Assembly (NCBI GenBank): GCA_045118155.1
Contig: JBGUXS010000078.1
Span: 443-64,442, forward strand
From: Alphaproteobacteria bacterium
GTDB lineage: Bacteria; Pseudomonadota; Alphaproteobacteria; CAAHEQ01; UBA3637
Direction: 5' to 3'
DNA length: 64,000 bases
Shown: positions 1 through 64,000 of the stretch, in pieces
How the letters are laid out: every line of letters begins with the position of its first letter
Numbering within the stretch: the first letter of the stretch is position 1
The notes under the pieces: model-generated
Databases searched by the model: none
What the model was told of the DNA's origin: nothing
What the model saw: only the letters and a program-made list of their open reading frames with translations
Program-made: the position numbers and the translations under genes

Positions 1-608
1 TTCTATTTTACAATCTTAAGTATTATTTGGAATTTCCTTTACAAACTTTATTCCTTTGGCAAGGGGGGATGTCTTTTCATGGGGGCCTGATAGGGGTTAT
101 CATCGCAACATTTTTATTTGCTAGGAAAAAACATATTCCAGTCCTAGCTTTGGGCGATATTTTATGTTGTGTTGCCCCGATTGGTTTATTTTTGGGGCGT
201 CTTGCTAATTTTGTAAACGCTGAACTATATGGGCGTATTACGACATCCGTTCCATGGGCAGTTATTTTTCCTGGGCAAACCCTTCCCCGCCATCCTAGTC
301 AAATTTACGAAGCTTTATGTGAAGGGTTCATTTTGTTCTGTGTTTTAAACAGCCTCTGGTGGTTTTCGGCAAAATACCGAGAAAAAAATGGATTTTTCAC
401 AGGGCTGTTTTTCTTGCTCTATGGTTTAATGCGTTTTGGATTAGAATTTTTCAGAGAGCCCGATGCCCATCTTGGATTTGTATTAGGACGATTAAGCATG
501 GGGCAAGTTCTTTGTATTCCTATGGTTATAGGGGGACTTTATTTGATACGTAACGCCTCAACCAAAGTCCAATTCAAGCGTCTGGTAAAAAGGGGAAAAA
601 ATGACTAA
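1..608 (+). CDS. lgt: Prolipoprotein diacylglyceryl transferase, 5' end cut by the window edge
   Basis: The frame is open back to nt 3. Motifs LFYN, WQGGMSFHGGLIG, GRLANFVNAELYGR and PRHPSQIYEA match the Lgt core. Confidence 0.9.
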   Translation, partial: LFYNLKYYLEFPLQTLFLWQGGMSFHGGLIGVIIATFLFARKKHIPVLALGDILCCVAPIGLFLGRLANFVNAELYGRITTSVPWAVIFPGQTLPRHPSQIYEALCEGFILFCVLNSLWWFSAKYREKNGFFTGLFFLLYGLMRFGLEFFREPDAHLGFVLGRLSMGQVLCIPMVIGGLYLIRNASTKVQFKRLVKRGKND

Positions 609-1188
609 CTTTCGTCGTCGTTATACTTGGATTCAAAATATCGGACGTTTACTTAAAAAGAAGCTAATTATCCCCCTGTGGCGTTCGCCACATCCCCCAG
701 AATACAAAGCTCTAGGGGTGGCTATTGGGTTAGGATGGGCCATGACCCCTTTAGTTGGAGTACAAATGTACCTAGTCTGGATGACATGGTTAATCATGAA
801 AAAAGTCTTTAACAAACCATTTTCTTTGGCTTTGGGATTAGCTTGGACGTGGGTAACCAATGTTTTTACAATGGTGCCCATTTATTACGTTTTTTATCTA
901 ACAGGGCGGTTAATGATGGGAAAGGGGCTAACCGAAGATCATTCTGTTAAACAACAAATTGCAGCAATTTTTTTAGGTCCTCAATCCTTTGTTCAAAAAT
1001 GGGGAGATTTTTTCAAGGCTTTAATGAAAGAATGGGGTATTACAATGATGATGGGGTGTATCCCTTTTATTATTGCGGCTCTACTTTTAGGGTATTATGT
1101 AACTCTTAGGTACGAATCCTTACGAGAACATCATCGTCAATTACGTCAGCAAAAAAGGGAACAAAATGGAACAACCAGAAAATTTTAA
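601..1188 (+). CDS. DUF2062-family membrane protein
   Basis: 195-aa ORF that overlaps the lgt stop. RSPHPPEYKALGVAIGLGWAMTPLVG and multiple TM segments are typical of DUF2062. Confidence 0.75.
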   Translation: MTNFRRRYTWIQNIGRLLKKKLIIPLWRSPHPPEYKALGVAIGLGWAMTPLVGVQMYLVWMTWLIMKKVFNKPFSLALGLAWTWVTNVFTMVPIYYVFYLTGRLMMGKGLTEDHSVKQQIAAIFLGPQSFVQKWGDFFKALMKEWGITMMMGCIPFIIAALLLGYYVTLRYESLREHHRQLRQQKREQNGTTRKF

Positions 1189-1804
1189 GGATTTATCCCA
1201 AATTACGGGTTATTTTTTAAATAAGGAAGAATCTTTGACTGGGGCAGAAGATTTAGCCTTGATGAAACAAGTACACGGGTCAACTGTTCTGGTCATTGAT
1301 AAAGCACCGGATCCGGAAAATCCCCCCATGGCAGATGGTTTTATTACACAAACACCGGGATTAAAATTAGCGGTAAAAACGGCTGATTGTATTCCTTTAC
1401 TTATTGCTGACCCTTTACAAAAAACCGTTGGTGCCTTTCATGTGGGATGGAAACCAGGCCTCTTGGGTATTGTAGAAAGTGCTATCCTTACTTTTCAAAA
1501 ATTGGGGAGTCAACCTCAACATTTGGTCGCCGCTTTAGGGCCTGCTCTAGGGAAGCCAAGCTTTCCCGTCAGCAAAGAAATGATGCAACTGTATCCCGAA
1601 CCAGAACGCATTTTTTTTGAACAAAAGGAAGAAGGTATCTTTTTTGACAATACCGCCTATATCATCTATCGTTTAAAACGGGCAGGAATCCAAAATATTT
1701 GGGCCAGTTCCACTAACACTTACCGAGATTTGACCTATCACAGTTTTCGCCGTGAAAATGGGGCCAAAGGGCGACAATATAGTATTATTTTTCTAAATAC
1801 TTAG
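1166..1804 (+). CDS. pgeF: Peptidoglycan editing factor PgeF / YfiH (DUF152, laccase-domain protein)
   Basis: Motifs HGSTVLVID, ADGFIT, KTADCIPLL and GAFHVGWKP match the YfiH catalytic His/Cys/His pattern. Confidence 0.85.
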   Translation: MEQPENFKDLSQITGYFLNKEESLTGAEDLALMKQVHGSTVLVIDKAPDPENPPMADGFITQTPGLKLAVKTADCIPLLIADPLQKTVGAFHVGWKPGLLGIVESAILTFQKLGSQPQHLVAALGPALGKPSFPVSKEMMQLYPEPERIFFEQKEEGIFFDNTAYIIYRLKRAGIQNIWASSTNTYRDLTYHSFRRENGAKGRQYSIIFLNT

Positions 1805-2142
1805 GGCATTTGATTTCGCATAAGGGCCAAAATGGCATCAAAATCATCATTTTCCGCAACTTGATTACGATGAGTTTTGTGACATGTTTGACATTGATAT
1901 AAAATATACATCTTCCCATTTTTTTGTTCCACACCAATAGGTTTTAATACTCCTTGACAAGGATTAGCCCTATCTCCCGGAGAAATATCAACGTGCTTAC
2001 TTGTCAGACATTTAGGACAATGATCGGTGTACCCATTTCCCTTCACAAATGTTCCACAGACACAACAAATAAAATCTTCTTGAGTTCGTTGAAAGCGCTT
2101 TACCATAAGAGGTATTTTAAGCGATTTATAGGTAAAATTCAA
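1801..2142 (-). CDS. RNHCP domain-containing zinc-ribbon protein
   Basis: Motifs CCVCG, HCPKCLTSKHVD, ANPCQG, YQCQTCHKTHRNQV. The start may instead be the internal Met at 2106. Confidence 0.75.
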   Translation of the reverse strand: MNFTYKSLKIPLMVKRFQRTQEDFICCVCGTFVKGNGYTDHCPKCLTSKHVDISPGDRANPCQGVLKPIGVEQKNGKMYILYQCQTCHKTHRNQVAENDDFDAILALMRNQMP

Positions 2143-2150
2143 TATTTTAC

Positions 2151-2179
2151 TAGAAAAAAGCTTTTATTACGTGTATAAT
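2151..2179 (+). promoter_or_regulatory. Candidate sigma70 promoter for the orf380-virD4 operon (TAGAAA-17-TATAAT)
   Basis: A perfect TATAAT at 2174-2179 lies 20 nt upstream of the 2199 ATG. A -35-like TAGAAA sits at 2151-2156 with a 17-bp spacer. Confidence 0.45.
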
Positions 2180-2198
2180 ATATCCGAAAGGGTTTGGT

Positions 2199-3341
2199 AT
2201 GCAGAAAAAACGCACCTTTATTATTGGACTTATTTGGGGGCTAATCTTCTTTTGGTGGCTGCACAATTTTTTTTACTTGAATTGGTATTTTCGGTTTTAC
2301 AGTCCCAAAGCTTGGGTTTATTTACTTCATGAATTCAAGTACGGTTGGCGGGTACGGGCCGTTTCCGATTGGATCTTTATTTTTACCCTTATTTTCGCAT
2401 TACCTCTGTTTTTCTGGGGGTGGTATCTATGCTTAAAAATCAAATGGTTGGCTCTTTTTAAATGGATAAAAAAACAATTTTTAAAACTTACCAACAAAAA
2501 ATCAACTGTTGTAAAAAAACAAATGAAGTTAGCCGCTAAAAAAAGTGTGCAAAAAGAACGCCCCCCTGCCCTTGCAACCCCCAAAGTAACTAGTCCCGAA
2601 AAGAAAATGCAAAAAATGCCATCTTCTGCCATCAAAAAAGAAGAAATCGATTTAGATTTTTCTGCTAAAGAAGAATTTTTGAAAGAAGAAAACATTCAAA
2701 CGGCACCTCCTGCCAAAGAACATCGGGCCCCGGATCCACCAAAAGGGGGACCTTCTTTCCTATTTGAAGATGATGATATCCCGCAACAAAACAATGATGT
2801 TCGGGCCGACACACTGTTGTCTGAAATAAAAATGCCAGAACGAGAACGAACACAAGAAAATATCCCAGATATTATTCACGCGCATGGCTTTAAGCCCATC
2901 ACGGCCATTGTGCATCCAGATATTTCTTTTGCGGCCGTTTCTTCAGATACCCTTTTGGTTGCTTTTGTGGATGAAGAACCAGGAGATTGGCTAGCCGATG
3001 AAGAAGATTTTGAAGGGGAAGACCCCTTGTGGTTTTCAGAAAGTTTTCATCGGGTTTCCCCAGTTTTTAAACTATTAAAAGTTGCTAAAAAAATCAGGGC
3101 TCAGTTAGAAAATCAAGGACTTTCTCATAAAGTAATTCCTTACTTAATTGAAAAAATGGGAAATATTATTAACGTAGAAGATATGCAAGAAACGTGGAAA
3201 GAACTGGGGGTCATTGTCTGCCGAACAGATGTTGGGGGGGATGAAACATTACCCACAGTAGAAGCTTCTTTCCCGCAAGCAAAAGATGTTGCAGAAGCTG
3301 CTGATTTAGATATAATAAAAGAAATTTTAAAAAAGTTATAG
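2199..3341 (+). CDS. Hypothetical membrane protein: N-terminal TM segments, K/E/P-rich linker, acidic C-terminal globular domain
   Basis: 380-aa ORF ending 10 nt upstream of virD4. It has W/F-rich TM helices and a low-complexity linker. The C-terminal block (HGFKPITAIVHPDISFAAVSSDTLLVAFVDEEPGDW) loosely resembles a NERD/PD-(D/E)xK-type core, and I assign no family with confidence. Confidence 0.65.
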   Translation: MQKKRTFIIGLIWGLIFFWWLHNFFYLNWYFRFYSPKAWVYLLHEFKYGWRVRAVSDWIFIFTLIFALPLFFWGWYLCLKIKWLALFKWIKKQFLKLTNKKSTVVKKQMKLAAKKSVQKERPPALATPKVTSPEKKMQKMPSSAIKKEEIDLDFSAKEEFLKEENIQTAPPAKEHRAPDPPKGGPSFLFEDDDIPQQNNDVRADTLLSEIKMPERERTQENIPDIIHAHGFKPITAIVHPDISFAAVSSDTLLVAFVDEEPGDWLADEEDFEGEDPLWFSESFHRVSPVFKLLKVAKKIRAQLENQGLSHKVIPYLIEKMGNIINVEDMQETWKELGVIVCRTDVGGDETLPTVEASFPQAKDVAEAADLDIIKEILKKL

Positions 3342-3350
3342 GGGGAAAAG

Positions 3351-5522
3351 TTGGGCGCCTCTGACGCGATGTACACCGAACGTAAAAAATATACGTACTA
3401 TGTGGCAGCTATCGTAGTACTGGCTCTTTTTGTATCTTGGATAATGCTGTTAATTACAATTCCTTTACAAGCTTTTATCCGTCAAGGGTTAGATATTGAA
3501 GCTTGGAATTACAGTGTTTCCTTTTGGACACATGCTTGGCATCCAAAAGTCATTTTTCAAGTCCTCAATAGTTGGTTTGATTCCCTAAAAACGTTAAAAA
3601 ATCCCCATTGGACTTTATATTTACCCTTTTTATCCTTTTTTATTGGCTTTATCGTTTTAGTGATAGGGCTAAAAAAGAATCCCTTTGAATACACACCAAA
3701 TATTTTTGGGAATGGACGTTTAGCCACTTATGCTGATGTCAAAAAAATGAAATTATTTACTGGGTTCTGCATCGTTTTGGGACGTTTTAAAGGCAAGTTA
3801 TTAAAAATGCCAGAAACCTTAGCGGCCTTAGTTGTTGCGCCACCGGGGACTGGTAAAACCGCTGGGGTGGTGATTCCCACCATTTTTGAATCCCCAGGAT
3901 TGAGTATTATTGTAAACGACCCTAAACCAGAATTATGTTATACCACAACCGGATATCGGGCACAACAAGGGCCTGTGTTCGTTATTAACTGGGGGGCCGA
4001 TGATGAACCAGAAAAAGGGATTTTCTTCCCTAGTTGGAATCCACTTTCTGCTTCATGCTTACCAGCACCAGGTCCCGCCAGAGATATGTACATAGACTCT
4101 ATGGTGGCTATTTTGGTAGAAGTTAATGAAAAAGATCCTCACTGGGGGAAAACTGGGCGAAATGCTATGTCTGGTTTTTTGAACTTTATCGCCAGTAAAT
4201 GTGAACGGGCACTTGCTAACGATTACTTTACTTCACGTTTAATGGACGATTTATTTGATGATGAAGACGCGGCCGTTTTAGAAACATACTATGCGGATAT
4301 GAACGATCCTGATACAGGGTCTGCTTTACAGGCATTAAAAAATGGGTCTATGACACGGGAATCTTACGTCCCTATCGGTACATGGGCGGGGCTACCTTCT
4401 GTTTGGCAAGGAAAAGAACCTTGTATTGCTATGATTTTGGACTGGCTGACGGAAATGCAAATGAAAATCAATGCCGATATTAAACGCCGTATGGATGAAG
4501 GGGATCAAATGGCGGCCATGGCAGACCCCATGCGGGATCTATTGGAAAGTGCCATCAGTGAAGCAGCCCGCTATGGCTATGCCAGACGTTCTGTCACAGA
4601 ACTCAATCAATTATCCGCCACACCGGATAAGGAACGGGGGTCTATTTTATCCACGGCCCTTTCTGGGATCAGTATTTTTAAAAACTCGGCAGTGCGTTCT
4701 AGAACTAAGTTCAGTGACATTACTTTCCGTGATTTACGTGGGATGCGTGATCCTATTACAGGGGAACAAAAACCTATTTCGGTTTATCTATCCGTTAACC
4801 AGGTAGATGCCCAAGCCTTAAATGTCATTACTGGGATTTTTGTTGAATTGATGAGCAGTTTCTTAATCGCGAACCCCCCAAATTTTGTTGGGGCAGGCGG
4901 GAAAAAGGCGGGACCATTTCCTGTTTTATTTGTGCTTGACGAGTTTCCACAAATGCCAAAATTGGATGCTGTGAAAAACGGGCCTGCCGTAGGGCGGGGA
5001 CAGAAAGTTTCTTATTTGCTCATTGGGCAGGATCTTGGACAGATTTCTGGTAAATACGGGAAAGATGATTTGGAAACAATCATTACAACAACAGCCGCTA
5101 AAGTCATTCTTTCTCAAAACAACGAACAAACCGCTGAACGTTTTACAAAAATGATTGGGACTAAAACGATTCAAGTAACAAGTTCTAGCCGAACTGAAGG
5201 GATTTCCAACCAAAATAACCCCTTTGCGGCAAACGTAAGCCGTTCCTACCAAAGCTCAAACGTGGTCCAAGTATCTGATATGATGAGCTTAGATATGCTT
5301 AAACAATACGTTTTATTCCAAGGATATCTAAACCATCCTATCTTAGCGGATGCCCCTCGTTATTACTTAGATAAAGTCATGCAAAAGAAAGCGGCCATTC
5401 CCCCTTCCCCATTTGTTCCGTATTGGATTGTAGCGCAACGGGAAGATACCGATTTAGAAACATTAAAAGCTTTGATGCAAGAGGAATTAGCAGATTTGGA
5501 TATTATCATAGAGGATGAATAA
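3351..5522 (+). CDS. virD4: Type IV secretion system coupling protein VirD4/TraG
   Basis: N-terminal TM helices, Walker A VVAPPGTGKTAGVVIPT, Walker B-like FVLDEFPQMPKL and the TraG/VirD4 family pattern. A TTG start at 3351 follows AGGGGGA; an alternative ATG lies at 3369. Confidence 0.9.
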   Translation: MGASDAMYTERKKYTYYVAAIVVLALFVSWIMLLITIPLQAFIRQGLDIEAWNYSVSFWTHAWHPKVIFQVLNSWFDSLKTLKNPHWTLYLPFLSFFIGFIVLVIGLKKNPFEYTPNIFGNGRLATYADVKKMKLFTGFCIVLGRFKGKLLKMPETLAALVVAPPGTGKTAGVVIPTIFESPGLSIIVNDPKPELCYTTTGYRAQQGPVFVINWGADDEPEKGIFFPSWNPLSASCLPAPGPARDMYIDSMVAILVEVNEKDPHWGKTGRNAMSGFLNFIASKCERALANDYFTSRLMDDLFDDEDAAVLETYYADMNDPDTGSALQALKNGSMTRESYVPIGTWAGLPSVWQGKEPCIAMILDWLTEMQMKINADIKRRMDEGDQMAAMADPMRDLLESAISEAARYGYARRSVTELNQLSATPDKERGSILSTALSGISIFKNSAVRSRTKFSDITFRDLRGMRDPITGEQKPISVYLSVNQVDAQALNVITGIFVELMSSFLIANPPNFVGAGGKKAGPFPVLFVLDEFPQMPKLDAVKNGPAVGRGQKVSYLLIGQDLGQISGKYGKDDLETIITTTAAKVILSQNNEQTAERFTKMIGTKTIQVTSSSRTEGISNQNNPFAANVSRSYQSSNVVQVSDMMSLDMLKQYVLFQGYLNHPILADAPRYYLDKVMQKKAAIPPSPFVPYWIVAQREDTDLETLKALMQEELADLDIIIEDE

Positions 5523-6064
5523 TGACGGAAGATTTTAAGTTTGAAGATGGTCTAGGACAGGATTATTGGATTCGTGAATTTCATAAAATTCCCTTTCCAG
5601 GAATGGAATTGTTTGAAGTAACTTTTTTTAGACGTATAGAAGGGGCCTATGTGGATAAACATCAGCGCTTTAGAGAAATGGCCGTTGATTTTCTAAAAGA
5701 TTTAGGGAAAGAGGAAGAAGAACTTTATGCTTTTGAATTTTCTGAGGCCGAAGTCGCTTTGATTAAAAAAGGTCGTCTACCAGAAAATTATACTGTCCAT
5801 TTAAAATATCCTTTAGAATACGGTTGTGCATTGATCCCAGAACAATTTGTTTTGATGCCTATTGCCCCTTATTATCGGGATATTAATACTTATATCTTCA
5901 GACAACTTATAACCGATGAAGGAATTAAAAAGCCCCATCACCTTTATGTTCCCACACCAACAGGGCGTATTTATAAACCTTATTCTGGGGATGCAAGTGG
6001 CAGCGGTGGGAAAAGTAATACTTCCCAAATGGCGGCTATGTTTAACCAGGGGCGGGGGCGTTAA
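5522..6064 (+). CDS. Hypothetical 180-aa protein; candidate T4SS substrate or toxin with a degenerate HNH-like motif
   Basis: Its start overlaps the virD4 stop (TAATG) and follows a GAGGA RBS. The segment YTVHLKYPLEYGCALIPEQFVLMP parallels the colicin-DNase/HNH pattern H-H-x3-P-x4-GG-x5-N-x5-P with substitutions. The tail is Gly/Ser-rich and ends in basic GRGR. Confidence 0.6.
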   Translation: MTEDFKFEDGLGQDYWIREFHKIPFPGMELFEVTFFRRIEGAYVDKHQRFREMAVDFLKDLGKEEEELYAFEFSEAEVALIKKGRLPENYTVHLKYPLEYGCALIPEQFVLMPIAPYYRDINTYIFRQLITDEGIKKPHHLYVPTPTGRIYKPYSGDASGSGGKSNTSQMAAMFNQGRGR

Positions 6065-6065
6065 T

Positions 6066-6524
6066 ATGAAATTAATACATGTTGTTTTAAAAGCTATTTA
6101 TAAAGATGCCGCTGTTGTTTTTAATCCTGTGGCTTTGACTGATGTTCAAAAGGCCTCTTTTGAAATTGTAAAAAATAAAGGGATTAAAATTCCTAATGAT
6201 TATGCTGCCTTTTTAACAGAAGTTGATGGATTATCCTGGAATGGATTGTATCTTTTTTCCTTAAATGAAAAGGAACGTCAAGATGGCGCTTTTGTGCACC
6301 CTGGCATTCTACAAACATACCATAAGGGCTTAAAAAATCCGATTTTTAAAAACAGGCTTTTATTAGGATACGGCCCTGAAGAAATCATTACATATCATGC
6401 GGGAAAAAAAGAATATCAAATCCTAAGTCAATATGATTACAGAATCCTAGTACGGCTTCCCCGCTTCTTTGATGTACTGTATCACTATACCCATGCTTTA
6501 TTTGAGGATGCCCCTAAGGACTAG
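6066..6524 (+). CDS. SUKH / SMI1-KNR4-like protein (candidate immunity protein)
   Basis: The ATG at 6066 lies 2 nt after the orf180 stop and follows a G-rich SD. GIKIPNDYAAFLTEVDGLSWNGLYLFSL and LLLGYGPEEIITYHAGKKEYQIL fit the SMI1_KNR4 pattern (lP.dY..FL...nG, then fg.d....i.yd). The longer track ORF starting at 5916 overlaps orf180 and was not used. Confidence 0.6.
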   Translation: MKLIHVVLKAIYKDAAVVFNPVALTDVQKASFEIVKNKGIKIPNDYAAFLTEVDGLSWNGLYLFSLNEKERQDGAFVHPGILQTYHKGLKNPIFKNRLLLGYGPEEIITYHAGKKEYQILSQYDYRILVRLPRFFDVLYHYTHALFEDAPKD

Positions 6525-6895
6525 GACAAATCTTGCTTAACATGTGGCGTTTGCAAAAGTTCTTCAATGTGATCGGCCACTTCTAAGGAAGTATCTTTTT
6601 TAAAGATTAAATCTGGCACAATTCTTAACCGGATTTCTTTTCCAATGCGGTAACGAAAAAGGCCTTTATGTGCATTTAACAACTTCACTTGTTCATTCAC
6701 ATCAATTCCCCCGATACCATTTACAAAAACACTTGCGTAACTCAAATCTGGGGAAATGTTAGCTTGTGTGATTTGTAAAGCCCTTGGTTTTAAACCTGAA
6801 ATAAACAAATCCTCTTTAACCAACATCTGTCCAATTAGACGCCGAATGCTTTCTGAAACCCGAAGTTGCCGTTGTGATTGTTCTGACGTTTTCAT
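6521..6895 (-). CDS. rbfA: Ribosome-binding factor A
   Basis: SQRQLRVSESIRRLIGQML and ITQANISPDLSYASVFV are RbfA signatures. The Met at 6895 is preferred; the ORF is open to 6931. Confidence 0.9.
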   Translation of the reverse strand: MKTSEQSQRQLRVSESIRRLIGQMLVKEDLFISGLKPRALQITQANISPDLSYASVFVNGIGGIDVNEQVKLLNAHKGLFRYRIGKEIRLRIVPDLIFKKDTSLEVADHIEELLQTPHVKQDLS

Positions 6896-6939
6896 AGAAG
6901 CTATTATACCTTTTTTTCTTGTTCCTTTCAAGAATCTTT

Positions 6940-7680
6940 TTAGAACAAGTATCTAAGCCCCACCAAAACCGTCTGACTTTTATTTTCAACAGAAATCGGA
7001 GTTTTAGAAACTTTATCTGTCAATGAAATACGGCCTGGATCCATATAACGGTACCCTACATCTAAATCCAAATCCCGACCTAAATGTGTCGTGACACCGG
7101 CGGCTACATTCCAAGCCATTTTATACTTCCATGTTTCATGATTATAATGGTTCGTTCCTTTGTCTGATTGAACACGAATACGGGATTGGCTGACCCCGAT
7201 TCCTCCCCCAATATAAGGGCTAAAAGTATAAGAAGGGAACAAATCATAATAGGCATTCAAAAAATAAGTATTCATTTTAATATTGCTTGCCCGAACCCGT
7301 GTTCCATCATCCAACTTAAATACCGCATCCCTTTTCCCATGAGAATTATAGCTACCTTCAAGTTCCGTCCGCACATTTCCAAGCATTGTTTTGACTTGAA
7401 CCCCCAAAGCCCCGCTTAATTCCATCAGCTCATCCTTTTTTTTCTGAGATTGCCCCCCAATAGCGGGTTCAAAATCCCGTCCTTTATAGCCGATTTTTGC
7501 CTCAACATAAACCCGTTGACTAGGTTCCAAAGAATTATCTTTCAGACTCTCTTCCATATATTTGTTCTTATCATCCATCACGTAAAAATCAGTATCTCCC
7601 GCATAAGAGGCATAGTAGACACCAGCTTGTGCGTAATAACTTGACAAAACAAAAAAAGTAAAAATAAGCTTCTTCATCAT
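6940..7680 (-). CDS. Outer-membrane beta-barrel protein (OMP_b-brl / Omp25-like family)
   Basis: Signal peptide MMKKLIFTFFVLSSYYAQA, alternating amphipathic beta strands and a C-terminal LVGLRYLF with terminal Phe. Confidence 0.75.
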   Translation of the reverse strand: MMKKLIFTFFVLSSYYAQAGVYYASYAGDTDFYVMDDKNKYMEESLKDNSLEPSQRVYVEAKIGYKGRDFEPAIGGQSQKKKDELMELSGALGVQVKTMLGNVRTELEGSYNSHGKRDAVFKLDDGTRVRASNIKMNTYFLNAYYDLFPSYTFSPYIGGGIGVSQSRIRVQSDKGTNHYNHETWKYKMAWNVAAGVTTHLGRDLDLDVGYRYMDPGRISLTDKVSKTPISVENKSQTVLVGLRYLF

Positions 7681-7698
7681 TTCATCCTCCTAAACCAA

Positions 7699-9510
7699 TT
7701 AGTCCCGTGTTACTTCGGGAAGGGTAAAATTATTTTCATCAAAAACACAGTATGTTTCAACCCGGGCGCTTAACGTATTGTCCCCCAAAGTTCCCCCTGT
7801 AAAATTCGTGGAACCCGCCCCCGTAACATAGCCAACTTCTATCCCCCATACTCTGGCAATATCCGCTTCGGTTTCTGCCTTTGCTTTATGAACATTATTA
7901 ACAGCCACAGCCACCGTATAGCGCGACACATTTGCATTTGTGACATTTGTGGTAGATCCATTTGTTACACCTTCAAAACTGTTCAAAACGTCCTTTCCGG
8001 TTGTTCGGATCGGGGTAACCACCAAAGCGGCCTTATATCCGGCCGGGCATGCTGGCGTTGTCACATTTGCCCGCAAGCAATTGTTCGTATATCCACTACA
8101 GTTCCCTAAATTAGCTTCTGTCGTTAATTCGGTAATAGATTTTGAAACATAATTCGGCAAGATATCACTTAATCTCGCCCCACCACGAGAAGCCAACTTA
8201 ACATCATTCATCACAGACGTATAAGCTGGATCTACCTGATAATGATCATACGTTTCTGATTCATTAGCAGCTTGAGCATCCACAAATTCAACGGATGAAT
8301 CAATACCTTTTGCAGACACGACTGCATTTTCTACTAACTGACCATCTGCATCATAAGCATTCAGCGTAACTTTCCCCTTGGAAGATCCATCTGTGGCTTC
8401 TTCAGCTTCGGCCTTTAAGACATCACGTCCGGCACTATCTCTGGTAATAATCTGCCCATTAGCATTGACAATAACCCGACGTTTGCCCGTGGCATCATAA
8501 ACGGTCACTGCCCGCTTGTCATTATCCACAGGATCAGTGGAAATAACGGCCGTTGAAACAAAGGCTTGAATTGTTTCCCCATCGTTCACGGGATCATCCA
8601 TAGAAACCGCTTGACGTCCTACATGCAAATCATTGCGGACATAAACATTCCCCGGGGTTCCTGCCAATCCTTCATCCGTTCCGTTTTCAAGATGTTCTGC
8701 CCCTACCCAAAATAAGGGGGCACATTCTTCCCCTGCATCCAAAATTGTATAACCGGTTGCATCTTTTCTAAAGCAATTCGTATTTCCTTCGCCAATAGAA
8801 AAATAGCTCCAAGCATGCAAGTTTTTGAAAGCGGCTTCATCTTCTAAAGAAGAAAAGAGTGCCCCTTCATCAAATCCAGTAAATGCAACATAAGACGGGC
8901 TTACCACAGGTTCCATCATCAAAGATGCCCCTTCTAATTCCCAAGTTCCCATGGTGCCTACAAAATTATCCCCTTGGACGATACCCCCATCAGCCCCAAT
9001 CAAGGCAGCGATACTAGCCGCCCGCTTTAAATTCCATGTTCCTTGCGGCAGTGCCGATGCTTTAGGTAAGATAACTCCATAAAAAGAGGTCCCAACTTTT
9101 GCCCCTTCCGTATTTTCTAAATTTTTCCCAAAAAGGTAAAAATTGTATTTTTCAGCCGTACTTGATGTCAAAACATCCCCTGTGTACGTGTTATAGGTCA
9201 CTGGTAAGTATGTTGCCACATTTTTCCACAACGTGTTATATGAACAATTGGAAGTTTCTGTTCCAGACAATGCACAAACCCCACCACCGGCTGTGGCTAA
9301 TTCTTCAAGTTGCCTATGTTGCGTTTGGATAAAAGAGGAAAAAGCTTCCTTCATCGTACGCATTTCGGTCGCTACATTAACATTGGCTAGTTCCCGATTA
9401 CGTTGTGCCACTTGCCTATACAAAACAGGTCCCAACACCGCCAAGATCCCTAAGACGGCAATAGCTTCTATCATAATAGACCCAGATTGGGTTTTTACAG
9501 CTTTTTTCAT
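7699..9510 (-). CDS. Large (603 aa) protein with a prepilin/TadE-like class III signal N-terminus
   Basis: The N-terminus MKKAVKTQSG|SIMIEAIAVLGILAVLGPVLY has Gly at -1, Glu at +5 and a hydrophobic helix. The remainder is T/N/G/A/V-rich with Cys pairs near the C-terminus. A consensus promoter lies upstream. Confidence 0.7.
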   Translation of the reverse strand: MKKAVKTQSGSIMIEAIAVLGILAVLGPVLYRQVAQRNRELANVNVATEMRTMKEAFSSFIQTQHRQLEELATAGGGVCALSGTETSNCSYNTLWKNVATYLPVTYNTYTGDVLTSSTAEKYNFYLFGKNLENTEGAKVGTSFYGVILPKASALPQGTWNLKRAASIAALIGADGGIVQGDNFVGTMGTWELEGASLMMEPVVSPSYVAFTGFDEGALFSSLEDEAAFKNLHAWSYFSIGEGNTNCFRKDATGYTILDAGEECAPLFWVGAEHLENGTDEGLAGTPGNVYVRNDLHVGRQAVSMDDPVNDGETIQAFVSTAVISTDPVDNDKRAVTVYDATGKRRVIVNANGQIITRDSAGRDVLKAEAEEATDGSSKGKVTLNAYDADGQLVENAVVSAKGIDSSVEFVDAQAANESETYDHYQVDPAYTSVMNDVKLASRGGARLSDILPNYVSKSITELTTEANLGNCSGYTNNCLRANVTTPACPAGYKAALVVTPIRTTGKDVLNSFEGVTNGSTTNVTNANVSRYTVAVAVNNVHKAKAETEADIARVWGIEVGYVTGAGSTNFTGGTLGDNTLSARVETYCVFDENNFTLPEVTRD

Positions 9511-9536
9511 GTGGCATTACCCCCTAATTTTTTCCT

Positions 9537-9565
9537 ATTATACACCTTTTTTTATTAAAAGTCAA
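9537..9565 (-). promoter_or_regulatory. Consensus sigma70 promoter (TTGACT-17-TATAAT) for the pilin-like gene
   Basis: The minus strand reads CTTGACTTTTAATAAAAAAAGGTGTATAAT, 26 nt upstream of the ATG at 9510. Confidence 0.7.
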
Positions 9566-9662
9566 GTATTTTTAAAAAATCCCCCCTCAATTCTCATTCA
9601 ATCACTTTCTGCTTGAGTTTTTTTAGAAAAGAACTATCCTTCAGGACAGGAAGAGGTGCTTT

Positions 9663-10118
9663 ATGTCATATATTACACGAACGCTTGGGGAAGACGAAAA
9701 AGTTCAAGTTGTCGCTAAATTACATTGGATTTGCTATGTTTATCCGACCCTACTTCTTTGCTTATGTTTATTCTGTGGTTTACTGGGATTAGGGGCTAAT
9801 CCTGTTTTCTTACTAATCAGCTTTCTGATTGGGCTTTTGGCTTTTTACCATTTTTTAAATTTAAACGCCATAGAAATGGTTGTCACCAACAGACGGGTTG
9901 TCTGTCGCAAGGGTATTATTGGGATTAAAACTTGGGAACTAAAAAACAATAAGGTAGAATCCATAGAAGTCAAGCAATCTCTAAAAGGGCGTATTCTAGG
10001 TTATGCAACCTTATGGTTTTCTGGCACAGGCACTTCCAAGGTGTGCTTTCAAAACATTAAAAATCCTTGGTCCCTAAAGAAAAAAATAGATTTGATCATT
10101 GGGAAAGACGAAGATTGA
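9663..10118 (+). CDS. Bacterial PH-domain (bPH_2 / YdbT-like, DUF304) membrane protein
   Basis: YITRTLGEDEKV, two TM helices, then VVTNRRVVCRKGIIGIKTWEL and IEVKQSLKGRILGYATL. Confidence 0.75.
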   Translation: MSYITRTLGEDEKVQVVAKLHWICYVYPTLLLCLCLFCGLLGLGANPVFLLISFLIGLLAFYHFLNLNAIEMVVTNRRVVCRKGIIGIKTWELKNNKVESIEVKQSLKGRILGYATLWFSGTGTSKVCFQNIKNPWSLKKKIDLIIGKDED

Positions 10119-10149
10119 AAAATGGGCTTGAAAACCAAGCCCATTTTTT
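10117..10149. terminator. Bidirectional Rho-independent terminator between the PH-domain gene and rpsI
   Basis: GAAAAATGGGCTTG-AAAAC-CAAGCCCATTTTTTG: a 9-bp GC-rich stem flanked by an A-tract and a T-tract. Confidence 0.8.
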
Positions 10150-10163
10150 GATAACCCCAATTT

Positions 10164-10652
10164 TTAACGTTTGGAGAATTGGAACCGTTTTCTGGCCTTG
10201 GAGAACCCAGGCTTTTTCCGTTCCACCACCCGAGAATCCCGTGTTAAGAAACCGGCCCGTTTTAATAAGGTATGAAGTTCTGGTTCAAATAAATCCAAGC
10301 ATTTACTGATCCCATGACGCAAAGCATAAGCTTGCCCAGACAAACCACCACCACAAACGGTACATTGGACATCAAATTCACCAGCCCGGTTCGTAACCAT
10401 AAATGGTTGATTGATAATCATTTGCAACACTGGGCGTGGGAAATATTCAGCCATTTTCCGATCATTAACCGTGATAGTTCCTTTCCCCGGTTTAATTATC
10501 ACGCGGGCAATAGCATTTTTCTTTTTACCCGTGGCCTGAGAACGTCCCAAAGCGTCTTTCTTAGGTTGTCTTTTCGGTGCTTGTTCAGCCGCCGCCGGTG
10601 CTTCTGTCACCGTCTTTAAATCTTGCATTGATGTTACTGTTTCTTTTGTCAT
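10164..10652 (-). CDS. rpsI: 30S ribosomal protein S9
   Basis: [16 protein letters not shown] and a C-terminal [11 protein letters not shown], with an N-terminal extension typical of alphaproteobacteria. Confidence 0.95.
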
Positions 10653-11128
10653 TAAGCACCTCTTTTATTCTTCGGATTTTTAGAAGCAATATCCAACGGG
10701 GTCGGATTTTGCGCCTGATGCGTATGTTCTGCCCCAGCAAAAACACGTAATTTCGTCATTTGTTTTGCCCCTAATGGGTTCCGAGAAATCATGCGTTTTA
10801 CCGCCCGAAATAAAACCTCTTCAGGATGCTTTTCAAACATTTCTTTGATGGTTGTTTCTTTCAATCCACCCAAGTATCCTGAATAGTTATAATACATTTT
10901 TTCTGCCATTTTTTTGCCGGTCAATTTGACCTTAGCCGCATTAATGACCACCACATAGTCCCCGCAATCCTGACTAGGGGTATAACATGGTTTATTCTTC
11001 CCCCGTAAAATTGTGGCAATCTGACTGGCCAAACGCCCTAACACAACACCGTCGGCATCCACCAAATACCATTTGACATCACAATCCGCCGGTTTAAGGG
11101 TTTTCGTTGTTTTTGTTAATGTTGTCAT
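10652..11128 (-). CDS. rplM: 50S ribosomal protein L13
   Basis: [26 protein letters not shown] and [12 protein letters not shown]. Confidence 0.95.
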
Positions 11129-11157
11129 TTGTCATCCTTTTTAAATAATACGTTTTT

Positions 11158-11185
11158 ATTTTAACGTATTTTTTACGAAAGTCAA
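11158..11185 (-). promoter_or_regulatory. sigma70 promoter for rplM-rpsI (TTGACT-16-TAAAAT)
   Basis: The minus strand reads CTTGACTTTCGTAAAAAATACGTTAAAAT. An 8-bp inverted repeat AATACGTT/AACGTATT (11147-11170) straddles the -10. Confidence 0.6.
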
Positions 11186-11203
11186 GTATTTTTTATGTTT
11201 TTT

Positions 11204-11227
11204 GGTGCGGTAATATTATACCGCACC
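11204..11227. other. Perfect 9-bp stem hairpin (GGTGCGGTA-N6-TACCGCACC) just 3' of pnp
   Basis: Inverted repeat seen directly in the sequence. T-runs precede and A-runs follow on both strands, so it is not a canonical intrinsic terminator. It may be an mRNA 3' stabiliser or processing hairpin. Confidence 0.5.
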
Positions 11228-11235
11228 AAAAATAC

Positions 11236-13428
11236 TTAATCTTCTTTATTTTCTAGCTTTTGTTCTTCAGTTTTTTCGGATTTATGCTCTTTTTCAGGTT
11301 TTTCTGCCTTTTCCGGCACAGGAATTTCTTCCCCTGTTTCCTGATTAACACACTTCATACTCAAACGAATTTTGCCTTTTTCAAGCCCCATGAATTTGAC
11401 CTTAACACGATCACCTTCTTTTAGAACATCAGTAACTTGTTTTACACGATGTTGGGCAATTTCAGAAATATGTACCAATCCGTCTTGCTTGCCACAGAAG
11501 TTCACAAAAGCCCCAAAATCCATGATTTTCACAACGGTTCCATCATAAATTTGACCAATTTCAGGTTCTGCCACAATATTTTTAATCATGGCTAAAGCTT
11601 TCTGGGCAGATTCTTCAGATAAAGAAGCAATTTGAATCACCCCATTATCATCAATATCAATTTTAGCCCCAGATTGTTCCACAATATCCCGAATCGTTTT
11701 ACCCCCAGATCCAATCACATCTTTAATTTTATCTTTGGCAATTTGGATTAAGGTAAGGCGTGGAGCATGAGCGCTAATTTCTGTCCGAGGTCCCTGCAAT
11801 GTTTCAGCAATTTTTCCCAAGATGAATAACCGCCCTTCTTTAGCTTGTTTTAAGGCTTTTTCCATAATTTCACGTGTAATGGATGTAATTTTAATATCCA
11901 TTTGCAAAGCGGTTACCCCATCGGCAGTTCCAGCCACTTTAAAATCCATATCCCCTAGGTGATCTTCATCCCCCATAATATCGGATAGGATAACAAAGTT
12001 ATCGGCTTCTTTCACAAGCCCCATTGCAATCCCCGCGACTGGCTTTTTCAAAGGGACCCCAGCATCCATTAATGCCAATGTTCCCCCACAAACCGTCGCC
12101 ATAGAAGAAGAACCGTTAGATTCCATAATATCTGAAACTACCCGAATGGAATAAGGGAATTCTTCCTTACTAGGCAACATCGGGTGCAATGCCCGCCAAG
12201 CCAATTTTCCGTGACCGATTTCACGACGTCCCGGACTACCAAGGCGACCAACTTCCCCCACAGAATACGGTGGAAAGTTATAGTGGAGTAAGAAACTTTC
12301 CTTATATTCCCCAGATAGGCAATCCACCACTTGTTCATCATCCGCAGTCCCCAACGTTGCTGTCACTAACGCTTGAGTTTCCCCACGCGTGAATAAAGCC
12401 GATCCATGCGCCCGACTTAACAATCCAACTTCGCTTTCAATCGGCCGAATAGTTTTTGTATCCCGCCCATCAATACGAATCCCCGTGTTTAAAACCGCTT
12501 CCCGCATAACTTTGGATTCCAAAGAATGGAAAATTTGATCACACATGTAAGGTTCCACATCTGGATTGTCGGCAAATAAACCTTGAGCCTTTTCCCGTAA
12601 TTCCGCAAGTTTATCAAGTCTAACCAATTTTTCGTGAATTTGGTAAGCCGCGGCAATATCTGCCCGCAATTCTTTTTCCAATGTTTGTTCCACTAAATCA
12701 AAAGAAGCTGGCTTTTCTGGAACTTCCCAAGCATCTTTAGCACATTCTTCAGCAAGTTCAATAATCATTTTGATAACGGGCTTTAATTGTTCATGCCCAA
12801 AATAAACCGCTTGCAACATGACATCTTCTGGTAATTCTTGTGCTTCGGATTCAACCATTAACACCCCTTCAAGGGTTCCGGCTACAACCAAATCCAACGC
12901 GGATTTTTCAAGATCTTTTGGACTAGGATTTAAGACATAATTTCCATCAATATACCCAACACGTGCCCCCGCGATAGGTCCTAAAAAAGGCAAGCCGGAT
13001 AACGTCAAGGCCGCGGATGACGCAATCATTGCCACAATATCAGCTTGCGTTTCTTTTTCAAAGTTAATTAATGTCGCGGTTACTTGTGTTTCGTTGTTAA
13101 AACCTTTTACAAACAAAGGCCGAATAGGCCGATCAATTAACCGTGATGTTAAAATTTCGTATTCACTAGGCTTTCCTTCCCGTTTGAAAAAGCCCCCAGG
13201 GAAACGCCCCGCCGCATATGTTTTTTCCTGATAATTCACCGTTAGCGGAATAAAATCTTCAAATTTTTCTGGTGGAACCTTACTGGCACATACGGCTGCA
13301 TGTACCATTGTTTCCCCGTATTTTACAATAACGGAACCATCTGCCTGACGTCCAATCTTACCTGTTTCAATACTTAAGGTTTTGTCTCCCCATTGAATTT
13401 CTTTACGATAAATTTTAAATAATGACAT
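11236..13428 (-). CDS. pnp: Polyribonucleotide nucleotidyltransferase (PNPase) with a K/E-rich C-terminal tail
   Basis: 730 aa with two RNase PH domains, KH and S1 ([20 protein letters not shown]), and the FPPYSVGE motif. Confidence 0.97.
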
Positions 13429-13445
13429 ATTTTCTCTTTCCTTCC

Positions 13446-13478
13446 AATAAAAAGGGCCTTTACCCTTGCAAAGGCCCT
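13446..13478 (-). terminator. rpsO terminator/attenuator hairpin upstream of pnp
   Basis: The minus strand reads AGGGCCUUU-GCAAGGGU-AAAGGCCCU-UUUUAUU, directly after the rpsO stop. Confidence 0.8.
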
Positions 13479-13485
13479 GACAAAC

Positions 13486-13755
13486 TTACTTGCGCAAACC
13501 TAAGCGCCGTAAAATATCTTCATACCTCTTCACTTCTTTCTTTTTCAGGTATGTAAGCAGTGACCGTCGTTCTGCCACCATTTTCAACAATCCACGCCGT
13601 GAATGGAAATCCTTAGCATGTGTTTTCATGTGTTCTGATAAGTCCTTAATCCGTTCGGTTAAAATAGCAATTTGAACCTCTGGTGAACCGGTATCAGTTG
13701 GTGACAAAGCAAATTCTTTGATCAACTGTTGTTTTTTTTCTTTACTTAACGACAT
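13486..13755 (-). CDS. rpsO: 30S ribosomal protein S15
   Basis: [20 protein letters not shown]-like [18 protein letters not shown]. Confidence 0.95.
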
Positions 13756-14668
13756 CCTCTATCCTTTCTATTTGTTCAATTAACATTCGTTTTGGCTTCA
13801 AGATGTATCCATCCCAAAAGGCCAACACCACACTTTGATTCTGCCAAGTCACAAGAACCATTCCCTTTTTTTCTGGGAGAAGTCCCTGCTTTACACGCAA
13901 TGCCTGTCCTTGGCACAACCGCCTTGCTTCTTCTTCCGAAACGGCCAGAACCAAGATGTCGTCCAGTACGGTCGCAATCGGTTTCAATAACAAGACTCTG
14001 GCATTATACTCTAGTTTTTCAATAAAATCAAGTGAAATCTCTTCCTTTGCCGTAAAGCACCCACAAGAGGTCCGACATAATTTTGAAATTGTGCCACAAC
14101 TCCCTAAGGCCAAGGCCAAATCTCGTCCCAAAGAACGAACATATGTCCCTTTGGAACAACGTACAGAAAAACTAGCTTCATGCCCCGCTTTTTTTAATAA
14201 TTTCAATTCATAAATCTGAATTTCCCTAGAGGCCAATTCAACCTTTTCCCCATTGCGGGCCAAAGCATAGGCCCGCTTTCCCCCTACTTTAAGGGCACTA
14301 TATACGGGGGGAACTTGACGAATTTTCCCTAAAAACTTGGGTAAAATTGCCCTAATTTCCTTTGCCGTTGGAATATAGGTACTTTGGGAAATAACTTCCC
14401 CTTCCAAATCATCGGTAGTGGTCTGTACCCCAAAACGAATGGTAAAATCATAGGCTTTTTCCCCATCCATCACATAAGGAATTAATTTTGTTGCTTTTCC
14501 AAATGCAATCGGCAGCACCCCTGTTGCCAGTGGGTCCAAAGTCCCTGTATGCCCTATTTTAGCAGGATGATAAAGGCGTTTCAAACGCCCAACCACCTGT
14601 GCAGACGTCAAACCCGCTGGTTTATCAATAACCAACCATCCAGATAAAAAATTAATTTCCTTAGGCAT
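13742..14668 (-). CDS. truB: tRNA pseudouridine(55) synthase
   Basis: [35 protein letters not shown] and a PUA-like C-terminus. Confidence 0.93.
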
Positions 14669-15059
14669 GGGCCACCAATGAACGTACCCGTTCTACCATA
14701 GAAAAAAAACCATTCCGACGCGTGGGGGATAAATGATCTTCTAGACCTAAATCCTTAAAAATCCGTTCTATATCCAATTCCCGAATAAAAGCAGCTGTTT
14801 GCCCATTAATTAGGGAAAGTAAAATAGCCTCTAACCCCCGTACAATAAAGGCATCGCTATCGGCAACAAAAAAGAACTTATCCCCTTTTTGCTGAACAGT
14901 AATCCACACTTGTGATTGGCATCCTTGGACCTTATGGGCTTCTGTTTTATCTTCTTCTGGCATCGGGGGTAAACTCTGTCCTAATTCAATTAGGTATTGG
15001 TATTTTTCTTCCCAATCCGTAAATAAAGAAAAATTATCAATTAATTCCTGTTCTGTCAT
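14661..15059 (-). CDS. sufE: SufE-like cysteine desulfuration protein
   Basis: WEEKYQYLIELG and VQGCQSQVWI, the conserved Cys motif of SufE/CsdE. Confidence 0.85.
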   Translation of the reverse strand: MTEQELIDNFSLFTDWEEKYQYLIELGQSLPPMPEEDKTEAHKVQGCQSQVWITVQQKGDKFFFVADSDAFIVRGLEAILLSLINGQTAAFIRELDIERIFKDLGLEDHLSPTRRNGFFSMVERVRSLVAHA

Positions 15060-16462
15060 TCAATGTTTTTTAATCCTTCTAGTGTTAATTTTACCTTTAT
15101 TATATCAACACTGCGATTTTTTTCATCAAAAATACGCTTATCCTCTTGTAAAAAAGGACGTAAGTCTTTTAATAATCCAGCATCTTCAGTAGCTTGACAC
15201 GCTGAATTTTGTAAAAATTCTTTTTCTTGAGGGGTTGTTTGAACCGCCACATTTTGTAAATAGGTTTGCATCAAAGTACATTGTTCTTCATCAATCGGTT
15301 TGGCTGGGGGAGAAATAGCATCAAAATTCCGAATAAGAAATTCAATATCTCCAACGGGTTTTTCCTTTTCAATCTGTCCTGTAAAATGCACATCTATAAC
15401 CGCTTGTACACTTTCCAAACTTCCTTTAACATCCAAATCAGCCCCTTTTAGCAGCCCCCAAGAAAAATCTTTAGAAAGCAATTGTTCTACTAATATTTCA
15501 CGATCAAACTTTTTGGCTTTGATAACTAATTTTCCCTTTTCTGGGATAAACCCTTTGGTCGGGACATTCCCTATACACGCGAATGTTAGGTTAATTTCAG
15601 CTTCCTCCCCCTTAAATTCTACTTGCCCTTCTACCTGCGTTAAAATAATCTTTCTGGGGTAAACGGGAAATACTAAATCCGCCTGTGGTATTTCAAATTC
15701 AATTTTTCCTGTATCCGCCAATAACCATGCATTATGTAAAATAGGGGCTAATCCCTGAAACCGTGCTTTTTCCGTTAAAGAAGCCACCGTCCCTTGCACT
15801 TCTTTCCCCGTAAATGTCAACCCCAAAAGGGAGGCTTTTTGTTCAATAACGGGAACATGCCCCAAAAAAGAAAACATATATTTGCCGTTTGCTTCATCCA
15901 CTTTCAATTGCCATTCGGGGCGCGTCAGGTGTACATGGCTAGCACTCCACCGATCTTCGGCAATCAAATCCCAATACGGGTGCCATTTAAATTCATTTTG
16001 CCACTTTTCAACATAGAAAAAATTGGGTTCAAATACCGCGGTTGCAAAACCTTCTAGTTGTTCTTTTGGGGGAAAGTGTCCCCGATATAACGTCGTCCCT
16101 TCTAATTGCCCATCTGGGGTCAATAATACCCCTTGTGTAGGGAAAGTCATTTCATCCGGTGTTTCTTTAAGTGGCATCCAAACGGTCAGAACTTTTTTCT
16201 TCAAGTCTAAATCATTCTTCACAGATGCTTCTGGCAATATTAAACTTGCTTGATCGGCTCGTTGTTGCAAAACAGCCCCCGAAATCCCCAATGCCTTTAA
16301 CTTCGCCCTTAGGGCCTTAGCCAAAGTATCATGATCCGGTCGTGTCAACACAGTGGATGGGGTTACGTAAGACATAGCATTAGGGAAAAAACGCGTTAAC
16401 ACCGCGCCTTGCAAAGCAACTGCCCCTACAAGAGCCAGACGTCCCAATAATTTTGCTAACAT
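15056..16462 (-). CDS. Hypothetical exported/periplasmic protein (468 aa)
   Basis: N-terminal signal/anchor MLAKLLGRLALVGAVALQGAV. No recognisable catalytic motif. ATGA overlap with sufE. Confidence 0.6.
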   Translation of the reverse strand: MLAKLLGRLALVGAVALQGAVLTRFFPNAMSYVTPSTVLTRPDHDTLAKALRAKLKALGISGAVLQQRADQASLILPEASVKNDLDLKKKVLTVWMPLKETPDEMTFPTQGVLLTPDGQLEGTTLYRGHFPPKEQLEGFATAVFEPNFFYVEKWQNEFKWHPYWDLIAEDRWSASHVHLTRPEWQLKVDEANGKYMFSFLGHVPVIEQKASLLGLTFTGKEVQGTVASLTEKARFQGLAPILHNAWLLADTGKIEFEIPQADLVFPVYPRKIILTQVEGQVEFKGEEAEINLTFACIGNVPTKGFIPEKGKLVIKAKKFDREILVEQLLSKDFSWGLLKGADLDVKGSLESVQAVIDVHFTGQIEKEKPVGDIEFLIRNFDAISPPAKPIDEEQCTLMQTYLQNVAVQTTPQEKEFLQNSACQATEDAGLLKDLRPFLQEDKRIFDEKNRSVDIIKVKLTLEGLKNIE

Positions 16463-16552
16463 ATTACAGTCTCCATCTTAAGCCTACAAGTATTTATGTA
16501 AAATCACAAGTTTTTTCTTTTATTTTTACATAAAGGGTATAAACTTTTCATC

Positions 16553-17224
16553 ATGACATGGGAACTAAAAGAATTTGATGTCGTACTTAGCACAAATGAA
16601 ACAGCTTGCGACTATCCACCGTTTACAGTTGTTATTGCAGGACGACAACTTAAAGGGCGTGGCCGAATGGGACGTGTTTGGCAAAGTCCATTGGGTAATT
16701 TATATGCCAGCTTCGTTTTCCCTAAAACGCAAACGCCTCCTGCTTTTTTATCATTTTTACTAGGGGTTTCTGTTGTTCAAACCTTGCACAAACCTGTTGC
16801 CTTAAAATGGCCAAATGATATTTTGCTCAATGGGAAAAAATGTGGGGGAATTTTATTAGAACAAGAAGACGATAAAATTATTGCTGGTTTAGGTTTAAAT
16901 CTTAGCTCTTGCCCTAAAAGCGGAGTTATGTATCCTGTGACACATCTAGGATATCGGGGAACCCCCGCTCTTTTTACAAAACGTCTATTAAAAAGCATTG
17001 AAAAAAATTATGAACTTTTAGAAACAAAGGGCTTTCCCTATCTTCGGGAAATATGGCTATCGCACGCTTATGGGCTAAAAGGTCCTGTCAAAGCTGTCTT
17101 GCCCAACAAAGAATTAACAGGCATTTTTTACGATTTAACCCCAAATGGGGAACTTGTTCTTATTACCCCAGATAACAAGAAACATCTTATTTCTTGTGGG
17201 GATATCTTTTTTAAGAAACCTTAA
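16553..17224 (+). CDS. birA: Biotin--[acetyl-CoA-carboxylase] ligase, group I (no HTH domain)
   Basis: GRQLKGRGRMGRVWQSPLGNLY and KWPNDILLNGKKCGGILLE. Confidence 0.88.
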   Translation: MTWELKEFDVVLSTNETACDYPPFTVVIAGRQLKGRGRMGRVWQSPLGNLYASFVFPKTQTPPAFLSFLLGVSVVQTLHKPVALKWPNDILLNGKKCGGILLEQEDDKIIAGLGLNLSSCPKSGVMYPVTHLGYRGTPALFTKRLLKSIEKNYELLETKGFPYLREIWLSHAYGLKGPVKAVLPNKELTGIFYDLTPNGELVLITPDNKKHLISCGDIFFKKP

Positions 17225-17303
17225 CTTATCACTTTTACGTTCGCATACGCTCACCGAACTCCCTCAACGTGAGTTCTCATCTTCTTTAATATTTACCTTG
17301 AAA

Positions 17304-17393
17304 TGGCGGATGGAGTGAGATTCGAACTCACGTTGGGCGTAAACCCAAACACACTTTCCAGGCGTGCGCCTTCAACCACTCGGCCATCCATCC
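17304..17393 (-). tRNA. tRNA-Ser (anticodon GGA), CCA encoded
   Basis: The minus strand reads GGATGGATGGCCGAGTGGTTGAAGGCGCACGCCTGGAAAGTGTG...long variable arm...GAGTTCGAATCTCACTCCATCCGCCA. It has a 7-bp acceptor stem, a T-loop GTTCGAATC and anticodon loop CTGGAAA. Confidence 0.93.
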
Positions 17394-17402
17394 ACATTGT
17401 TT

Positions 17403-17431
17403 ATTAAAGCATATTTTTACTCAAAAATCAA
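17403..17431 (-). promoter_or_regulatory. Candidate promoter for tRNA-Ser (TTGATT-17-TTTAAT)
   Basis: The minus strand reads CTTGATTTTTGAGTAAAAATATGCTTTAAT and ends about 9 nt upstream of the tRNA 5' end. Confidence 0.5.
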
Positions 17432-17444
17432 GAGATATATTTTC

Positions 17445-18818
17445 CTATCCCCCAAGAGCTTTATAGATATGAATTAAATCCTGATATAAGGCATGGGTTG
17501 CCTGCACAAGTTCTCTTTGGCCAGCAATTAAATTCTGAAAAGCCGTGAGTACTTCAGAAAATGAAATCAACCCCCCAGTATATTTATCATATGTCAACTG
17601 ATAAACTTGTTGTAAATGGCTTAAACTTTGGTGCCTTAAATCATGAGTTTTTAAATCTTGATCTAACTCAACATAGGCATTTTTCACTTCATGAACCGCC
17701 GTCAGTAAAGCCTTTTCATAAGCAAGCAATTTTTCTTCCTTCATTTCTTTTTGAAGGATAATATTCTGTCGTAATACGCCCCAGTGAAACAACGGGGTAC
17801 TTACCCCAGGAAGTAGATGATATGTATAACTTTTATGATTAAGCAAAGAACTGACTTTATTATCTTGAAATCCCAAAAAAGTAGATAAATTGACTTTTGG
17901 GAAAAGCTCAGCAACAGCCATCCCAACAGCCGCATTTTGCCCAATTAATTCTTCTTCGGCGACACGGACATCTGGCCGATTCCGAAGCAATGAAACGCTA
18001 GCATCATACACCCGATTAACATCAAACAAAAACGGCTCTAAAATAATATTATGGGAACTTGCCAACTCTTTATTAAGCGTATTTGGTAAGTTCCCCAATA
18101 ATAAAGCAAGCGTATTTTTCTCTACCTGTTCTTGGGCTTTTAAGCCAGGTAATGCCGCCTTTGTTTCTGCTAACAAATATTTGGCTTGTTCTAATTCTAA
18201 TTTCGTTTCCAAGCCACTTTGATATTTCTTTTGAACCAAGTGTAACAAATCTTCTTGTGTCTTTATATTGCGCTGTAATAGGGATATCTGAGCTTGGACC
18301 ATACGTAATGACATATAAGCTAACGCTAATTGTGCCTGCACAGAAACAAAGACATTTTTTAATGCTTCTTGGGCCCCACGATAACTACTTTCTGCTTGCT
18401 CTGTCTGGCGACGTCCTCCGCCAAAGATATCTAATTCCCAATTGACATCAAAACCAACTTGATAATAATCTTCCTTAAGCAACATTGGCATAGATTTAGG
18501 CTCTTTTACATAGGTATACCCCGCTTCAATATCCACCATCGGTAAATTCTGCACGGATGTCTTTTTTAAAAAAGCACGTGCTTGTCTTAACCGCATAAGC
18601 GCTTGCCCAATATCTAGATTTTGTTCAGCTGTTTTAGTAAGCATACGGGTTAAAGGGGCTTCGTGAAAATCACTTAAATGAAAAGGTGCGTGAACCTGTT
18701 TGTTTTGAGATAAACCTAAAATTTGAGCCACTTCTTTATCTTCAAAAAAGATGGGACGTTGATAATCCGGTCCAACCGTGCACGAAACCAACACAAAAAA
18801 AAGAATAATTTTTTTCAT
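17445..18818 (-). CDS. RND efflux outer-membrane factor lipoprotein (NodT/TolC family)
   Basis: Lipobox FVLVSCTVGPDYQRP (NodT signature) and two TolC-like repeats. ATGA overlap with the RND pump gene. Confidence 0.88.
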   Translation of the reverse strand: MKKIILFFVLVSCTVGPDYQRPIFFEDKEVAQILGLSQNKQVHAPFHLSDFHEAPLTRMLTKTAEQNLDIGQALMRLRQARAFLKKTSVQNLPMVDIEAGYTYVKEPKSMPMLLKEDYYQVGFDVNWELDIFGGGRRQTEQAESSYRGAQEALKNVFVSVQAQLALAYMSLRMVQAQISLLQRNIKTQEDLLHLVQKKYQSGLETKLELEQAKYLLAETKAALPGLKAQEQVEKNTLALLLGNLPNTLNKELASSHNIILEPFLFDVNRVYDASVSLLRNRPDVRVAEEELIGQNAAVGMAVAELFPKVNLSTFLGFQDNKVSSLLNHKSYTYHLLPGVSTPLFHWGVLRQNIILQKEMKEEKLLAYEKALLTAVHEVKNAYVELDQDLKTHDLRHQSLSHLQQVYQLTYDKYTGGLISFSEVLTAFQNLIAGQRELVQATHALYQDLIHIYKALGG

Positions 18819-21800
18819 ATCTTTTTCCTTTTCCGGCGTATTTTAGGAACCGGAACCTTAAAATAACAGTGACGGCCAATCCCTTCACAAATACCATATA
18901 AGGCCGGAATAAATAAAATCCCAATACATGTAGCCGCTAACATCCCCGCGAATACCGTAACCCCAATGGATATCTGGCTGGAAGCCCCTGCCCCCGTGGC
19001 AAGCAACATAGGGACAACCCCTAAAATAAATGTTAAAGCCGTCATTAATACGGCACGAAAGCGTTCTTTTGCCCCATAAATACAGGATTGAACCAACGAT
19101 TGTCCTTGTCCACGGGCTTGTAAAATAAATTCCACAATTAAAATCGCATTTTTACTAGCAAGACCAATGAGTAATACTAACCCTAGCTGAGCATAAATAC
19201 TTAAAGGAAGGCCCCAAATCATGAGGCCTATCAAGGCCCCTAATAAAGCAAAAACATTTGAAAAAATGACCGAAAATGCCGTTAACCAACTTTCATATAA
19301 CCCAACCAAAAACAAATATCCAAAAATAATTGCCAACACAATTAAAATAAGAACCAAGCCCGATGTTTTAACCTCTTGTAAGCTCAATCCTGTCCAAGCT
19401 AACGCATACTTTGGTCCTAAGTCGTTCACCATTTTTTGCACCTGTTGAATTCCTTGCCCAGAACTCACCTCTTGTTTTGTAGCCGCTGTCACTGGAGCAC
19501 TTAAATACTGGTTAAACCGATACACAATCTTAGGGCTGAGTATGGTTTTGAACTCTATCAAATTTTTAAGGCGCACCATATTTCCACCCAAACTTGGAAC
19601 ATATAAATTTTCAATATTATTTTGATCTTGACGATAGGGGAAAGCCGCTTGTACAATCACTTTGTTAACTTGCCCTTGAACAGGAATATTATTAACATAT
19701 TGAGACCCTAAATTCGCTTGTAATACAGAAAAAATATTAGAAATTGGGACATGATAATTCAACGCTTTTGTACGATCAATTTCCAAAAATAAATGGGGAC
19801 TTCCAGGGGTTAATGTACTAAATCCAAACACAAAATTAGGGCTTTTTCGTATTTTTTGTATAACAGATTGCGTAGATATAAATAATTTTTCAAAAGAAAC
19901 ATCTTCATCTATAGCATTAATTTGAAAAGAAAGGCCATCACTTGTTCCAACGCCAGGAATAGATGGTAAGGCATAAAATTCTATAGATGCTTGCGTATTA
20001 TGCGTATAATTTTCCTGTAAACCATTTAAAATATGTGCTAAAGAAAGTGTTTTTGTTGTTCGTTGTTCCCATGGTTTTAACCCCACTACCCCCATCGCAA
20101 TATTTTCCCCTTGTCCCCCTAAAAAACTAACCCCAACAACAGAAATAAAATAACGAACCCCAGGTAAAGCCAGTATTTTTTGAGATAATTTTTCTAAGAC
20201 CGCTTCTGTCCTATTCCGGCTGGCTGTTTCGGGTAATTGAATATTCGCAAAAATGACCCCCTGATCTTCCTGGGGGATAAAGGAAGTTGGCCTGATAAAA
20301 AACAAGAAAAAAGTTCCAATTAAGGTACAACTAATTAAAAAAGAACTTGTTTTTAGGTGTTCACAAAAAAACCGTACCGCAGATATATATCGCTTTTTTG
20401 TCCACTCTAACATTTCATTAAAAAAATCAAAGATCTTTAAAGGATTCTTACTCTGCCGTCCCAAAAATAAAGCACATAAAGCGGGACTTAACGTCAAGGC
20501 ATTGACCGATGAAAATACAACCGCTGTCGCAATTGTAATTGCAAATTGCTGGTAAATTTTCCCCGTAATCCCCGCCATTAACCCAACAGGAACAAAAATA
20601 GATAACAAGACAAGCGTCGTTGCTATTACCACAGTACTAATATCTTTCATTGCTTGTATAGATGCCTCTTTTGCGGGCAATTTCCTATTTGCCATTAGGT
20701 ATTGCACCCGTTCTACCACAACAATAGCATCATCCACAACCAAACCGATAGCTAAAATAAGGGCAAATAAAGTTAAGATATTAATATCAAATCCTAAGAC
20801 ATAAATAACTGCAAACGTACTGATTAATGATACAGGAATTGTTATCATTGGAATAAATGTCGCAAAGATATTTTGTAAAAAAAGATATACAACCCCAACC
20901 ACCAACAAAAAAGTAATTAATAATGTTTCAATAATCCCTTTTAACGATGCCCGCACAAAATCAGTAGAATCATATACAACTTCTAATTCCAATCCCTCTG
21001 GGAAATGATACGTCAAGGTTTTAATTTCTTGGCGTACTGCCTGCATCGTCTGCAAGGAATTTGTCCCAGGTGTCTGGCTTAAAGCCATAATAACTGCTGG
21101 CTGATTATTAAACAAAGAAGTCATTTGATAGGTATCCGCCCCCCAAGAAACTTCTGCCACATCTTTCAACCTAACAATTCCCCCTTTAGTATCCACAGCA
21201 ACCACAATTTCTTCAAAATCAGAAACACTTTTTAAAAATCCCTTTGCGCTTAAGGTTAAAACAAAAGCATTTGTCACAGGACTTGGGGCTGCCCCCAAAG
21301 ATCCAACACTAGCTTGAACATTCTGATTTTCAATTGCCTGAATAATATCTTGAGAACTTAATCCTAAAGCATTTAACTTCATAGGATTTATCCAAACACG
21401 AATACTATGTTGTGGGCCATAAACTGTTACATCCCCAACCCCATGTACCCGAGATAGTGGATTTTTTAAATAGGTATATGCATAATTACTTAAAAACAAA
21501 TCCGAATAAGAGTTATTTTTCCCTTTTAAAACAAGCATCCCTAGCATATTTGCTGATTGTAATTTTACTTCTATCCCTTCTTGACGAACTATAGGGGGCA
21601 GAATAGGTTCTACCTGTTGTAACCGATTTTGTACTTTAACCTGAGCTATATCAGGGTCGGTCCCAATATTAAAAGTAATGGTCAATTGATAAACACCATT
21701 ATCATTTGAAGTAGAAGACATATATAACATATCTTCAACCCCATTAATTTCATTTTCAATTGGAATAGCCACTGTCTCTGTTAGAATTTGAGCATTTGCA

Positions 21801-21958
21801 CCGGGATAATTAACTGAAACAATCACTTGCGGAGGGGTAATATCTGGATATTGGGAAATTGGCAACACACTTATCGCTAATCCCCCCAACAAAACCATTA
21901 CAATAGCAATAACGGCCGCAAACCTAGGATGAGTAATACAAAATTGGGAACCCGTCAT
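18815..21958 (-). CDS. RND multidrug efflux transporter permease (AcrB/HAE1 family)
   Basis: 1047 aa with a 12-TM architecture. Motifs FCITHPRFAAVIAIVMVLLG, AIGLVVDDAIVVVE and LLIGLASKNAILIVEF. Confidence 0.93.
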   Translation of the reverse strand: MTGSQFCITHPRFAAVIAIVMVLLGGLAISVLPISQYPDITPPQVIVSVNYPGANAQILTETVAIPIENEINGVEDMLYMSSTSNDNGVYQLTITFNIGTDPDIAQVKVQNRLQQVEPILPPIVRQEGIEVKLQSANMLGMLVLKGKNNSYSDLFLSNYAYTYLKNPLSRVHGVGDVTVYGPQHSIRVWINPMKLNALGLSSQDIIQAIENQNVQASVGSLGAAPSPVTNAFVLTLSAKGFLKSVSDFEEIVVAVDTKGGIVRLKDVAEVSWGADTYQMTSLFNNQPAVIMALSQTPGTNSLQTMQAVRQEIKTLTYHFPEGLELEVVYDSTDFVRASLKGIIETLLITFLLVVGVVYLFLQNIFATFIPMITIPVSLISTFAVIYVLGFDINILTLFALILAIGLVVDDAIVVVERVQYLMANRKLPAKEASIQAMKDISTVVIATTLVLLSIFVPVGLMAGITGKIYQQFAITIATAVVFSSVNALTLSPALCALFLGRQSKNPLKIFDFFNEMLEWTKKRYISAVRFFCEHLKTSSFLISCTLIGTFFLFFIRPTSFIPQEDQGVIFANIQLPETASRNRTEAVLEKLSQKILALPGVRYFISVVGVSFLGGQGENIAMGVVGLKPWEQRTTKTLSLAHILNGLQENYTHNTQASIEFYALPSIPGVGTSDGLSFQINAIDEDVSFEKLFISTQSVIQKIRKSPNFVFGFSTLTPGSPHLFLEIDRTKALNYHVPISNIFSVLQANLGSQYVNNIPVQGQVNKVIVQAAFPYRQDQNNIENLYVPSLGGNMVRLKNLIEFKTILSPKIVYRFNQYLSAPVTAATKQEVSSGQGIQQVQKMVNDLGPKYALAWTGLSLQEVKTSGLVLILIVLAIIFGYLFLVGLYESWLTAFSVIFSNVFALLGALIGLMIWGLPLSIYAQLGLVLLIGLASKNAILIVEFILQARGQGQSLVQSCIYGAKERFRAVLMTALTFILGVVPMLLATGAGASSQISIGVTVFAGMLAATCIGILFIPALYGICEGIGRHCYFKVPVPKIRRKRKKI

Positions 21959-23088
21959 TCTTCCTCCACTGACGAAGCAATGTTTGCTTTTTTCCCAATA
22001 TTTTCACTTCCCATAGAGGTCATGACGACTTTTTCTCCTGTCGTCAATCCCTTTAAAATAACAACATTTTCTCCCTGAACTGGCCCCAGAGATAATTGCC
22101 GCTTTTCAATAATTTGCTGATTATTTACTATAAAAACAAAAGGGATGTCTTCTTCCCAAGATAATTGATCTAACGACAGAACAAAAACATCATGAAGTGT
22201 TTTTTCTAACAAAACATCCACGTATGCTTGGGTAACAAGTAATCTTTGCCCATTTGAAAAATCAGCATACATCGTTAACGCATTTGTTTTAGAATTAATT
22301 TCATTATTTGTATAACTCAATGTTCCTGTTTCCGGATACCGCCGACCATCCGCTAGTTGCAAAGAGATTGTCCAATCTTCAAATGGCAGATGATGCGCAC
22401 TATATGATTCTACATAATCTTTATCCGAAATAGAAAACATAACCCTAATAGGATCTTCTTGAATAATACGCACCAATGCATCGCTTGAAGGTGCTACATA
22501 ATCCCCCAAAGATACTTTAATCGTTCCAATACGTCCAGAAATAGGGGCACAAATCGTTGTATAATCATAATTGACTTTAGCGACCTGCTCGGCGGCCTTA
22601 GCGGCCTCTAATGAGGCTAAAGCCGATAAAAAAGAAGCTTTTCCTTCATCCAATTGTGCTAAGGCAACCGCTTTTTCCCCTGTTTTTAGCAAACGTTGGT
22701 AATATTGATGCGCATTCACCAAAGTCGCTTCTGCAGATAAAACGTTTGCCTGTTCTAAGGCTAATTTCGCTTTATATTCATCTTGTTTTAAAATAAAAAG
22801 GGTTTGTCCTTCTAAAACATCTGCCCCATCTTCAACCAAAATATCTTCAATAAAACCGGCAAGAAAAGGGTGCACCTCTACGGAATTAATCGGCATCACA
22901 TATCCAATATAACGCCGTTGCAATGTCAATTCCTGTGGAACCATTTTTTTAACTTGGACTGTTAATGGCAAGACCTTTTTTTCTTCAAAAGGAGGGGACA
23001 TAAAACAATATCGCCCAACCCCTAAACTTCCTAAAATACATATCCCCAATATCCAAATCCATTTTTTTAAGCGCGTTCTATGTGCCAT
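21955..23088 (-). CDS. RND efflux periplasmic adaptor (membrane fusion protein)
   Basis: TM anchor, alpha-hairpin region (LEQANVLSAEATL), ICAPISGRIG lipoyl motif. The start is taken at MAHRTRLKK; the ORF is open to 23136. Confidence 0.85.
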   Translation of the reverse strand: MAHRTRLKKWIWILGICILGSLGVGRYCFMSPPFEEKKVLPLTVQVKKMVPQELTLQRRYIGYVMPINSVEVHPFLAGFIEDILVEDGADVLEGQTLFILKQDEYKAKLALEQANVLSAEATLVNAHQYYQRLLKTGEKAVALAQLDEGKASFLSALASLEAAKAAEQVAKVNYDYTTICAPISGRIGTIKVSLGDYVAPSSDALVRIIQEDPIRVMFSISDKDYVESYSAHHLPFEDWTISLQLADGRRYPETGTLSYTNNEINSKTNALTMYADFSNGQRLLVTQAYVDVLLEKTLHDVFVLSLDQLSWEEDIPFVFIVNNQQIIEKRQLSLGPVQGENVVILKGLTTGEKVVMTSMGSENIGKKANIASSVEEE

Positions 23089-23969
23089 GGGGTCCTCATT
23101 TTCGTATTTGTTAAGAAAATACCTAATAAAATACATCCACCACCGATAACTTCAGTCCATACAAGAGATTCTTTGAGTAAAAAGAAAGCCTCTATCGTAC
23201 TAAAAATAGGCATTAAATAATACACAACACTTACTTTAATTGATCCTAATTTTTCCAGGGCCTTATTCCAGAAAAAATAAGCCAGAACAGAATTAAAAAT
23301 GCCCATATACAACATAATTCCCAATACACCCCAAGTTAAATGTTCTTGAATCAATGGGAATCGAATCGTTTCATAAATAAAAAACGGTAAGCAACCCAAC
23401 GCCCCCACCACAATTCCAACCGTTAAAAGACTTTCTTGAGACAAAGTTGAAGGTTTGGTGGACATTAAATAGCTATAAAAACCAAAACTACACGCCATAG
23501 CGACCATCCAAAAATCCCCCATTTGAAAAGGAAAATGAAAGATTTCCTGTAAACGACCTTTCAAAATAATTACAAAAACCCCAATAACAGCAAACAACAT
23601 ACCTATCTTTGCTCTCTTGTTAATAAAAGCTCCCCCTAAAAAATGGGCAAACAACAACAAAAAAACGGGCCCTGTAACTGAAATTAAAGACATTTGTACC
23701 GCAGACAGGGTATAACTGGCGTAATAAACACATGTATTGCAAAACGTGATTCCAATTAAAGAAGAATAAAGAATAAACTTCCATTCTCTCTTAAGATACA
23801 TTTTTTCTTTCATGACCCGCTTATACGTAAACGGAACAAGGCAAATTCCAGCAATTGCCCACCTAAAAAATGCTATTTGCCAAGGGGTTAAAATCCCTTG
23901 CAGGGCACTTCCAACAATAACATTAAAACTCCAAAAAAAAACAGCTAGTATCGCCAGCATATATGCCAT
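23067..23969 (-). CDS. DMT-superfamily (EamA-like) transporter
   Basis: 10 predicted TM helices in two EamA repeats. The start is taken at MAYMLAILAVFFW. Confidence 0.8.
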   Translation of the reverse strand: MAYMLAILAVFFWSFNVIVGSALQGILTPWQIAFFRWAIAGICLVPFTYKRVMKEKMYLKREWKFILYSSLIGITFCNTCVYYASYTLSAVQMSLISVTGPVFLLLFAHFLGGAFINKRAKIGMLFAVIGVFVIILKGRLQEIFHFPFQMGDFWMVAMACSFGFYSYLMSTKPSTLSQESLLTVGIVVGALGCLPFFIYETIRFPLIQEHLTWGVLGIMLYMGIFNSVLAYFFWNKALEKLGSIKVSVVYYLMPIFSTIEAFFLLKESLVWTEVIGGGCILLGIFLTNTKMRTPWHIERA

Positions 23970-24033
23970 GTAATATTCCCCTTTAAAAGGGGATATAAGG
24001 GGGGAAAACAAGAGATACTACATAAACTTTAGT

Positions 24034-24068
24034 ATAAAAAAAGGGGGGAATAATTGCTTCCCCCTTTT
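24034..24068 (-). terminator. Rho-independent terminator after rne
   Basis: The minus strand reads GGGGGAA-GCAAUUA-UUCCCCCC-UUUUUUUAU, about 20 nt after the rne stop. Confidence 0.8.
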
Positions 24069-24086
24069 CAATAATAATTCTTCAAT

Positions 24087-26123
24087 CTATGGCATTAATT
24101 TATTCCACCAACCTTTTTTCCCTTTTGGACTAGGTTCAGGTGTTTTTTCTGCCTGAGATTCTTGTTCTTTTGAAGATTTTTCTTTAGTTTTTCCTGAAGT
24201 TCTTTTTTTAGGGGCATCAGGTTCTTGACGTCGTTTCGCATCAAATAATACTAAAGATTCCTGAGGGACAACCTTAAATTTTTCTTCAGCAGTTTTTTCT
24301 TCTGTACCCCCATTTCCTTTTTCCTTCTTGGCTTTAAAAGACTTTTTACCCCGTGTATTTTGTTTGTTTTTTTCTTTTGTATCTTTTTCTTCCTTAATTT
24401 GTTCCACTTTTTCTTCTTTTACCGTTTCCTTTTTCTCAGGGGTTGGCTTTTTCTGAAAAATCTTTCTTAACGTACTTGTGGGTTTTTCTTCCACAGGCAA
24501 AGGTTCTTCGCGTTCTGTTTTTTCTAAACGATAATCCGTTAAAACCTGCATATCTGGATCAATCATAATCCGTAAGCTGAATTTGCCTTTTTCTTCTAGT
24601 TCTGTCAACGAAGACCGTGTATTATTCAACAAATACAACGCCACCTTTTCTGGCACAAAAACAATCACATTTTTATTGATAAGTTCTGTTCCGAACCCTT
24701 CTAACAAATGGATCATCCTAATGGCGCAAGATTCCACCGTCCGAACCCGTCCCTTTCCTGCACAACAAGGGCATGGGACATATGAACTTTCCAATACACT
24801 AGAATGTAATCGTTGCCGAGACATTTCCATTAAACCAAAACCCGATATTTTCCCCATTTGAATACGGGCCCGGTCATGACGTAATGCTTCCCGCAAAGCA
24901 CGTTCAATATGTGCATTATTCTTTGGTTCCATCATATCAATAAAATCAATCACAACAAGCCCTGCTAAATCTCTAAGCCGCAATTGACGGGCCAATTCTT
25001 CGCAAGCTTCCAAATTCGTTTTTAAAGCGGTTTCTTCTAAATCCCGTTCCCGAATTGCCCGACCCGAATTCACATCCACCGTTACCATGGCCTCGGTCTG
25101 ATCAATCACTAAATATCCACCAGATTTAAGCTGAGCAACATTGTTATACAAAACCTCTATCTGATTTTCTATTTGGTATTTAGAAAACAATGGGATATCC
25201 CCCCGATATTGAGTTACTTTTTTAGCTTGAGAAGGAAGAAGTAACTTAACAAAATCTTTTACCGATTTAAATGTATCAACCCCTTCTACAAAAACATCTT
25301 CTATATCCGCTGTAAAAACATCCCGCAAAGAACGCTTAATAATATCCCCTTCTTCATGAATCAATTTCGGGGCAATAGAAGATAACGTTTGTTCCCGAAT
25401 TTTCATCCAAGTTTTGATTAAATAATCATAGTCCCGACGAATATCCGTTTTTTTCTTTTCTTGACCGGCTGTTCTAATAATAACACTCATTCCTTCCGGA
25501 ATAGGCAACTTACTGACAATTTCTTTTAAATTCTTACGTTCTTTAACATTCGTAATTTTCCGAGAAATACCAGCCCCTCGCCCATTATTTGGCATCAAAA
25601 CACTATACCGTCCCGCCAAAGAAAGATATGTCGTCAAGGCCGCCCCTTTATTACCACGTTCTTCTTTAATAACTTGGACCAACATGACTTGCCCATGATG
25701 AATCACTTCTTGAATTTTGTATTTTTTAAAAAAAGATGTTTTGGGAATATGAACATCATCCGAAGCCGGGGCAGAAACAACCTCAACATCCCCTTCCACC
25801 GCGGCATCATCTTCCATATCATCACTATCTTTATCTTCTTGGTTAATCAGCTGTTTTAAAGCTTCCTTATCCGCAACTGGAATTTGATAATAATCAGGAT
25901 GAATCCCACTAAACGGTAAAAAACCGTGCCGATGACCACCATAATCTACAAAAGCGGCTTGTAAAGAAGGTTCAACCCGAATAACCTTCGCTAAATAGAT
26001 ATTTCCTTTAATCTGTTTTTTTGTGGATGTATCCACATCCATCTCAACCAATTTCCCATCATCCACGACAGCCACACGGACTTCCTCAGGATGACGCGCA
26101 TCAATAAGCATCTGTTTTGACAT
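24087..26123 (-). CDS. rne: Ribonuclease E/G family endoribonuclease with a K/E-rich C-terminal tail
   Basis: MLIDARHPEEVRVAVVDDGKLVEMD, S1 domain GNIYLAKVIRVEPSLQAAFVDYG, LVVIDFIDM and CPCCAGKG. The promoter at 26269-26297 falls inside the longer track ORF, which supports the 26123 start. Confidence 0.92.
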   Translation of the reverse strand: MSKQMLIDARHPEEVRVAVVDDGKLVEMDVDTSTKKQIKGNIYLAKVIRVEPSLQAAFVDYGGHRHGFLPFSGIHPDYYQIPVADKEALKQLINQEDKDSDDMEDDAAVEGDVEVVSAPASDDVHIPKTSFFKKYKIQEVIHHGQVMLVQVIKEERGNKGAALTTYLSLAGRYSVLMPNNGRGAGISRKITNVKERKNLKEIVSKLPIPEGMSVIIRTAGQEKKKTDIRRDYDYLIKTWMKIREQTLSSIAPKLIHEEGDIIKRSLRDVFTADIEDVFVEGVDTFKSVKDFVKLLLPSQAKKVTQYRGDIPLFSKYQIENQIEVLYNNVAQLKSGGYLVIDQTEAMVTVDVNSGRAIRERDLEETALKTNLEACEELARQLRLRDLAGLVVIDFIDMMEPKNNAHIERALREALRHDRARIQMGKISGFGLMEMSRQRLHSSVLESSYVPCPCCAGKGRVRTVESCAIRMIHLLEGFGTELINKNVIVFVPEKVALYLLNNTRSSLTELEEKGKFSLRIMIDPDMQVLTDYRLEKTEREEPLPVEEKPTSTLRKIFQKKPTPEKKETVKEEKVEQIKEEKDTKEKNKQNTRGKKSFKAKKEKGNGGTEEKTAEEKFKVVPQESLVLFDAKRRQEPDAPKKRTSGKTKEKSSKEQESQAEKTPEPSPKGKKGWWNKLMP

Positions 26124-26268
26124 AAATTCCCCACTAATATTTTTTGAAAACAAGGCGTATCGGCGGTAAGGCTTACCCCTAATAAAGTAAAAAGCCCTAA
26201 ATAAATCATCAACATAGTTCCGCCAATCCGTAAAAAAACTTAAAACAATATTTTCTATTGCGTTTGTT

Positions 26269-26297
26269 ATTATACCGATATACAATCCAAGAATCAA
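26269..26297 (-). promoter_or_regulatory. sigma70 promoter for rne (TTGATT-17-TATAAT) giving a ~140-nt 5' UTR
   Basis: The minus strand reads CTTGATTCTTGGATTGTATATCGGTATAAT. Confidence 0.6.
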
Positions 26298-26322
26298 GTT
26301 ATTTTTTAAAGGGCCTTTATTT

Positions 26323-27459
26323 ATGCGTATCTTATACTTGTTTTTAATGGCTTTTTTGTTTGCTTTCCCCTCGTTAGGGGTAACGGTTCAAGATGTTCGT
26401 TTTTCGGCATCCTCTCCTCAAAAAGTACGGTTGGTTGCTGATTTATCCGAAAAAACAGAAGCTAAAGTTTTTAGGTTACAAAATCCCCCACGGTTAGTTG
26501 TTGATTTTGAAAAGGCAACTTTTTCTTCTGTTGTTAAAAATAATACTTTTAAACCTGTTGCCTTCATTGAAGGAATTCGTTTAGGGGTTCCTCAACCTAA
26601 TATCGGGCGGCTTGTCTTGGATATTCCCACAAAAGATTTAACCGAAAACCACTTTTTCCTTCCTCCGGGGGCGGGGAAAACTTGGCGTTTTGTCATTGAT
26701 TTAACGTTGGCCGAATCTACAAATTCAGAGGCAACAACTTACCATAAGGGGCTTACACCATTTCCAGCAAAAGCCCCCCGACAAAAAATTGTCATGTTGG
26801 ATCCGGGGCATGGGGGGCAAGATCCAGGGGCGATTTCTTCCACGGGGAAGTATGAAAAACACTTAACACTTTTATTTGCCAATGAAGCTAAAAAAGTGTT
26901 AGAAAAAAAAGGGTATACCGTTTATATGACCCGAACAAATGATACGGCCGTTTCTCTTCGATCCCGTATAGAAAAAGCCCATAAACACAATGCCGATATT
27001 TTTATTTCTATCCACGCCGACAGTGCCAAAAATAAATCCGCAAAAGGATTATCTATTTACACGATTTCTGAAAAAGCCTCTGATGCAGAAGCAGCCGCCT
27101 TAGCCGAACGTGAAAACAAAGCGGATATCATTTTAGGGATCAATCTAGAAGAATACCAAGAATCTATTGGCAACATTTTAATTGACTTAGCTAAACGCGA
27201 TACTATGGATAAATCTGCCCAATATGCAGAACTCTTTGTCAAGGAAGTTAAGCATACCGCCCAACTAAAAACCACCCCTCATCGCTTTGCTGGATTTGTG
27301 GTTTTAAAATCACCAAACATACCATCTGTTCTAATAGAACTTGGATATCTTTCCAACAAGAAAGAAGAAAAGATGCTTCAAAAGAAATCCTACCGAGCCG
27401 AAATCATTACTGCCCTTGCTAAAGGCTTAGATCAATACTTTAAAGAATTGGGGGATTGA
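26323..27459 (+). CDS. N-acetylmuramoyl-L-alanine amidase (AMIN domain + Amidase_3)
   Basis: Signal peptide, AMIN-like VRLVADLSEKTEAKVFRLQNPPRLVVDF, IVMLDPGHGGQDPGA, ISIHADS and VLIELGYLSN. Confidence 0.9.
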   Translation: MRILYLFLMAFLFAFPSLGVTVQDVRFSASSPQKVRLVADLSEKTEAKVFRLQNPPRLVVDFEKATFSSVVKNNTFKPVAFIEGIRLGVPQPNIGRLVLDIPTKDLTENHFFLPPGAGKTWRFVIDLTLAESTNSEATTYHKGLTPFPAKAPRQKIVMLDPGHGGQDPGAISSTGKYEKHLTLLFANEAKKVLEKKGYTVYMTRTNDTAVSLRSRIEKAHKHNADIFISIHADSAKNKSAKGLSIYTISEKASDAEAAALAERENKADIILGINLEEYQESIGNILIDLAKRDTMDKSAQYAELFVKEVKHTAQLKTTPHRFAGFVVLKSPNIPSVLIELGYLSNKKEEKMLQKKSYRAEIITALAKGLDQYFKELGD

Positions 27460-27758
27460 TGCCACCATTTTTAAGCCCTGATGAAGATTCGTGTCTTTTA
27501 CACATTTTATTGGTTCCTAATGCTAAAGAAAATAAGATTTATGGTCTTTTTAATGAACGATTAAAACTTTATATTTCTGCCCCAGCTGTGGACGGAAAAG
27601 CGAATAAAGCTTTAATTAAATACCTGGCTGATCTCTTTAACCTAAAAAAAAATCAGATTTCCTTGATACAAGGGGAAAGATCCCATCAAAAAACAGTACG
27701 ACTAGATGCCCCTATTGACCACATCTGTACTTGTTTAAGTCAACATATTTCCGTGTAA
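27456..27758 (+). CDS. DUF167 (YggU-like) protein
   Basis: LLVPNAKENKIYG and LKLYISAPAVDGKANKALIKYLADLF. Confidence 0.8.
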   Translation: MMPPFLSPDEDSCLLHILLVPNAKENKIYGLFNERLKLYISAPAVDGKANKALIKYLADLFNLKKNQISLIQGERSHQKTVRLDAPIDHICTCLSQHISV

Positions 27759-28805
27759 AATACGTGTAATCTCGCTTCCTTGCATCAAAGAAAAACCTAA
27801 GGCTTGGGCTTGTTGTATTTCTTGAGGGGTTTGAATATCAAACAAGATAATTTTTTCTTTAGGATAATTCAAAGTAGCAGCCCATTTCATCTGTTGACTA
27901 TTAATCTTTAGGTAATGCATCGGGATTTTATCCCATGCTAAATAGGATATTTCCTCCGGAATGCGTAATAAAAAGAGGGATTGTTGATAACAAGGTATTT
28001 TTTGAATACTTTGCCATAAATCCCGTTCCCAAAGAAAATCTGATAAACTTATTTCATAAGAAATACCTTGATGTTGATACAATTGGTGCATTTCCTGATA
28101 AACGGGTTGGGTTAAAAGATAAGGACTCGCAGAAAAAACTCCTCCTTGTGTTTTGGGCAATTCCTTTTTTAAAATTTTTGTATACAGCGCATTCTTAAAG
28201 GCCCTTTTCAAATATGTATCAGAATCCAATATCACCTTTGGAAATAGAACTTGACGGACATCAATATCTTTACAAAAAACACTGGTAAATACAGGAACCA
28301 TCTCGGTTAAATCATGAACCTGACAAATGCATTGATGCCGTGTTAAATGTGAAACATCCGCTGTTTTTAGCTCTGATAAAATATGTGTGAGAGTTGGGGT
28401 ATCCAAGGGCAATGAAGGAATTTTTTGAAGCACTTTTAAATCAGAAAAATCTGCTGTTGGGGTTAGCTCTTGATGATTAATTTTATGGATCAAAGCATTA
28501 AAATCTGTGATTAAATTAAAAAATGATAATTTATGTTCTTGGAAAAAGGATTTTTCCAGCCCCTTTAATTTCAAGGAAAGCAACATCATATCCTGTAATT
28601 TATTATGGGCAAAAAAGGCAACGCTATCCCCTTCGCTTAAAAAGAACAATTTCGTTTGATATGTCTGTTCAAAAGAACTCAAAAAATGCAAAAGAACCTT
28701 TTTTTTCTCATCTTCTTTAGGTAAAGGAATATAAAGAGCATGCCCTTTAAATGTTCTTTTTTCAAGATATTTGAGATAGTCAAAAACACTATTATACCGC
28801 ATCAT
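27735..28805 (-). CDS. Degenerate GGDEF-like + EAL-like two-domain protein (paralog 1)
   Basis: KLFFLSEGDSVAFFAHN sits where RxGGDEFavll would be. The C-terminal half follows the EAL topology (LLRIPEEISYLAWDKIPMHYLKINSQ, then IILFDIQTPQEIQQAQALGFSLMQG) but lacks the catalytic EAL and DDFG residues. Confidence 0.6.
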   Translation of the reverse strand: MMRYNSVFDYLKYLEKRTFKGHALYIPLPKEDEKKKVLLHFLSSFEQTYQTKLFFLSEGDSVAFFAHNKLQDMMLLSLKLKGLEKSFFQEHKLSFFNLITDFNALIHKINHQELTPTADFSDLKVLQKIPSLPLDTPTLTHILSELKTADVSHLTRHQCICQVHDLTEMVPVFTSVFCKDIDVRQVLFPKVILDSDTYLKRAFKNALYTKILKKELPKTQGGVFSASPYLLTQPVYQEMHQLYQHQGISYEISLSDFLWERDLWQSIQKIPCYQQSLFLLRIPEEISYLAWDKIPMHYLKINSQQMKWAATLNYPKEKIILFDIQTPQEIQQAQALGFSLMQGSEITRILHGNMLT

Positions 28806-29874
28806 ATCCCCTTAAATGTTGCACACACACGCATTGTGATGCTTGATGCGGGATCGCCCCCATTTGCATACACGTTTGTAAAGCACAATCTCCCCCATAT
28901 GGACACGTTTTTTTTCGAGAAGCCGCATGAATCAAATCAATAAAATCACCTTGAAAAAAGGTATATGGGGAAGACAGAATTTGAGTTAATTTTTCTTGCG
29001 TATCCACTCCTGTTACAAAAACAGGAACATGATTGATTGATTGTGTTAAACAAACTTCTACGGGAAGAAGTAAAAAATCAGCTTCTAATAAATCAAAACG
29101 ATAAAAGGCCGTTTCTGCAGTAATGCCCCCAATACCTAACCGATACTGTTTTCCTGGACGAGTTAGGGCTTCCTTATACAGATTTTTATTTAACAAGACT
29201 TCTGCAATATCTAAAATAATCCAAACTGGGTCATTATTTTCAATCCAAGCACTTTCCAACGTTCCTTGCACCATCAAAGGCAATGTCGTTTGTTTAAACA
29301 GCTCTTTATTTGGGTGTTGCAATAATTGTTTCTGTATTTTCTGAACTAACCACATTGGAAGCTGATCCATATTGTTTTTTAAGGTCCATGTATATCCCCA
29401 CAGAGAGTTGCTCCCCTTTTGATAAATTACCCGCCTAAACCAACTATTTTTTTCGGGAATATCTTTTAAAAAAGCCTCATAATCAACCTCTTGATTCGTT
29501 TGCTTTTTAGCTATCTGAATCAGGGACAAAACCCCCATCAAATCCTGTGGTAAATGGAACAAGCGTACATTTTCTTCTTTTTTTCCTGTTTGAATTTGAA
29601 AAAATGTTTGAATTTGGCGCATCACATCCACAACTTGATGTTCATCAAGATCAACCCCTATTAATAAACGATCTTGTTGTTCAAATGTAAAAAGCCGACA
29701 ATATTCATACGCTAATAACGGTTCTAATAAATGTTCTATGACGTGCATCAACCTTTCGGCCCCTGGCAGACCTAATAATTGACTTGTCCCTATCCAAAGG
29801 ACAACCGACGGTGTTTCTAAAGCAGCGACACGCTTTATTGTTTCTAAGGCCAGTTGTTCTTGTGTCTCATACAT
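28792..29874 (-). CDS. Degenerate GGDEF-like + EAL-like two-domain protein (paralog 2)
   Basis: CRLFTFEQQDRLLIGV sits in the GGDEF position. VIYQKGSNSLWGYTWTL corresponds to YQPi...g.EaL, followed by RLGIGGITAETAFYRFDLLEADFLLLP and VFVTGVDTQEKLTQILSSPYTFFQG. It overlaps paralog 1 by 14 nt. Confidence 0.6.
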   Translation of the reverse strand: MYETQEQLALETIKRVAALETPSVVLWIGTSQLLGLPGAERLMHVIEHLLEPLLAYEYCRLFTFEQQDRLLIGVDLDEHQVVDVMRQIQTFFQIQTGKKEENVRLFHLPQDLMGVLSLIQIAKKQTNQEVDYEAFLKDIPEKNSWFRRVIYQKGSNSLWGYTWTLKNNMDQLPMWLVQKIQKQLLQHPNKELFKQTTLPLMVQGTLESAWIENNDPVWIILDIAEVLLNKNLYKEALTRPGKQYRLGIGGITAETAFYRFDLLEADFLLLPVEVCLTQSINHVPVFVTGVDTQEKLTQILSSPYTFFQGDFIDLIHAASRKKTCPYGGDCALQTCMQMGAIPHQASQCVCVQHLRGYDAV

Positions 29875-29899
29875 TTTTTCTTCCTAAACTTGAGCTTTC

Positions 29900-29927
29900 A
29901 GTATAAAGGATATCCTTGAAAAAACAA
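29900..29927 (-). promoter_or_regulatory. Candidate promoter (TTGTTT-16-TATACT) for the GGDEF/EAL-like operon, with a 12-bp palindrome in the spacer
   Basis: The minus strand reads TTGTTTTTTCAAGGATATCCTTTATACT. The perfect palindrome AAGGATATCCTT (29906-29917) abuts the -10. Confidence 0.4.
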
Positions 29928-29980
29928 CTTGTTTTTTTGGGAAAAATCTTGCATACTCCTTTCAATAGGAGGAATCACAC

Positions 29981-31951
29981 ATGCATTACTTAACAGGGGA
30001 AGAAGTTTCTGTCACATCCTTAAAAACAATAGCCCAAGAATTTGGTTTTATGTTGTGGCCGCACCCCGATGATCCTTTCTTATTGCATAAAACACCCTAT
30101 CAAAGTTTTCCAGAAATGCTTTCTGTCCTTACAGATCATATTACAGAAAAAAAACTTAATTCCCTCTTCACTTTCCCTGTTTCTTTCATCTTAGATGCGA
30201 ATGCACAATCTGAATCCTTACATAACTTCTTTAAATATCAAGCCCGTAACCAATTGGATAAAACCATCGGTGTCTTGCTAACTTGCCCCGTTATTTACGC
30301 CTGTGATGTTGCGCAAATTTTTACCGAAGCCTTACATCAACGATTACACTTTCCTAGCACACGTTACAGTAATATTCATATGGCTATTCATGAAGCGCTC
30401 GTCAATGGTTTAGTGCATGGAAATCTAAAACTACCTAGTTCTTTACGGCAATCAGCTCGTGATTTCGTTGATTACGCCCGCATTGTTAATGAACGCTTAT
30501 TAGACCCTGCCTATGCTAATAAATCCATCAGTATTTGGGCTACTTGGAATACCTCTAGATTGGAAATTAAGATTCGGGACGAAGGGGCTGGATATACGGT
30601 TTTACCCCCCCATAAAAAACATGTGGCAGAAAAACGTTCTGGACGGGGGCTTTATCTAATTGCCGGAACTGCTGATTCCTGCACAATTGATGATTTTGGG
30701 CGAGAAATCACATTATCTTTTATTCTAAATAATCTAAACAACGAACAAGATATCGGGGTTTCTGAAAATGCGGCTTTACTGCATGATCCTGTAACCGATT
30801 TTTCGGATTGTCGTATTTTAATCATTGAAGATAACCCCAGTAATCAAATCTTGGTTTCACAACTTTTAAACGTGGTTGGAATTGGTCATATTGAAACAGC
30901 TCAAGATGGGGTTGAAGGCCTTGAAAAAGCATTCAGTATGAAACCAGACTTAGTCATTTTGGACATCACTATGCCCCGAATGAATGGATATGAAGTACTT
31001 CACCAACTCAGAACAAATCAAGATACGGCCTCTATCCCGGTTTTAATTCAAACGGCTTCTGATACACGGGCAGCACGGGATAAAACTTTTAGTGCGGGGG
31101 CAACAGACTTTATCACAAAGCCATTAAATCCTTTGGAATTTTTCTCTCGGATACGGGTACACTTAGAAAATAGATTACTTGTAAAACATCTTGAAACGAA
31201 ACTCGCTCAAATCAATGAAGAACTAGAACTTGCCCAAAAAATGCAAGAAAGTTTATTACCCCCCACGGAAGCACTTCAAGATATCAGCCAACGTTATCAT
31301 CTAGATATTTCTTATACGTTCTTACCTTCTTCCCATTTAGGGGGGGATTTCTGGCAAATTTTTCCATTGGCTAAAGATAAGGTCGCTTTTTATATTTGCG
31401 ATTTTTCGGGACATGGGGTAAGTGCTGCCATGAATACGTTCCGATTACACACCTTAATCGGGCAAATGGATATGACGGCATTGAAAAAGCCTTCCGAATT
31501 TCTTTTTATGCTTAATAATTCTTTGGTCAACTTGTTGCCCAGGGGACAATTTGCTACTTTCTTCTTTGGTATTTTAAACAAGCGACAAGGAACATTAACA
31601 TATGCTGGGGCCAGTTCGCCCTTCCCTATTTTGGTTAAGGACAACAAACCCTCTTTCTTAGATACTTCCGGGATGCCTTTGGGAATTTTAAAGGACGTTA
31701 CTTATAAAGATAAAAAGGTACCATTTTCCAAAGAAATGGGCATTTTACTATACAGTGACTCTTTCACTGAACAACAAAATAAAGAAGGAAATCGCCTTGA
31801 TTATGATGGTTTTATGAAAATGACTCAGACGTGTTTCTCAGAAAAAACATCTCAACAAGTCATTGCCCAAATCATGCAAAAATTTCATGAATTTTCTGAC
31901 ACCCCTAGTACCGATGATATTACGGCTGTCTATTTGAAAGGCCTCTTATGA
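29981..31951 (+). CDS. Fusion protein: RsbW/SpoIIAB-like HATPase kinase domain + response-regulator receiver + PP2C (SpoIIE/RsbU-type) phosphatase
   Basis: N-box HEALVNGLVHGN, G1 IRDEGAGY and G2 SGRGLYLIAG. REC: ILIIEDNPSN, DLVILDITMPRMNG and ITKP. PP2C: GGDFWQIF, YICDFSGHGVSAAM and TDDITAVYLK. Confidence 0.85.
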   Translation: MHYLTGEEVSVTSLKTIAQEFGFMLWPHPDDPFLLHKTPYQSFPEMLSVLTDHITEKKLNSLFTFPVSFILDANAQSESLHNFFKYQARNQLDKTIGVLLTCPVIYACDVAQIFTEALHQRLHFPSTRYSNIHMAIHEALVNGLVHGNLKLPSSLRQSARDFVDYARIVNERLLDPAYANKSISIWATWNTSRLEIKIRDEGAGYTVLPPHKKHVAEKRSGRGLYLIAGTADSCTIDDFGREITLSFILNNLNNEQDIGVSENAALLHDPVTDFSDCRILIIEDNPSNQILVSQLLNVVGIGHIETAQDGVEGLEKAFSMKPDLVILDITMPRMNGYEVLHQLRTNQDTASIPVLIQTASDTRAARDKTFSAGATDFITKPLNPLEFFSRIRVHLENRLLVKHLETKLAQINEELELAQKMQESLLPPTEALQDISQRYHLDISYTFLPSSHLGGDFWQIFPLAKDKVAFYICDFSGHGVSAAMNTFRLHTLIGQMDMTALKKPSEFLFMLNNSLVNLLPRGQFATFFFGILNKRQGTLTYAGASSPFPILVKDNKPSFLDTSGMPLGILKDVTYKDKKVPFSKEMGILLYSDSFTEQQNKEGNRLDYDGFMKMTQTCFSEKTSQQVIAQIMQKFHEFSDTPSTDDITAVYLKGLL

Positions 31952-32655
31952 TTCGGGTGTATATAGAGGCTCTGGACCCTAAAAAACCAACACCTCTTTC
32001 TGTGGATCACTATCATTATTTGGCCCACGTTATGCGTTTAAAAGCGGGGGACAGTTTTTTAGCGTTTAATCAACTTCAAGGGGAATTTTTAGCTGTATTT
32101 CAACCTAAAAACAAAAAAGAAGGTCATCTTTTACTACAAAAACAAACGCGTTTACCAGAACAACCTCGTCCGCCTGTAACACTTTATATCGCCCCTATCC
32201 GAAAAGAAAAAATGGAACTTGTGTTACAAAAGGCAACAGAAATTGGCGTAGAGATCATCCAACCTATTTTAACGAAACATACATGCCATCGGCCTTTATC
32301 AAAAGAACGGGCGGATATTATTATAAAAGAAGCGGTAGAACAATCTGAACGGCTGACATTACCTAATTGGCTTCCCCCTATATCTTTGGAAGAACTTCTT
32401 ATTAAACGTTCAACAGATATCCCTCTTTTTTACCTATCCGAACGAGGGGAAACGCAACATATTTCTTTGCCCGCCCCTCCTATAAGCTTTCTTATCGGAC
32501 CAGAAGGGGGATTTTCTAAGGAAGAAATTACCTTATTAGGTCAACAAAAAAACGCCCAAGCTATCAACCTAGGCGCTTTTATTCTACGGGCGGAAACAGC
32601 CGCTATTGCTATGCTAGCGACCTACCGCTTTCATAAACTGTTTTATACAGCTTGA
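31948..32655 (+). CDS. rsmE: 16S rRNA (uracil1498-N3)-methyltransferase
   Basis: HYLAHVMRLKAGD, KMELVLQKATEIGV, FLIGPEGGFSKEE and ILRAETAAIA. Confidence 0.9.
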   Translation: MIRVYIEALDPKKPTPLSVDHYHYLAHVMRLKAGDSFLAFNQLQGEFLAVFQPKNKKEGHLLLQKQTRLPEQPRPPVTLYIAPIRKEKMELVLQKATEIGVEIIQPILTKHTCHRPLSKERADIIIKEAVEQSERLTLPNWLPPISLEELLIKRSTDIPLFYLSERGETQHISLPAPPISFLIGPEGGFSKEEITLLGQQKNAQAINLGAFILRAETAAIAMLATYRFHKLFYTA

Positions 32656-32831
32656 CGTAGTTTTTCCTCACAGCAACACTTTTCTTCAACAAACCATATA
32701 CGATCTTCAAATTCGGATTTTTTCCCCTTATTGAATTGGCTAACAGGACGAAAATACCCCATAACCCGTGTCCAACATTCCACCGCTTGACGTTCATTAG
32801 AAAATTTTTCTAAAATTTGGTTATCTGTCAT
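32643..32831 (-). CDS. Glycyl-radical peptide of anaerobic ribonucleotide reductase, encoded as a separate 62-aa ORF
   Basis: TRVMGYFRPVSQFNKGKKSEFEDR matches the NrdD C-terminal glycyl-radical motif (RxxGY...N.GK..E...R). Its ATG overlaps the stop of the 689-aa nrdD ORF (ATGA). Confidence 0.7.
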   Translation of the reverse strand: MTDNQILEKFSNERQAVECWTRVMGYFRPVSQFNKGKKSEFEDRIWFVEEKCCCEEKLRQAV

Positions 32832-34897
32832 GCTTTGTTCTCCTTTTCTGCAAGTTCTTGACGTTTTTTTTCAATGAGTTCCGCATCACACTTTGGGCAG
32901 AACTTGTGTTCCCCACTAATATACCCATGCTTGGGGCAAATAGAATAGACAGGGGTAATAGAAACATAAGGAAGATGATAATTTTCTAATACCCGTCTAA
33001 TAAGTGATTTACAAACACTTGCTGAAGAAATCCGTTCATTCATATACAGGTGCAAAACCGTTCCCCCTGTATACTGTGTTTGCAATTCATCTTGATAATC
33101 CAACGCTTTAAACGGATCATCTGTGAAGTTCTGTGGTAATTGAGAAGAGTTTGTATAATAGGGGGCCTCTTTCTTTCCTGCTTGAATAATACCAGGATAG
33201 CGTTTTTGATCTTCTTTGGCAAAACGATATGTTGTCCCTTCAGCTGGCGTTGCTTCCAAATTGTACATATTTCCTGTTTCTGCTTGGAAATCCAGCATTT
33301 TTTCCCGAATATGTGTTAAAAATTCTTTAGCCATCGCCCGCCCTTTTTCCGAAGCAATGTATTCTTCATCATTAGTAAAGTTCCGAATCATTTCATTAAT
33401 ACCATTAACCCCAATCGTGGAAAAATGATTTCGGAATGTTCCTAAATATCGCCGTGTATAAGGATACAACCCCCGATCCATGTGCATTGAAATGGTTTTA
33501 CGTTTAATTTCTAAGGAAGTCTTCGCTAATTCCAGTAATTCATCCAAACGTTTATACAATTCCTCTTTCTTCCCCTTATACAGGTATCCCAAACGGGCAC
33601 AGTTAATTGTAACAACCCCAATAGACCCCGTTTGTTCTGCTGAACCAAATAAACCACCACCTCGTTTTTTCAATTCCGTCAAATCCAACCGTAACCGACA
33701 ACACATTGAACGAATATCTGAAGGCTTCATATCAGAACTAACATAGTTTGAAAAATAGGGTAATCCATATTTAGCCGTCATTTCAAATAACAATTCCGTA
33801 TTTTCAGAATCCCATGGGAATTCATTTGTAATATTGTATGTCGGGATAGGGAAAGTAAACGGCCGCCCTTTGGCATCCCCACTTCCCATAACTTCTAAAT
33901 AAGCCCTATTAATCATATCCATTTCTTTTTGCAGATCACCATAAACAAAATCTTGTTCCACCCCCCCAATGATAGGGTGCCGATTCTTCAAATCTTCAGG
34001 GCAATTCCAATCAAAAGTTAAGTTCGTAAAGGGTGTCTGTGTCCCCCAACGCGATGGTACATTCAAGTTAAAGATGAAGGATTGCATCGCTTGTTTTACT
34101 TCTTCATAAGGTAATTTTTCAATTCGTATAAATGGTGCTAAGTACGTATCCACAGAAGAAAACGCCTGTGCCCCAGCCCATTCATTCTGCAAAGTCCCCA
34201 AGAAATTAATCATCTGGCTAAACGCAGAAACAAGGTGTTTTGGCGGTTTAGATTCTGTCTTATTGGGAACCCCATTAAAACCTTCTTCTAATAAAACCCT
34301 TAAGGACCACCCTGCACAATACCCACTCAACATATCCAAATCATGAATATGATAATCCCCATTTCGGTGAGCTTCCCCAATTTCTGGCGTATACACGTGG
34401 CTCAACCAATAATTGGCCACCACCTTTCCTGCCGTATTTAAAATCAATCCCCCTAAGGAATATCCTTGATTAGCATTTGCGTTCACCCGCCAATCTGACC
34501 GATCTAAATATTCATTAATAGAAGCCACCGCATCAATAACCGTTTTCTTATCATTCCGCATTTTTCCGCGTTGTTCACGGTACACGATATAAGCCCGGGC
34601 AGTTTTGTAATAATTAGAGGAAATTAAAACCTGTTCAACCACATCTTGAATTTGCTCAATATTAGGATAAACCCCGAAAGCAAACCGATGCTTTAAAACC
34701 TTAATAACTTGTCTTGTTAATAACCACGCTTCATCTTGACCGAATTCAGCCGTTGCTTCCCCAGCTTTCAAAATAGCAACCATAATTTTAGTCACATCAA
34801 ACGGATACTGTTGCCCATCCCGTTTAATTACATAGCTCAACGGACTAATATCAATGGTTACATTTAGCGGCTGGGCTCCTGTCAAAACTTGCAACAT
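32828..34897 (-). CDS. nrdD: Anaerobic (class III) ribonucleoside-triphosphate reductase, large part lacking the glycyl-radical segment
   Basis: ATP-cone (VIKRDGQQYPFDVTKI), catalytic core (SMCCRLRLD, GSIGVVTINCARLGY, NLEATPAEG) and Zn-ribbon CPKHGYISGEHKFCPKCD. It then stops after a K/E-rich tail. Confidence 0.9.
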   Translation of the reverse strand: MLQVLTGAQPLNVTIDISPLSYVIKRDGQQYPFDVTKIMVAILKAGEATAEFGQDEAWLLTRQVIKVLKHRFAFGVYPNIEQIQDVVEQVLISSNYYKTARAYIVYREQRGKMRNDKKTVIDAVASINEYLDRSDWRVNANANQGYSLGGLILNTAGKVVANYWLSHVYTPEIGEAHRNGDYHIHDLDMLSGYCAGWSLRVLLEEGFNGVPNKTESKPPKHLVSAFSQMINFLGTLQNEWAGAQAFSSVDTYLAPFIRIEKLPYEEVKQAMQSFIFNLNVPSRWGTQTPFTNLTFDWNCPEDLKNRHPIIGGVEQDFVYGDLQKEMDMINRAYLEVMGSGDAKGRPFTFPIPTYNITNEFPWDSENTELLFEMTAKYGLPYFSNYVSSDMKPSDIRSMCCRLRLDLTELKKRGGGLFGSAEQTGSIGVVTINCARLGYLYKGKKEELYKRLDELLELAKTSLEIKRKTISMHMDRGLYPYTRRYLGTFRNHFSTIGVNGINEMIRNFTNDEEYIASEKGRAMAKEFLTHIREKMLDFQAETGNMYNLEATPAEGTTYRFAKEDQKRYPGIIQAGKKEAPYYTNSSQLPQNFTDDPFKALDYQDELQTQYTGGTVLHLYMNERISSASVCKSLIRRVLENYHLPYVSITPVYSICPKHGYISGEHKFCPKCDAELIEKKRQELAEKENKA

Positions 34898-35056
34898 ATA
34901 GTCTTTCCTTTCTTAAAAATTACTAAATATAGTTGTTTTACTCCTTTTTTTCTTTTTCTAGTCAACCGTTTTTCTCCCCCAAAGTCAATAGCTATTTTAA
35001 AAATAAAACAACTTTTTTTTAAACTCATTGAAAAATAGAAATATTTTTTAATGAAT

Positions 35057-35758
35057 CTATAACAAGCCCTCACGCATCAAAGATGTTACGGATTCTTTTC
35101 CTATGATTAAACTATCAAAAATATCTATATGCAATGGACGTAAAACAGCCTTTATTAGGCGGGTAGCTGTAATATCTTCTTCCGAGGGAATGGCCTCCCC
35201 TGACGGATGATTATGCACCAAAATGATATGACTAGCCCGTTCCACAATAGCCCGTTGTGCAATAACTTCCACAGGGATATGAACCATACGTTTTCCCCCT
35301 TTTTGAATAAGTTCATCTTTCAACAGGTACAATTGGGCATCCAATATCAATAAATGCAGTTCTTCCTCTGTTTTGTGGGCATAATTTAAATGGCAATAAT
35401 CCACTAGATTATCCCAATTTTCTAAAATGGGACGTTGAATCACTTCTAATTTTTTAGCCCGTAACGTCAATTCTAAACAAAACTTAAAAAAGGCCGCAGA
35501 TGTTTCTTGTAATCCTTTTATACTTACTAATTCTTCAACAGGGGCTTGCAAAATTCCCAAAATACTTTGAAAACGATCCATCAGTCGTTTTGCAATAGGG
35601 CGTACATCACATCTAGGGATCACAAACATCAAGCCCAATTCAACAAGATCTGTATCAGAAAGGGCCTCTGGTAACGTCAAAAACCGTGTCCGTAACTTCT
35701 GCCGATGTCCCGTATGGATATACCCAGCATCTTTGGTGGTCTTTGACGTTGTTTTCAT
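35057..35758 (-). CDS. radC: RadC-family JAB-domain protein
   Basis: HhH region, then HIILVHNHPSGEAIPSEEDITATRLI (JAMM motif). Confidence 0.88.
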   Translation of the reverse strand: MKTTSKTTKDAGYIHTGHRQKLRTRFLTLPEALSDTDLVELGLMFVIPRCDVRPIAKRLMDRFQSILGILQAPVEELVSIKGLQETSAAFFKFCLELTLRAKKLEVIQRPILENWDNLVDYCHLNYAHKTEEELHLLILDAQLYLLKDELIQKGGKRMVHIPVEVIAQRAIVERASHIILVHNHPSGEAIPSEEDITATRLIKAVLRPLHIDIFDSLIIGKESVTSLMREGLL

Positions 35759-36567
35759 TACCTTTCTTCCGCTTGCAGTATATTATTTTTAGAAGGATTT
35801 TTAACAAAGTTCAAAATATCTTGGACATATATATTCTTTCCTAAAGTAGGATCTTCTTCTACCTGTTGTATACGTTCAACAAATGTTGTTCCTTCCTTTT
35901 TGGTAAACAACGCCTTATACGCTTTTTGCAAAACGAAGATATCTTCTTTAGACATACCACGACGTTGCAACCCAATTAAATTGAGCCCTGCTAAATGCGA
36001 AGGGATTCCCCCTAGGGCTATCCCATAAGGAATCACATCCCGTGTAATTCCACACATAGCCCCTATCATCGCACCTTTCCCAATTCTGGTAAATTGCAAA
36101 ACCCCTGCCATCCCCCCAACAGTCACATTATCTTCTACTTTTACATGACCAGCTAAGCTAGCATTATTACTCATAACAATATTGTTTCCTAATTTGCAAT
36201 CATGAGCAATGTGGCTATACGCCAAAAAGAAATTATCATTTCCAATACGGGTAATATTATCATCTACATCTGATCCCCCGATGTGAACAGTAACCCCTTC
36301 TCTAAAAGTGTTTCTATCCCCAATAATTAACAAACCATCCGTTGCATCACAACGTTTATGTTGATGCATTCCCCCAATGGTTGCGAACTGGTACACCGTA
36401 CATCCAGAACCCATCGTTGTATGCCCATCAATCACCGCATGAGAAATTACTTTACAACCTGCCCCCATTTTAACAAAAGGACCTATCGTACAAAAGGGCC
36501 CTATTTCAACATCTTCTGCAAGTTCTGCTTTTGGATCAACAATACTAGTAGGATGAATTTTAACCAT
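35758..36567 (-). CDS. lpxA: Acyl-ACP--UDP-N-acetylglucosamine O-acyltransferase
   Basis: IHPTSIVDPKAEL, hexapeptide repeats and GLNLIGLQRRG. Confidence 0.93.
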   Translation of the reverse strand: MVKIHPTSIVDPKAELAEDVEIGPFCTIGPFVKMGAGCKVISHAVIDGHTTMGSGCTVYQFATIGGMHQHKRCDATDGLLIIGDRNTFREGVTVHIGGSDVDDNITRIGNDNFFLAYSHIAHDCKLGNNIVMSNNASLAGHVKVEDNVTVGGMAGVLQFTRIGKGAMIGAMCGITRDVIPYGIALGGIPSHLAGLNLIGLQRRGMSKEDIFVLQKAYKALFTKKEGTTFVERIQQVEEDPTLGKNIYVQDILNFVKNPSKNNILQAEER

Positions 36568-36576
36568 AATCCCTCC

Positions 36577-37050
36577 TTATGCTTTTTTCAACATCATAGC
36601 ACTAAAGACACACTGTGAAACAAGCTTTCCATCCACATAAGCTTGTCCCCGGAATTTAAACACATTTCTAACGACTTGTTCTTTTGTTACCTTCATTTCC
36701 AAAACATCCCCTGGGACAACAGGTTTTCTAAATTTCGCATCATCTAATGTCATAAAGTACACCATCTGATTATAGCGTTCTTCTTCAGGTAACATCATCA
36801 AGACAACAATTCCTGCAGTTTGTGCCATTGCTTCAATCTGCAAAACCCCTGGCATAACTGGATTTTCTGGGAAATGGCCTTGAAAAAAAGGTTCGTTAAT
36901 GGTAATATTTTTTACACCCGTTCCACTAACCCCAGGAACAATATCTTTAACTCTATCAATCATGATAAACGGATACCGATGCGGCAGCATCTTTAAAATG
37001 GTATCTATTCTAATTTCTGGTAACGTTTCTTCCATAGCCGTATCTGTCAT
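36577..37050 (-). CDS. fabZ: 3-hydroxyacyl-ACP dehydratase
   Basis: [37 protein letters not shown]. Confidence 0.95.
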
Positions 37051-38126
37051 TTATGACTCCTTTTCAATACCCAAAGTTTTATTTTATCTTTCCACGAAAG
37101 GGGGACCCCTTGTTTCTTTTCCCCTAATTTTTGGATAAGAAGTTGCTGGCGTACCCAATCCAGCTTAGGCTGCGCCGGAGATCCCAAAACCGTCATACCT
37201 GCTGGGACATCCCGCATCACCCCAGATTGTGCCCCAATTTGCGCTCCTGTCCCAATATTTAAGTGTCCTGCAAAACCAACTTGTCCCCCAACGGTTACAA
37301 AATCACCAAATGTACAACTGCCCGCAATACCCACTTGTGCCACAATAACGCAACACCTTCCTAATTTTACGTTATGAGCAACTTGAACAAGATTATCAAT
37401 GCGTGTTCCAGAACCTATTTCTGTATCTCCCATAGCCCCGCGATCAACGGTGGTACAGGCGCCAATTTCAACATCATCTCCAATCTTAACGCGCCCCAAT
37501 TGAGGGCATTTTGTGGGACCAAATTTTGGGGACATCGCAAATCCAAAACCATCCTGCCCAATCATTGCCCCAGGATAAATATAAACTTTATTTCCCATAT
37601 CACAATGCGAAACAACCGCATTAGCCCCAATAATACACCCAGCCCCCATATGGACCCCAGCTTGAACAACGGCATTAGCTTGAATATGGCATCCTGAACC
37701 TATAACAGTATCCGCCCCCACAAAGGCCCCAGCATCAATTTGACATCCTTCCCCAATCTTGGCTGTGGGATCAATAAATGCCTTATCTGAAATTCCCGGA
37801 GTTATTGAATAAGGATAAAACGCCTGAGCTAACAAGCCATATGACCGATGAGGATCAACAGCTATTAAAGCTATGGTTCCTTCCGGCACCAAAGACAAAA
37901 ACTTTTCTGGGACAATCACCGCCCCAGCTTTTGTTTGTTTTAGGCTTTCTCGCACTGAAGGAATAAAGGCCCAGGAAACATCATCAGGGCCTGCTTCATC
38001 TAATGAAGCAACATCTTGCATAACCCTTCCCAAAGCATTGGTATCTGAAACTTTAACATCTGCGATACGGGCAACTTCTTCTAATGTAAAAGGACCCTTT
38101 TTATCAAAAAAACGTTTATCGGCCAT
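37047..38126 (-). CDS. lpxD: UDP-3-O-acylglucosamine N-acyltransferase
   Basis: N-terminal LpxD domain followed by long left-handed beta-helix hexapeptide repeats. Lies in the lpxD-fabZ-lpxA gene order. Confidence 0.92.
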
Positions 38127-38140
38127 TTGTATTTTTATCC

Positions 38141-38713
38141 TTATGGTAAATGAAATTGCGTGGGATCAGGATAAACCACCTTAATTTCTTTTTTATTTAA
38201 AATTTTAATAACATCTTCTGTCATATCATAATGCTTTCCTGTATAAACCAATGTCCCCCGAAGCAAAATGATATCATACCCCTTTTTATCCCCGATCTCT
38301 CGGATAATATTTACCGCCGCTTCGTCCACTTCCTTGGAAGCAACTTGTGTGGCCTGCATAATACGTTGAGCCTCTTCTTGATAACGGGCTTGTAATTTTT
38401 CCATTTTCTTTTGCAAAGCCACTAATTTATCTTGGCTAGGCTTTTTACTCTTCCTTAAATCTTGTTCTTCTTTATCTAAAACCGCCTTTTCGGCCATTAA
38501 CTTTACTCGCCAAACATCTTCATATTTCTTTTGTTCCGCGGCAATTGTCTGATAAGCCTTTGCTTCATCCCGTAATTTTTGCCCATCCAAAATGCCAATC
38601 TTCATCCCACTTGGACGCATAAAAAGGAAAAGAATAAATGCCCCCAAGACAATTAAAATGATTTTGAAATAACGCCGAACAAATGGCAGAATTTTTTGTG
38701 CTGACTGTGTCAT
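38141..38713 (-). CDS. skp: OmpH/Skp periplasmic chaperone
   Basis: Signal anchor and a coiled-coil K/E/Q-rich body. Located between bamA and lpxD. Confidence 0.8.
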
Positions 38714-40977
38714 TAGAATCCCTTTCCAAAGTTTAACCTAAACACTCTGCGATTATCCTCTTTTGCTTTTTTGATTGGGAAAGCAAAATCAAGATTAATC
38801 GTTCCCATCGGGGATTGCCAAACAATCCCTGTTCCAACAGAAACACGAACATCATCAGAATATACCATTGTATTCGGGTCATAATCATCCGGTTTCCCTA
38901 AGATACCAGCGTCCGTAAACAATTTTCCTTTAATTCCAAGTTCTTTAGGAAGCCCTAGTGGGAATGTTAATTCCATAGAAGCTGTCGTATACCACAAGCC
39001 CCCTAAGAAGTCATCACCTTGTTTAGCACCAACACCACCATATTCAAACCCACGAAGTAATGAATCCCCTAAAATATACCGGTTATTGATACGGACTGAT
39101 TGCCCCCCCAATCCCCAAATTTTTCCTGCATCACCCCGTACAGAGAAAACAACATCGTCCATCACCGGGAAGTACCGGATTCCCATCACATTAACACGGA
39201 AGAATTTTGTATCTCCACCGACACCGGCAAAATCTGTGCCAATTGATGTATAATACCCTTGGGTCGGATCCATTTTATTATCTCGTTTATCATAATACAA
39301 TTCTTGGCCAATCATAGAAGTTGAATAAGAACCGGCTTGTCCTTTAATATAAAGTGAAGCATCTTCTTTAATATCAGTGACTTTATCTCGTTTTAATGTA
39401 TAGCGCACAACCTGTCCTAAATAGTCATTGTAATGCCACCCAAAAGATAAGACCCCACCAGTACTCCGTGATTTATAGGAACTGTAATCTTCATTATCTT
39501 CTGTTGTATGGAACAATGAGATTCCCGCTGAAACATTTTGATCCATAAAATAAGGATCACTTAGATTAATTTGATATTGGGTTTCACGTTGCGACCACAT
39601 AACATCAAATCCAGCGGTTTTACCTGTCCCTAAGATATTACGCTCTTGAATACCAGTTTCAAACAACATCCCATCATAAGATGACCATCCAATCCCAACA
39701 TTAAAGGCCCCTGTTGATTTTTCCACAACATCCAACATAACATCCGTTTTGGCGGCACTTCCTGAAACAGGAACAACCTTAAAATCGGCCTTTTCAAAAT
39801 ACCCTAAATTATCCACCCGTTGTTTAGATAGCTGAATACGGGCAGGACTGTATGCATCTCCTTCTTTGAATCTCAACTCACGCCGAACAACTTTATCCAA
39901 TGTCCGCGTATTTCCCCGAATGTCAATCCGGTTTACAAACACCTTTTCTCCTTCAGCAACATTGAAAACAACTTGAACCGTTCTGTCTGTCGGGTTTGTA
40001 TTCAACATGGGCTGTACATCAGCAAAAGCATACCCGGAATTTGAAAATTTATCTAACAAATTAGAGATACTGGCCTCTATTCTATCGGCATTGAACCAGT
40101 TTCCTTCTTCCACTTCCAACAAATCCATCAGTTCAGAAGTATCCCCTTGGTATTCCGGTAAATTAACTTGGATTTTGGGCTTTGCAAATTTATACCGTTC
40201 TCCTTCGGTAAGATCCATATTCACAATAAATGCTTGCCGATCAGGGGTTAATTCCGCCCATGCCTTATTCACTTTAAAATCAACATATCCATGGTTCAAA
40301 TAAAACCGCCGTAATGCTTCTTGGTCATAATTCAACCGATCTGGGTCATATGTATCTGTAGAGGCAAAAAAACGGTACCAAGCGTATTCTTTACTAATCA
40401 AAGCGGCTTTTAAATCATCTGCTTTATAGGCCTTATTTCCAATGAAGTTTATTTTTTTAATAAACGTTTGATCCCCTTCGGTAATTTCATAGATAACATC
40501 TACCCTATTTTCATCTTTCTTAATAATTTTAGGAACAATTGTGGCCCCATAACGACCATGGCGTTGATATAACTGTAACATCCGTTCCACGTCATTTTGC
40601 ATTTTAGCCTTTGTCCAAACAGCCCGCGGTTTTAATGAAATTTCTGGACGTAACATCGTATCTTCTAGCTTTCGGTTCCCTTCAAAGAAGAGCTCATTGA
40701 CAATAGGATTTTCCTGAACTTGAACCCTAGCAATCCCTTGATTCATCGTTACTTTTACTTCAGAAAAAAGGCCTGTATCAAATAATGTCTTAACGGCCTC
40801 GTCTAAATCCGAACTTGATAGCACTTTGCCCTTTTGCCAATTTAAATAGTTCATAATTGTTGCATCTTCTATTCTATTAGTTCCCGTAATAGAAACCGCA
40901 TTCAAAACCTGATCAGCGAAGACCGAAGTTGATAACAATAAACTAGAACAAACAAAAGTGTAATACAGTTTTTTCAT
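38713..40977 (-). CDS. bamA: Outer membrane protein assembly factor BamA
   Basis: Signal peptide MKKLYYTFVCSSLLLSTSVFA, five POTRA-like repeats, a C-terminal beta-barrel and a terminal F. The start at 40977 makes an ATGA overlap with rseP; the track ORF extends to 41061. Confidence 0.93.
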   Translation of the reverse strand: MKKLYYTFVCSSLLLSTSVFADQVLNAVSITGTNRIEDATIMNYLNWQKGKVLSSSDLDEAVKTLFDTGLFSEVKVTMNQGIARVQVQENPIVNELFFEGNRKLEDTMLRPEISLKPRAVWTKAKMQNDVERMLQLYQRHGRYGATIVPKIIKKDENRVDVIYEITEGDQTFIKKINFIGNKAYKADDLKAALISKEYAWYRFFASTDTYDPDRLNYDQEALRRFYLNHGYVDFKVNKAWAELTPDRQAFIVNMDLTEGERYKFAKPKIQVNLPEYQGDTSELMDLLEVEEGNWFNADRIEASISNLLDKFSNSGYAFADVQPMLNTNPTDRTVQVVFNVAEGEKVFVNRIDIRGNTRTLDKVVRRELRFKEGDAYSPARIQLSKQRVDNLGYFEKADFKVVPVSGSAAKTDVMLDVVEKSTGAFNVGIGWSSYDGMLFETGIQERNILGTGKTAGFDVMWSQRETQYQINLSDPYFMDQNVSAGISLFHTTEDNEDYSSYKSRSTGGVLSFGWHYNDYLGQVVRYTLKRDKVTDIKEDASLYIKGQAGSYSTSMIGQELYYDKRDNKMDPTQGYYTSIGTDFAGVGGDTKFFRVNVMGIRYFPVMDDVVFSVRGDAGKIWGLGGQSVRINNRYILGDSLLRGFEYGGVGAKQGDDFLGGLWYTTASMELTFPLGLPKELGIKGKLFTDAGILGKPDDYDPNTMVYSDDVRVSVGTGIVWQSPMGTINLDFAFPIKKAKEDNRRVFRLNFGKGF

Positions 40978-42068
40978 CCAAAAATCCTTTGCACAATTCG
41001 TGGTATATCTAATACCAGAGTAAACACAAGAAGTCCCCCTAACACAGCACAACCTACCCAAACAAGTACTGTCTGTAAGCGAACCGACACAGAACGACCT
41101 GTCAGCCCTTCCACAAGATACATTGCAAGATGTCCCCCATCCAACAATGGTATCGGTAATAAATTCATAAAACCAACTGCAATTGAAATATTAACAATAA
41201 ACAATAAAAGGGTTAATCCCCCACCTAATAAAGCATCCCCAGAAGCTTCAGCAATTCCCAACGGACCCCGCATTTCTTTTGCTGAACGTTTATGTAAAAT
41301 CATTTGTTTTAAATAAACAACCATATCCCATGTTGTCTGTCCTATAATCTGTCCTGAACGTCCTAAAGCCGCCAGCAAAGAAAACTTCTTTTGGCCAATT
41401 TCAACCTTAGGGGATGACTTAATTCCCAACATAGGGGTTCCTTCAACTTCTTCAAGTTTCGGGATGATAATGTCTTCTATTTTTCCTTCCCGCTGAACTT
41501 GAATAGCTAGCGGTTGCCCTTTTTCTTGTGCCAAAACAAAACGTAAAATATCCCGATAGCTTTCAACCCCTTTTTGATTCATTGTCAAAATACGATCCCC
41601 AGAAACAATCCCCGCCCGTTCAGCCGGCAACCCTGGCATCACTTCTCCAACAACAGGGGGAACAATTGCTTCCCCAATACACAAGAGCATCCCAGCCAAT
41701 ACAATCCACGCAAAAAAGTAATTCATCCCTGGTCCCGCCGCAATAATCAGTGCCCGTTGCCACCGGGGTTTAGATAAGAACATCTTTTTACGTTCAGACG
41801 CGGGAATTTTGGTATCTTTTTGGGTCATACTGGCCGCATCCCCGTCCCCTAACATCTTCACATATCCCCCTAGAGGAATCGCCCCGATTTTCCAAAGAGT
41901 TCCCTTCTTGTCTTTTCTGGAAAACAATGTCTTTCCAAATCCAATGGAAAATTCCTCAACCTGAACACCACAGCATCGGGCCACAAAAAAATGTCCCCCT
42001 TCATGAACAAGGACAATGATAGATAAGACAACAACAAAAGCCGTGAGATAAATACAGGCTTGTATCAT
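40974..42068 (-). CDS. rseP: RIP zinc metalloprotease RseP (site-2 protease)
   Basis: HEGGHFFVARCCGV (HExxH), a PDZ domain and NLLPIPLLDGGH. The start at 42068 makes an ATGA overlap with cdsA. Confidence 0.9.
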   Translation of the reverse strand: MIQACIYLTAFVVVLSIIVLVHEGGHFFVARCCGVQVEEFSIGFGKTLFSRKDKKGTLWKIGAIPLGGYVKMLGDGDAASMTQKDTKIPASERKKMFLSKPRWQRALIIAAGPGMNYFFAWIVLAGMLLCIGEAIVPPVVGEVMPGLPAERAGIVSGDRILTMNQKGVESYRDILRFVLAQEKGQPLAIQVQREGKIEDIIIPKLEEVEGTPMLGIKSSPKVEIGQKKFSLLAALGRSGQIIGQTTWDMVVYLKQMILHKRSAKEMRGPLGIAEASGDALLGGGLTLLLFIVNISIAVGFMNLLPIPLLDGGHLAMYLVEGLTGRSVSVRLQTVLVWVGCAVLGGLLVFTLVLDIPRIVQRIFG

Positions 42069-42898
42069 GAAAACCACCCCTGCGTAAAGCACAACACAAA
42101 CAGTGCCAATCCCATTGCAGCAAACAACAATCCATCCACTCTATCAAACAACCCCCCATGCCCTGGGATTAAATTACTAGAATCTTTTAAATCTAATTGA
42201 CGCTTAATAAATGATTCAAAAAAGTCCCCAACTTGGGAAACGACCGCCAAAATACCGGCAGATATAGTCAACAATGTCCGCCATGGAATATTGACCGTTC
42301 CTTCTTGTGGATCATTCCCCATCCACAGGGCAAACAGAAAAGCCACCAGCATAGCAAATCCAACCCCACCGATAAGTCCAGACCACGTTTTATTCGGGCT
42401 AATCCGGGGACAAATCTTAGGCCCTTTTACTGTCGTCCCCACAAGGTAAGCCCCTATATCTGTTGCCCAAACCACAAAAAACAACCATAAAACAATATCC
42501 CGAGAAATCGATCCTTCAATGAAGTATAAATAGCTCAATGACACCACCGGAAGACAAATATAAGGCACCCCAAAAGCTAGCGCAATATTGAAACGGGATT
42601 TCCAAAAGATAAAGGCCGTTGATAACCCAACAACCCAAAGGGCAAATGAAGGATTATCTGGGGTCAAAAAGGCGCATAAACATACACTTAAAGTCATCAG
42701 TAATGCATTAATCGTAATGTTTCTGGAAATCATGTGTTCCCATTCCCAACACAACCCCGTTCCTAAAACAGCAAGTAAAATGGAATATGCCGGAATAGAA
42801 AAGTTTTCATAAATGGGTTTTCCAAACCAAACAATAGCCACCACCATAGGTGCTAGCACAAAAGAAGAGATAATACGTTTTGCAAGTTGAGAATTCAT
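42065..42898 (-). CDS. cdsA: Phosphatidate cytidylyltransferase
   Basis: ISPNKTWSGLIGG and IPGHGGLFDRVDGLLF. The start is taken at MNSQLAKRI; the ORF is open to 43048. Confidence 0.9.
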   Translation of the reverse strand: MNSQLAKRIISSFVLAPMVVAIVWFGKPIYENFSIPAYSILLAVLGTGLCWEWEHMISRNITINALLMTLSVCLCAFLTPDNPSFALWVVGLSTAFIFWKSRFNIALAFGVPYICLPVVSLSYLYFIEGSISRDIVLWLFFVVWATDIGAYLVGTTVKGPKICPRISPNKTWSGLIGGVGFAMLVAFLFALWMGNDPQEGTVNIPWRTLLTISAGILAVVSQVGDFFESFIKRQLDLKDSSNLIPGHGGLFDRVDGLLFAAMGLALFVLCFTQGWFS

Positions 42899-43050
42899 TT
42901 TCAATCCTTTTCCTGTTTTGCGGATTTTCGCAGATTTACACGCCCTTGTCAAATATTTTTTATCCTTAAAAAGAAATGCCATTTTTTTTAAAAAAACTGT
43001 TGTCTTTTTACGAAAAGAAGTATATGAATGGTTTAATACTAGAAACATGA

Positions 43051-44112
<1,062 letters not shown>

Positions 44113-44120
44113 GAGGGTTC

Positions 44121-44972
44121 ATGGAAAACAGGGCTTTTCGTGTAAAACGGATGCGGGCGCAACTAAAACGGTTTGCGCCTGTCCTGTTTTTAATGATCGC
44201 CCTTTTTTCACTTTGGTTTGCAAAAAGTTCTTTGCCCGCGGTTGAATACGCGCGGCGTTGGACACTAAATACTGTCACCCCGGTATGGGCTGTTATCATA
44301 ACTCCTTTAAATTGGATTAACGCAGGGATTGATCATATCCAAGATTTCTTCCTAACTTATCTTGAAAATGACAAATTAAAACAAGAAAATGCGACGTTAA
44401 AGCAAAATATGGTTTTATTTGACTATCTAAAAATGGAAAATGAACGTTTGAAAAAACAGTATCATTATATTGATCTACCCATTGTTTCTATCGTATCAGC
44501 ACCGGTTCTTTCTTCTGAAACAGAAAAAGCACAAACCCTTTTAACCCCTGCTGGGACAAAAGACGGAATAAAAAAAGGATTTGTGGCGCTTTCCCCTCAA
44601 GGACTTGTCGGACGTGTTCTGTCCACGGGTTATGGATACAGTCGTATTTTATTACTAACTGATTTAACATCACGTATTCCCGTTATGGTGGGGCCACAAC
44701 GTTTTTTAGCTCTAGCCATTGGAACAGATGAAGATACATTAACCCTAACGGCGTTACCCGATGACGTATGCTACAATATTGGGGATGAAGTTTTAACATC
44801 AGGACATGGGGGTGTTTTCCCCGCCGGCTTGCGGGTTGGAACCATTGTTGATATTCAAGAAGACATTATTACCGTTCGTCCTACTTTCTCAAAAGAACAG
44901 GTTGAAACAATCCAACTTATTGATTTTGGTTTAACAGGATTACTATCCGAAGCCACATCATGTCAGGAGTAA
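44121..44972 (+). CDS. mreC: Rod shape-determining protein MreC
   Basis: TM anchor, coiled coil (LKQENATLKQ), GLVGRV and TSGHGGVFPAGLRVGTI. Confidence 0.9.
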   Translation: MENRAFRVKRMRAQLKRFAPVLFLMIALFSLWFAKSSLPAVEYARRWTLNTVTPVWAVIITPLNWINAGIDHIQDFFLTYLENDKLKQENATLKQNMVLFDYLKMENERLKKQYHYIDLPIVSIVSAPVLSSETEKAQTLLTPAGTKDGIKKGFVALSPQGLVGRVLSTGYGYSRILLLTDLTSRIPVMVGPQRFLALAIGTDEDTLTLTALPDDVCYNIGDEVLTSGHGGVFPAGLRVGTIVDIQEDIITVRPTFSKEQVETIQLIDFGLTGLLSEATSCQE

Positions 44973-45472
44973 GCATGCAAGCGCATCCTTGGTATGTTCA
45001 AAAAACTTTTTTACCCCTTCTAGGATGTTTATTCATTTTGTTACAACATGTCAATGGCTTTCATACAATTCCTGTTATGCCGACTATGATTTTCTTTTTT
45101 GCCTTATTTAACCCACCCCTTTTGCCTTTACTAACTGTTGTTGTTTTAGGAATTTTTGCAGACTTAATAGCTTCTAACTTTTTTGGGCTAAATACTTTTA
45201 TTTTTGTTTTTATTTTTTTTGCAGCAAACTTTTTCAAACGCTTTTTAAGCGATTTAAGTTTTTGGGGAATTTGGACTTTTTTCACCCTATTAAATGGCCT
45301 TATTTTTACGTTTAACGCCTTCATTTTTCTTCTTTCTTTTAATCACTTTCCGATTCTTCCATTCCTTCAAGAATGGATAGCATCCTGTTTCTTTTTCCCG
45401 ATATTCATGTTAATGTGTAATCGTTGCAATACTTGGCTAACTGGGGGGGATTATGATCGCTTGGAAGTATGA
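44960..45472 (+). CDS. mreD: Rod shape-determining protein MreD
   Basis: Polytopic small membrane protein in the mreBCD position. The start could be the Met at 44975. Confidence 0.75.
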   Translation: MSGVSMQAHPWYVQKTFLPLLGCLFILLQHVNGFHTIPVMPTMIFFFALFNPPLLPLLTVVVLGIFADLIASNFFGLNTFIFVFIFFAANFFKRFLSDLSFWGIWTFFTLLNGLIFTFNAFIFLLSFNHFPILPFLQEWIASCFFFPIFMLMCNRCNTWLTGGDYDRLEV

Positions 45473-47267
45473 AAAAGCGCAAGTCATTTTGCACCGTTTA
45501 GTTGCATTAGCGTGCATATTTTTCCTCATTTTTGTCATTTTGGTTTTACGTCTTTGTTATTTACAAATTTTTCAAGGCGAAAAATTTAAATTGCTTGCAG
45601 ATAAAAATCGCATTTCCGTTCGCGCAACCTTACCAATCCGTGGGACCATCTATGATCGGAACGGAATAAAGTTGGCAGAAAACAAAAAAAATTTTCGGGC
45701 AATTTTTATTCGTGAAGGCATCAAGAACTATAAGAAAGTTTTGGATAAATTTTCCTTACTCGTTTCTTTAAGCACAGAAGAACGGGCCCACATAGAAAAA
45801 GAATTAAAAAAGGTGCGGCCCTTTATGCCAGTTATGTTAAAAGATAATCTATCCTATCAGGAAATTGCCGCCTTAAGCTTAAACGCTCCTGACCTCCCTG
45901 GTATTCAGTTAGAAGAAGGGTTAACGCGGGTTTACCCCTTTGCTGAAAATACAGCACATGTTTTGGGATATTTGTCTATTCCCAGTGAAGATGATCTAAA
46001 AGAAAATGAACTTTTAAGTACTTTAACGGGTTATAAAATTGGATCCACTGGGATGGAAAAAGTTCTAGAAAACCACTTAATGGGCACCCCTGGTCTTTTA
46101 AAATCAGAAATCAATGCTTATGGACGCACAGTTCGTATTCTAGAAAAGGTCCCCCCCTTAGCTGGGGAAAATATTATGTTAACACTTGATGCACGTTTAC
46201 AACAATATGGGCTAGATGTATTTGGGGAACAAGCGGGTTCTGCTATTGTCATGGATATCCATACTGGGGAAATCTTAATGCTAATTTCGGCCCCTAGTTT
46301 TGATCCCAACTTATTTTTAATGCCCGTTTCCAGTAAAGATTGGACCGCGTTAAATACAAATAAGAAAAAACCTCTCACGAATAAAGCCCTCAGTGGCACT
46401 TATTCCCCAGGATCTATTTTTAAAATAGTAGTGGCTTTGGCTGGTTTAGAAAGTGGGGATATTAAATTAAATGAAAAAGAATATTGTTCGGGAAAAGTAA
46501 AATTGGGTCAACGCACTTTCCACTGTTGGAAAGAACATGGTCATGGAAATTTGGATGTCATCGGGGCACTCCGGGAATCTTGCGACGTCTTCTTTTATAA
46601 AAAAGCTCAAGAAATCGGGGTGGATAAAATTGTTGAAACAGCTCATAAACTTGGATTTGGAGAATTAACTGGCATTGAATTAATTGGTGAAAAAAAGGGA
46701 TTATTACCATCTAGGCAATGGAAGCAGGCGGTTAAAAAAGATGGATGGCGCATGGGGGATACCTTTAATTTAAGCATTGGACAAGGTTTCTTAAGTGCCA
46801 CCCCCCTACAAATGCTTCAAGCGGCTTCCATTATTGCAGCAGATGGGGTGAAGGTCCAACCTCATCTTTTAAAAACAAGTACACCATTCCCAGTACAAGA
46901 AGTCCCTTTTAAAAAAGATCATTTAGCTATTGTGCGCAAAGGGATGAACGAAGTTGTAAATGACCCGCATGGAACGGCCCATCGTTCAGCTTTTAATTTG
47001 GATGGGTTAAAAATGGCAGGGAAAACCGCTAGTACCCAAGTACGGGGAATCTCTTTAAAAGAACGTTTAGAAGGGGTAAAAAAACAAGAGGAACTGCCAT
47101 GGGAATATCGTGACCACGGGATGTTTGTTGCTTTTGCCCCAACAGATAATCCCCGTTATGCCGCTATTGTCGTCGTTGAACATGGGGGGGGAGGTTCCAA
47201 AGCAGCCGCCCCAATTGCTTCTAAACTTTTGAAAAAAGTATTACAGTTAGAAAAAGGACAAAACTGA
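45453..47267 (+). CDS. mrdA: Penicillin-binding protein 2 (elongasome transpeptidase)
   Basis: RGTIYDRNG, SPGSIFK (SxxK), SCD.. (SxN region) and KTAST (KTG-like). Confidence 0.93.
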   Translation: MIAWKYEKAQVILHRLVALACIFFLIFVILVLRLCYLQIFQGEKFKLLADKNRISVRATLPIRGTIYDRNGIKLAENKKNFRAIFIREGIKNYKKVLDKFSLLVSLSTEERAHIEKELKKVRPFMPVMLKDNLSYQEIAALSLNAPDLPGIQLEEGLTRVYPFAENTAHVLGYLSIPSEDDLKENELLSTLTGYKIGSTGMEKVLENHLMGTPGLLKSEINAYGRTVRILEKVPPLAGENIMLTLDARLQQYGLDVFGEQAGSAIVMDIHTGEILMLISAPSFDPNLFLMPVSSKDWTALNTNKKKPLTNKALSGTYSPGSIFKIVVALAGLESGDIKLNEKEYCSGKVKLGQRTFHCWKEHGHGNLDVIGALRESCDVFFYKKAQEIGVDKIVETAHKLGFGELTGIELIGEKKGLLPSRQWKQAVKKDGWRMGDTFNLSIGQGFLSATPLQMLQAASIIAADGVKVQPHLLKTSTPFPVQEVPFKKDHLAIVRKGMNEVVNDPHGTAHRSAFNLDGLKMAGKTASTQVRGISLKERLEGVKKQEELPWEYRDHGMFVAFAPTDNPRYAAIVVVEHGGGGSKAAAPIASKLLKKVLQLEKGQN

Positions 47268-48430
47268 TGGGCTTTTTTAGGGAACGAAACTGTTATTTAA
47301 AAGATTACAATTTATCTTTTAAGGATAAATGTAAACGATTCAGTTTTATATTTACATTTTATATTTTTTGTGTGGTTGGAATAGGTTTAGGTATTCTTTA
47401 TTCTGTTGGTGGGGGTAATTGGTCTCCATGGGCCCTCAAACAACTTATGCGTTTTTTGTTGGGACTTGCGCTTTATTTAATAATCGCTTTTACAAATTTA
47501 CGCATGTGGATGAAATATGCTTACTGGATTTATGGGATTACTTTGGCATTACTTGTCGGGGTAGAAGTTATGGGGACTATCGGAATGGGCGCCCAACGAT
47601 GGTTGGATTTAGGGGTATTTCAATTACAACCTTCAGAACTAATGAAAATAACACTTATTTTAGCATTGGCCAGGTATTTTCACGGAGCCGGCCTAGAAGA
47701 TATCCGAACTATCCGTTCGGCTTTAATTCCCATTGGCATGATTCTTGTTCCAACGGCTTTGATTTTAAAACAACCTGATTTGGGGACAGCCCTTATGTTG
47801 ATTTTTGCTGGTAGCATGATGTTATTTTTAGCCGGTGTTCAGATTTGGAAATTTATTTGTGTCGGGATTTTAGGGGCAACATCTGTTCCTATTTTATGGT
47901 CTTTTTTACACGATTATCAAAAACAACGCGTTTTAACCTTTTTAAATCCCGAAAAAGATCCGCTAGGGGCTGGATATCACATCATGCAATCAAAAATTGC
48001 TTTAGGATCCGGGGGACTTTGGGGAAAAGGTTTTCTAGAAGGCACTCAAAGCCGCTTAAATTTCTTACCCGAAAAACAAACCGATTTTATTTTTACCGTT
48101 TTATCTGAAGAATTTGGGTTTGTAGGATCTATGATTTTATTAGCCCTATTTGCCCTTATTATTTTATATGGTTTTATTATTACTGTACGATGTACTAATT
48201 TTTTTGGGAAATTTTTAGCTTTTGGATTAACCGCAAATTTTGCTTTGTATATTTTTATTAATGTCGGTATGGTCATGGGGTTATTACCGGTTGTAGGCGT
48301 TCCCTTACCACTTGTTTCTTACGGGGGAACCGCCATGTTAACCTTAATGATGGGCTTTGGGTTAATTCAGTGTGTTCATATCAACAGCGACATGGAAATA
48401 GGACGACGAGGATCCATTGATGATGAATGA
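47267..48430 (+). CDS. rodA: Peptidoglycan glycosyltransferase RodA (SEDS family)
   Basis: LQPSELMKI, PDLGTALM, TDFIFTVLSEEFGFVG, PLPLVSYGGT. Confidence 0.95.
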   Translation: MGFFRERNCYLKDYNLSFKDKCKRFSFIFTFYIFCVVGIGLGILYSVGGGNWSPWALKQLMRFLLGLALYLIIAFTNLRMWMKYAYWIYGITLALLVGVEVMGTIGMGAQRWLDLGVFQLQPSELMKITLILALARYFHGAGLEDIRTIRSALIPIGMILVPTALILKQPDLGTALMLIFAGSMMLFLAGVQIWKFICVGILGATSVPILWSFLHDYQKQRVLTFLNPEKDPLGAGYHIMQSKIALGSGGLWGKGFLEGTQSRLNFLPEKQTDFIFTVLSEEFGFVGSMILLALFALIILYGFIITVRCTNFFGKFLAFGLTANFALYIFINVGMVMGLLPVVGVPLPLVSYGGTAMLTLMMGFGLIQCVHINSDMEIGRRGSIDDE

Positions 48431-50171
48431 TATCAACACCCTGCTAGATCAAGCGTTTGATGCCTATAATCGTCAAGATTTCACAACCGCCGAAGCTATG
48501 GCACGCCTGGTTCTTTCCATGGCACATGAAGAACCAGATGCCCTGTACTTATTGGGACTTTTAGCTTTCAAATCCTACACTTTCAAGCAATCGGAATTAT
48601 TTTTAACTCAAGCTCATTTTTTACGTCCTGATAATGAAAACTATACCCTAGCGTTAGCTTTTACTTTACAATGTTTAGGTCAGGGAGAACGAGCCCTAGC
48701 CTTATATCAGCCATATTCAGAAAATGCCGAAGCCCTTTCTCAAACAGGGATGATCCATCTTATGTATCATCGCATTCCTTTTGCAAAAACGGCCTTTCAA
48801 AAAGCCCTATCTCTAGATCCCGCCCTCCCTTCGGCTTGGATTGGGAAAGCTTTGATAGAAAAAACAAAGGGACATCTTAAAACCGCCGAAGAAATTTTAA
48901 AAAAAATGCCTCTTAAAAACCAAGATACTTTTAAACAATTAGGATATATTTATAGAGAACAAGGGGATTTGAAAAAAGCTGTATCTGCCTTTGAGAAAGC
49001 CTTAACTTATGCACAAAGCCCTGACGCGTGGCATATTTTAGGCCAAATCTATTGTGAATTAAATCATCCTAAAAAAGCATTAGATGCCTATAACAACGCT
49101 TTAAAAATAACCCCAAATAATCCGGATATTCTTGTGGATAAGGCGACCCTTTGTCCAGAAAAACAAGCTAAATCTCTATATGAACAAGCTCTACAGGAAA
49201 ATCCTAATTATATTCCGGCTTTACACAATCTAGCTTGCTTATATACAAAACAAAAAGAAACCGCAAAAGCTTTGGATTTATATCAACGCATTATACAATT
49301 AAATCCTCAGCATCTACCTTCCTTATATAATCTCGCCATTATTTTAGAAGAAGAATCTTCATGGTCAGAGGCTTTAGGCCTTTATTTTAATTTACTGGTT
49401 TTAAAGGCCGATTTTTCAGATTTACCTTTTAGAATTTCTGCTTGCATTACCGAATTATTTCAAACAGGAAAAGAGGGGGAAAAAGAAGCGCTTCGTTTTG
49501 CCAAAGGTTGGATTAAACACTTTGCAAAAGATCCTATTGCTCTTCATACTTATGCTGTTTTAACCCATAAAAAAGGGGTAAATTCTCTAGATTATTTGAA
49601 GAGATTTTACAATCATTTTTCAGGCACCTATGATGACACCATGCATCTTTTACAGGCTGAATCTTTAAATATCATTTTAAAAAATCTGCCCAAAACTTCT
49701 TTTCACAATATTTTAGATTTGGGTTGTGGAACGGGAAAATTTGGATCTCTTTATAAACAACCATTTAAAACACTAACAGGGGTAGATTTATCTGAAGAAA
49801 TGCTAAAGAAAGCCCCTAAGAAATATACACATCTTATATGTCAAGATATCTTTACTTATTTAACCAAAACAAAAAAAACGTTTGATTTAATTATTTTGGC
49901 TGAAGTTGCTTGTTATATCGCAGATATGGAATCTCTTCTCAAAAATCTTGTTCCTCATATGAAAAAGGGAACTTTTTTAGCTCTAACAACTGAAACCGCC
50001 CTAAAACAACAAACATTATCCCCTTATGGCCGGTGGGCATACCCAGATGAAAAAATTGAAAAAATTCTGCATAACTTGGGATTAAAACTGATAAGAAAAA
50101 CTTCCTTTCCCTTAAGAAAAGAAAAGGAAGTTATTTTACCCGGAACGTTCTTTTTAATTCAAAGAACTTAA
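48417..50171 (+). CDS. TPR-repeat protein fused to a class I SAM-dependent methyltransferase (COG4976-like)
   Basis: Multiple TPR units (A..AY.KAL.L.PN...A). The C-terminal domain carries [12 protein letters not shown] (motif I) and FDLIILAEV. It overlaps the rodA 3' end by 14 nt. Confidence 0.8.
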
Positions 50172-51611
50172 TTTTTTTTCAAACAATTGATTCGCTAAAC
50201 CCGGATTCACTTTGCCACCAGATGCTTTCATAATCTGTCCGATGAACCACCCTTTCAACTTATCTTTCCCGGCTTTAATTTCGGCAATTTTATCTTGGTT
50301 CTGCGCTATAATTTCATCAATAATTTTTTCAATTGCCCCTGTATCAGAAACTTGCTTTAACCCTTTTTCTTCAACCAATGTTTCAGGGTCTTTACCTGTT
50401 TCAATCATCAATTCAAAGACATCTTTTGCAATCTTCCCCGAAATCACTCCTTCGGTAATTAAATGAACTAATGCCCCCAAATTTTCAGATGAAATTGGGG
50501 ATTCCAAAATACTAAGGCCTTGTTTATTCAAATAAGCAAATAAATCCCCCATAACCCAGTTCGCCACTTTTTTCGCATCGGCCTTTTGACACGCCCGTTC
50601 AAAATAGGCCGCTGTATCCATATCCATCGTTAAAATACGAGCATCATATTCCGGAAGGCCTAATTCTTCCATATACCGTTTCTTTTTAGCTTCCGGTAAT
50701 TCCGGCAAAGTGGCCCGAATTTTATCCACATACTCTTGTGTTAAAATTACAGGGGGCAAATCTGGATCCGGGAAATAACGATAATCATTCGCATTTTCCT
50801 TACCCCGCATAGACCGCGTTTCCATCGCATCAGAATCAAACAATCTGGTTTCCTGAATAACCGTTCCCCCAGCATCATAAAGATCTACCTGACGTTGCGC
50901 CTCTATTTCAATAGCCTGCATGACAAACCGGATAGAATTCATATTTTTCACTTCCACCCGTGTTCGCAACGTTTTTTCCCCGACTTTACGGACAGATACA
51001 TTGGCATCGCACCGCAAAGACCCTTCATCCATATTGCCATCACATGTTTTAAGGGCCCGCACAATCGCCCGTAATTGCCGTAAATAAGCCCCTGCTTCTT
51101 CTGGGGAATGCATATCGGGTTTAGACACAATTTCCATGAGTCCCACCCCGCACCGATTCAGGTCAATAAAGGAATGGACTGGATCCATGTCATGAATAGA
51201 TTTTGCTGCATCCTGTTCCAAGTGTAACCGTTCCACCCCGATTTTTTTCGTACCTTCTTCGGTGGTAATTTCAACAAATCCTTCCCCAACAATTGGATGA
51301 TATAACTGTGAAATCTGATAACCCGAAGGTAAATCTGCATAAAAATAATTCTTTCTGTCAAAACGGGAATATAAATTAATTTTGGCGTTTAAACCCATCC
51401 CCGTTTTCACACATTGTTCCACACATTTTTCATTTAAAACCGGCAACATCCCCGGGAACGCCGCATCCACAAAAGACACATGTGTATTTTGTTCCGCCCC
51501 AACTTTCGTGGACGCCCCTGAAAACACCTTAGATTCAGAAATAATCTGACAGTGGACTTCCAAACCAATAACTAATTCCCACTCGGCATCTTTTCCTTTA
51601 ATTGTGTACAT
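50154..51611 (-). CDS. gatB: Asp/Glu-tRNA amidotransferase subunit B
   Basis: [41 protein letters not shown]. Confidence 0.96.
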
Positions 51612-51614
51612 GAT

Positions 51615-53096
51615 TTATCCTTTCACCCGATGCGGGATTAATGGCATTTCTGCCCCATTTTCTAGCGCTTGTGCTACCTGGAAAACCGTTGTTTCATCAA
51701 AATGTCGTCCTATAACTTGAAGTCCTATCGGCAATCCATTTTTTCCAAACCCAACAGGAACCGCAACACTAGGTACCCCAGCCAACGAAGACGGTGTTGT
51801 AAAAACATCAGCTAAATACGCATCCAACGCACTCATATTTTTCATTTCCTGTTCAGAAATCGCCGTCGTTGGGGATGTTGGTACTAACAAAGCATCCACT
51901 TTATTATACACATCCATAAAGTCATTATAAATCAAACGACGCACCTTTTGTGCCCGCGTATAATAGGCATCATAGAATCCCGCAGATAACACAAAAGTTC
52001 CCAAGAAAATACGGCGTTGTACTTCTTCACCAAACCCTAAAGAACGTGTTTTTGTATAAAGTTCATCCAGTGTTTTTCCTGTTTCCCGAATGGTATAACG
52101 CACCCCATCATACCGGGCTAAATTAGAAGAAGCTTCGGCGGGACTAATAATATAATAAACCGGCAAAGCATATTGCGTATGGGGCAAACTAACATCCAAA
52201 ATTTCCGCCCCAGCCTCTTTCAAAATCCGAACCCCTTTATCCCAAACAGAGGCGACATCTGGGTTAAGCCCCTCTAACCGATATTCCTTTGGGATCCCAA
52301 TTTTCAACCCTTTAATCCCTTTTTTGCAAAGGGCCGCAAAATCTGGAACCAACTGGTTCGCTGAGGTAGAATCTTTGGCATCATATCCCGCCATATTTTG
52401 AAGCATCAAAGCCCCATCTTCCACGGAACGCGCCAAGACCCCCGCTTGATCCAAAGAAGAAGCATACGCCACAATTCCCCATCTAGAACACCGCCCATAA
52501 GTCGGTTTTACCCCAACAATACCACAAAAGCTAGCTGGTTGCCGGGAAGATCCCCCTGTATCTGTACCGGTTGCCGCCATACAAAGGCCCCCGGCCACTG
52601 CCGCAGCTGGTCCCCCAGATGATCCCCCAGGAACAAGGGTGTAATTTCCGTTTTCATCCGTCCACGGATTCTTGGTTAAGCCAAAATAACTGGTAATTGT
52701 AGAAACCCCCATTGCGAATTCATCGGTATTAACTTTTCCCAAAACAACGGTTCCGGCTTTTTGCAATTTTTCAGAAACTGTGGATTCATAAGGGGGAATA
52801 AATTCGCTTAAAATCCTAGAGGCCGCCGTTGTCCGAACCCCTTTTGTACAAAACACATCTTTATGTGCGATAGGGATTCCTTCCAACGCCCCGGCTTGTC
52901 CTTTTGCCCGGCGCGCATCACTTTCTTCCGCTTGTTTTAATGCCAATTCTGGGGTTTGTGTAATAAACGCATTTAAGGTTTTATCTGCCCGTTCCATTTC
53001 CGCAATATAGGCCTTGGTTAATTCCACAGAAGAAATTTCTTTTTTATCTAAAAGATCTAAAGCTTGGGCAACACGTAAATCTATCAAATCCGTCAT
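51615..53096 (-). CDS. gatA: Asp/Glu-tRNA amidotransferase subunit A
   Basis: Amidase signature GGSSGGPAAAVA and TDTGGSSRQPA. Confidence 0.96.
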   Translation of the reverse strand: MTDLIDLRVAQALDLLDKKEISSVELTKAYIAEMERADKTLNAFITQTPELALKQAEESDARRAKGQAGALEGIPIAHKDVFCTKGVRTTAASRILSEFIPPYESTVSEKLQKAGTVVLGKVNTDEFAMGVSTITSYFGLTKNPWTDENGNYTLVPGGSSGGPAAAVAGGLCMAATGTDTGGSSRQPASFCGIVGVKPTYGRCSRWGIVAYASSLDQAGVLARSVEDGALMLQNMAGYDAKDSTSANQLVPDFAALCKKGIKGLKIGIPKEYRLEGLNPDVASVWDKGVRILKEAGAEILDVSLPHTQYALPVYYIISPAEASSNLARYDGVRYTIRETGKTLDELYTKTRSLGFGEEVQRRIFLGTFVLSAGFYDAYYTRAQKVRRLIYNDFMDVYNKVDALLVPTSPTTAISEQEMKNMSALDAYLADVFTTPSSLAGVPSVAVPVGFGKNGLPIGLQVIGRHFDETTVFQVAQALENGAEMPLIPHRVKG

Positions 53097-53100
53097 TTTC

Positions 53101-53388
53101 TTACTCCACTACCTTGGGGACAACATAAAATCCATGAACAGCATCAGGGGAATTCGCCATTAATTCTTCCTGTAAATTCCCAGTGGTCACCTCATCCGCC
53201 CGTTGGACATTTTTTTCTTCTGCGACACTGTAAAGTGGCTCAATCCCATCAACATTGACCTGTTGCAACTGCTCCACCCACTTTAAAATATCTTCCATTT
53301 CGTGAATAAATTTTTCCTGTTTTTCTTCTGGGATATTAAGCCGCGCCAGCTGTGCAATCCCTTTTACCGTTTTTGTATCAAAATGCAT
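53101..53388 (-). CDS. gatC: Asp/Glu-tRNA amidotransferase subunit C
   Basis: 95 aa, IAQLARLNIPEEKQEKF, in gatCAB order. Confidence 0.9.
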   Translation of the reverse strand: MHFDTKTVKGIAQLARLNIPEEKQEKFIHEMEDILKWVEQLQQVNVDGIEPLYSVAEEKNVQRADEVTTGNLQEELMANSPDAVHGFYVVPKVVE

Positions 53389-53412
53389 TAAATGCCCCTC
53401 CTAGAAGTCTTT

Positions 53413-53441
53413 TTTATACATTTTTTCCGTTTAAAAGTCAA
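53413..53441 (-). promoter_or_regulatory. sigma70 promoter for gatCAB (TTGACT-17-TATAAA)
   Basis: The minus strand reads CTTGACTTTTAAACGGAAAAAATGTATAAA, and an AGGAGG RBS precedes the gatC ATG. Confidence 0.6.
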
Positions 53442-53517
53442 GTTTTTTTCATAAAAGCATTTTCTGCCTTTACTTTTCATCTCTTTTTGATTATGCTTGT
53501 TTCTACAAGGGGGTAAT

Positions 53518-53805
53518 ATGCGGGAACCTATTTTAAAAGCGGTCAGTATGCCGGCGCGTATTTTATGGGCGCCGTCGGTTCCGGCGTTGTTAAACATGGT
53601 TTGTCAATTACCTTTCATGTTGTTCTATGCGGGACAAGGGGGCAACCCTTTGCTATTCATGGGAACTATCATCGGGGTTCATGCCTTAATTGCTCTTTAT
53701 GCCGCGAAAGAACCTCATTTATCTAATATGTTCAAAGCCCAAGGTCCTTTCTTTAAGAAAAGTTCACAAATGTATACCTCATCAGGAAGAAAATACGCCC
53801 CATGA
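53518..53805 (+). CDS. virB3: Type IV secretion system protein VirB3
   Basis: ~96 aa. ILKAVSMPARILWAPSVPALLNM (L.ka.tRP...GvP pattern) and two TM helices. ATGA overlap with virB4. The track ORF starts earlier, at 53497. Confidence 0.8.
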   Translation: MREPILKAVSMPARILWAPSVPALLNMVCQLPFMLFYAGQGGNPLLFMGTIIGVHALIALYAAKEPHLSNMFKAQGPFFKKSSQMYTSSGRKYAP

Positions 53806-56237
53806 ATCAAACAGATGTTTTCGCCCTTATTTTACAAAATGCTTCCTCTACGGGGTTACTTATTGCCTTGTTAGGAGTATTAGCACTTGTTTTTGTCATG
53901 GTTGTATTTGTGACCTCCTTAGGAAATATGTTACTTCCCAAACCAAAAGAAACCCTTGTTTCTGATTTTCTTCCTTTTTCAAGGCTAGACCCAGATGGTG
54001 CCACCATTTACATGCGTAATGGTACTTTGGCTCGTGTTTTTGAATTAACAGGAACGGATACCACTTTAGCAAGTGATATTGAACGTAAAGCCTTAATGGA
54101 AAAACGGCAACAATGGATTGATTCACTAAGTGAATTAGAAATTATTTGCAGGGTTATTACGATTCGTGAAAAAATTCCTTTAGCCGAAGAAACACTACAT
54201 CCAGATAATCCTTTGCTCAATAAAGTGTCAGAACTTTGGTTGAACAGTTTACACCGTATTTTCAGAAACAAACATTACCTAATTCTTTCCGTTAATGATC
54301 GTAAGGATGCCATTAATGATTTAATTCAGGCAACAAATGCGACTCTTTCTATTTTAGATGTTTATCATCCTATTCTTATTTCTGAAAAAACCCCAGATAA
54401 ACATCAAGACAAAAGCCCCTTTTGGGTTTTTTCACAACTTGTCAGCCCCGTATCAAACCCCAAACCCATTGTAGGCTTTGAAAAAGGGGAAGAACTTAAT
54501 TCCTTTTTAACGTCTGACTATATCCACTTCACAAAAGATGAAGGGATTATCCGTTTCTTTTCTGGGGATAGGGAAAAATTAGCCATTTGTATCGGTATTC
54601 GTAAGCCTGGGGATTTCATGGATGAACAAATGGTTGCCCGTATTTTAGGAATTGATTGTGAAGTTGTTATTACACACAATATCCATGCTATTCCAAAAGC
54701 AAAAGGAAACCTGTTAATGATTCAACAACGCCGTATGGCTTACTTAACAAGTTTTTCTGAAAGTGTACGTTCCCAATATAATACCGCCATGCAATTAATG
54801 GATCCTTCTGATATTAATTCACAAACCCTTAATGAATATTCTATGTCTATTATGGTTTATGGGGAATCTAAGGAAGAACTTGTTTTTGGACAACAGGAAG
54901 TTGAAAAAATATGCCGACTTTACGGGGTGACCCCTGTGCGAGAAGGTTGGATTACTCAAGCTGTTTTCTTTTCTCAAATTCCCTCTTATGAAGTATATCC
55001 ACGTACATACTTGTATTTATCGCGGGTAGTGGCGTGTTCCATTTGCATGGATAAAACAACTGAAGGCCGGCAAAAATCTGATTGGGGGCCTGTGCCTATT
55101 TCTTACTTCCGGACTATTACGGGGACCCCTTACGCTTTCCAATTTCATGTAACAGAAGAACCCTATGCTGTGGCACATACAGCCCTTATTGGTCCAACGG
55201 GACAAGGGAAAACAACCTTATTTTCATTTTTAGCAGGCCAATCTTCCCGTATTCCAGATTTACGGACTTATTTCTTTGACCGTAACAATGGGGCCAAAGT
55301 TTTTGCTTTATTACAAGGGGCTCCTTATGTGCGGTTTGATGGGGGGGACAATGCTGTTGCCTTAAATCCTTTCTTTATGCCAGATTCCCCTGAAAACAGG
55401 GCATTTTTACGATCTTGGTTACGCTCTATTACTGGCTGTACAGATGCTTTTTCCGAAGAAGAAATTGCCCGAGCCGTTACAACAGCTTATGACTATTTAA
55501 AACCAGAAGAACGTCTTTTGAAGAACTTGTATAAAAGCTCTTTTTCCTTAAACGGAGATATGCGCCGTGAACTAAAACGTTGGGTCAGTGATGATCAATA
55601 TGGTCGGATCTTTAATGCCGAAGAAGATAAATTAGATATTGATAACCGCTATACTGGTTTTGATTTTACGCATATTTTCCAAGATGGGACGTTGGCTCCT
55701 GCTGTCATCAGTTATATCATGTACCGCATTCATGAATTAGCTAGTTTAAAAGGGACCCCCTCGTTAGTGATGATTGATGAAACGGCCCCTATGTTAGAAC
55801 ATCCTATGTTCCGAGACAATTTCATTGTAGGCCTTCGGGAAGGACGAAAGAAACGACAAGCATTCTTATGTGCTTTCCAGCAACCTCGCTTTTTAGATGA
55901 AAACGGTTTAGGGGATGTGATTCGTGGCCAATGTCAAACCATTATTTTCTTTAGAAATTTACAGGCAACCCCCGCGGATTATGAATCTTGGAATTTAACC
56001 CCAAGTGAACTAAACTTTATTCTAGGAAAAGAATTTATTGATCATAAATACGCCATCCTTGTCAAACGGCCCGCTGTTAATGAATCTGTTATCTTAGATA
56101 TTAATTTGGGGGGATTAGGTCCCTACTTAAAAATTTATTCTTCTGGGAATAAAAATGTGGCCTTAGTTGAACGTCTTAGTCATGAACTAAAATATGCTAA
56201 AGATATCCTACAACAATATCTACAGTTATCTGATTAG
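53802..56237 (+). CDS. virB4: Type IV secretion system ATPase VirB4
   Basis: 811 aa of CagE/TrbE/VirB4 architecture. Walker A LIGPTGQGKTT and Walker B-like SLVMIDETAPML. Confidence 0.92.
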   Translation: MNQTDVFALILQNASSTGLLIALLGVLALVFVMVVFVTSLGNMLLPKPKETLVSDFLPFSRLDPDGATIYMRNGTLARVFELTGTDTTLASDIERKALMEKRQQWIDSLSELEIICRVITIREKIPLAEETLHPDNPLLNKVSELWLNSLHRIFRNKHYLILSVNDRKDAINDLIQATNATLSILDVYHPILISEKTPDKHQDKSPFWVFSQLVSPVSNPKPIVGFEKGEELNSFLTSDYIHFTKDEGIIRFFSGDREKLAICIGIRKPGDFMDEQMVARILGIDCEVVITHNIHAIPKAKGNLLMIQQRRMAYLTSFSESVRSQYNTAMQLMDPSDINSQTLNEYSMSIMVYGESKEELVFGQQEVEKICRLYGVTPVREGWITQAVFFSQIPSYEVYPRTYLYLSRVVACSICMDKTTEGRQKSDWGPVPISYFRTITGTPYAFQFHVTEEPYAVAHTALIGPTGQGKTTLFSFLAGQSSRIPDLRTYFFDRNNGAKVFALLQGAPYVRFDGGDNAVALNPFFMPDSPENRAFLRSWLRSITGCTDAFSEEEIARAVTTAYDYLKPEERLLKNLYKSSFSLNGDMRRELKRWVSDDQYGRIFNAEEDKLDIDNRYTGFDFTHIFQDGTLAPAVISYIMYRIHELASLKGTPSLVMIDETAPMLEHPMFRDNFIVGLREGRKKRQAFLCAFQQPRFLDENGLGDVIRGQCQTIIFFRNLQATPADYESWNLTPSELNFILGKEFIDHKYAILVKRPAVNESVILDINLGGLGPYLKIYSSGNKNVALVERLSHELKYAKDILQQYLQLSD

Positions 56238-56617
56238 CATTCAATAACAACAAACGCCATAGCTTGTTTATCATCACTCAAAGAAATATGTAGATAACTA
56301 TTGGGGTAAGATTCTAAAAGTGTTTGTCGCGCTTTTTCAGAAAGCTTGATAATGGGCTTTCCATTATCCGTGTTTAAAATACTAATGTCTTGCCAAGAAA
56401 GCTTCATTCCAATTCCAACCCCTAAGGCCTTTGCAACCGCTTCTTTTCCTGCAAATCTTTTAGCATAAAATCTAACTTGCCTAGTATAAGATAACTCTTC
56501 TGCATACTGTCTTTCTTCGGGGGTAAATAAACGATGCAGCACTTTGTTTCCAAAGCGCTGCATTAAAAATTGCATTCGTTCTATTTCTAAGATATCTGTG
56601 CCGATACCTAAAATCAT
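56234..56617 (-). CDS. acpS: Holo-[acyl-carrier-protein] synthase
   Basis: ILGIGTDILEIERM and FAGKEAVAKALG. Confidence 0.92.
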   Translation of the reverse strand: MILGIGTDILEIERMQFLMQRFGNKVLHRLFTPEERQYAEELSYTRQVRFYAKRFAGKEAVAKALGVGIGMKLSWQDISILNTDNGKPIIKLSEKARQTLLESYPNSYLHISLSDDKQAMAFVVIEC

Positions 56618-56625
56618 TGGGGTAT

Positions 56626-56976
56626 TTAAACCTCGTCCACAACTTGAAAGGAACCCGTTTCTGCAAGTTCCTCATCTGAATAAATGGCATCCCCCATCAA
56701 TTCGGCATCCACAGCTTTCAATTCTTCTGCATCGGCTACACTTTCTTTAACCGGGGTATAGCGTTGTAATTTATCCACCATTGTTTCGCGCACCGCATCC
56801 AAATCCACAGCCCCTTGTTCAATTTCACGTAAGGCTATCACTGTATTCTTATCACCATCTTTTTCAACGGTTGGGGCAACCCCTAATCCCAAAGATTTCG
56901 CCCGGCCAACCGCCAAAACGACCAATTCAAATCTGTTAGGAACTTTTTTAACACATTCTTGAATACAAGCGTCCAT
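56626..56976 (-). CDS. rpoZ: DNA-directed RNA polymerase subunit omega
   Basis: NRFELVVLAVGRAKSL. Confidence 0.9.
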   Translation of the reverse strand: MDACIQECVKKVPNRFELVVLAVGRAKSLGLGVAPTVEKDGDKNTVIALREIEQGAVDLDAVRETMVDKLQRYTPVKESVADAEELKAVDAELMGDAIYSDEELAETGSFQVVDEV

Positions 56977-56996
56977 ATGTATCCTCCGCCTAAAAG

Positions 56997-57161
56997 TTAT
57001 TTGACCTTCTTTTCTACAAATTCGACGTGTTTTCTGGCCTTACGGTCATATTTACGAACTTTCATTTTTTCGGTTTTACGTGAACTTTTTTTCGTAACGT
57101 AAAACACACCTGTTCCAGCCGTACTTTCAAGTTTAATTTCAATTGTTGTTGGTTTTGCCAT
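56997..57161 (-). CDS. rpmG: 50S ribosomal protein L33 (54 aa, below the ORF-track size cutoff)
   Basis: Hand translation gives [54 protein letters not shown], which matches the L33 pattern (STAGTG.FYVTKK...KYDP..RKHV.F.E.K). Confidence 0.9.
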
Positions 57162-57197
57162 ACTCTATACCCTTCCTTAAACATAAAATCTCTTGTT

Positions 57198-57226
57198 ATC
57201 ATACTTAAAATTTTCTTAAAAGTCAA
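57198..57226 (-). promoter_or_regulatory. sigma70 promoter for rpmG(-rpoZ-acpS) (TTGACT-17-TATGAT)
   Basis: The minus strand reads CTTGACTTTTAAGAAAATTTTAAGTATGAT. Confidence 0.6.
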
Positions 57227-57322
57227 GAAAAAAAGTAAAAAAGCGTTTTTTTTAAATTTTAATCACATTTTATGCTTGCTTTTCCCACAAAAAAAAGGTT
57301 GAATGATGCGCAGAGGAGAATT

Positions 57323-58063
57323 ATGAAAAAAATACTGTTGTGTCTTGGTCTTATACTATCTCTTCCCCTGGGGGCAGAGGAGTTGTTTTGGACATTTGAT
57401 AACACGGGAAAAGAATCCCCTGTTCCCCCTGATTGTGATGGGGTTTTTAACGAGGAATTAGGACGTTTTGTTTTGCCAACCCCAGAAGAATTATATACGG
57501 CGGGGAATGCCTATTTCTTTAAAAGGGAAGATGAACAACGTAACGCAGGGTATTGTTTTGTGGCGGCTGCCTTACAGGGGCATTTGAACGCTCAGTACAC
57601 ACTCGCTCAGCTTTACAGCAAGGGGATGGTTTTGCCTAAGGATGATTTAGCCGCCTATAAATGGGCTTTTATTGCGGGGTTGCAAGGACATAAAGCCGCT
57701 GAACGACTAGCGGTTTCTTTGGAACAATATCTAACAACTGAAGACATCATGAAGGCCACAGATGAAGCTCAGGAATTTTTAAAAACGTTGCCGACGAAAA
57801 CACAACAAACATTGGCGGGATTAGATGCTGAATTAGAAAGTAAGCAGGCCTATCTTGATCAAATTTATGCTGATATTGATAACGAATTGAACATTACTTT
57901 ACCCGAAGTTAAAATAGATGATTCTTTAAATCCTATTTTCCCGGATGAAGAAGAAACAGTGATTTCCAAAAAAGTCCCTACCGAAAAAAAAGCTGCAAAA
58001 ACAAAACGGGAATCTGTTTTAAAGCCTCTTGATAACATCTTTACTCAAAAAGATCGGCCATGA
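57323..58063 (+). CDS. Exported Sel1-repeat (TPR-like) protein
   Basis: Signal peptide MKKILLCLGLILSLPLGA. Sel1 units AQYTLAQLYSKGMVLPKDDLAAYKWAFIAGLQGH. The track ORF starts at 57272. Confidence 0.75.
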   Translation: MKKILLCLGLILSLPLGAEELFWTFDNTGKESPVPPDCDGVFNEELGRFVLPTPEELYTAGNAYFFKREDEQRNAGYCFVAAALQGHLNAQYTLAQLYSKGMVLPKDDLAAYKWAFIAGLQGHKAAERLAVSLEQYLTTEDIMKATDEAQEFLKTLPTKTQQTLAGLDAELESKQAYLDQIYADIDNELNITLPEVKIDDSLNPIFPDEEETVISKKVPTEKKAAKTKRESVLKPLDNIFTQKDRP

Positions 58064-58392
58064 AGCGTTTTTTATTTACCTTATGTTTTTTTGTGCTTTC
58101 AAACGTATATGCTGATTTTTTACCTTTCACACAAGATATCCCTTTAATGCCCAATTTAGTTCTTCAAGAAGATTATTTATCTTTTGATACTCCCTCGGGG
58201 CAAATACTTAATTTATCGGCTAAAACACCCCTTCCTTGTCAAAAAGTTTTTGATTTTTATTCCCAGACTTTACCCGCGTTGGGGTGGCAAGAAGAAAAAA
58301 AAGGATTTTTTAAAAGAAATGAAGATACTTTGTCCCTTTCCTGCAAAGCATCAACGGTCACTTTTGAAATAACATTTGAAAATCCTTCTTAA
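58060..58392 (+). CDS. Small exported hypothetical protein (110 aa)
   Basis: Signal peptide MKRFLFTLCFFVLSNVYA. ATGA overlap with the Sel1-repeat gene. Confidence 0.6.
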   Translation: MKRFLFTLCFFVLSNVYADFLPFTQDIPLMPNLVLQEDYLSFDTPSGQILNLSAKTPLPCQKVFDFYSQTLPALGWQEEKKGFFKRNEDTLSLSCKASTVTFEITFENPS

Positions 58393-58428
58393 TTCAGCTA
58401 TACTGTTTAGCGGAAGGAAGTAAGGTTA

Positions 58429-61400
58429 ATGATATCCCCCCCGTTTATTCATCTGCACGTTCATACCGCATATTCTTTGTTAGAAGGGGCCATCAAAGTA
58501 GAACATCTTGTTGAAAAAACCGTCCAAGATGGTTTGCCGGCTGTTGCGATGACGGACAAGGGCAATGTCTTTGGGGCGATGGCTCTGGCTCACAGTGCAA
58601 CCGATAGCGGGATTCAACCTATTTTGGGATGTGAATTACTCATTCGTTTAGACGACCCTACCCGTAAATTTGGAGAACCTCAATTTAAAAAACTTGTTGT
58701 GCTAGTCAAAAATGAAGAAGGCTATACCAGTATTCGCCATTTATTCAGAACCTATTACATGGGTCCTGGAAAAGAAGAAGTTCCCCATTTGACTCTAGAT
58801 GAATTTATATCTCAACCCCAGGGGCTTATCGTGCTTACTGGGGGACCGGATGGATTAATAAACACCTGCTTACTCAATAAATGGGATGAACAAGCTAAAT
58901 CTATCTTAAAAACACTTCAAAATGCTTTTCCTAACCGTCTTTATATTGAATTGCAACGTCATGGGACCGAAGAAGAAATTAAAACTGAACCCTTGCTTTT
59001 ACAATTAGCCCTAGATTTTAATTTACCGATTGTGGCAACAAATGAGCCTTTTTTTGAAGATGCGGCTATGTATGAAGCCCATGATGCTTACTTATGTATC
59101 GCCGATAAAACTTATGTTGTTGAACAAAACAGACGACGGGTAACTCCTGAACATTACTTAAAAACCGCCACCCAAATGACAGAACTTTTTTCGGATTTAC
59201 CAGAGGCATTAGAAAATACCGTTAAAATTGCTCAGCAATGTTATTTCATGGCAACAAAAAAGAAACCCGCCTTCCCAATTTTTGATTGTGGGGAATACAC
59301 CGAAGATGATTTATTAGATAAAAATGCCCACGAAGGGTTAAAATTACGGGTAGGGCACTTACCCCCTGAAGAACAAAAAGTTTATTTTGATCGCTTAGAA
59401 TATGAATTAGGCATTATTAAAAAAATGGGCTTTTCTGGTTATTTTTTAATCGTGGCTGATTTTATTAACTGGTCAAAGAACAATGGTGTTCCCGTAGGAC
59501 CAGGACGGGGATCTGGGGCTGGATCCGTTGTGGCATGGTCCATTAAAATTACAGGAATCAACCCTTTAAGATTTCATCTGCTATTTGAACGTTTTTTAAA
59601 CCCAGAACGGGTTTCTATGCCCGATTTTGATGTTGATTTTTGTCAGGAAAACCGTGAAAAAACAATTGAATACGTACAGAAAAAATACGGTTTTGATCAT
59701 GTGGCTCAGATCATCACTTTTGGTAAATTACAGGCCAAAGCCGTCATTCGTGATGTCGGCCGCGTTTTACAAGTTCCGCATCCCGTTGTGGATAGATTAG
59801 CTAAATTGGTTCCCAACACATTAAACATTACCTTAAAAGAAGCGTTAGAAGTAGAACCAGAATTGCAAAAGCAAGCTGACGCTGATGAAATGATTGCGCA
59901 TTTACTAAAGATTGCTTTGCAATTAGAAGGGCTTTATCGTAACACATCCACACATGCAGCTGGGGTTGTGATTGGGGATAAACCTTTGGAAGAAATTATC
60001 CCTATTTATAAGGACCCAAGTTCCGATATGCCCGTTACTCAGTATAATATGAAATACGTTGAAGATGCTAGCCTTATTAAATTTGACTTCTTAGGATTAA
60101 AAACACTGACAACTATTGCAAAAACAATGGGATTACTGGGGGACAAAGGCAATTTTAATATTCAAGACCTTCCCTTAGACGACCCCGAAACCTATAAATT
60201 ATTCAAGGCCGCTACAACGGTTGGTGTTTTCCAGTTAGAATCCGCAGGAATGCGCCAAATTTTACGGGATATGCAACCTGATACGATTGAAGATATTATT
60301 GCCCTAATTTCTTTATTCCGACCAGGGCCAATGGACAATATCCCCACCTATATTGCCCGTAAAAAAGGCCTGGAAGAACCTGATTATATGCATCCAATGT
60401 TGGAATCCATTTTAAAAGAAACCTATGGAATTATGGTGTATCAGGAACAAGTCATGCAGATTTCCCAAAAGATGGCTGGATACACTTTGGGGGGGGCCGA
60501 TTTACTACGCCGAGCCATGGGGAAAAAGAAAAAAGAAGAAATGGCAAAGCAACGAGATATTTTTATTGAAGGGGCTAAGAAAAACGGGGTTACCAAAGAA
60601 ACAGCAGAAACCGTTTTTGATAAAATGGCCAAATTTGCAGAATATGGTTTTAACAAATCTCACGCAGCGGCTTATGCCTATATTTCTTATCAAACGGCTT
60701 ATTTGAAAGCCCATTATCCGGCTGAATTCATGGCAGCCACCATGACTTTAGATAAAACAAACACGGATAAATTGGCGGTATTTAAAGCAGATATTACTAA
60801 ATTTGGGGTAGAGGTTGTCTCCCCAGATATTAATTTATCTGAAGTTGATTTTTCTGTGAAAGATGGAAAAATTATCTATGCCCTCTCTGCGATTAAAAAC
60901 GTCGGGGAAGCTGGGATGGCACAAATTGTAGAAGAACGTAAGAAAAATGGTCCTTTTAAATCTTTGCAAGATTTATTTTCTAGGGTAGATGCGTCTGCCT
61001 TCAATCGGCGCTATCTAGAACAAATGATTAAAGCCGGCGTATTTGATTCCTTACATAATAACAGGGCTCAGCTTTTTAACAATATTGATAAAATGTTAGC
61101 CTATGCCACAGGAACAACAGAACAACGCAATTCTAGTCAAATTAGTTTATTCGGGGAACAAACATTAGCGGAATTAAAGCTAGATCCTGCCACCTCATGG
61201 CCTATGTTAGAACAACTAGAGTATGAAAAAGAAGCGTTTGGTTTTTATCTTTCTCATCACCCTTTGGATATGTATGAAGGTGTTTTTGAACGTTTAAGAA
61301 TTGTCCCATCAACCGATATTGAATCAATGGTTCAAAATGTGGGGGCTATCTGCGTTAATGTAGCTGGAATTGTCGCTGGTTTTAGGGAACGTATAAATCA

Positions 61401-61833
61401 AAAAGGGAAAAAATTTGCTTTTGTTTCTTTAGCCGATAAAAGCGGACTATTAGATATTGGTTGTTTCGCAGAAAGTTATGAACTGTACAAAGATTTATTA
61501 AAATCTGGAAAACCCGTTTTACTAACAATAACCGCGGATTACAATAAAGAAGGGAACGCTATTCGTTCTTCTGTTCAAAAGGTAGAATATTTAGAAGATG
61601 CTGTTTCTAAAACACATTCTGTTCTACTTATTCATTTGAATCAATCACAGGCTTTACCGGAAATAAAAAAAGTACTTTCCACTTTGGCACCTGGAAACAA
61701 TGGGGTCTATTTTTTACTAGAAACACCTCTTGCCGATGTAGAAATCGGCCTTAAAGAAAAATACGCCATCCACACGGACACAATTGAAATTTTAAAGCGT
61801 ATTCCCGGGATTTCAGAAATTCAAGCCGTCTAA
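58429..61833 (+). CDS. dnaE: DNA polymerase III alpha subunit
   Basis: PHP domain FIHLHVHTAYSLLEGA, GPGRGSGAGSVVAW, PDFDVDF, and an OB fold at the C-terminus. Confidence 0.97.
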   Translation: MISPPFIHLHVHTAYSLLEGAIKVEHLVEKTVQDGLPAVAMTDKGNVFGAMALAHSATDSGIQPILGCELLIRLDDPTRKFGEPQFKKLVVLVKNEEGYTSIRHLFRTYYMGPGKEEVPHLTLDEFISQPQGLIVLTGGPDGLINTCLLNKWDEQAKSILKTLQNAFPNRLYIELQRHGTEEEIKTEPLLLQLALDFNLPIVATNEPFFEDAAMYEAHDAYLCIADKTYVVEQNRRRVTPEHYLKTATQMTELFSDLPEALENTVKIAQQCYFMATKKKPAFPIFDCGEYTEDDLLDKNAHEGLKLRVGHLPPEEQKVYFDRLEYELGIIKKMGFSGYFLIVADFINWSKNNGVPVGPGRGSGAGSVVAWSIKITGINPLRFHLLFERFLNPERVSMPDFDVDFCQENREKTIEYVQKKYGFDHVAQIITFGKLQAKAVIRDVGRVLQVPHPVVDRLAKLVPNTLNITLKEALEVEPELQKQADADEMIAHLLKIALQLEGLYRNTSTHAAGVVIGDKPLEEIIPIYKDPSSDMPVTQYNMKYVEDASLIKFDFLGLKTLTTIAKTMGLLGDKGNFNIQDLPLDDPETYKLFKAATTVGVFQLESAGMRQILRDMQPDTIEDIIALISLFRPGPMDNIPTYIARKKGLEEPDYMHPMLESILKETYGIMVYQEQVMQISQKMAGYTLGGADLLRRAMGKKKKEEMAKQRDIFIEGAKKNGVTKETAETVFDKMAKFAEYGFNKSHAAAYAYISYQTAYLKAHYPAEFMAATMTLDKTNTDKLAVFKADITKFGVEVVSPDINLSEVDFSVKDGKIIYALSAIKNVGEAGMAQIVEERKKNGPFKSLQDLFSRVDASAFNRRYLEQMIKAGVFDSLHNNRAQLFNNIDKMLAYATGTTEQRNSSQISLFGEQTLAELKLDPATSWPMLEQLEYEKEAFGFYLSHHPLDMYEGVFERLRIVPSTDIESMVQNVGAICVNVAGIVAGFRERINQKGKKFAFVSLADKSGLLDIGCFAESYELYKDLLKSGKPVLLTITADYNKEGNAIRSSVQKVEYLEDAVSKTHSVLLIHLNQSQALPEIKKVLSTLAPGNNGVYFLLETPLADVEIGLKEKYAIHTDTIEILKRIPGISEIQAV

Positions 61834-62048
61834 AATTTTTCAATATCTTCCGGCAAAATTGACATATTCCAATCATAGGAAATTTCCCCTTCGTCGTCAT
61901 TTTTATAAATGACCCCTAGGAATTCTTTTCCTACAAACACCTCACTGGGGGAATCTTTTCCTTCTCCTTCTGTAACACGAATTTCAGGATTCCAAAACAG
62001 TTGTTGCAAATACGTTTGGACTTTTTCCATTTCTTGTGCAGTCATCAT
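61830..62048 (-). CDS. DUF3126-family small protein
   Basis: KVQTYLQQLFWNPEIRV, SPSEVFVGKEFLGVIYKNDDEGEISYDWNMSIL. The start is taken at MMTAQE; the ORF is open to 62108. Confidence 0.7.
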   Translation of the reverse strand: MMTAQEMEKVQTYLQQLFWNPEIRVTEGEGKDSPSEVFVGKEFLGVIYKNDDEGEISYDWNMSILPEDIEKF

Positions 62049-62093
62049 GTTTTTTTCCTTTCTATTTAAGGGCATTTGTATCATAATAGAAGA

Positions 62094-63050
62094 ATGATAA
62101 AAAAGCAAGTTTTTCGTGATAAAAATCCAAATCTAATTTCCATTGCTCCAATGTTAGATTATACGGATACTTTTTTCCGCCTTTTTTTTAGGCATATTTG
62201 TGTTCATGCTATGCTTTATACAGAAATGCTTCCCATCGGGGCGGTTTTACATCAACCACAAACTTTTTTAAAAGCCCAACGCACCCCTGGCCCATTAACG
62301 GCACAACTAGGGGGAAATAATCCGGGGGAACTTGCAGAATGTGCCTACCGGCTAGAACAAGCGGGTTTTGATGGGGTCAATTTAAATGCAGGTTGTCCAT
62401 CTGAACGGGTACAAGCAGGGTCTTTTGGGGCATCGTTAATGAAAACCCCAGAAGTTATTGCTGATTGTTATCAAGCCATGGCGTCCAAAGTTAAGATCCC
62501 TGTATCTATTAAAACCCGTCTAGGATTCGTTGGGGAAGATTTAGCAGAAAAAACCCAAAATCTAACCAAAATTTTATATCAGGCAGGGTGTCGACACCTG
62601 ATTTTTCACGCTAGACCCGCCGCTTTAAACAAATCCCCGAAAGAAAATCGGCAAAATTTACCCTTGCATTATGAAATTGTGTATAAAATCAAGGCAAAAT
62701 ATCCAGATTTATCTATCACGTTAAACGGCTCTATTTTATCAGACGAGGCCATTCATACTCATTTACAGCATGTGGACGGCGTTATGATTGGCCGGTGGGC
62801 TTATGGGAATCCATATGCTTTAACAAGAATAGATAAGGATTATTTTGGGGATGATCATCCCATTTTAAAACGAACAGAAATTTTAGAAAAAATGATACCT
62901 ATTCTTGAAAAAGCCCCTGCTTTTTTAGAAGCCGCCAAAAGTATGATGGGATTGTTTCACGGGACACCATATGCAAAAAAATACAAAAATGTTCTCATGG
63001 CACGGGATTTAGGCCTTTTAAAAGAATGGCTTACCACCATAAAAGAATGA
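62094..63050 (+). CDS. dusA: tRNA-dihydrouridine synthase A
   Basis: ISIAPMLDYTD, VNLNAGCPS, VSIKTRLG, LIFHAR. The start is taken at MIKKQVF. Confidence 0.88.
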   Translation: MIKKQVFRDKNPNLISIAPMLDYTDTFFRLFFRHICVHAMLYTEMLPIGAVLHQPQTFLKAQRTPGPLTAQLGGNNPGELAECAYRLEQAGFDGVNLNAGCPSERVQAGSFGASLMKTPEVIADCYQAMASKVKIPVSIKTRLGFVGEDLAEKTQNLTKILYQAGCRHLIFHARPAALNKSPKENRQNLPLHYEIVYKIKAKYPDLSITLNGSILSDEAIHTHLQHVDGVMIGRWAYGNPYALTRIDKDYFGDDHPILKRTEILEKMIPILEKAPAFLEAAKSMMGLFHGTPYAKKYKNVLMARDLGLLKEWLTTIKE

Positions 63051-63131
63051 AACATCAACTTTCCGCGATTATAGGAAAAATATTGCGCAAAAAGGGGATA
63101 TCCTCGCATAAATCATCGCTCACCCTATCCA

Positions 63132-63320
63132 TAAAAAATGCCCTATTTTGGGGCTTTTCTAAGCTAAAGGTGGCTGGATTAGGGATCAACGAATGACGGA
63201 ACGGATAGTTGGTGAGAACAAGCTGCTAAGCACAGTTTGAACCTTACGACGTGAGGAGGACCCGTTTACGGGAGTACCCAACCGAATCCGTCCACTTACC
63301 ACTTAGCAACACCCCAATAT
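63132..63320 (-). ncRNA. Candidate ~190-nt structured small RNA, family unassigned (strand tentative)
   Basis: It lies in a 390-bp non-coding gap. On the minus strand a promoter (TTGTGA-16-TGtTATACG, 63328-63355) sits upstream. The terminator GCCCC-AAAAUA-GGGC-AUUUUUUAU lies at 63131-63154. Two long nested helices are visible. The outer one pairs GGGGUGUUGCUAAGUGG with CCACCUUUAGCUUAGAAAAGCCCC. The inner one pairs GACGGAUUCGGUUGG with CCAACUAUCCGUUCCGUC. An inner hairpin CCCG-UAAA-CGGG is also present. Several G-U pairs exist only in the minus-strand reading. Confidence 0.45.
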
Positions 63321-63388
63321 GCGGTCTTCGTATAACACAAATTTTATAAATCACAAGAAAAATATAAGAAGAATAGGCCATATTGCAC

Positions 63389-63416
63389 TTGACTTTTTAA
63401 AATGAAAATATACTCT
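63389..63416 (+). promoter_or_regulatory. Candidate promoter for orf121/sod (CTTGACTTTTTA -35 element, weak -10)
   Basis: TTGACT lies at 63389-63394. The best -10 options are TATACT (14-bp spacer, too short) or TACTCT (16-bp spacer). Confidence 0.35.
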
Positions 63417-63442
63417 GTTATCAAAGAACAAAGGACATTTAT

Positions 63443-63808
63443 ATGTCACAGGAACGCATACCCAAAGACAAGGTAGAAATTATTACCTTAAGGCGTTTCT
63501 CTCACAGATTATTTTGCTTACCTTACACCGAAAAACAAAAAATAAAAGAACAAGTTTTACACATGTCTTCGGCACTTAAACTGGCTCTACTCGCTAAAAA
63601 CTGTTTAACCTTAGAAAAAAATCTTAACCCCTTAGAAAGCTATACCATCACTCCAGAACAATTTAAAAAAAATTTTTATACGCCGGCGCGTCTACTGTTT
63701 GATCACCCTGAATATCAGGCCCTTTTTATTTCTTTTCTTTTTACAGATCATTTGGTCACTAAACAAAAAGCATTTCCTAAAAAAGAAAAACTGCTTTCTG
63801 CTTGCTAA
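63443..63808 (+). CDS. Hypothetical protein (121 aa)
   Basis: Intact ORF with no recognisable motifs. It follows the candidate promoter. Confidence 0.5.
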   Translation: MSQERIPKDKVEIITLRRFSHRLFCLPYTEKQKIKEQVLHMSSALKLALLAKNCLTLEKNLNPLESYTITPEQFKKNFYTPARLLFDHPEYQALFISFLFTDHLVTKQKAFPKKEKLLSAC

Positions 63809-63849
63809 ATAACAAAAATATTTTATTTTATAGTTAGGAGGATTTTTCT

Positions 63850-64000
63850 ATGATACAAATGCAACCACTTTCTTTTGAATTAAACGATTTGGAACCGATT
63901 ATTAGTGCCAAAACAATTGATTTTCATTACAATAAGCATTATGCCACCTATGTACAAACAGCGAATGATTTGTGTGCCAAGACACCCCTTGCTGACTTAC
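63850..64000 (+). CDS. Fe/Mn superoxide dismutase, 3' end cut by the window edge
   Basis: AGGAGG RBS. The translation MIQMQPLSFELNDLEPIISAKTIDFHYNKHYATYVQ matches the SOD N-terminal LPY..LEP.IS..T...HH.KHH..YV pattern. Confidence 0.88.
   Translation, partial: MIQMQPLSFELNDLEPIISAKTIDFHYNKHYATYVQTANDLCAKTPLADL

Follow-up and report, generated by a model that had tools for sequence, protein, structure and literature searches.

A VirD4 Coupling-Protein Operon with a New Membrane-Anchored Partner and a Predicted HNH Toxin-Immunity Pair in Uncultured Gut and Rumen Alphaproteobacteria

Introduction

In the Rickettsiales vir homolog (rvh) type IV secretion system (T4SS), virD4 closes a virB8-virB9-virB10-virB11-virD4 cluster, and virB3-virB4 is followed by several copies of virB6. 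In the alphaproteobacterial contig analyzed here, virD4 is instead located in an operon of its own among housekeeping genes, preceded by a gene for a 380-amino acid protein (orf380) and followed by two small genes. This raises the question of which machinery the coupling protein would serve and what its neighbours would contribute to it. Apart from a few model systems, little is understood of how VirB/D4 coupling proteins recognise their substrates. A first-pass annotation of the window, that is, of the whole stretch of 64,000 nucleotides analyzed, regarded virD4 as an orphan and orf380 as a previously undescribed candidate partner.

Layout of the Operon

All four ORFs of the cassette are encoded on the same strand and are spaced by 9, −1, and +1 nt. 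Its features are the following:

2151..2179, + strand: sigma-70-like promoter candidate TAGAAA-17-TATAAT, 10/12 consensus matches
2199..3341, + strand: orf380, 380 amino acids
3351..5522, + strand: virD4, 723 amino acids, TTG start with an in-frame ATG at 3369
5522..6064, + strand: orf180 (gene 3), 180 amino acids
6066..6524, + strand: yrhA-like gene (gene 4), 152 amino acids

The cassette is flanked by pgeF and RNHCP upstream and by rbfA downstream, exactly as first annotated. Across the related loci, the median intergenic gaps are 11, 4.5, and 2 nt in the order orf380-virD4-orf180-gene 4; in 70 of 78 loci selected through orf380, the gene order is fixed and start and stop codons overlap. An RHH-domain gene is situated upstream of the cassette in about 40% of the loci, and phage-like genes are found near the cassette in a few related loci. 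The promoter proposed for the four genes does exist as a site and falls within the sole intergenic gap ahead of the operon. Though plausible, it is weak evidence, because the density of TAGAAA/TATAAT-type sites in the region is not above the shuffled expectation (7 found versus 12.9 expected in shuffled sequence), and consensus scans cannot judge such a site.

The Coupling Protein

On its profile matches, the 723-amino acid protein is a coupling protein of the VirD4/TraG type. It matches PF02534 (E=1.2e-54) and PF12696 (E=8e-23), and its scores for PF02534, PF12696, and PF10412 are 186.4, 81.2, and 66.4 bits against gathering cut-offs of 20.1, 22, and 20.5, respectively. Hydrophobic segments are present near the N-terminus at residues 13–44 and 86–109; the Walker A (APPGTGKT) and Walker B (FVLDEF) motifs are conserved across the clade, within which the protein is 56–71% identical, with 248 of 723 columns conserved to at least 95%. 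A clade-specific insert of about 55–60 amino acids is found at residues ~286–345, and the C-terminal tail is acidic, with a median net charge of −5. Since the protein stays far below every matched NCBIfam VirD4/TraG cut-off, the best scores being 146 bits against a cut-off of 250 and 128 bits against one of 728, it represents a distinct VirD4 subfamily. A PDB sequence search with VirD4 returned no match. By homology and its intact motifs, it is the hexameric coupling ATPase. Affiliation of the cassette with a known defence system was considered and dismissed; the sole PADLOC match is that of VirD4 to mad8, which is weak (E=2e-6), and orf380, orf180, and the YrhA-like protein match no defence model.

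The Membrane-Anchored Partner orf380

The architecture of orf380 comprises a membrane domain (residues 1–114), a disordered linker rich in Lys, Pro, and Glu (residues 115–199; pLDDT below 50 in the predicted structure), and an acidic C-terminal domain (residues ~215–380) with a median net charge of −13. The N-terminal hydrophobic helices, the linker, and the acidic domain had all been recognized in the first-pass annotation, which had further noted a loose resemblance to NERD/PD-(D/E)xK folds. This resemblance is supported by a fold search, by which the C-terminal domain contains a restriction-endonuclease-like alpha-beta-beta-beta-alpha-beta core, distantly related to NERD and PD-(D/E)xK proteins. 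The Pfam NERD model (PF08378) is not matched by orf380 of the window and is weakly matched by 9 of 30 relatives, with a best E of 4e-4. orf380 differs from NERD and PD-(D/E)xK proteins. In the family alignment the first Asp column of the catalytic D...(D/E)xK motif is variable (D, S, N, or G), while D258 is invariant; the residues after D258 follow the pattern D-x-[E/Q/I], and the conserved Lys is absent. In addition, there is a family-specific, acidic, and near-invariant insert of 30 residues (GDWLADEE.F..EDPLWFSES.HR.SPV). The NERD-like cytoplasmic domain is probably non-catalytic.

The window protein has no match in Pfam, NCBIfam, PADLOC, or PHROG, and the PDB sequence search was likewise empty. 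Judged by these searches, orf380 is a new, previously unannotated family, in line with the earlier view of it. Its association with VirD4 is strict. VirD4 is encoded downstream of orf380 in 83 of 83 orf380-selected loci with downstream sequence, and orf380 is found directly upstream of VirD4 in all 61 VirD4-selected metagenome loci with room upstream. By synteny, orf380 is a clade-specific inner-membrane partner of VirD4. As it is never found apart from VirD4 in hundreds of species, it stands out as a specific candidate for a new subunit of the receptor, a role that we infer solely from synteny, conservation, and charge.

An HNH Toxin-Type Protein and a YrhA-Like Protein

The reading of the operon is changed by genes 3 and 4, which, by profile homology, are an HNH-toxin/YrhA-immunity pair homologous to yhhZ-yrhA of E. 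coli. The orf180 profile aligns with residues 257–386 of E. coli YhhZ over 126 columns (hhalign probability 97.8%, E=6.8e-13); YhhZ belongs to group 32 of the His-Me finger proteins (PMC5714182). Thus aligned, orf180 corresponds to a stand-alone HNH (His-Me finger) domain of the toxin type, devoid of an Hcp domain, and its toxin core is followed by a disordered C-terminal tail of about 37 amino acids. This tail has a median net charge of +4 and ends in Gly-Arg in 60 of 70 family members; in the window it is neutral (2 K/R, 2 D/E). The signature H..N..H..H is kept almost throughout the family, with H93 present in 70/70 members and N108, H118, and H122 in 69/70. In orf180 of the window, N, H, and H are replaced by Q108, Y118, and N122, and with three of the four signature residues lost, the protein of this species is probably inactive. 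The window protein has no match in Pfam, NCBIfam, PADLOC, or PHROG, and PDB sequence searches with the profiles of orf180 and the YrhA-like protein gave insignificant matches only. A preprint on Tox-REHH was set aside as it concerns an unrelated toxin and has no link to T4SS.

Gene 4 is located directly downstream of orf180, at a gap of 1 nt in the window and of 2 nt in the median over 70 loci. Its profile aligns with E. coli YrhA (hhalign probability 95.5%, E=1.4e-8). Against the NCBIfam model NF038335 (YrhA), the window protein reaches E=7e-13 and 48.7 bits (cut-off 55), and all 17 relatives tested match the model, with a best E of 1.5e-21; matches to Pfam SUKH models are weak. The gene 4 product is predicted to be a YrhA-family, SUKH-related protein serving as cognate immunity protein or chaperone of orf180. 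Proteins of the SUKH superfamily provide immunity against HNH toxins (PMC3113570). A search of the literature on YrhA and immunity, and on secretion systems of RF32 or CAG-239, yielded nothing useful.

The pair is absent from approximately 21 of 54 VirD4-selected loci (about 40%), where housekeeping genes follow VirD4 and orf380 is retained without exception; such behaviour is expected of cargo. In L073 and L075, a protein of about 300 amino acids is encoded after VirD4, for which an SNase-like identity was considered but was confirmed by neither PDB search nor BLASTP.

Secretion Genes beyond the Cassette

Homologs of virB8, virB9, virB10, and virB11 were not detected in the 64 kb by tblastn with queries from alphaproteobacterial plasmids and from the related locus L016 (E<1e-3/1e-4); to this extent the designation of virD4 as an orphan stands. 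It does not hold for the T4SS as a whole, as two further genes are found in the window:

53497..53805, + strand: small virB3-like ORF, so named by its position and by 43% identity to the equivalent ORF of L043; no Pfam match
53802..56237, + strand: virB4, T4SS ATPase of 811 amino acids, by homology to VirB4

The two genes overlap and form an island between gatCAB and acpS/rpoZ. VirB4 of the window shares 40% identity with a plasmid VirB4 (E=5e-106) and 64% with that of L043. Of the full VirB set, virB2, virB6, and virB8–11 were not found in the 64-kb window, in which the virB3-like ORF and virB4 alone were seen. The presence of virB4 shows that the genome has a T4SS. A comparable two-gene island among housekeeping genes, consisting of virB4 and a small upstream ORF (98–127 amino acids) in the virB3-like position, occurs in other genomes; in L172 and L173 housekeeping genes follow virB4. 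Among its best 120 matches, virB4 is conserved at 66–95% identity.

In most genomes the cassette is physically apart from all other T4SS genes. In L016, virB9, virB10, and virB11 are located upstream of it, with a DnaJ-domain gene and an RHH_4 gene in between, and two metagenome-assembled genomes (MAGs) contain homologs of both orf380 and virB4 (IJO11_06710 with IJO11_07700, and PHX68_03070 with PHX68_04080). With T4SS genes in the window, in L016 and L043, and in the MAGs IJO11 and PHX68, the homologs of orf380 are not confined mainly to genomes devoid of a T4SS. They were detected in 386 GTDB species genomes, and the relatives carrying the cassette are all labelled just uncultured gut or rumen Alphaproteobacteria. 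Going by gene content and context, the cassette forms one island of a chromosomal VirB/D4 system with scattered genes, which is present in at least 386 uncultured gut and rumen alphaproteobacterial species.

Proposed Function and Rival Readings

With moderate confidence, the cassette is interpreted as a coupling-protein module with dedicated effector-immunity cargo, belonging to a scattered, vertically inherited VirB/D4 T4SS. It would constitute the substrate-receptor island of this chromosomal system, which is conserved throughout a large clade of uncultured Alphaproteobacteria from gut and rumen. The acidic NERD-like domain of orf380 would dock on VirD4, bind the basic C-terminal tails of substrates, or do both. 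Genes 3 and 4 would represent the cargo module, the former encoding an HNH DNase toxin domain and the latter an immunity protein of the YrhA/SUKH type. The Gly-Arg tail of orf180 would act as a type IV secretion signal. VirD4 would receive the toxin for injection into adjacent cells, and the YrhA-like protein would protect the producer. The operon content suggests that, through this system, other cells are injected with a toxin that cuts DNA, and the charge complementarity between the orf180 tail (+4), the C-terminal domain of orf380 (−13), and the C-terminal tail of VirD4 (−5) is counted in favour of this interpretation. Several observations count against it. orf180 is a single ortholog, vertically inherited at 30–44% identity, unlike the polymorphic, shuffled repertoire that is typical of interbacterial weapons; the degenerate orf180 of the window and its partner are retained, which a non-catalytic role would fit at least equally well; the tail is short, appears unrelated to known T4SS signal domains such as XVIPCD, and is neutral in the window; and of the T4SS channel genes, the virB3-like ORF and virB4 alone were seen in the window.

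It is rather unlikely that the four proteins build one structural coupling complex instead, an extension of the first-pass idea, with orf380 as a membrane subunit and orf180 and the YrhA-like protein as adaptors or chaperones recruiting other effectors in the manner of IcmS, IcmW, and LvgA on DotL. Such a complex would account for the fixed gene order and the overlapping start and stop codons, for the retention of orf180 in the window despite its lost HNH residues, and for the terminal Gly-Arg, which could be a docking element; moreover, SUKH proteins can bind translocon components, as Syd binds SecY (PMC3113570), and an acidic C-terminal tail like that of VirD4 is found in other adaptor-binding coupling proteins. 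However, the persistence of the HNH signature in 69–70 of 70 homologs points to selection for catalysis, orf180 and gene 4 are homologous as a pair to a toxin module borne by a type VI secretion system (T6SS), and loss of both genes from loci that keep orf380-virD4 is unexpected for core subunits. The two nuclease folds beside a DNA-translocase-type ATPase could also be taken to mean that VirD4 pumps DNA, which orf380 and orf180 nick or process in place of a relaxase for export or uptake through the T4SS. The flanks show no relaxase gene, the upstream RHH-domain gene of many loci recalls relaxosome accessory proteins, and the closest plasmid relatives are located near topB, Rad52, and primase-like genes. 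Nevertheless, such a DNA-processing or transfer module is quite improbable, as the "PD" aspartate of orf380 is unconserved and the motif lysine absent, many genomes do without the HNH/YrhA pair, orf180 has as its closest homolog a toxin domain that is accompanied by an immunity-type gene, and oriT or mobile-element features were not seen around the cassette with its housekeeping context.

The separation of the cassette from other T4SS genes in most genomes, together with the weak mad8 match, might point to an autonomous VirD4-based machine, a membrane pump for DNA or protein or a defence device, working without a VirB channel. This is highly improbable given that virB4 accompanies the cassette both in the window and in MAGs and is just as well conserved, that L016 keeps virB9-10-11 near the cassette, that the coupling protein is most closely related to bona fide VirD4 proteins from virB clusters, and that the three other proteins lack matches to defence models. 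That the cassette is left over from an integrated conjugative element and is decaying without current function is barely conceivable. The isolation of virD4, the degenerate orf180 of the window, and the phage-like genes near a few related loci would fit decay, but the conservation pattern argues strongly against it: the ORFs are all intact in at least 70 species, the ATPase motifs and VirD4 itself are conserved, and orf380 is present in hundreds of species genomes. Furthermore, the GC content matches that of the surroundings, and no integrase, relaxase, or repeats were noted at the cassette.

Returning to the module with effector-immunity cargo, a more specific version can be put forward tentatively, as possible but doubtful. 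orf380 would be an inner-membrane coupling-protein co-receptor of a new class with a catalytically dead NERD fold, the invariant acidic insert of which captures the basic Gly-Arg-terminated effector tails for VirD4, and the T4SS would be a contact weapon injecting a DNase, having arisen by transfer of a T6SS-type HNH toxin/YrhA cassette onto a type IV secretion signal. If true, orf380 would function analogously to DotM, though with the charges reversed, in a VirB/D4 system, and the T4SS would be the first such killing system outside the Xanthomonadales-type systems. The occurrence of a T6SS-type toxin-immunity cassette at virD4 suggests that cassettes move between secretion systems by exchange of the delivery tag. 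Common uncultured Alphaproteobacteria of gut and rumen may direct a conserved T4SS at bacteria in their vicinity or at host-associated eukaryotes; if so, this would be a first clue to the lifestyle of the lineage.

Comparison with Known Systems

The nearest relatives of VirD4 are those of plasmid VirB/D4 systems (for example, on Erythrobacter aureus and Microvirga megaplasmids), with 31–33% identity over 75–97% of the length. The Pfam families, two N-terminal transmembrane segments, and the Walker A and B motifs are common to both. The plasmid genes close canonical virB8-9-10-11-virD4 clusters, whereas virD4 of the window is detached from virB8–11, and no relatives of orf380, orf180, or the YrhA-like protein are found beside the closest plasmid virD4 genes. 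The rvh T4SS is likewise a chromosomal, apparently vertically inherited VirB/D4 system distributed in islands among housekeeping genes. It differs in that the virB3-like ORF and virB4 stand alone here, followed by acpS and rpoZ rather than by a run of virB6 copies, with virB8–11 not found in the window and virD4 in its own operon with new partners.

In Legionella, the gene for DotM (IcmP) immediately precedes that for the coupling protein DotL (IcmO). orf380 shares with DotM a similar size, the N-terminal transmembrane helices, a cytoplasmic C-terminal domain, the position of its gene just upstream of that of the coupling protein, and the proposed role as signal receptor; similarity in sequence or fold to DotM/IcmP was not found.

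In the bacteria-killing X-T4SS of the Xanthomonadales, VirD4 recognises toxins via their C-terminal part (PMC13600162, PMC11253643). In one VirB/D4 system, an HNH effector uses its C-terminus to bind VirD4 (PMC13600162), and killing by the X-T4SS HNH DNase effector LtdD is DNase-dependent (PMC13600162, PMC11253643). There, the recognition domain is XVIPCD and the effectors are many and diverse, whereas the cassette encodes a single small, conserved toxin-type protein, the tail of which comprises about 37 amino acids; the bacterial class differs, and the cassette adds the predicted YrhA/SUKH immunity protein and orf380. For its cargo, the closest counterpart is YhhZ-YrhA of E. coli. In E. coli K-12, yhhZ, annotated as "putative endonuclease" and with a region for Hcp, shares a 4-nt overlap with yrhA; both genes are homologous to orf180 and gene 4 and are found in the same order, with stop and start codons overlapping or abutting. 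The HNH-DNase Hcp-ET1 acts as an antibacterial effector of the T6SS and has an immunity protein (PMC6730261). YhhZ carries its toxin on an N-terminal Hcp domain, as used by the T6SS, whereas orf180 is devoid of Hcp and bears an additional C-terminal tail, basic across the family, and its gene comes directly after virD4.

Organization of the cassette

The cassette comprises four genes, for the membrane protein orf380, the coupling protein VirD4, the HNH-domain protein orf180 and a YrhA-like protein (gene 4). VirD4, the HNH domain and the YrhA-like protein, and likewise VirB4, are assigned by homology.

2199-3341, same strand as the other three cassette ORFs, orf380
3351-5522, same strand as the other three, coupling protein VirD4 (723 aa)
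5522-6064, same strand as the other three, orf180
6066-6524, same strand as the other three, gene 4 protein (152 aa)

The intergenic gaps are, in gene order, 9, -1 and +1 nt. A promoter for all four genes had been proposed at 2151-2179 in the first-pass annotation; the site is present, but such matches are not enriched in comparison with shuffled sequence. Upstream lie lgt, a DUF2062 gene and pgeF, with an RNHCP gene on the opposite strand; downstream, all on the opposite strand, follow rbfA, an outer-membrane beta-barrel gene and a pilin-like gene. The GC content of the cassette is the same as that of its surroundings. The remaining window is of housekeeping character (pnp, truB, rne, bamA, lpxD/fabZ/lpxA, mreB, gatAB, dnaE) and also encodes an anaerobic ribonucleotide reductase (NrdD, 32828-34897, minus strand). 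This enzyme is in keeping with an anaerobic gut organism, and so is the origin of every related MAG. A protein of 603 aa (7699-9510, minus strand), pilin-like but very large, has a prepilin-type N-terminus (QSG|SIMIEAIAVLGIL) and matches no family beyond a weak ComGG-like hit. There is no Pfam match for the ORFs at 15056-16462 (minus strand, 468 aa), 57272-58063 (263 aa) and 58060-58392 (110 aa), the latter two being located between rpoZ and dnaE.

The coupling protein and its membrane partner

The 723-aa protein strongly matches the VirD4/TraG Pfam families (PF02534, E=1.2e-54). It represents a distinct subfamily, because it scores far under the cut-offs of every NCBIfam VirD4/TraG model matched. 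Two hydrophobic segments are found at the N-terminus, and the Walker A (APPGTGKT) and Walker B (FVLDEF) motifs are kept across the clade, within which identity amounts to 56-71% for the coupling protein and 24-52% for the other three cassette proteins. The string ADLDII is common to the C-termini of orf380 (window 3288-3341, …EAADLDIIKEILKKL) and VirD4 (5454-5522, …EELADLDIIIEDE); since these tails vary among relatives, the likeness may be due to chance. In four loci (L020, L021, L044, L048) orf380 and virD4 are separated by an ORF of 145 aa, similar to the membrane domain at the VirD4 N-terminus.

The AlphaFold2 model of orf380 (mean pLDDT 80) predicts four helices at the N-terminus, of which two are clearly hydrophobic, a disordered linker (residues 115-199; 28 to 173 residues in the family) and a confidently modelled alpha/beta C-terminal domain of NERD-like type. 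The catalytic pattern has not been preserved: the first Asp varies, and a conserved Lys is missing. Conservation is highest instead in an insert, GDWLADEE.F..EDPLWFSES.HR.SPV, whose median net charge is -7, against -13 for the C-terminal domain as a whole. This acidic domain would bind VirD4 and/or tails such as that of orf180. DotM is not among the listed fold matches, so that any relation of orf380 to the DotM-type adaptors, to which it had earlier been likened, is one of analogy in position and architecture only.

In some genomes two tandem orf380 paralogs, or a separate copy of the orf380 membrane domain, are present. The paralogs characterize a divergent subgroup (L071, L072, L076-L080, L082, L084, L085), in which they are preceded by Lys-rich low-complexity proteins; these are possible further substrates of the type IV secretion system (T4SS), because their C-termini are rich in Gly and Arg. 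In the same subgroup orf180 has long Pro/Gln-rich N-terminal extensions. The stand-alone membrane domain (about 155 aa) lies upstream of orf380 in L073, L075 and L081.

Distribution and synteny

More than 500 relatives of orf380 were found in the protein collection. Among GTDB species genomes, 386 encode a homolog; almost all of these bear the label of uncultured Alphaproteobacteria and originate from guts of humans, ruminants and other animals. Linkage and distribution of the cassette components and of VirB4 were established by comparative genomics. In the orf380-selected set (the 80 best GTDB loci and five others), where the coupling protein was sought by tblastn, it is encoded directly downstream of orf380 in every locus having any downstream sequence. 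All four genes occur in the same order in 70 of the 78 loci with enough room, with median gaps of 11, 4.5 and 2 nt in gene order. Because the flanking genes differ from locus to locus, the cassette genes are retained as a unit. For the reverse test, the coupling protein served to select 80 metagenome loci; in all 61 that have room, the gene immediately before it is an orf380 homolog. Genes 3 and 4 are absent, even by profile search, from about 21 of 54 such loci, in which ordinary housekeeping genes come after the coupling protein. The constant core therefore consists of orf380 and virD4; genes 3 and 4 often accompany it but can be dispensed with.

Just upstream of orf380, about 40 of 86 related loci carry a J-domain gene on the opposite strand and an RHH_4 gene on the same strand (e.g., L016, 8742-9702); the 64 kb of the window contain neither gene. 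The cassette operon could be regulated by the RHH protein. In L001, L002, L003 and L061, T7-like phage structural genes (terminase, nozzle, capsid, portal) and an S24 peptidase gene, at roughly 1-8750, lie at most 10 kb upstream of the cassette and could belong to a prophage or GTA-like element; these genes are not present in the window.

A scattered type IV secretion system

Plasmid T4SS proteins were used as queries against the window and all fetched loci. A VirB4 homolog with a CagE_TrbE_VirB Pfam domain (40% identity, E=5e-106) is encoded in the window at 53802-56237, preceded and overlapped by a virB3-like ORF.

53497-56237, two-gene island of virB3-like ORF and virB4, between gatCAB and acpS/rpoZ

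The two Pfam-negative ORFs at 57272-58392 are a short way downstream of this island. With the plasmid queries and L016 proteins, no virB8-11 genes were found in the window's 64 kb. In L016, virB9, a virB10 for 2282 aa and virB11 stand directly upstream of the cassette, separated from the orf380 homolog only by a DnaJ-domain gene and an RHH_4 gene. The description of virD4 as an orphan in the first-pass annotation must therefore be abandoned, given virB4 and the virB3-like ORF in the same window and virB9-11 beside the cassette in L016. The giant VirB10 (L016, 867-7715) has 16 beta-flower repeats before its TrbI domain and is followed by virB11, the DnaJ-domain gene (minus strand), the RHH_4 gene and the cassette.

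A virB3-like/virB4 pair, likewise bordered by housekeeping genes, is located 8 kb upstream of the cassette in L043, and in two other genomes (L172, L173) virB4 and a small upstream ORF again form a two-gene island among housekeeping genes. From this recurrence it follows that the lineage has its T4SS genes split up to an unusual degree; given such virB islands in the window and in related genomes, the T4SS is scattered around the chromosome, with the cassette as one island. VirB4 identity is 66-95% among the 120 best matches, two of which share NCBI locus-tag prefixes with orf380 homologs (IJO11, PHX68), placing both proteins in the same MAGs.

The HNH/YrhA pair as putative cargo

Profile comparison relates orf180 to residues 257-386 of E. 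coli YhhZ (probability 97.8%, E=6.8e-13) and gene 4 to YrhA (95.5%, E=1.4e-8). The NCBIfam YrhA family is matched by all 17 gene 4 relatives tested; the window protein stays just under the cut-off (E=7e-13), and Pfam SUKH matches are weak. In E. coli K-12, yhhZ, annotated as "putative endonuclease" and encoding an N-terminal Hcp domain, is directly followed by yrhA with an overlap of 4 nt. YhhZ has been placed among the His-Me finger nucleases, within a polymorphic toxin system (PMC5714182). An HNH DNase fused to Hcp, which has its own immunity protein, serves the T6SS as an antibacterial effector (reviewed in PMC6730261). Immunity to HNH toxins is conferred by SUKH proteins, which may also direct toxins towards the export machinery (PMC3113570). 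Unlike YhhZ, orf180 is devoid of the Hcp carrier and possesses about 37 additional, disordered C-terminal residues; Gly-Arg forms the end of this tail in 60 of 70 members, and the median net charge is +4. A VirB/D4 system of Lysobacter delivers an HNH DNase, the C-terminus of which is recognized by VirD4 (PMC13600162). By way of its tail, orf180 would be secreted.

In the main rival explanation, orf180 and the YrhA-like protein would be adaptor subunits that are not secreted. This explanation is favored by the window copy of orf180, which is retained although probably catalytically dead, since Q108, Y118 and N122 replace the family residues N, H and H. The nearest relatives (64% and 56% identical) retain these residues; the tail of the window copy has the Gly-Arg end, its charge being neutral instead of basic. 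Against adaptors speak the near-universal HNH signature outside the window copy and the fact that about 40% of the VirD4-selected loci have lost the pair. Each of three further readings is less likely: that both nuclease folds, in orf380 and orf180, process DNA, that VirD4 works as an autonomous machine, or that the cassette is a mobile element in decay. In L073 (6577-7473) and L075 (6140-7075) a membrane protein of about 300 aa after VirD4 replaces the pair; its C-terminal part appeared SNase-like by eye, an impression that neither a PDB search nor BLASTP against SNase bore out.

Summarizing, in the best-supported reading the cassette would supply the coupling module for a scattered VirB/D4 T4SS, with orf380 as obligatory clade-specific membrane partner of VirD4 and a putative HNH toxin and YrhA immunity protein as cargo module. 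The secretion system would be directed at other cells.

Comparison with known systems

The closest plasmid relatives of the coupling protein, from Erythrobacter aureus and Microvirga (31-33% identity), end canonical virB8-virB9-virB10-virB11-virD4 clusters. Compared with these, the window VirD4 carries an acidic C-terminal tail and an insert of about 55-60 residues (about 286-345), the latter showing good conservation inside the clade. The cassette components are members of known superfamilies, and nucleases delivered by T4SS are already known. No paper was found on a NERD-partnered VirD4, a virD4-linked toxin-immunity cassette or a fragmented T4SS of gut Alphaproteobacteria. New are the constant pairing of a VirD4 lineage with a NERD-fold membrane protein, the joining of a T6SS-type toxin-immunity cassette to virD4, and the high degree of fragmentation of a chromosomal T4SS that is conserved throughout a large clade of uncultured gut Alphaproteobacteria.

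Follow-up and report, generated by a model that had tools for sequence, protein, structure and literature searches.

A toxin–immunity cassette without its catalytic base, made up of an HNH-type protein (orf180) and a SUKH-fold partner (orf152), is welded to the virD4 operon and has been retained in ~100 alphaproteobacterial lineages, uncultured and mostly of gut origin. The reading that we modestly favour is that the two proteins are a domesticated toxin–immunity pair which has become a fixed part of this operon and works with VirD4, either as client and chaperone or as subunits of the coupling complex. [quoted passage not shown] If the pair does work at VirD4, it would clearly exemplify how a secretion system can recruit a conflict system, as part of its machinery or as a dedicated client, and it would offer a handle on substrate recognition by a T4SS that is divergent, has its genes scattered over the chromosome and belongs to a gut clade as yet unstudied.

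Organisation and conservation of the virD4 module

In the window (the whole 64,000-nucleotide stretch of DNA analysed), positions 3351–5522 encode a VirD4-type type IV coupling protein (T4CP); this and all features described below lie on the forward strand. In the mechanical ORF list the protein begins at a TTG, which gives 723 amino acids; an ATG is present six codons further on. It carries the T4SS-DNA_transf (186 bits, E 1e-54; Pfam cut-off 20 bits), TraG-D_C (81 bits; cut-off 22 bits) and TrwB_AAD_bind (66 bits) domains, the Walker A motif APPGTGKT, an N-terminal membrane anchor of transmembrane helices (hydrophobic segments of the translation) and an acidic C-terminus. Its nearest plasmid relatives, at 31% identity, are located inside virB8-9-10-11-D4 clusters. 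The final base of the virD4 stop codon (TAA, 5520–5522) is the first base of the orf180 ATG, giving the overlap TAATG; orf180 occupies 5522–6064 (180 aa; stop TAA at 6062–6064), and a single nucleotide, T at position 6065, separates it from the ATG of orf152 (6066–6524; 152 aa). Both junctions are as described in the initial annotation, and the peptides cited there (IKIPNDYAAFLTEVDGLSWNGLYLF, LLLGYGPEEIITY, YTVHLKYPLEYGCALIPEQFVLMP and a tail ending in GSGGKSNTSQMAAMFNQGRGR) are present. Since all orf152 homologs begin with MKL, position 6066 is taken as the true start of this gene, and not that of the longer ORF from 5916. The gap between orf180 and orf152 measures 1–3 nt in nearly all of 47 related loci, in which the VirD4–orf180 junction is often the same 1-nt overlap; such recurrence argues that the tight spacing is not due to chance.

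The first gene of the module, up380 (2199–3341), is found directly 5′ of virD4 wherever a locus extends far enough. Its product consists of two N-terminal transmembrane helices, a linker that is basic and disordered and, on the cytoplasmic side, a conserved NERD / PD-(D/E)xK-like domain. Among 13 family members, NERD is matched by four (best E 2.7e-5) and REase_MTES_1575 by two, the protein of the window giving no Pfam match and no PDB sequence match. The canonical NERD site is E-x-K, and that of the up380 family alignment (A3) is a non-canonical D-x-E; in the same alignment most relatives have DYVAV at a place where ISFAAV is found in the window copy. A promoter-like site is located upstream of the four genes at 2151–2179 (10/12 in a sigma-70 consensus scan), which, as a consensus match alone, is weak evidence for a promoter; from there to orf152 the scan returned nothing comparably good, bar a 9/12 match inside virD4. 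The surroundings of the module are housekeeping genes and not a mobile element. Another component of the same T4SS, a VirB4 homolog (53802–56237; CagE_TrbE_VirB, E 5e-12), lies 48 kb away, also among housekeeping genes, and is 69% identical to the VirB4 gene of locus L001, located there 6 kb from the module.

The module (membrane NERD-like protein, VirD4, orf180 and orf152) is shared by ~100 loci of uncultured, mostly gut-derived Alphaproteobacteria, almost all named relatives being MAGs from gut metagenomes; the initial label of an intracellular-type alphaproteobacterium is at most tentative. The module is single-copy and syntenic, with one pair per locus. The same-strand order up380, T4CP, orf180, orf152 has been found in 47/47 loci of the first searches; the nearest relatives of the window combine this order with shared housekeeping flanks (lgt...rbfA), and a more distant locus also displays it. 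In 45 further metagenome loci, with orf180 proteins 25–36% identical, the T4CP gene precedes orf180 in all those whose sequence reaches 1 kb or more upstream. Across the ~100 loci VirD4 is conserved at 57–80% identity, whereas orf180 and orf152, at 25–45%, evolve much faster. The proposal that the pair is hard-wired to virD4 is therefore borne out. The pair is not a polymorphic, variable toxin system: the module is single-copy, syntenic and vertically inherited, no extra cassettes, polymorphism or orphan immunity genes were seen in the ~100 loci, and orf180 is a stand-alone 180-aa protein without the trafficking or repeat domains of polymorphic-toxin architecture.

Ancestry of the pair and state of the orf180 active site

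Direct searches of Pfam, NCBIfam and PDB with orf180 gave no match, and no member of its family directly passes the Pfam HNH threshold. The ancestry becomes apparent at the profile level. A search with the orf180 family profile collected 528 proteins, in many of which the domain forms the C-terminal end of a long toxin; RHS, MuF_C, PT-HINT, PT-TG and HNH are the Pfam domains found in these toxins. Several homologous toxin tips do pass Pfam HNH (cut-off 21.4 bits), namely P0102 (21.9 bits), P0177 (23.6) and a protein of IncHI2 plasmids (26.3). In both the Rhs and the PT-HINT toxin examples the next gene downstream is SMI1_KNR4, and these genes align to the orf152 family. Similarly, E. coli yhhZ (Hcp plus HNH) adjoins yrhA, and their products align to the orf180 and orf152 families, respectively; the orf180 domain matches residues 257–386 of YhhZ (hhalign 97.8%, E 7e-13). 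Against PDB, the family profile matched Cas8-HNH (E 0.003; aligned segment EVHHIVPL), and a Foldseek search with the orf180 model gave no significant match, Cas8-HNH being top-ranked. Profile comparison thus establishes homology between orf180 and recognised HNH domains, and the initial description of an HNH/colicin-DNase-like beta-beta-alpha core with several substitutions finds support in its homology to toxin tips encoded upstream of SUKH genes.

The partner, orf152, has a SUKH alpha/beta fold and is encoded immediately downstream of a nuclease-toxin-domain gene (1-nt gap), as is typical of SUKH immunity proteins. The Pfam search that had been suggested for both proteins, blank for orf180, gave for orf152 SUKH matches below threshold only (SMI1_KNR4, 16.4 bits for a cut-off of 25.4; SUKH_6, 17.4 for 27); likewise, the SMI1_KNR4 matches of 12/12 family members all fall short of the threshold (best E 3e-4). 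With the NCBIfam YrhA family (NF038335), matched by 12/12 members (best E 8e-17), orf152 scores 48.7 bits for a cut-off of 55 (E 7e-13 over 113 residues). By its sequence scores, orf152 is a close outlier of the YrhA family. It is the likely cognate partner of orf180.

Other systems contain the same two families. YhhZ is presumably the ortholog of Hcp-ET1. [quoted passage not shown] DNase toxicity has been reported for the T6SS effector class Hcp-ET1 (HNH-DNase) (PMC6730261). In polymorphic toxins with SUKH immunity (Rhs, MuF, PT-HINT, PT-TG, LXG; Zhang et al., 2011, PMC3113570), large, variable, HH-bearing proteins with trafficking domains carry a homologous toxin domain of ~140 aa as their C-terminal module, in contrast to the small, stand-alone, single-copy orf180; the SMI1_KNR4 gene follows the toxin directly in both loci looked at, like orf152 after orf180. 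Another example is the pair of HNH endonuclease and YrhA-family protein on IncHI2 and other conjugative plasmids, that is, on T4SS-encoding replicons. The IncHI2 HNH protein (353 aa, with an N-terminal region of ~220 aa; Pfam HNH 26 bits; VHHK motif), unlike orf180, has no C-terminal tail and is not encoded next to a coupling-protein gene. In the colicin E9/E7 DNase–Im9/Im7 systems, the immunity proteins are four-helix Im proteins, whereas orf152 is SUKH. Tox-REHH, a divergent HNH toxin of a 2026 preprint with SUKH among its immunities, was considered and rejected as a relative, since the preprint presents it as a scaffold of its own and no link to the orf180 family was found.

The globular domain of orf180 (aa 1–155; 5522–5986) belongs to the YhhZ type of HNH toxin domains, and its active site is disarmed. 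The predicted beta-beta-alpha core of this domain (aa 90–129; 5789–5908), TVH93-L94-KYP...Q108...Y118...N122, comprises strands 90–94 and 109–113 and helix 114–129 in the AF2 model, and aligns without gaps to the toxin motif VHHKLPLDDGG...N...PYH. In colicin E9 (H103) and Cas9 (H840), the His preceding x-x-P serves as general base and activates the attacking water. In the window this position (His, then x-x-Pro) is occupied by Leu94, to which we take colicin H103 to correspond, and the Cas8-HNH alignment agrees with this placement. Toxin-type relatives read VHHK-x-P and VirD4-linked members VH[L/I/V/M]K-x-P with no exception, so that VirD4 linkage and loss of the general base are perfectly correlated in the orf180 family. 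The window copy also has Q108, Y118 and N122 in place of the family N (65/68 relatives), H (64/68) and H (65/68). The Asn plus helix His/Asn metal-ligand feature is thus present in the family and absent from the window copy, in which every non-catalytic invariant position is retained (alignment A1). Because the metal-ligand-like set H93, N108, H118 and H122 is conserved over a wide range, including most VirD4-linked lineages, the site is remodelled rather than decayed, and the family may have a non-canonical catalytic activity. The initial idea of an active DNase toxin does not fit these residues: with the general base lost throughout the VirD4-linked members, and N/H/H also lost in the window, DNase activity of the window protein is improbable, and it is most likely not a DNase. 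Low dN/dS values in comparison with L048 (0.24 for orf180, 0.09 for orf152) argue for continued constraint on both genes. Against a near-identical strain, orf180 shows four non-synonymous to two synonymous changes, versus 3 to 33 in three neighbouring genes (Fisher p = 0.004); this excess could reflect relaxed constraint in the lineage of the window.

The C-terminal tail of orf180

Beyond the globular domain, orf180 ends in a disordered tail (aa 156–180, GDASGSGGKSNTSQMAAMFNQGRGR; 5987–6064 with the stop codon; pLDDT < 50, pI 10.8). The terminal Arg does not vary among the 19 sequences of alignment A1, in which both subclades are covered. In most lineages the tail has a longer motif, GGKNKQDRSVYAGF...MPGR, with the conserved linear form GGKxKxDRSVYAGF...MPGR; it is degenerate in the subclade of the window and missing from some VirD4-linked human-gut lineages, and toxin-type relatives stop before a tail of this type. 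Some VirD4-linked lineages have tails of net charge ~0, and no covariation was found between the orf180 tail and the acidic VirD4 C-terminus, which is there with or without the tail. A charged signal for VirD4, as initially suggested, is a plausible candidate role of the tail. The view that no XVIPCD-like domain is present stands, in that just 25 disordered residues without Pfam match follow the globular domain; this was judged by tail length and the lack of a further domain. A P-loop reading of ASGSGGKS in the window tail was rejected, as the family consensus TGSGGKN misfits Walker A and the segment is predicted to be disordered. Other carriers of the conserved tail peptide would point to a modular secretion signal; a search for them returned one 64-aa fragment only. 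Among the relatives of orf180, P0064 is an HH-type stand-alone protein with an Arg-ending tail, and P0085 is a short HL-type member, both encoded on short contigs.

Possible roles of the pair at VirD4

According to the favoured explanation, the ancestor was a YhhZ/YrhA-type pair, in which a SUKH immunity protein accompanied an HNH DNase toxin domain, and this pair became a fixed, single-copy part of the up380–VirD4–orf180–orf152 operon in one alphaproteobacterial clade. The HNH domain appears to have kept its fold, and an aliphatic residue has replaced its catalytic base in every VirD4-linked member; orf152 would still bind orf180, as immunity proteins bind toxins, and the heterodimer would act at the coupling protein, with the conserved C-terminal motif, where present, as a docking element. 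Under one option, orf180 would be a client of VirD4 without nuclease action, and its partner would hold it like a chaperone, much as VirE1 does with VirE2. In Agrobacterium, VirE1 is a small partner encoded beside a nucleic-acid-binding T4SS client with a C-terminal signal, and the analogy is functional only. Under the other option, the two proteins would be accessory coupling-complex subunits, as DotM, DotN and IcmSW serve DotL. In Dot/Icm systems, dotM is directly upstream of dotL and there are small accessory subunits, one of them metal-binding (DotN). The likeness to the Legionella DotL–DotM–DotN–IcmSW complex consists of a membrane protein gene just upstream of the T4CP gene, together with small accessory proteins, and is one of analogy. 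DotM/DotL-type homology of up380 and the T4CP was rejected, as PDB profile and sequence searches gave no significant match; the A1, A2 and A3 profiles found no significant PDB match to DotM, DotN, IcmS or IcmW, and in the VirE/Dot comparison no sequence or fold relationship was detected for up380 (A3 profile) or the T4CP against PDB. As a counterpoint, retention of an immunity-type partner could mean residual toxicity. It is also conceivable, and put forward here tentatively, that in a VirB/D4-type system the four genes encode a type IV coupling complex of a new kind, in which disarmed conflict-system parts (the membrane-anchored NERD-like protein, a pseudo-HNH protein and its one-time SUKH immunity protein), all bound to VirD4, gate or select substrates. 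Such a complex would be a functional counterpart of DotL–DotM–DotN–IcmSW built from a domesticated toxin–immunity pair.

That orf180 is instead an active, T4SS-delivered antibacterial or anti-host nuclease effector, recruited to VirD4 by its tail and neutralised by orf152 as immunity protein, is rather unlikely. Its logic matches that of the Xanthomonadales X-Tfe/X-Tfi systems, with a T4SS-associated toxin-like protein, a downstream cognate protein and a C-terminal element for VirD4 (PMC6536674, PMC8740702), and T4SS-delivered bactericidal effectors with adjacent immunity genes, including the nuclease TfdA, provide a precedent (PMC11253643, PMC6536674). The HNH ancestry and SUKH partner, the tight translational coupling, the H/N/H/H set of most members, the tail absent from polymorphic toxin tips and the divergence of the pair relative to VirD4, as often seen for effector/immunity pairs, are all compatible with it. 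However, X-Tfes are many, variable and scattered and bear an XVIPCD of ~120 residues, whereas here one conserved, disarmed pair has a tail of 25–35 residues or, in some VirD4-linked lineages, none. The aliphatic residue at the general-base position in 100% of VirD4-linked members, the N108, H118 and H122 lost in the window, and the single-copy, fixed, vertically inherited state without polymorphism or orphan immunity genes also argue against an active effector.

Less probable still is a DNA-processing accessory set for DNA transfer or release by the T4SS, in which the membrane NERD-like and the HNH-like protein, located at the coupling protein, would act on DNA by binding or nicking it, under regulation by the SUKH protein. 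Two nuclease-derived domains do flank a VirD4 related to the DNA-transfer proteins of conjugation, and on 432 conjugative plasmids (IncHI2, for example) transfer genes are neighboured by HNH–YrhA pairs; but these plasmid versions keep HH and are not linked to a T4CP gene. The annotated loci showed no relaxase, oriT or other Dtr gene, the neighbours of the module are housekeeping genes, the general base has been lost and the NERD-like site is non-canonical, the window copy included. Finally, toxin/immunity cassettes are mobile and often insert near conflict systems (e.g., PMC3113570), but a selfish toxin–antitoxin or addiction cassette hitch-hiking beside virD4 with no secretion role is very improbable, since a disarmed toxin would not be retained in an addiction module, no pair unlinked from a T4CP was found among HL-type members, and position, orientation and the 1–3 nt spacing are constant in ~100 loci whose T4CPs are 57–80% identical.

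Gene organization and conservation of the module

The module comprises four genes on the plus strand, namely up380 (2199-3341), encoding a protein whose two transmembrane helices at the N-terminus are followed by a disordered basic linker and then by a conserved C-terminal domain; virD4 (3351-5522), encoding the coupling protein (723 aa; Pfam T4SS-DNA_transf, 186 bits, with TraG-D_C and TrwB_AAD_bind also matched); orf180 (5522-6064); and orf152 (6066-6524). The tight packing reported in the initial annotation was reproduced: the virD4 TAA (5520-5522) shares its last A with the orf180 ATG (TAATG), and a single T at 6065 lies between the orf180 TAA and the orf152 ATG at 6066. All the peptides quoted there were also found in the sequence. 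A promoter-like site is predicted, on weak evidence, at 2151-2179, and no good one was found inside the module. A longer open reading frame starting at 5916 was discarded as the orf152 gene because every orf152 homolog begins at the equivalent MKL.

The orf152 protein has the SUKH fold. This part of the earlier assignment stands, whereas the Pfam scores fall below their cut-offs (SUKH_6, 17.4 bits; SMI1_KNR4, 16.4 bits). The NCBIfam 'YrhA family' model gives E 7e-13 and 48.7 bits, for a cut-off of 55, and the same behavior is seen in all 12 relatives of orf152 considered, so that sequence models by themselves would leave the assignment borderline.

Related loci were collected by a one-genome-per-species scan, by contig look-ups and by scanning metagenomes with an alignment of greater divergence. 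The first of these yielded 42 loci, all from metagenome-assembled genomes, nearly all labelled as uncultured Alphaproteobacteria and mostly of gut origin (sheep, yak, deer, buffalo, rabbit, and human). At all loci with enough flank, the genes for an ~380-aa membrane protein, for VirD4, and for the orf180 and orf152 homologs follow one another in this order on one strand, with 1-3 nt between the last two genes; identities across loci are 57-80% for VirD4, 25-45% for orf180, and 22-52% for orf152. The linkage of the pair in one operon with VirD4 and the membrane NERD-like protein is therefore universal among these loci. The window and its nearest relatives also have housekeeping flanks in common (lgt, DUF2062, Cu-oxidase_4, and RNHCP on one side, rbfA on the other); the module thus resides on the chromosome and is inherited vertically. 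Each locus has one copy of it, and neither spare cassettes nor orphan immunity genes were seen; this conservation pattern is the opposite of that of a polymorphic toxin locus. Pure hitch-hiking of the pair beside virD4 is very improbable.

Origin of the pair in an HNH–SUKH cassette

The decisive evidence on the identity of orf180 comes from a search of its family profile against 1.84 billion representative proteins, which returned 528 matches at E <=1e-3 and 241 at E <=1e-10. In many of these, only the globular domain is matched, and it forms the very C-terminal end of long proteins annotated by Pfam with RHS repeats, MuF_C, Portal_Mu, PT-HINT, or PT-TG. This homologous tip matches Pfam HNH, above threshold in the homologs P0102 and P0177. 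In the Rhs-type and PT-HINT-type examples, an SMI1_KNR4 gene lies directly 3' of each toxin gene, and these two products align with the orf152 family with hhalign probabilities of 97% and 88%. The same arrangement is found for the pair behind the name of the YrhA family: in E. coli K-12, yhhZ and yrhA overlap at the 3' end of the former. YhhZ consists of an Hcp domain with a weak HNH match, and the orf180 profile aligns with its residues 257-386 at 97.8% probability (E 7e-13). YhhZ has been classed as an evolved Hcp whose HNH domain is degenerate (PMC2907695), and Hcp proteins with HNH-DNase extensions as antibacterial toxins delivered by the type VI secretion system, with cognate immunity proteins (reviewed in PMC6730261). 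Toxin-tip homology, SUKH neighbors and the yhhZ–yrhA match therefore bear out the toxin/immunity ancestry proposed earlier, in a narrower form: orf180 and orf152 descend from an HNH-toxin/SUKH-immunity cassette of the YhhZ/YrhA type.

Other architectures were also observed in this family. In P0059 (468 aa) and P0062 (519 aa), both retrieved by the representative search, the domain is duplicated in tandem, with 'RHIKP' (first His lost) in the N-terminal copy and 'VHHK(M/R)P' in the C-terminal one; both proteins end in Pro/Gly-rich tails. Several homologs (P0011, P0012, P0038, P0044, L028, L031, and others) have very variable N-terminal extensions of 0 to ~240 aa, made up of acidic 'DLS..D..L.SWEELFPE' segments or of long low-complexity stretches rich in Q and P; orf180 of the window lacks any such extension.

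Active site, tail, and evolutionary constraint

Toxin-type relatives read VHHK-x-P...GGTNDF-N...PYH and align with the orf180 family without gaps, and a PDB profile match to Cas8-HNH reads EVHHIVPL. In both cases, the second His, followed by x-x-Pro, falls opposite Leu94 of orf180. In established enzymology, this His acts as general base and corresponds to colicin E9 H103 and Cas9 H840. The HH pair is present in 87 of 170 aligned homologs, and the long ones among these that were scanned with Pfam are toxin-type; VirD4-linked members have, with no exception, L, I, V, or M after the first H (HL type). On the other hand, H93, N108, H118, and H122 are retained in ~95% of members, with the spacing of the colicin E9 ligand set, and the site looks remodelled into a base-less metal- or DNA-binding pocket rather than simply decayed. 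In the window protein, the last three of these positions read Q108, Y118, and N122; all three residues are lost only here and in a 98%-identical strain, while the non-catalytic invariant positions are all present. The alignment thus shows the general base to be absent in all VirD4-linked members, and three further motif residues to be missing in the window, so that orf180 is probably not a working DNase toxin. Among matches of the metagenome scan, only L105-L107 are of the HH type, and these show no VirD4.

Toxin tips stop at ...IYP-x-x, whereas VirD4-linked proteins usually extend into a disordered tail. In most lineages, this is a conserved linear motif, (T)GSGGKNKQDRSVYAGF-x(3)-A-x(3)-IA-x-K-x-MPGR, with Arg as the last residue; the window subclade has a shorter, G/S/N/A-rich version in which GGK and the terminal GR are all that is left of the motif. 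The orf180-like genes of the human-gut metagenome loci L088-L104 (~5800-6600) are tailless and end in ...PWFEGK(F/I)Y(Y/H)D. These VirD4-linked homologs keep the H[L/I]...N...H...H pattern and a downstream SUKH-like gene. Net charge of the tail is near zero in other groups, and no covariation was found with the VirD4 C-terminus, which is acidic throughout. Judging from its conservation only, the tail could mediate docking or act as a signal for translocation.

Regarding constraint, dN/dS values against the 60%-identical relative L048 are 0.24 for orf180, 0.09 for orf152, and 0.06 for VirD4. Compared with the near-identical strain L059 (4913-5455), orf180 (5522-6064) has four non-synonymous (F5C, V44A, R51K, and A76T) and two synonymous changes, versus three and 33 for up380, VirD4, and orf152 together (Fisher p = 0.004). 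Although these numbers are small, they suggest that, of the module genes, orf180 is under the least constraint in the window lineage.

Possible role at VirD4 and related systems

The modestly favored explanation is that the binding of orf152 to orf180, at the face of the former active site, persists and that the pair acts at VirD4. By analogy, orf180 might be a client without nuclease activity that a chaperone-like partner holds until it is passed on to VirD4, as in the case of VirE2 and VirE1, or both proteins might be resident accessory subunits of the coupling complex, like DotM, DotN, and IcmSW with DotL; these two forms seem about equally likely. The dotM–dotL order is echoed by up380 upstream of VirD4. 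The active effector with its immunity protein proposed in the initial annotation is unlikely: conserved metal ligands, a retained immunity-type partner, fast evolution, and the C-terminal tail speak for it, but it would depend on non-canonical catalysis and has the lowest probability for the window copy. A DNA-processing role is more doubtful still.

By homology, the closest known systems are YhhZ–YrhA and the polymorphic-toxin tips of the same family; by logic, they are the X-Tfe/X-Tfi pairs of Xanthomonadales, whose effectors carry an XVIPCD of ~120 residues, occur in large numbers and lie scattered (PMC6536674, PMC8740702). A literature search found nothing linking SUKH or HNH cassettes to virD4 in such a way. 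The HNH–SUKH cassette is known, and its disarmed, VirD4-welded, clade-wide form is what we rate as new. A homologous 'HNH endonuclease' directly followed by a 'YrhA family protein' is annotated on 448 plasmids, of which 432 are conjugative, mostly of the Enterobacteriaceae IncHI2 type; examples are the Salmonella IncHI2 plasmid NZ_CP051274.1 (L055; locus positions 5323-6900) and Polaromonas JS666 plasmid 2 (L056; locus positions 5767-6979). The plasmid pair adjoins trh transfer genes, has an intact HH motif, and lacks the tail.

With regard to up380, its C-terminal domain matches Pfam NERD in four of 13 members (best E 2.7e-5), and may be a second disarmed nuclease domain of the same operon. 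Some relatives have a NERD- or PD-(D/E)xK-like domain here. Where NERD has E-x-K, the up380 family has the motif D-x-E-x-GDW, and the window copy reads 'ISFAAV' where most relatives have 'DYVAV'. The nearest plasmid relatives of VirD4 (31% identity) lie within virB8-9-10-11-D4 clusters. The only other type IV secretion gene in the window encodes a VirB4 homolog (53802-56237, plus strand), 69% identical to the VirB4 near the module in L001; it stands alone between gatB/gatA/gatC and acpS, and these secretion genes are therefore scattered among housekeeping genes. A 102-aa open reading frame 5' of it (53497-53805) has no Pfam match and is possibly VirB3-like by position. Finally, a 603-aa protein without a Pfam match is encoded on the minus strand (7699-9510) next to an OMP beta-barrel gene (6940-7680), and its N-terminus, MKKAVKTQSGSIMIEAIAVLGILAVLGPVLY, resembles a prepilin/pseudopilin-type signal with a hydrophobic helix.

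Follow-up and report, generated by a model that had tools for sequence, protein, structure and literature searches.

The window (the whole 64-kb stretch of DNA that was analysed) carries on its reverse strand a gene for a 603-aa protein, followed by a gene for a 246-aa outer-membrane barrel protein (OMP). These genes and the features around them are listed in Table 1. The 603-aa protein begins with MKKAVKTQSG, followed by SIMIEAIAVLGILAVLGPVLY. This N-terminus combines a basic leader of 10 residues, Glu15 at position +5 and a hydrophobic helix, as in class III signals. Gly(-1) (G10), Glu(+5) (E15) and the helix are invariant in all 49 sequences of an alignment of homologues (A1, the window protein and 48 others), the same N-terminal motif recurs in all of the approximately 120 homologues among the matches listed, and alignments place the leader in register with those of Geobacter PilA, BfpA-like pilins, PilS and PilV. 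The prepilin-type N-terminus proposed in a preliminary description of this DNA is thereby borne out. That description also pointed to a departure from F-T-L at positions +1 to +3, which is real but normal in the type IVb class, where Met, Leu, Trp or Ser can occupy position +1 (PMC9045228).

Table 1. Features of the prepilin/OMP locus and its surroundings (window coordinates).
Feature	Position	Strand	Basis
Candidate giant PilV-like type IVb (minor) prepilin, 603 aa	7699..9510	-	ORF and homology
Class III signal leader MKKAVKTQSG, coding region	9481..9510	-	Predicted prepilin-peptidase site after Gly10
Sigma-70-type promoter-like TTGACT-17-TATAAT, then AGGGGG ribosome-binding site	9537..9565	-	Sequence scan
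Outer-membrane beta-barrel protein, OMP_b-brl / Omp25-Opa-Adr-like, 246 aa	6940..7680	-	Pfam PF13505
rbfA, downstream neighbour outside the module	6521..6931	-	Pfam RBFA, 5e-22
bPH_2 membrane protein gene, divergently oriented, between promoter and rpsI	9663..10118	+	Pfam PF03703, 3.7e-10
VirD4-type coupling protein of type IV secretion, gene convergent with the module	3351..5522	+	Pfam T4SS-DNA_transf, 1.2e-54
VirB3-like (102 aa) and VirB4 (811 aa)	53497..56237	+	Pfam CagE_TrbE_VirB; ORFs

Structure prediction returned a pilin fold, with a long alpha1 helix (residues 6–63) packed on an antiparallel beta-sheet and a pilin globular domain that extends to approximately residue 210. The domains that follow are beta-rich and contain four invariant cysteines. 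The protein as a whole is rich in A, V, T, G and N and has eight cysteines (79, 89, 246, 263, 471, 478, 488 and 588), the family-invariant ones being 246, 263, 488 and 588. With a dN/dS of 0.09, the protein, including its beta-rich Cys-containing C-terminal domains, is under purifying selection; its dN exceeds that of housekeeping genes by a factor of approximately five to eight.

Promoter, partner gene and neighbourhood

The promoter-like site is located 26 nt ahead of the ATG of the pilin gene and agrees with the consensus at 11 of 12 positions. It had been presented as a perfect consensus promoter and as the best in the window, and both statements were too strong, because a scan of the whole window placed it level with three other 11/12 sites. 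Setting aside a similar site upstream of rbfA, it alone among them is correctly positioned relative to a gene start. At the related locus L007, which carries an 82% identical orthologue, both hexamers and their spacing are identical even though the dS of the gene is 1.25, and a perfect TTGACA-17-TATAAT stands upstream of a 45% identical orthologue (L005) in a different genomic place. Judged by this conservation, the site is more than a chance match, and the strength and conservation of the promoter point to high expression of the pilin/OMP pair.

The OMP gene begins 18 nt past the stop codon of the pilin gene, and the two are probably transcribed together. It had correctly been recognised as an Omp25-like barrel gene, whereas the spacing had been given as 19 nt. 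Its product matches the Pfam family OMP_b-brl (E 8.9e-11, 42.7 bits, cut-off 28.7), carries the Sec signal MMKKLIFTFFVLSSYYAQA and ends in LVGLRYLF. Weaker matches were obtained to Opacity, Surface_Ag_2 and NCBIfam Rick_Adr, the last with a score of 45.7 bits that is far below the 210-bit cut-off. The dN/dS of the OMP gene is 0.047. The adjacency of the two genes is retained in L005/6, L007 and L093–96, across two genomic contexts.

The position of the pair between rpsI and rbfA, as first described, is right except that the bPH_2 gene, which is kept in L007, intervenes on the opposite strand between rpsI and the promoter. The true start of rbfA is probably ATG 6895; a TTGAAA-17-TATAAT site ends 7 nt ahead of this codon, and the genes called in L007 and L093 give an RbfA of 124–127 aa. 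The proposal that the pair was inserted into a ribosome/RNA-processing neighbourhood is weak, as we identified no repeats, integrase or GC anomaly. No significant inverted repeats were found at or past the 3′ end of the pilin gene and no recombinase among the scanned window ORFs. The short direct repeats D5 and D11, which flank the pair and were considered as insertion scars, overlap the two AT-rich promoter regions and are likely chance matches. Because a distant relative (L062) has a PilV-like gene directly upstream of a canonical rbfA-truB-rpsO-pnp block, the rbfA adjacency may be of long standing, with the rearrangement possibly at another place. On the other side, the order of virD4 and the module is also found in L007 and L093–95, and a functional link between the VirD4 gene and the pair may exist.

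A scan for pilus machinery covered nearly all window ORFs of at least 120 aa and yielded neither T2SSE or T2SSF nor a secretin or A24 peptidase, in agreement with the earlier statement that pilus assembly genes are not nearby. An A24 motif scan of the window was also negative. The pilin gene is a chromosomal stand-alone unit with its own promoter rather than the last gene of a type IVb pil operon.

Homology to PilV and the wider family

In the thin (type IVb) pili with which conjugative plasmids seize partner cells, PilV is the large subunit that acts as adhesin. Using hhalign, the A1 profile was aligned with a Bosea plasmid PilV (so named by NCBI and above the cut-off of Pfam Shufflon_N, 3.6e-11) with 97.4% probability and an E of 1.4e-11 over 165 columns, corresponding to window residues 9–196. 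The same result was obtained with an alignment of four PilV proteins (165–170 columns), and the comparison with IncK PilV gave 73% and an E of 3e-5 over 175 columns. The controls (a BfpA-like pilin, PilS and another pilin-like protein) aligned over their first 27–49 residues only, with 16–28% probability. The homology to the N-terminal constant region of PilV extends beyond the generic pilin helix.

BLASTP searches with the Bosea PilV reached family members at a best E of 6e-12, and the alignment with the L051 member was full-length, with RL.D[IL]LP.YV and a C-terminal TYC.Y in common. The pairwise match of the window protein itself to Bosea PilV is weak (E 0.019–0.05), and the link to PilV is therefore transitive via the family. 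A sequence-profile search of the PDB with A1 gave an in-register alignment to full-length Geobacter PilA, at a marginal E of 0.054. Pfam Shufflon_N had no match at E<=1 in any of the 49 A1 sequences, the window protein included, or in seven long-form members of the family, and hmmscan with the NCBIfam PilV models left the window protein unmatched. Its Pfam and NCBIfam matches, to DUF6383 and ComGG, are both below cut-off, and the identical protein had no record in a contig index.

The family is large, unannotated (“hypothetical” in databases) and drawn from uncultured gut and rumen Alphaproteobacteria. It comprises 720 representatives at 50% identity, in a search of which the best 150 matches are those listed and canonical PilV might stand below these; relatives occur at 272 places in species-representative genomes. 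Across the family the pilin gene is usually preceded by a partner gene only. This upstream partner is conserved in 73 of the 87 loci and missing from the lineage of the window, where an HMM search for it was negative; its resemblance to the gene that precedes Bosea pilV (53%, 48 columns) is only suggestive. At two loci, L047 and L054, a secretin/PAP_PilO/T2SSE/T2SSF operon of the type IVb PilO/PilQ/PilR kind is located 1–3 kb from the family member, and its pilus ATPase is closest to those of type 4b operons that include pilV. These were the two pilus ATPases that a T2SSE Walker A regular expression located in 1.5 Mb of related loci. In the same 1.5 Mb no A24 peptidase was identified, either by the expression GxGDxK or by tblastn with three plasmid A24 peptidases.

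Proposed function and alternative explanations

We regard the 603-aa protein as a probable, though by no means certain, type IVb prepilin and remote homologue of PilV, i.e., a large minor pilin of the kind that serves as thin-pilus conjugation adhesin. By analogy with PilV, TcpB and CofB, it would be inserted in the inner membrane and cut after Gly10 by an A24 prepilin peptidase, giving a mature subunit with Ser+1. This subunit would enter a type IVb filament at low copy number, probably at the tip, the filament being built by a PilN/O/P/Q/R-type machine whose genes are predicted to lie at another site in the genome. Its C-terminal 400 residues would extend outwards and attach to some surface structure of a second cell. 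Since the gene adjoins virB3-virB4 or virD4 in this lineage, such contact may work for the chromosomal type IV secretion system, in the stabilisation of mating pairs or target cells. The OMP would be another putative surface protein in this regulon. The function of PilV itself is documented (PMC9045228, PMC5297154). Several findings count against a PilV-type pilus subunit: the lack of matches to the PilV models, the transitive nature of the link to PilV, no pilus machinery in the window and no A24 peptidase in 1.5 Mb of related loci, the missing upstream partner, and no shufflon or recombinase. The near-consensus promoter and the operon linkage to an OMP gene are also unusual for a low-abundance minor pilin.

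A first alternative is a domesticated envelope protein that acts independently of pili in this lineage. It would be fixed to the inner membrane through its N-terminal helix, or else be periplasmic, and would form an abundant envelope-spanning or surface complex with the OMP barrel. The 64 kb without pilus machinery, the loss of an otherwise near-universal upstream partner, the high expression suggested by the conserved strong promoter and the joint relocation of the pilin and OMP genes are all consistent with such a protein. However, Gly(-1) and the membrane-embedded Glu(+5) stay invariant under purifying selection, which is difficult to account for unless the protein is processed by the peptidase and assembled into a filament, and the machinery could sit anywhere in the genome beyond the window, as in most related loci. 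We consider domestication unlikely. Lower still is the probability we assign to an accessory adhesin of the chromosomal VirB/VirD4 system that replaces VirB5 and is displayed by or alongside the secretion system and not carried by a type IV pilus. This explanation draws on L005/6, where the pair is located directly downstream of virB3-virB4 on the same strand with a 66-nt spacer (this VirB4 is 81% identical to that of the window), and on the distance of approximately 1.4 kb between the pair and virD4 in the window, L007 and L093–95. Yet the pair keeps its own promoter even behind virB4 and is convergent with virD4, secretion genes are nearby only in the loci of this lineage (L005–L007 and L093–L095) and in none of the other approximately 80 loci examined, and VirB5-type proteins carry Sec in place of class III signals, while the present protein is homologous to a type IV pilin.

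The preliminary description had suggested a TadE/TadG-type pseudopilin, and a GspK-like pseudopilin of type II secretion would be a related option. The generic class III signal and large size would suit either, one JGI record calls a homologue “type II secretory pathway...”, and NCBIfam ComGG matches residues 8–69 weakly (E 0.0026, below cut-off). This assignment is already disfavoured and seems to us very improbable: the window protein has no match to Pfam TadE (PF07811), Tad_C, T2SSK or N_methyl or to an NCBIfam counterpart, no tad genes are present in the window, the specific homology past the first 50 residues is, in comparison with the controls, to PilV, and the machinery next to the L047 and L054 members is of the type IVb kind. 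The further suggestion of a surface adhesin or fibre subunit fits, because the protein is remotely homologous to the PilV adhesin. In sum, the original observation is confirmed, and its interpretation only partly supported.

Wider meaning and comparison with known systems

A broader reading, which we consider rather unlikely, is that uncultured gut Alphaproteobacteria attach to cells mainly by means of this family, which in the lineage of the window would form a pilus-guided contact system of the type IV secretion apparatus. If true, a chromosomally fixed, PilV-derived giant tip pilin, uncoupled from plasmid conjugation, would capture other cells; the lineage of the window would have rewired this pilin and the OMP into a highly expressed two-gene surface module that travels with a chromosomal VirB/VirD4 system and would act in inter-bacterial interaction, not plasmid transfer. 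Dependence on partner cells has been proposed for some related orders of uncultured gut Alphaproteobacteria (PMC12306168). PilV adhesins determine with which cells a donor makes contact in the gut (PMC9045228), and the chromosomal versions are fast-evolving; they could therefore set the partner or host specificity of these poorly known bacteria. An identity as PilV-type pilus adhesins would offer a first clue to the function of a large family known to databases only as “hypothetical”, and the variant in the window would be a concrete case of a minor pilin moved off its operon, with its own promoter, OMP linkage and secretion-system neighbours.

The 246-aa partner resembles Omp25/Omp31, Opa and rickettsial Adr in its OMP_b-brl match, Sec signal and C-terminal aromatic residue, and differs from Adr in falling far under the Rick_Adr cut-off. 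We know of no role for small barrels of the Omp25/Opa/Adr type in type IV pilus biology. With TcpB of Vibrio cholerae and CofB of ETEC, both large, tip-located type IVb minor pilins, the window protein has no detectable sequence homology. TcpB and CofB are encoded within pilus operons and were shown to be trimeric assembly initiators.

The family differs from PilV in remaining under the Pfam and NCBIfam thresholds, and the shufflon with sfx repeats and Rci recombinase, which belongs to I-complex plasmids only, is not present at the pilin gene. The window gene is chromosomal and alone rather than placed after pilS-pilT-pilU, stands between a strong promoter of its own and an OMP gene, and encodes a protein with a different Cys pattern and middle beta-rich region. 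In common with PilV of IncI/IncK/IncI2 plasmids (R64, TP114), PAPI-1 PilV2 and alphaproteobacterial plasmid PilV (PF04917), the family has the class III signal with Gly(-1) and Glu(+5), homology over the N-terminal approximately 190 residues, including the A.L.GA.GG...G..G.W block, and a comparable size (450–540 aa in PilV, 603 aa here). The C-terminal RL.D.LP.YV and TYC.Y motifs are in common with alphaproteobacterial PilV, and PilV and this family are alike in their association with conjugation or type IV secretion genes.

Promoter and arrangement of the gene pair

The minus strand of the window carries, in order, truB, rpsO, pnp, rplM, and rpsI, and further on the 603-aa ORF, the 246-aa ORF encoding an outer membrane protein (OMP), and rbfA; a 380-aa unannotated ORF, virD4, and two small ORFs converge on rbfA from the plus strand (see table). 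The pair does lie between rpsI and rbfA, as the preliminary description had it, although a bPH_2 gene also separates rpsI from the promoter. The latter, TTGACT-17-TATAAT, lies 26 nt ahead of the 603-aa ATG with an AGGGGG ribosome-binding site in between. It had been called a perfect consensus but matches 11 of 12 consensus positions, a score reached by only four sites in our scan of the window. The 246-aa product has a Sec signal, ends in RYLF, and matches OMP_b-brl in Pfam over the cut-off; its gene starts 18 nt, not 19 nt, past the stop codon of the large gene. With these small corrections, the sequence, the promoter scan, and Pfam bear out the described gene pair, promoter site, and OMP-type barrel.

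Coordinates of features in the window and in related loci (L-numbers)
Feature	Locus	Coordinates	Strand
Set of 380-aa unannotated ORF, virD4, and two small ORFs	window	2199-6524	+
virD4	window	3351-5522	+
Overlapping ORFs	window	5522-6064; 5916-6524	+
rbfA, likely start (ATG)	window	6895	-
TTGAAA-17-TATAAT	window	6895-6931	-
246-aa ORF (OMP)	window	6940-7680	-
603-aa ORF	window	7699-9510	-
TTGACT-17-TATAAT	window	9565-9537	-
bPH_2 gene	window	9663-10118	+
ORFs of 468, 356, 360, and 263 aa	window	15056-16462; 27735-29874; 57272-58063	-; -; +
tRNA-Ser	window	17304-17393	
virB3-like gene and virB4	window	53497-56237	+
Partner gene	L001	8480-9985	
Partner gene	L003	9110-9985	
Partner gene	L047	9182-9967	
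Type IVb operon	L047	13042-21091	-
Type IVb operon	L054	1007-7902	-
Second pilin-like family	L003	13432-14313	
Second pilin-like family	L047	1082-1483	
Second pilin-like family	L025	17227-20274	
Partner, 1035-aa homologue, and rbfA block	L062	7856-16753	

Within the window's lineage, the orthologue of the large gene in locus L007 is 82% identical with a dS of 1.25, so that silent sites are largely randomised; both hexamers, their spacing, and the ribosome-binding site are nevertheless kept exactly. In loci L005/L006 the large gene is 45% identical, the pair comprises a 579-aa gene and a 246-aa OMP gene, and a perfect TTGACA-17-TATAAT occupies the 66-nt spacer ahead of it. The promoter and the gene pair are a conserved unit. 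Purifying selection acts on both genes, with dN/dS at 0.09 (large gene) and 0.047 (OMP gene), so both are functional; a dN of 0.113, versus 0.014-0.020 for rpsI and pnp, marks the large gene as fast-evolving, like surface proteins.

A second site scoring 11/12, TTGAAA-17-TATAAT, leaves just 7 nt between its end and the likely start of rbfA, and the rbfA transcript would accordingly be either read-through from the OMP gene or a nearly leaderless mRNA. Four independent assemblies with a 99%-identical large gene (L093-L096) each stop 78-407 nt ahead of that gene, near the spacer between promoter and bPH_2; strain differences or a feature that disrupts assembly may be the cause.

The proposal that the pair was inserted into a conserved ribosome/RNA-processing neighbourhood is a weak one. 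Its GC content (0.39-0.42) is inside the window's range, no integrase or convincing flanking repeats were found around it in the window, and the sole tRNA gene of the window lies ~8 kb away. A canonical rbfA-truB-rpsO-pnp block also follows shortly after a 1035-aa homologue and its upstream partner gene in the distant relative L062, so the adjacency to rbfA recurs beyond the window. Rearrangement of the truB-pnp-rplM-rpsI segment explains the separation of rbfA from truB just as well as insertion. The pair has clearly relocated at least once inside this lineage, between a virB4 locus and the rbfA locus: in L005/L006 it directly follows a 95-aa gene and virB4, whereas in the window the virB3-like/virB4 genes adjoin gatCAB and the pair is not there. 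The window's arrangement was found in four further metagenome assemblies.

The T4SS genes of the window are dispersed, the virB3-like gene and virB4 lying apart from the virD4 set. In that set, the last small ORF has a weak YrhA/SUKH-like (immunity-protein-like) match; of the two overlapping ORFs, the second probably has its true start further downstream (in L007 it is 152 aa long). Pfam gave nothing at E<=0.1 for four sizeable ORFs elsewhere in the window (468, 356, 360, and 263 aa), save a weak Sel1 match for the 263-aa ORF.

A pilin-like family related to PilV

A search of 5.8 billion proteins returned 124 homologues of 445-1050 aa, among which no Pfam domain was found except one weak Bactofilin match. 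Few homologues bear a name; almost all of these are entered as "hypothetical protein [Alphaproteobacteria bacterium]" and come from MAGs of gut or rumen. A family profile matched 720 of 1.84 billion cluster representatives at E<=1e-3 (353 at E<=1e-30), and scanning of GTDB species genomes gave 272 places with relatives; Proteobacteria bacterium CAG:495 is among the sources listed, which are nearly all uncultured Alphaproteobacteria or unclassified proteobacteria. The top match there is only 36% identical to the window protein, indicating that its lineage is absent from the species representatives.

The N-terminus of the window protein, MKKAVKTQSG followed by SIMIEAIAVLGILAVLGPVLY, carries a class III signal. 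In the 49-sequence alignment, G10 (-1), E15 (+5), A18, Q33, R37, E40, and A47 are invariant, as are four cysteines, the C-terminal TYCV, and blocks around RAARIANLIGADGG...G..G.W, C.PLFWVG, VDPAYTSVMNDIRL.SRGGARLSDILPNY, and CP.GY..A..V.P. In the family profile, leader, Gly, Glu+5, and helix align in register with full-length Geobacter PilA (PDB; marginal, E 0.054) and with the N-termini of BfpA-like, PilS-type, and other pilin-like proteins. AlphaFold2, run on the family alignment, predicts a single helix (residues 6-63), an antiparallel sheet (pLDDT ~90), and beta-rich domains of lower confidence; residues 1-215 modelled alone reached pLDDT 84 and pTM 0.78. Structure matches below the top were PilA1 of C. 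difficile (4.6) and TcpB, a minor pilin (4.4), with EpsI, FimA, PilX, GspI, and an archaellin ranked lower. The pilin-like reading was thus correct in kind, given the signal in register with pilins and the predicted pilin fold.

For the type IVb ATPase beside the family member of L047, the closest sequences are ATPases from type 4b operons on plasmids, and in the best match, from a Bosea plasmid, the last gene is named pilV by NCBI; its product matches Shufflon_N over the Pfam cut-off (3.6e-11). Profile comparison aligned the family with Bosea PilV over 165 columns (window residues 9-196; probability 97.4%, E 1.4e-11), including the A.L.GA.GG...G..G.W block, with a four-PilV alignment over 170 columns (97.4%, E 1.5e-11), and with enterobacterial IncK PilV over 175 columns (73%, E 3e-5). 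Controls with major pilins and an unrelated pilin-like protein gave 16-28%, E 6e-4 to 2e-3, over 27-49 columns. By BLASTP, family members of the fetched loci matched Bosea PilV down to E 6e-12; the L051 alignment is full-length, with RLGDLLPRYVLQ opposite RLSDILPNYVLK and TYCYY opposite TYCVY. The window protein is a more divergent member with weak pairwise values (E 0.019-0.05), so its assignment to PilV is transitive, via the family. No family member tested reached Shufflon_N by hmmscan. These alignments are best summed up by calling the 603-aa protein a distant PilV homologue that present family models do not capture. It falls among PilV-like minor pilins of type IVb rather than in the TadE/TadG type suggested earlier, which has no HMM support.

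Genes accompanying the family in relatives

Of 87 loci, 73 have a partner gene of 204-616 aa directly ahead of the PilV-like gene. The partner's product begins with a leaderless transmembrane helix (M[VLY][FI]W...PR.D...AE...QH.AA) and has conserved Cys; some partners contain a Laminin_G_3 domain, and no Pfam family covers the partner as a whole. A likeness between the partner's first 48 residues and the product of the gene preceding pilV on the Bosea plasmid (hhalign 53%) is suggestive only. HMM searches found no partner in the window, and it is likewise missing from L005-L007.

Two gut alphaproteobacterial MAG loci (L047 and L054) have a type IVb operon 1-3 kb from the family gene, encoding a secretin, PAP_PilO, a 300-aa protein, a T2SSE ATPase, a T2SSF platform protein, and a 465-aa pilin-like protein; the last has an EGF module. 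No A24 peptidase was seen in 1.5 Mb of related loci. Many loci encode a second, lineage-specific pilin-like family of 133-1015 aa, with the N-terminus G followed by RSM[VI]EMLGVLAIIGVLS; its members are often Cys-rich, and the 133-aa end is of major-pilin size. Class III signals are evidently used widely by these bacteria, judging from such N-termini.

Around the family forms of ~1000 aa, in L053, L056, L064, L069-L071, and other long-form loci, lie uvrB and a conserved five-gene block; judged by N-termini alone, some block members look FliL- or FliM-like. In L064/L068 and in L053 the long form has an OMP_b-brl homologue next to it, and in other loci this homologue lies ~7 kb off.

Proposed role of the 603-aa protein

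A protein acting in the envelope with the OMP, independently of any pilus, would fit the absence of pilus machinery and partner from the window as well as the strong promoter, but the invariance of Gly-1 and Glu+5 makes this unlikely. We regard an accessory adhesin of the T4SS as quite improbable, and a Tad or T2SS pseudopilin, which lacks HMM support and is at odds with the specific homology to PilV, as the least probable of these readings.

As a PilV-like minor pilin, the 603-aa protein belongs to a large, so far unannotated family, of which this lineage has an unusual stand-alone version: strongly promoted, OMP-linked, and beside T4SS genes. By analogy with PilV, TcpB, and CofB (PMC9045228, PMC5297154), an A24 peptidase would cut the prepilin after Gly10, and the resulting Ser at +1 is inside the known range of type IVb pilins (PMC9045228). 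The mature subunit would enter a type IVb filament at low copy, probably at the tip, where its C-terminal domains could bind a surface structure on another cell. That virB3-virB4 or virD4 lie close by in this lineage suggests that such contact may serve the chromosomal T4SS, as the thin pilus serves IncI conjugation.

Follow-up and report, generated by a model that had tools for sequence, protein, structure and literature searches.

Two overlapping genes for degenerate GGDEF- and EAL-like proteins in a gut alphaproteobacterial clade: a candidate non-catalytic signalling adaptor

Introduction

The locus described here raises the question of what role a pair of adjacent proteins may play when each appears to join a GGDEF-like domain to an EAL-like domain, with the signature motifs of both domains replaced. 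The two genes, denoted B (upstream) and A (downstream), lie in a window of 64,000 nucleotides from an uncultured gut alphaproteobacterium, i.e. the whole stretch of DNA that was analysed. A sequence-only reading had proposed that they are tandem paralogues with degenerate GGDEF-like and EAL-like halves, and had pointed to degenerate GGDEF-EAL proteins such as LapD and FimX, which serve as c-di-GMP receptors or as scaffolds for protein interaction.

Results

The features of the locus are collected in Table 1. Both open reading frames are present as originally described and overlap by 14 nt, with B upstream of A (ORF list and sequence); the segments FLSEGDSVAFF and FTFEQQDRLLI correspond to residues 55–65 of A and 62–72 of B, respectively. 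Gene A offers two ATG codons, at 28805 and 28802, and the AAGGGG element is found 5 nt before the second. Public gene calls start A at ATG 28802, resulting in 355 aa and an 11-nt overlap with B, and the true product of gene A is probably this 355-aa protein. All homologues in the clade show either a stop/start overlap or a 2-nt gap between B and A. The location of the Shine-Dalgarno sequence of A within B, in combination with the stop/start overlap, indicates that the two genes are translationally coupled. A scan of positions 27400–30200, covering both genes, provided no terminator-like site and no promoter or terminator signal above shuffles.

Table 1. Coordinates of the genes, domains and motifs of the B/A locus within the window
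Feature	Coordinates	Strand	Description
Gene B	28792..29874	(-)	360 aa, upstream "B-type" paralogue; degenerate GGDEF-like + degenerate EAL-like + Cys4 tail
Gene A	27735..28805	(-)	356 aa, downstream "A-type" paralogue; degenerate GGDEF-like + degenerate EAL-like
B N-domain	29530..29874	(-)	~residues 1-115; GGDEF/cyclase-like palm fold
B EAL-like domain	28921..29502	(-)	~residues 125-318
B C-terminal Cys-rich tail	28825..28905	(-)	C324-x5-C330-x4-C335-x12-C348, plus C350; putative Zn or Fe-S site
A N-domain	28461..28805	(-)	~residues 1-115; palm-like fold
A KRTFKGHAL	28734..28760	(-)	A residues 16-24; just before and into beta-1
A EAL-like domain	27756..28400	(-)	~residues 136-350
B/A junction	28792..28813	(-)	AAGGGG Shine-Dalgarno at 28808-28813 within last codons of B; B stop 28792-28794
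Kinase-REC-PP2C regulator	29981..31951	(+)	656 aa; HATPase_c_2 (RsbW-type kinase), REC, PP2C (SpoIIE) by Pfam

The shared layout of A and B is invisible to Pfam, BLASTP and narrow profile comparison but emerges from deeper profiles. A Pfam search at E<=10 returned no match for either protein, as did NCBIfam; BLASTP of A against B gave no match, and hhalign of narrow, three-sequence families of A and B reached a probability of 7%. Conversely, an HMM of A-type proteins from which all B-type sequences were left out matches B at 3.4e-15, the B-type HMM matches A at 2.4e-19, and the hhalign comparison of A-wide and B-wide yields E 2.3e-59 over 302 columns. In the less diverged pair of locus L015 the two proteins are 24% identical over 395 aa (E 4e-37). 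The similarity seen with these profiles far exceeds chance, and A and B are attributed to an ancient duplication that left them as tandem paralogues. Fold, profile and transitive-homology evidence thus agrees with the architecture first proposed. Homologues of B are P0004-P0009, and a B-type set of 13 proteins is approximately 16–23% identical to B; the B family alone was too shallow against EAL and GGDEF references and became informative after B-type relatives had been added.

A profile of the A family recovers 230 relatives, and the Pfam EAL family is matched by 74 of the 80 relatives tested. A and B are placed at the far end of a family of ~400–430-aa proteins that carries no name in databases, is registered there at best as weak EAL matches and occurs widely in gut, marine, sediment and soil metagenomes. 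Relatives originate from ruminant-gut MAGs on contigs of 29–240 kb, and the housekeeping set of the window is that of a normal diderm, rod-shaped bacterium; a reduced, endosymbiont-like genome, as had been supposed, is not established by these data.

Both proteins begin directly with the GGDEF-like domain, with no N-terminal TM/HAMP or REC/PAS module in Pfam searches or models. For A, the predicted fold order is alpha-beta-alpha-beta-beta-alpha-beta-alpha, i.e. palm-like, and the beta-alpha-alpha-beta-beta-alpha-beta arrangement with its signature hairpin was recovered. The hairpin S57-E58-G59-D60-S61 of A aligns with G-G-D-E-F, while E65-Q66-Q67-D68 takes this position in B; the sequence-only reading had already assigned SEGDS and EQQDR to this hairpin, and hhalign arrives at the same register. 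From the GG(D/E)EF hairpin only the acidic residue is kept, D60 in A and D68 in B, the latter invariant in 13/13 B-type proteins. Reading the 6–9 residues upstream of the hairpin revealed no RxxD I-site in A or B. Pfam GGDEF (PF00990) matched neither A, B nor any of 80 relatives. In hhalign against GGDEF, the N-domain of A scored 74.5% (E 2.7e-5) and that of B 12.9% (E 2.2e-3), as compared to E 0.07–0.6 for controls; the alignments of A and B run colinearly and share one register. A GGDEF reference of four sequences gave weak results, which improved with eight sequences and N-domain-only queries. These moderate statistics suggest a GGDEF origin of the N-domains, trimmed to ~115 aa.

For the C-terminal halves, A-wide against EAL (PF00563) reached 97.4% (E 1.5e-11) in hhalign and B-wide 91.9–92.6% (E 4.5e-7 to 6.9e-7), and the family profile matches EAL sequences from the PDB with a best value of 1.9e-11; a narrow A profile had no match to PDB sequences at E<=10. 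The AF2 model of A has a pLDDT of 69.5. That of B, based on a shallow alignment, has a pLDDT of 52, with 27–56 in its EAL half except for one 10-residue block reaching 70. The top Foldseek matches of B are full-length GGDEF-EAL structures, among them V. cholerae LapD (6pwk, E 6.3e-4, 341 columns). A TIM-barrel-like beta/alpha EAL fold was found for both proteins, and on predicted fold and profile similarity they belong to the EAL superfamily. Foldseek and profile searches hence support the GGDEF/EAL folds that had been proposed, and the block-by-block EAL correspondence (KiD-like block, terminal ..T.(E/Q)...QG block) fits the hhalign register.

Work on RocR and TBD1265 reportedly defines ten EAL residues, namely E and R of ExLxR, N, E..E, D-D, K, the E of EGVE, and Q. 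These ten are said to be needed for binding (PMC3510510). At the corresponding positions A carries S175, K179, S225, E251, L254, R281, I282, K300, Q325 and Q342, so that 3/10 are kept. The replacements are E(EAL) by S175, R by K179, N by S225, D-D by R281-I282 and E(EGVE) by Q325, and A retains Q158, E251, K300 and Q342-G343. In B the positions read gap, S157, P199, I220, I223, G249, G250, L269, D291 and Q308, with Q308 as the only canonical residue (1/10) and L269 at the position of the catalytic Lys. The map of B was obtained via the A–B profile alignment and is uncertain in the hairpin region, the N-terminal beta-hairpin of its EAL domain being ~12 residues shorter. The earlier proposal that every catalytic signature is replaced is supported. 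ExLxR is absent from both: A reads S175-V-F-C-K179, and B has no aligned Glu and S157 at the Arg position. In the wider family this position reads E-x-(F/Y)-x-S, and the majority residue is canonical at 6/10 EAL positions, including E, N, E, D and K, with a conservative Asp in place of the EGVE Glu. R281 of A, located at a metal-binding Asp position, is specific to the clade. Separately, Q158, K300, Q342, K179 and R281 of A could form a metal-independent phosphate-binding pocket for a ligand, a possibility that we count against the adaptor function discussed below.

No TM segment was found in A or B (maximum Kyte-Doolittle value in a 19-residue window 1.06 and 1.35, respectively). The description of the pair as lacking any sensory domain overlooked the C-terminal tail of B. 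The four Cys residues are invariant in 13/13 B-type proteins, with the pattern C-x5-C-x4-C-x10-14-C starting exactly 16 residues past the (Q/E/S)G motif. This Cys4 tail may bind Zn or an Fe-S cluster and is a plausible metal/redox input; a literature search on EAL proteins with Fe-S or Cys tails found nothing relevant. In metagenome loci, scanned with a profile of four closer B-type sequences, all 21 B-type genes with downstream room directly precede an A-type gene. These comprise 19 genes with the strict motif and two upstream members, L039 and L042, with a 6-Cys variant tail. The clade loci likewise all have an A-type gene directly after the B-type gene, and some 30 pairs are known in all. 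Between strains, A differs at 9 synonymous and no non-synonymous sites, and B at 5 synonymous and 6 non-synonymous sites; the counts for A indicate strong purifying selection. The segment KRTFKGHAL of A is shared unchanged by 12 members of the clade, whose remaining sequence is ~29–50% identical, and is not found in the wider family. T18 within it as a phospho-acceptor is speculation.

In all clade loci that extend upstream of the pair (7/7), the kinase-REC-PP2C regulator lies next to it in divergent orientation, at 56–61% identity, and this synteny makes it a candidate for a functional partner within the clade. It is not a neighbour of the pairs in the wider family. The neighbours there are heterogeneous, so that a REC partner common to the entire family was rejected. 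The 64-kb window contains no STAS, PilZ or HD-GYP gene and no further GGDEF or EAL gene. A gene for RNase E is located ~1.4 kb from A; this proximity was considered as a CsrD-like clue, but it is not conserved in L010-L013 and is probably coincidental.

Discussion

LapD (Pseudomonas fluorescens, Vibrio cholerae) and FimX (Pseudomonas, Xanthomonas) share with A and B a colinear arrangement of degenerate GGDEF and degenerate EAL domains devoid of catalysis. LapD is equipped with TM/HAMP modules and FimX with REC/PAS modules, whereas A and B have none of these modules and no TM segment. They further differ in forming an obligate tandem paralogue pair, in the ~115-aa N-domain, in the Cys4 tail on B and in the loss of ExLxR. 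This motif is retained in LapD and FimX, where it determines c-di-GMP binding (PMC10333796). The analogy to LapD and FimX drawn in the sequence-only reading fails at this key test.

YdiV and STM1697 of Enterobacteria are devoid of c-di-GMP binding, and YdiV has suffered a similar loss of the active site (2/10 residues kept, against 3/10 in A and 1/10 in B). YdiV, with these two residues, does not bind c-di-GMP (PMC3510510). Being EAL-like proteins that sequester FlhD and other regulators, they provide a model for a protein-binding EAL domain that acts independently of a ligand. YdiV is a stand-alone, single-domain monomer, while A and B are paired, two-domain proteins with no sequence affinity to its subfamily; neither the EAL-only architecture nor the YdiV/STM1697 subcluster of a YdiV-type protein is found for them. 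CsrD of E. coli, a GGDEF-EAL protein in which both domains are likewise degenerate, targets CsrB/C for decay by RNase E and does not bind c-di-GMP. In E. coli its function is independent of c-di-GMP (PMC10333796). It is encoded by a single gene and membrane-anchored with GAPES4/HAMP modules, which A and B lack. A faint NCBIfam CsrD match of the B-type relative in L015 (E 0.0032) is far below the cut-off.

We attribute to the A–B pair, with a confidence only somewhat better than even, the role of a non-catalytic heteromeric pseudoenzyme signalling adaptor with metal/redox input. Each protein consists of a shrunken degenerate GGDEF-like domain joined to a degenerate EAL domain, and A and B would form a heteromer that signals via protein–protein contacts. 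The invariant Cys4 tail of B may supply the metal/redox input as a Zn or Fe-S site, and in the gut alphaproteobacterial clade the adaptor may work with the divergent kinase-REC-PP2C regulator. Judged from their residues, neither A nor B makes or hydrolyses c-di-GMP, and both are predicted not to bind it.

A receptor function resembling that of LapD and FimX is possible but doubtful. Here, the pair or A alone would bind c-di-GMP, pGpG, cGAMP or GTP in the remnant EAL groove in a metal-free manner and relay its occupancy to a partner. The residues kept in A (Q158, E251, K300, Q342-G343), the K/R at the Arg position of ExLxR and the strong purifying selection on A fit such a role, as does a groove that would be lined by R156, K179, R281 and K300. 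YdiV also retains its groove, which binds phosphate and glycerol (PMC3510510). However, ExLxR, on which binding depends in the degenerate EAL receptors known so far (PMC10333796), is lacking in A and B, as is the RxxD I-site, and of the ten residues reportedly required for binding (PMC3510510) A has lost 7 and B 9. In addition, the window holds no other GGDEF, EAL, HD-GYP or PilZ gene. A receptor for c-di-GMP is less likely than a ligand-independent or otherwise-liganded adaptor because ExLxR is absent.

The neighbouring regulator invites comparison with the HsbR-HsbA-HsbD and SiaABCD modules of Pseudomonas aeruginosa, partner-switches that regulate GGDEF proteins through contacts between proteins. 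HsbR unites receiver, kinase and phosphatase activities and acts on a GGDEF protein via protein contacts (PMC5085249), and the regulator in the window similarly has RsbW-type kinase, REC and PP2C modules in one protein. On this model, B–A would be an obligate heterodimeric redox/O2/iron switch free of c-di-GMP, in which A replaces the STAS protein of a partner-switching circuit; we regard this as improbable. The Cys4 tail of B would hold an Fe-S cluster or Zn and sense redox, O2 or iron in this anaerobe, the metal-free basic groove of A (R156, K179, R281, K300) would bind a phosphorylated ligand or phospho-protein, and KRTFKGHAL (T18) would be a substrate of the kinase-REC-PP2C regulator. The Hsb and SiaABCD modules operate via a STAS/SiaC protein as intermediary, together with an active cyclase, whereas the window has no STAS gene, the GGDEF-like domains are dead and the link to the regulator is one of synteny.

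That A and B are decaying relics, pseudogenes in the making or a compositional artefact is very hard to sustain. Their evolution is rapid, with identities between lineages of ~29% for A and ~23% for B as compared to 56–61% for the PP2C neighbour, and the strain differences of B (6 non-synonymous, 5 synonymous) would be in line with decay. Against this stand the persistence of intact ORFs, unchanged in length and order, in lineages with as little as 22% identity, the invariance of KRTFKGHAL, the Cys4 tail, D60/D68 and QG, the 9 synonymous and 0 non-synonymous differences in A, and highly significant fold and profile matches. Least probable of all is an active phosphodiesterase or diguanylate cyclase with an unusual active site, for although the wider family keeps 6/10 EAL residues and distant relatives might be partly active, the metal ligands of A are replaced (E->S, N->S, D-D->R-I, EGVE E->Q), B is without 9/10 residues including the catalytic Lys, and GG(D/E)EF reads SEGDS in A and EQQDR in B, by which activity of either protein is effectively refuted.

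Conclusions

Degenerate GGDEF/EAL proteins are recognised but poorly charted, and LapD, FimX, CsrD and YdiV each gave a distinct mechanism. In the searchable literature, no description was found of the obligate upstream/downstream paralogue pair, of the invariant Cys4 tail on the upstream partner, or of the combination, in one gut alphaproteobacterial clade, of near-total loss of the nucleotide site with a fixed kinase-REC-PP2C synteny. If the heterodimeric switch were correct, it would represent a new kind of partner-switch made of dead GGDEF-EAL proteins. Annotation pipelines miss the family or call it weak EAL, and the gain for annotation is a profile together with diagnostic motifs. Under the adaptor reading that we prefer, the A–B pair may serve as a tractable case of how enzyme pairs turn into heteromeric pseudoenzyme adaptors, and of whether metal/redox inputs can be carried by EAL scaffolds.

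EAL homology and GGDEF-like N-domains

The downstream protein A and the upstream protein B had been read, from sequence only, as tandem paralogues with doubly degenerate GGDEF-like and EAL-like halves. Both open reading frames are present exactly where proposed, including their 14-nt overlap. Neither protein matched Pfam, even at E ≤ 10, or NCBIfam, and BLASTP of A against B gave zero matches. Among 5.8 billion protein clusters A found only three matches and B only two, and comparison of three-sequence profiles showed no more than a faint colinear match at the C-terminus (7% probability). On such simple searches alone, the claim could be an over-reading.

With the profile of the A family, exhaustive HMMER searching retrieved 230 proteins at E ≤ 1e-3, mostly of 390-440 aa and many aligned end to end. 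Pfam EAL was matched by 74 of the 80 relatives tested (best 7.7e-14), with scores around the gathering threshold and coverage of ~58-235 of 236 profile positions; Pfam GGDEF was matched by none of the 80. One relative, from Thalassospira tepidiphila, bears the NCBI annotation 'EAL domain-containing protein / diguanylate phosphodiesterase'. Against PDB sequences, an 80-sequence profile found EAL domains only (RbdA 1.9e-11, PA0861 5.5e-11, BlrP1 5.7e-6, LapD ~1e-3). The deep A-type alignment (A-wide, 130 sequences) matched an EAL reference in hhalign over 211 columns, the entire domain (97.4%, E 1.5e-11), and its B-type counterpart (B-wide, 13 sequences) reached 92.6% (E 4.5e-7); the narrow A family of eight sequences already gave 92.8%. 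The EAL and GGDEF references are small and built from E. coli K-12 proteins only. EAL homology of both proteins is thus confirmed by profile search.

Both N-domains run alpha-beta-alpha-beta-beta-alpha-beta-alpha in AF2 models. Compared with the eight-sequence GGDEF reference, N-domain-only profiles gave 74.5% (E 2.7e-5, 84 columns) for A and 12.9% (E 2.2e-3, 98 columns) for B, the controls (reversed GGDEF and EAL) lying at E 0.07-0.6. Both alignments are colinear in a single common register, with beta-1 (ALYIPL in A, VVLWIG in B) on the DxDxFK strand and S57-E58-G59-D60-S61 of A on G-G-D-E-F, the same placing of SEGDS as in the sequence-only reading. An acidic residue is kept, D60 in 116/130 A-type and D68 in 13/13 B-type proteins. 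The AF2 models, derived from three-sequence alignments, have pLDDT 69.5 for A (80-90 across residues ~200-345) and 52 for B (N-domain 68-81), the EAL half of B being unreliable. For the B model, Foldseek ranked full-length GGDEF-EAL tandems at the top, first V. cholerae LapD (E 6.3e-4, 341 columns), then PA0861, DosP, PA0575, P. fluorescens LapD and MorA, in agreement with the fold expected.

Paralogy and gene organization

Alignment of A-wide with B-wide by hhalign gave 100% probability (E 2.3e-59, 302 columns), and single-type HMMs detected the opposite protein of the window at 3.4e-15 and 2.4e-19. In L015, a locus from a less diverged anaerobe, the A relative also has a tandem partner, with 24% identity between the two across 395 aa (E 4e-37). 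The downstream member of this pair is the orthologue of A (E 3e-10), while the upstream member is colinear with B-family proteins (E 5e-8, 3e-6) and has the Cys-rich tail of B. A and B are therefore tandem paralogues with a common layout, as had been claimed, and the duplication is old; what the pair is and how it evolved are thereby shown.

The B/A junction (...TTAAGGGGATATGATGCGGTATAA) holds a Shine-Dalgarno AAGGGG within the last codons of B, 5 nt ahead of the second ATG of A (28802), from which public gene calls start A (355 aa, 11-nt overlap). A scan of 27400-30200 revealed neither a terminator-like site nor a promoter-like signal above shuffles. A and B form a translationally coupled operon. 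The 3' end of A overlaps the convergent DUF167 gene by 24 nt (27735-27758).

Coordinates of the features discussed
Feature	Position	Strand	Remark
Gene A	27735-28805	(-)	356 aa, ORF
Gene B	28792-29874	(-)	360 aa, ORF; 5' of A
HATPase_c_2 (RsbW-type kinase)-REC-PP2C regulator	29981-31951	(+)	656 aa; Pfam; upstream of B
DUF167 (YggU-family)	27456-27758	(+)	
RNase E	24087-26297	(-)	~1.4 kb from A
NrdD, long ORF	32828-34897	(-)	689 aa
NrdD, short ORF	32643-32831	(-)	62 aa
VirD4/TraG-like coupling protein	3351-5522	(+)	
VirB4/TrbE-like ATPase	53802-56237	(+)	
ORF without Pfam match (E ≤ 1e-5)	2199-3341	(+)	380 aa
ORF without Pfam match (E ≤ 1e-5)	7699-9510	(-)	603 aa
ORF without Pfam match (E ≤ 1e-5)	15056-16462	(-)	468 aa
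ORF without Pfam match (E ≤ 1e-5)	57272-58063	(+)	263 aa

Cysteine tail and pairing

All 13 B-type proteins carry four invariant cysteines (C-x5-C-x4-C-x10-14-C; C324, C330, C335 and C348 in B), beginning exactly 16 residues past the (Q/E/S)G that closes the EAL domain, at only 16-23% identity to B except for the close relative P0005 (75%). This Cys4 tail looks like a putative Zn or Fe-S site. A scan of metagenomes (gut, marine, sediment, freshwater and soil) yielded 68 loci. Each B-type gene with downstream room is followed directly by an A-type gene on the same strand. This holds in 19 loci and in two more whose tail is a 6-Cys variant; just two B genes lack a partner, both located where a contig ends. 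The scan also gave 11 tandem pairs with a Cys-tail-less upstream member and ~15 true singletons, so that the degenerate-EAL family exists in three or more configurations. Such tail-less upstream members, ending shortly past QG, occur in L040, L044, L046, L047, L049, L053, L056, L058, L062 and L085, mostly marine loci, and singletons (e.g. L014 from Thalassospira, L066-L071) end in 'RCD...LFQGR'.

The window's clade consists of MAGs of uncultured Alphaproteobacteria, from the guts of buffalo, sheep and roe deer, in which a stop/start overlap or 2-nt gap between B and A is conserved. KRTFKGHAL (A residues 16-24) is invariant in 12 clade members and missing from the wider family. No TM-like segment was found in either protein, as the initial reading had it.

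Genomic neighbourhood

The kinase-REC-PP2C regulator holds the same divergent position in 7/7 clade loci with upstream sequence and is 56-61% identical within the clade, versus ~29% for A and ~23% for B. Upstream neighbours differ from locus to locus in the wider family (REC in 2/15 only); what is conserved is the B-A pair, with the PP2C link confined to the clade. In NCBIfam the regulator matches the Pseudomonas-type REC-PP2C RssB best (2e-40, below cut-off). The 64-kb window holds no STAS-type substrate gene for it, and no GGDEF, EAL, HD-GYP, PilZ or STAS besides A/B. Downstream, the neighbours vary: the window and L005 have DUF167 and AmiC, other loci NMO; the convergent DUF167/AmiC arrangement is missing from more distant clade members. 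The nearby RNase E gene is reminiscent of CsrD, a degenerate GGDEF-EAL protein that is a specificity factor for RNase E; its proximity is not conserved in L010-L013 and so is probably coincidental.

An 'endosymbiont-like' genome, as once suggested, is not established: the window encodes an ordinary diderm, rod-shaped housekeeping set (LpxA/LpxD/FabZ, BamA, RseP, MreBC/PBP2/RodA, PNPase, RNase E, DnaE, GatABC), as well as a ribonucleotide reductase of the anaerobic type and dispersed type IV secretion genes. Two of the latter lie 48 kb apart among housekeeping genes, a layout reminiscent of host-associated Alphaproteobacteria. NrdD appears to be split into two ORFs with a 4-nt overlap (ATGA), the longer ending past the C-terminal Cys-rich CPKH...CPKC region and the shorter bearing a glycyl-radical-like motif, TRVMGYFRP. 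Both match Pfam NRDD, and four independent assemblies (L001-L004) have an identical split in their gene calls, which is therefore no sequencing error. Four sizeable ORFs match no Pfam family.

Ligand binding and catalysis

EAL signature residues (B by profile alignment, uncertain in the hairpin region)
Position	A	Majority residue in the wide family (130 sequences)	B
Q of YQP	Q158	Q 123	R148
E of ExLxR	S175	E 113	none (hairpin shortened)
R of ExLxR	K179	S 86	S157
N	S225	N 114	P199
E of ExxE	E251	E 123	I220
D-D of DDFG	R281-I282	D 109 / G 92	G249-G250
K of KxD	K300	K 126	L269
Last E of EGVE	Q325	D 93 + E 17	D291
QG	Q342-G343	Q 126	Q308-G309

Ten residues, defined in RocR and TBD1265, are canonical for EAL catalysis and binding; A retains 3/10 and B 1/10, bearing out the proposed loss of catalytic signatures. 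A and B also lack RxxD, which PelD, PopA and other degenerate GGDEF receptors use. YdiV retains 2/10 and does not bind c-di-GMP (PMC3510510). The ExLxR motif, which decides whether FimX and LapD, both degenerate receptors, bind c-di-GMP (PMC10333796), is missing in A and in B. Judged by these residues, canonical c-di-GMP binding by either protein is unlikely. In the narrow A clade, K/R occupies the Arg position of ExLxR and an invariant R281 stands in place of a metal-binding Asp, and therefore a metal-free phosphate-binding groove is conceivable in A. That the pair acts as a LapD/FimX-like or other nucleotide receptor is, on balance, doubtful.

Strain variants comprise nine synonymous and no non-synonymous changes in A, and five and six, respectively, in B. 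Both genes are real, with tight constraint on A and looser constraint on B; that they are decaying relics is highly improbable. The residues left exclude catalysis by A or B, and residual enzyme activity is barely credible.

Proposed function

A non-catalytic A-B heteromer is the model with the best support, because strict pairing and translational coupling argue for stoichiometric co-assembly of A and B; canonical EAL domains commonly dimerise (PMC3510510). We infer that the heteromer would act without ligand as a signalling adaptor, with the Cys4 tail of B supplying metal or redox input. In the window's clade, output or input may run via the adjacent kinase-REC-PP2C regulator. A precedent is HsbR, which unites a receiver with kinase and phosphatase activities and, through HsbA, governs the cyclase HsbD by protein contacts (PMC5085249).

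LapD, FimX and CsrD are, like A and B, degenerate GGDEF-EAL proteins of an already known kind, and YdiV is a known EAL-like protein without ligand. Unlike these, B and A are paralogues in an obligate pair, the upstream partner bears a Cys4 tail, any classical input module is absent, the GGDEF remnant is cut to ~115 aa, and degeneracy in the clade puts both proteins beyond direct Pfam detection. The B-A pair is therefore a variant within the degenerate GGDEF-EAL proteins, and its family is widespread and unnamed.
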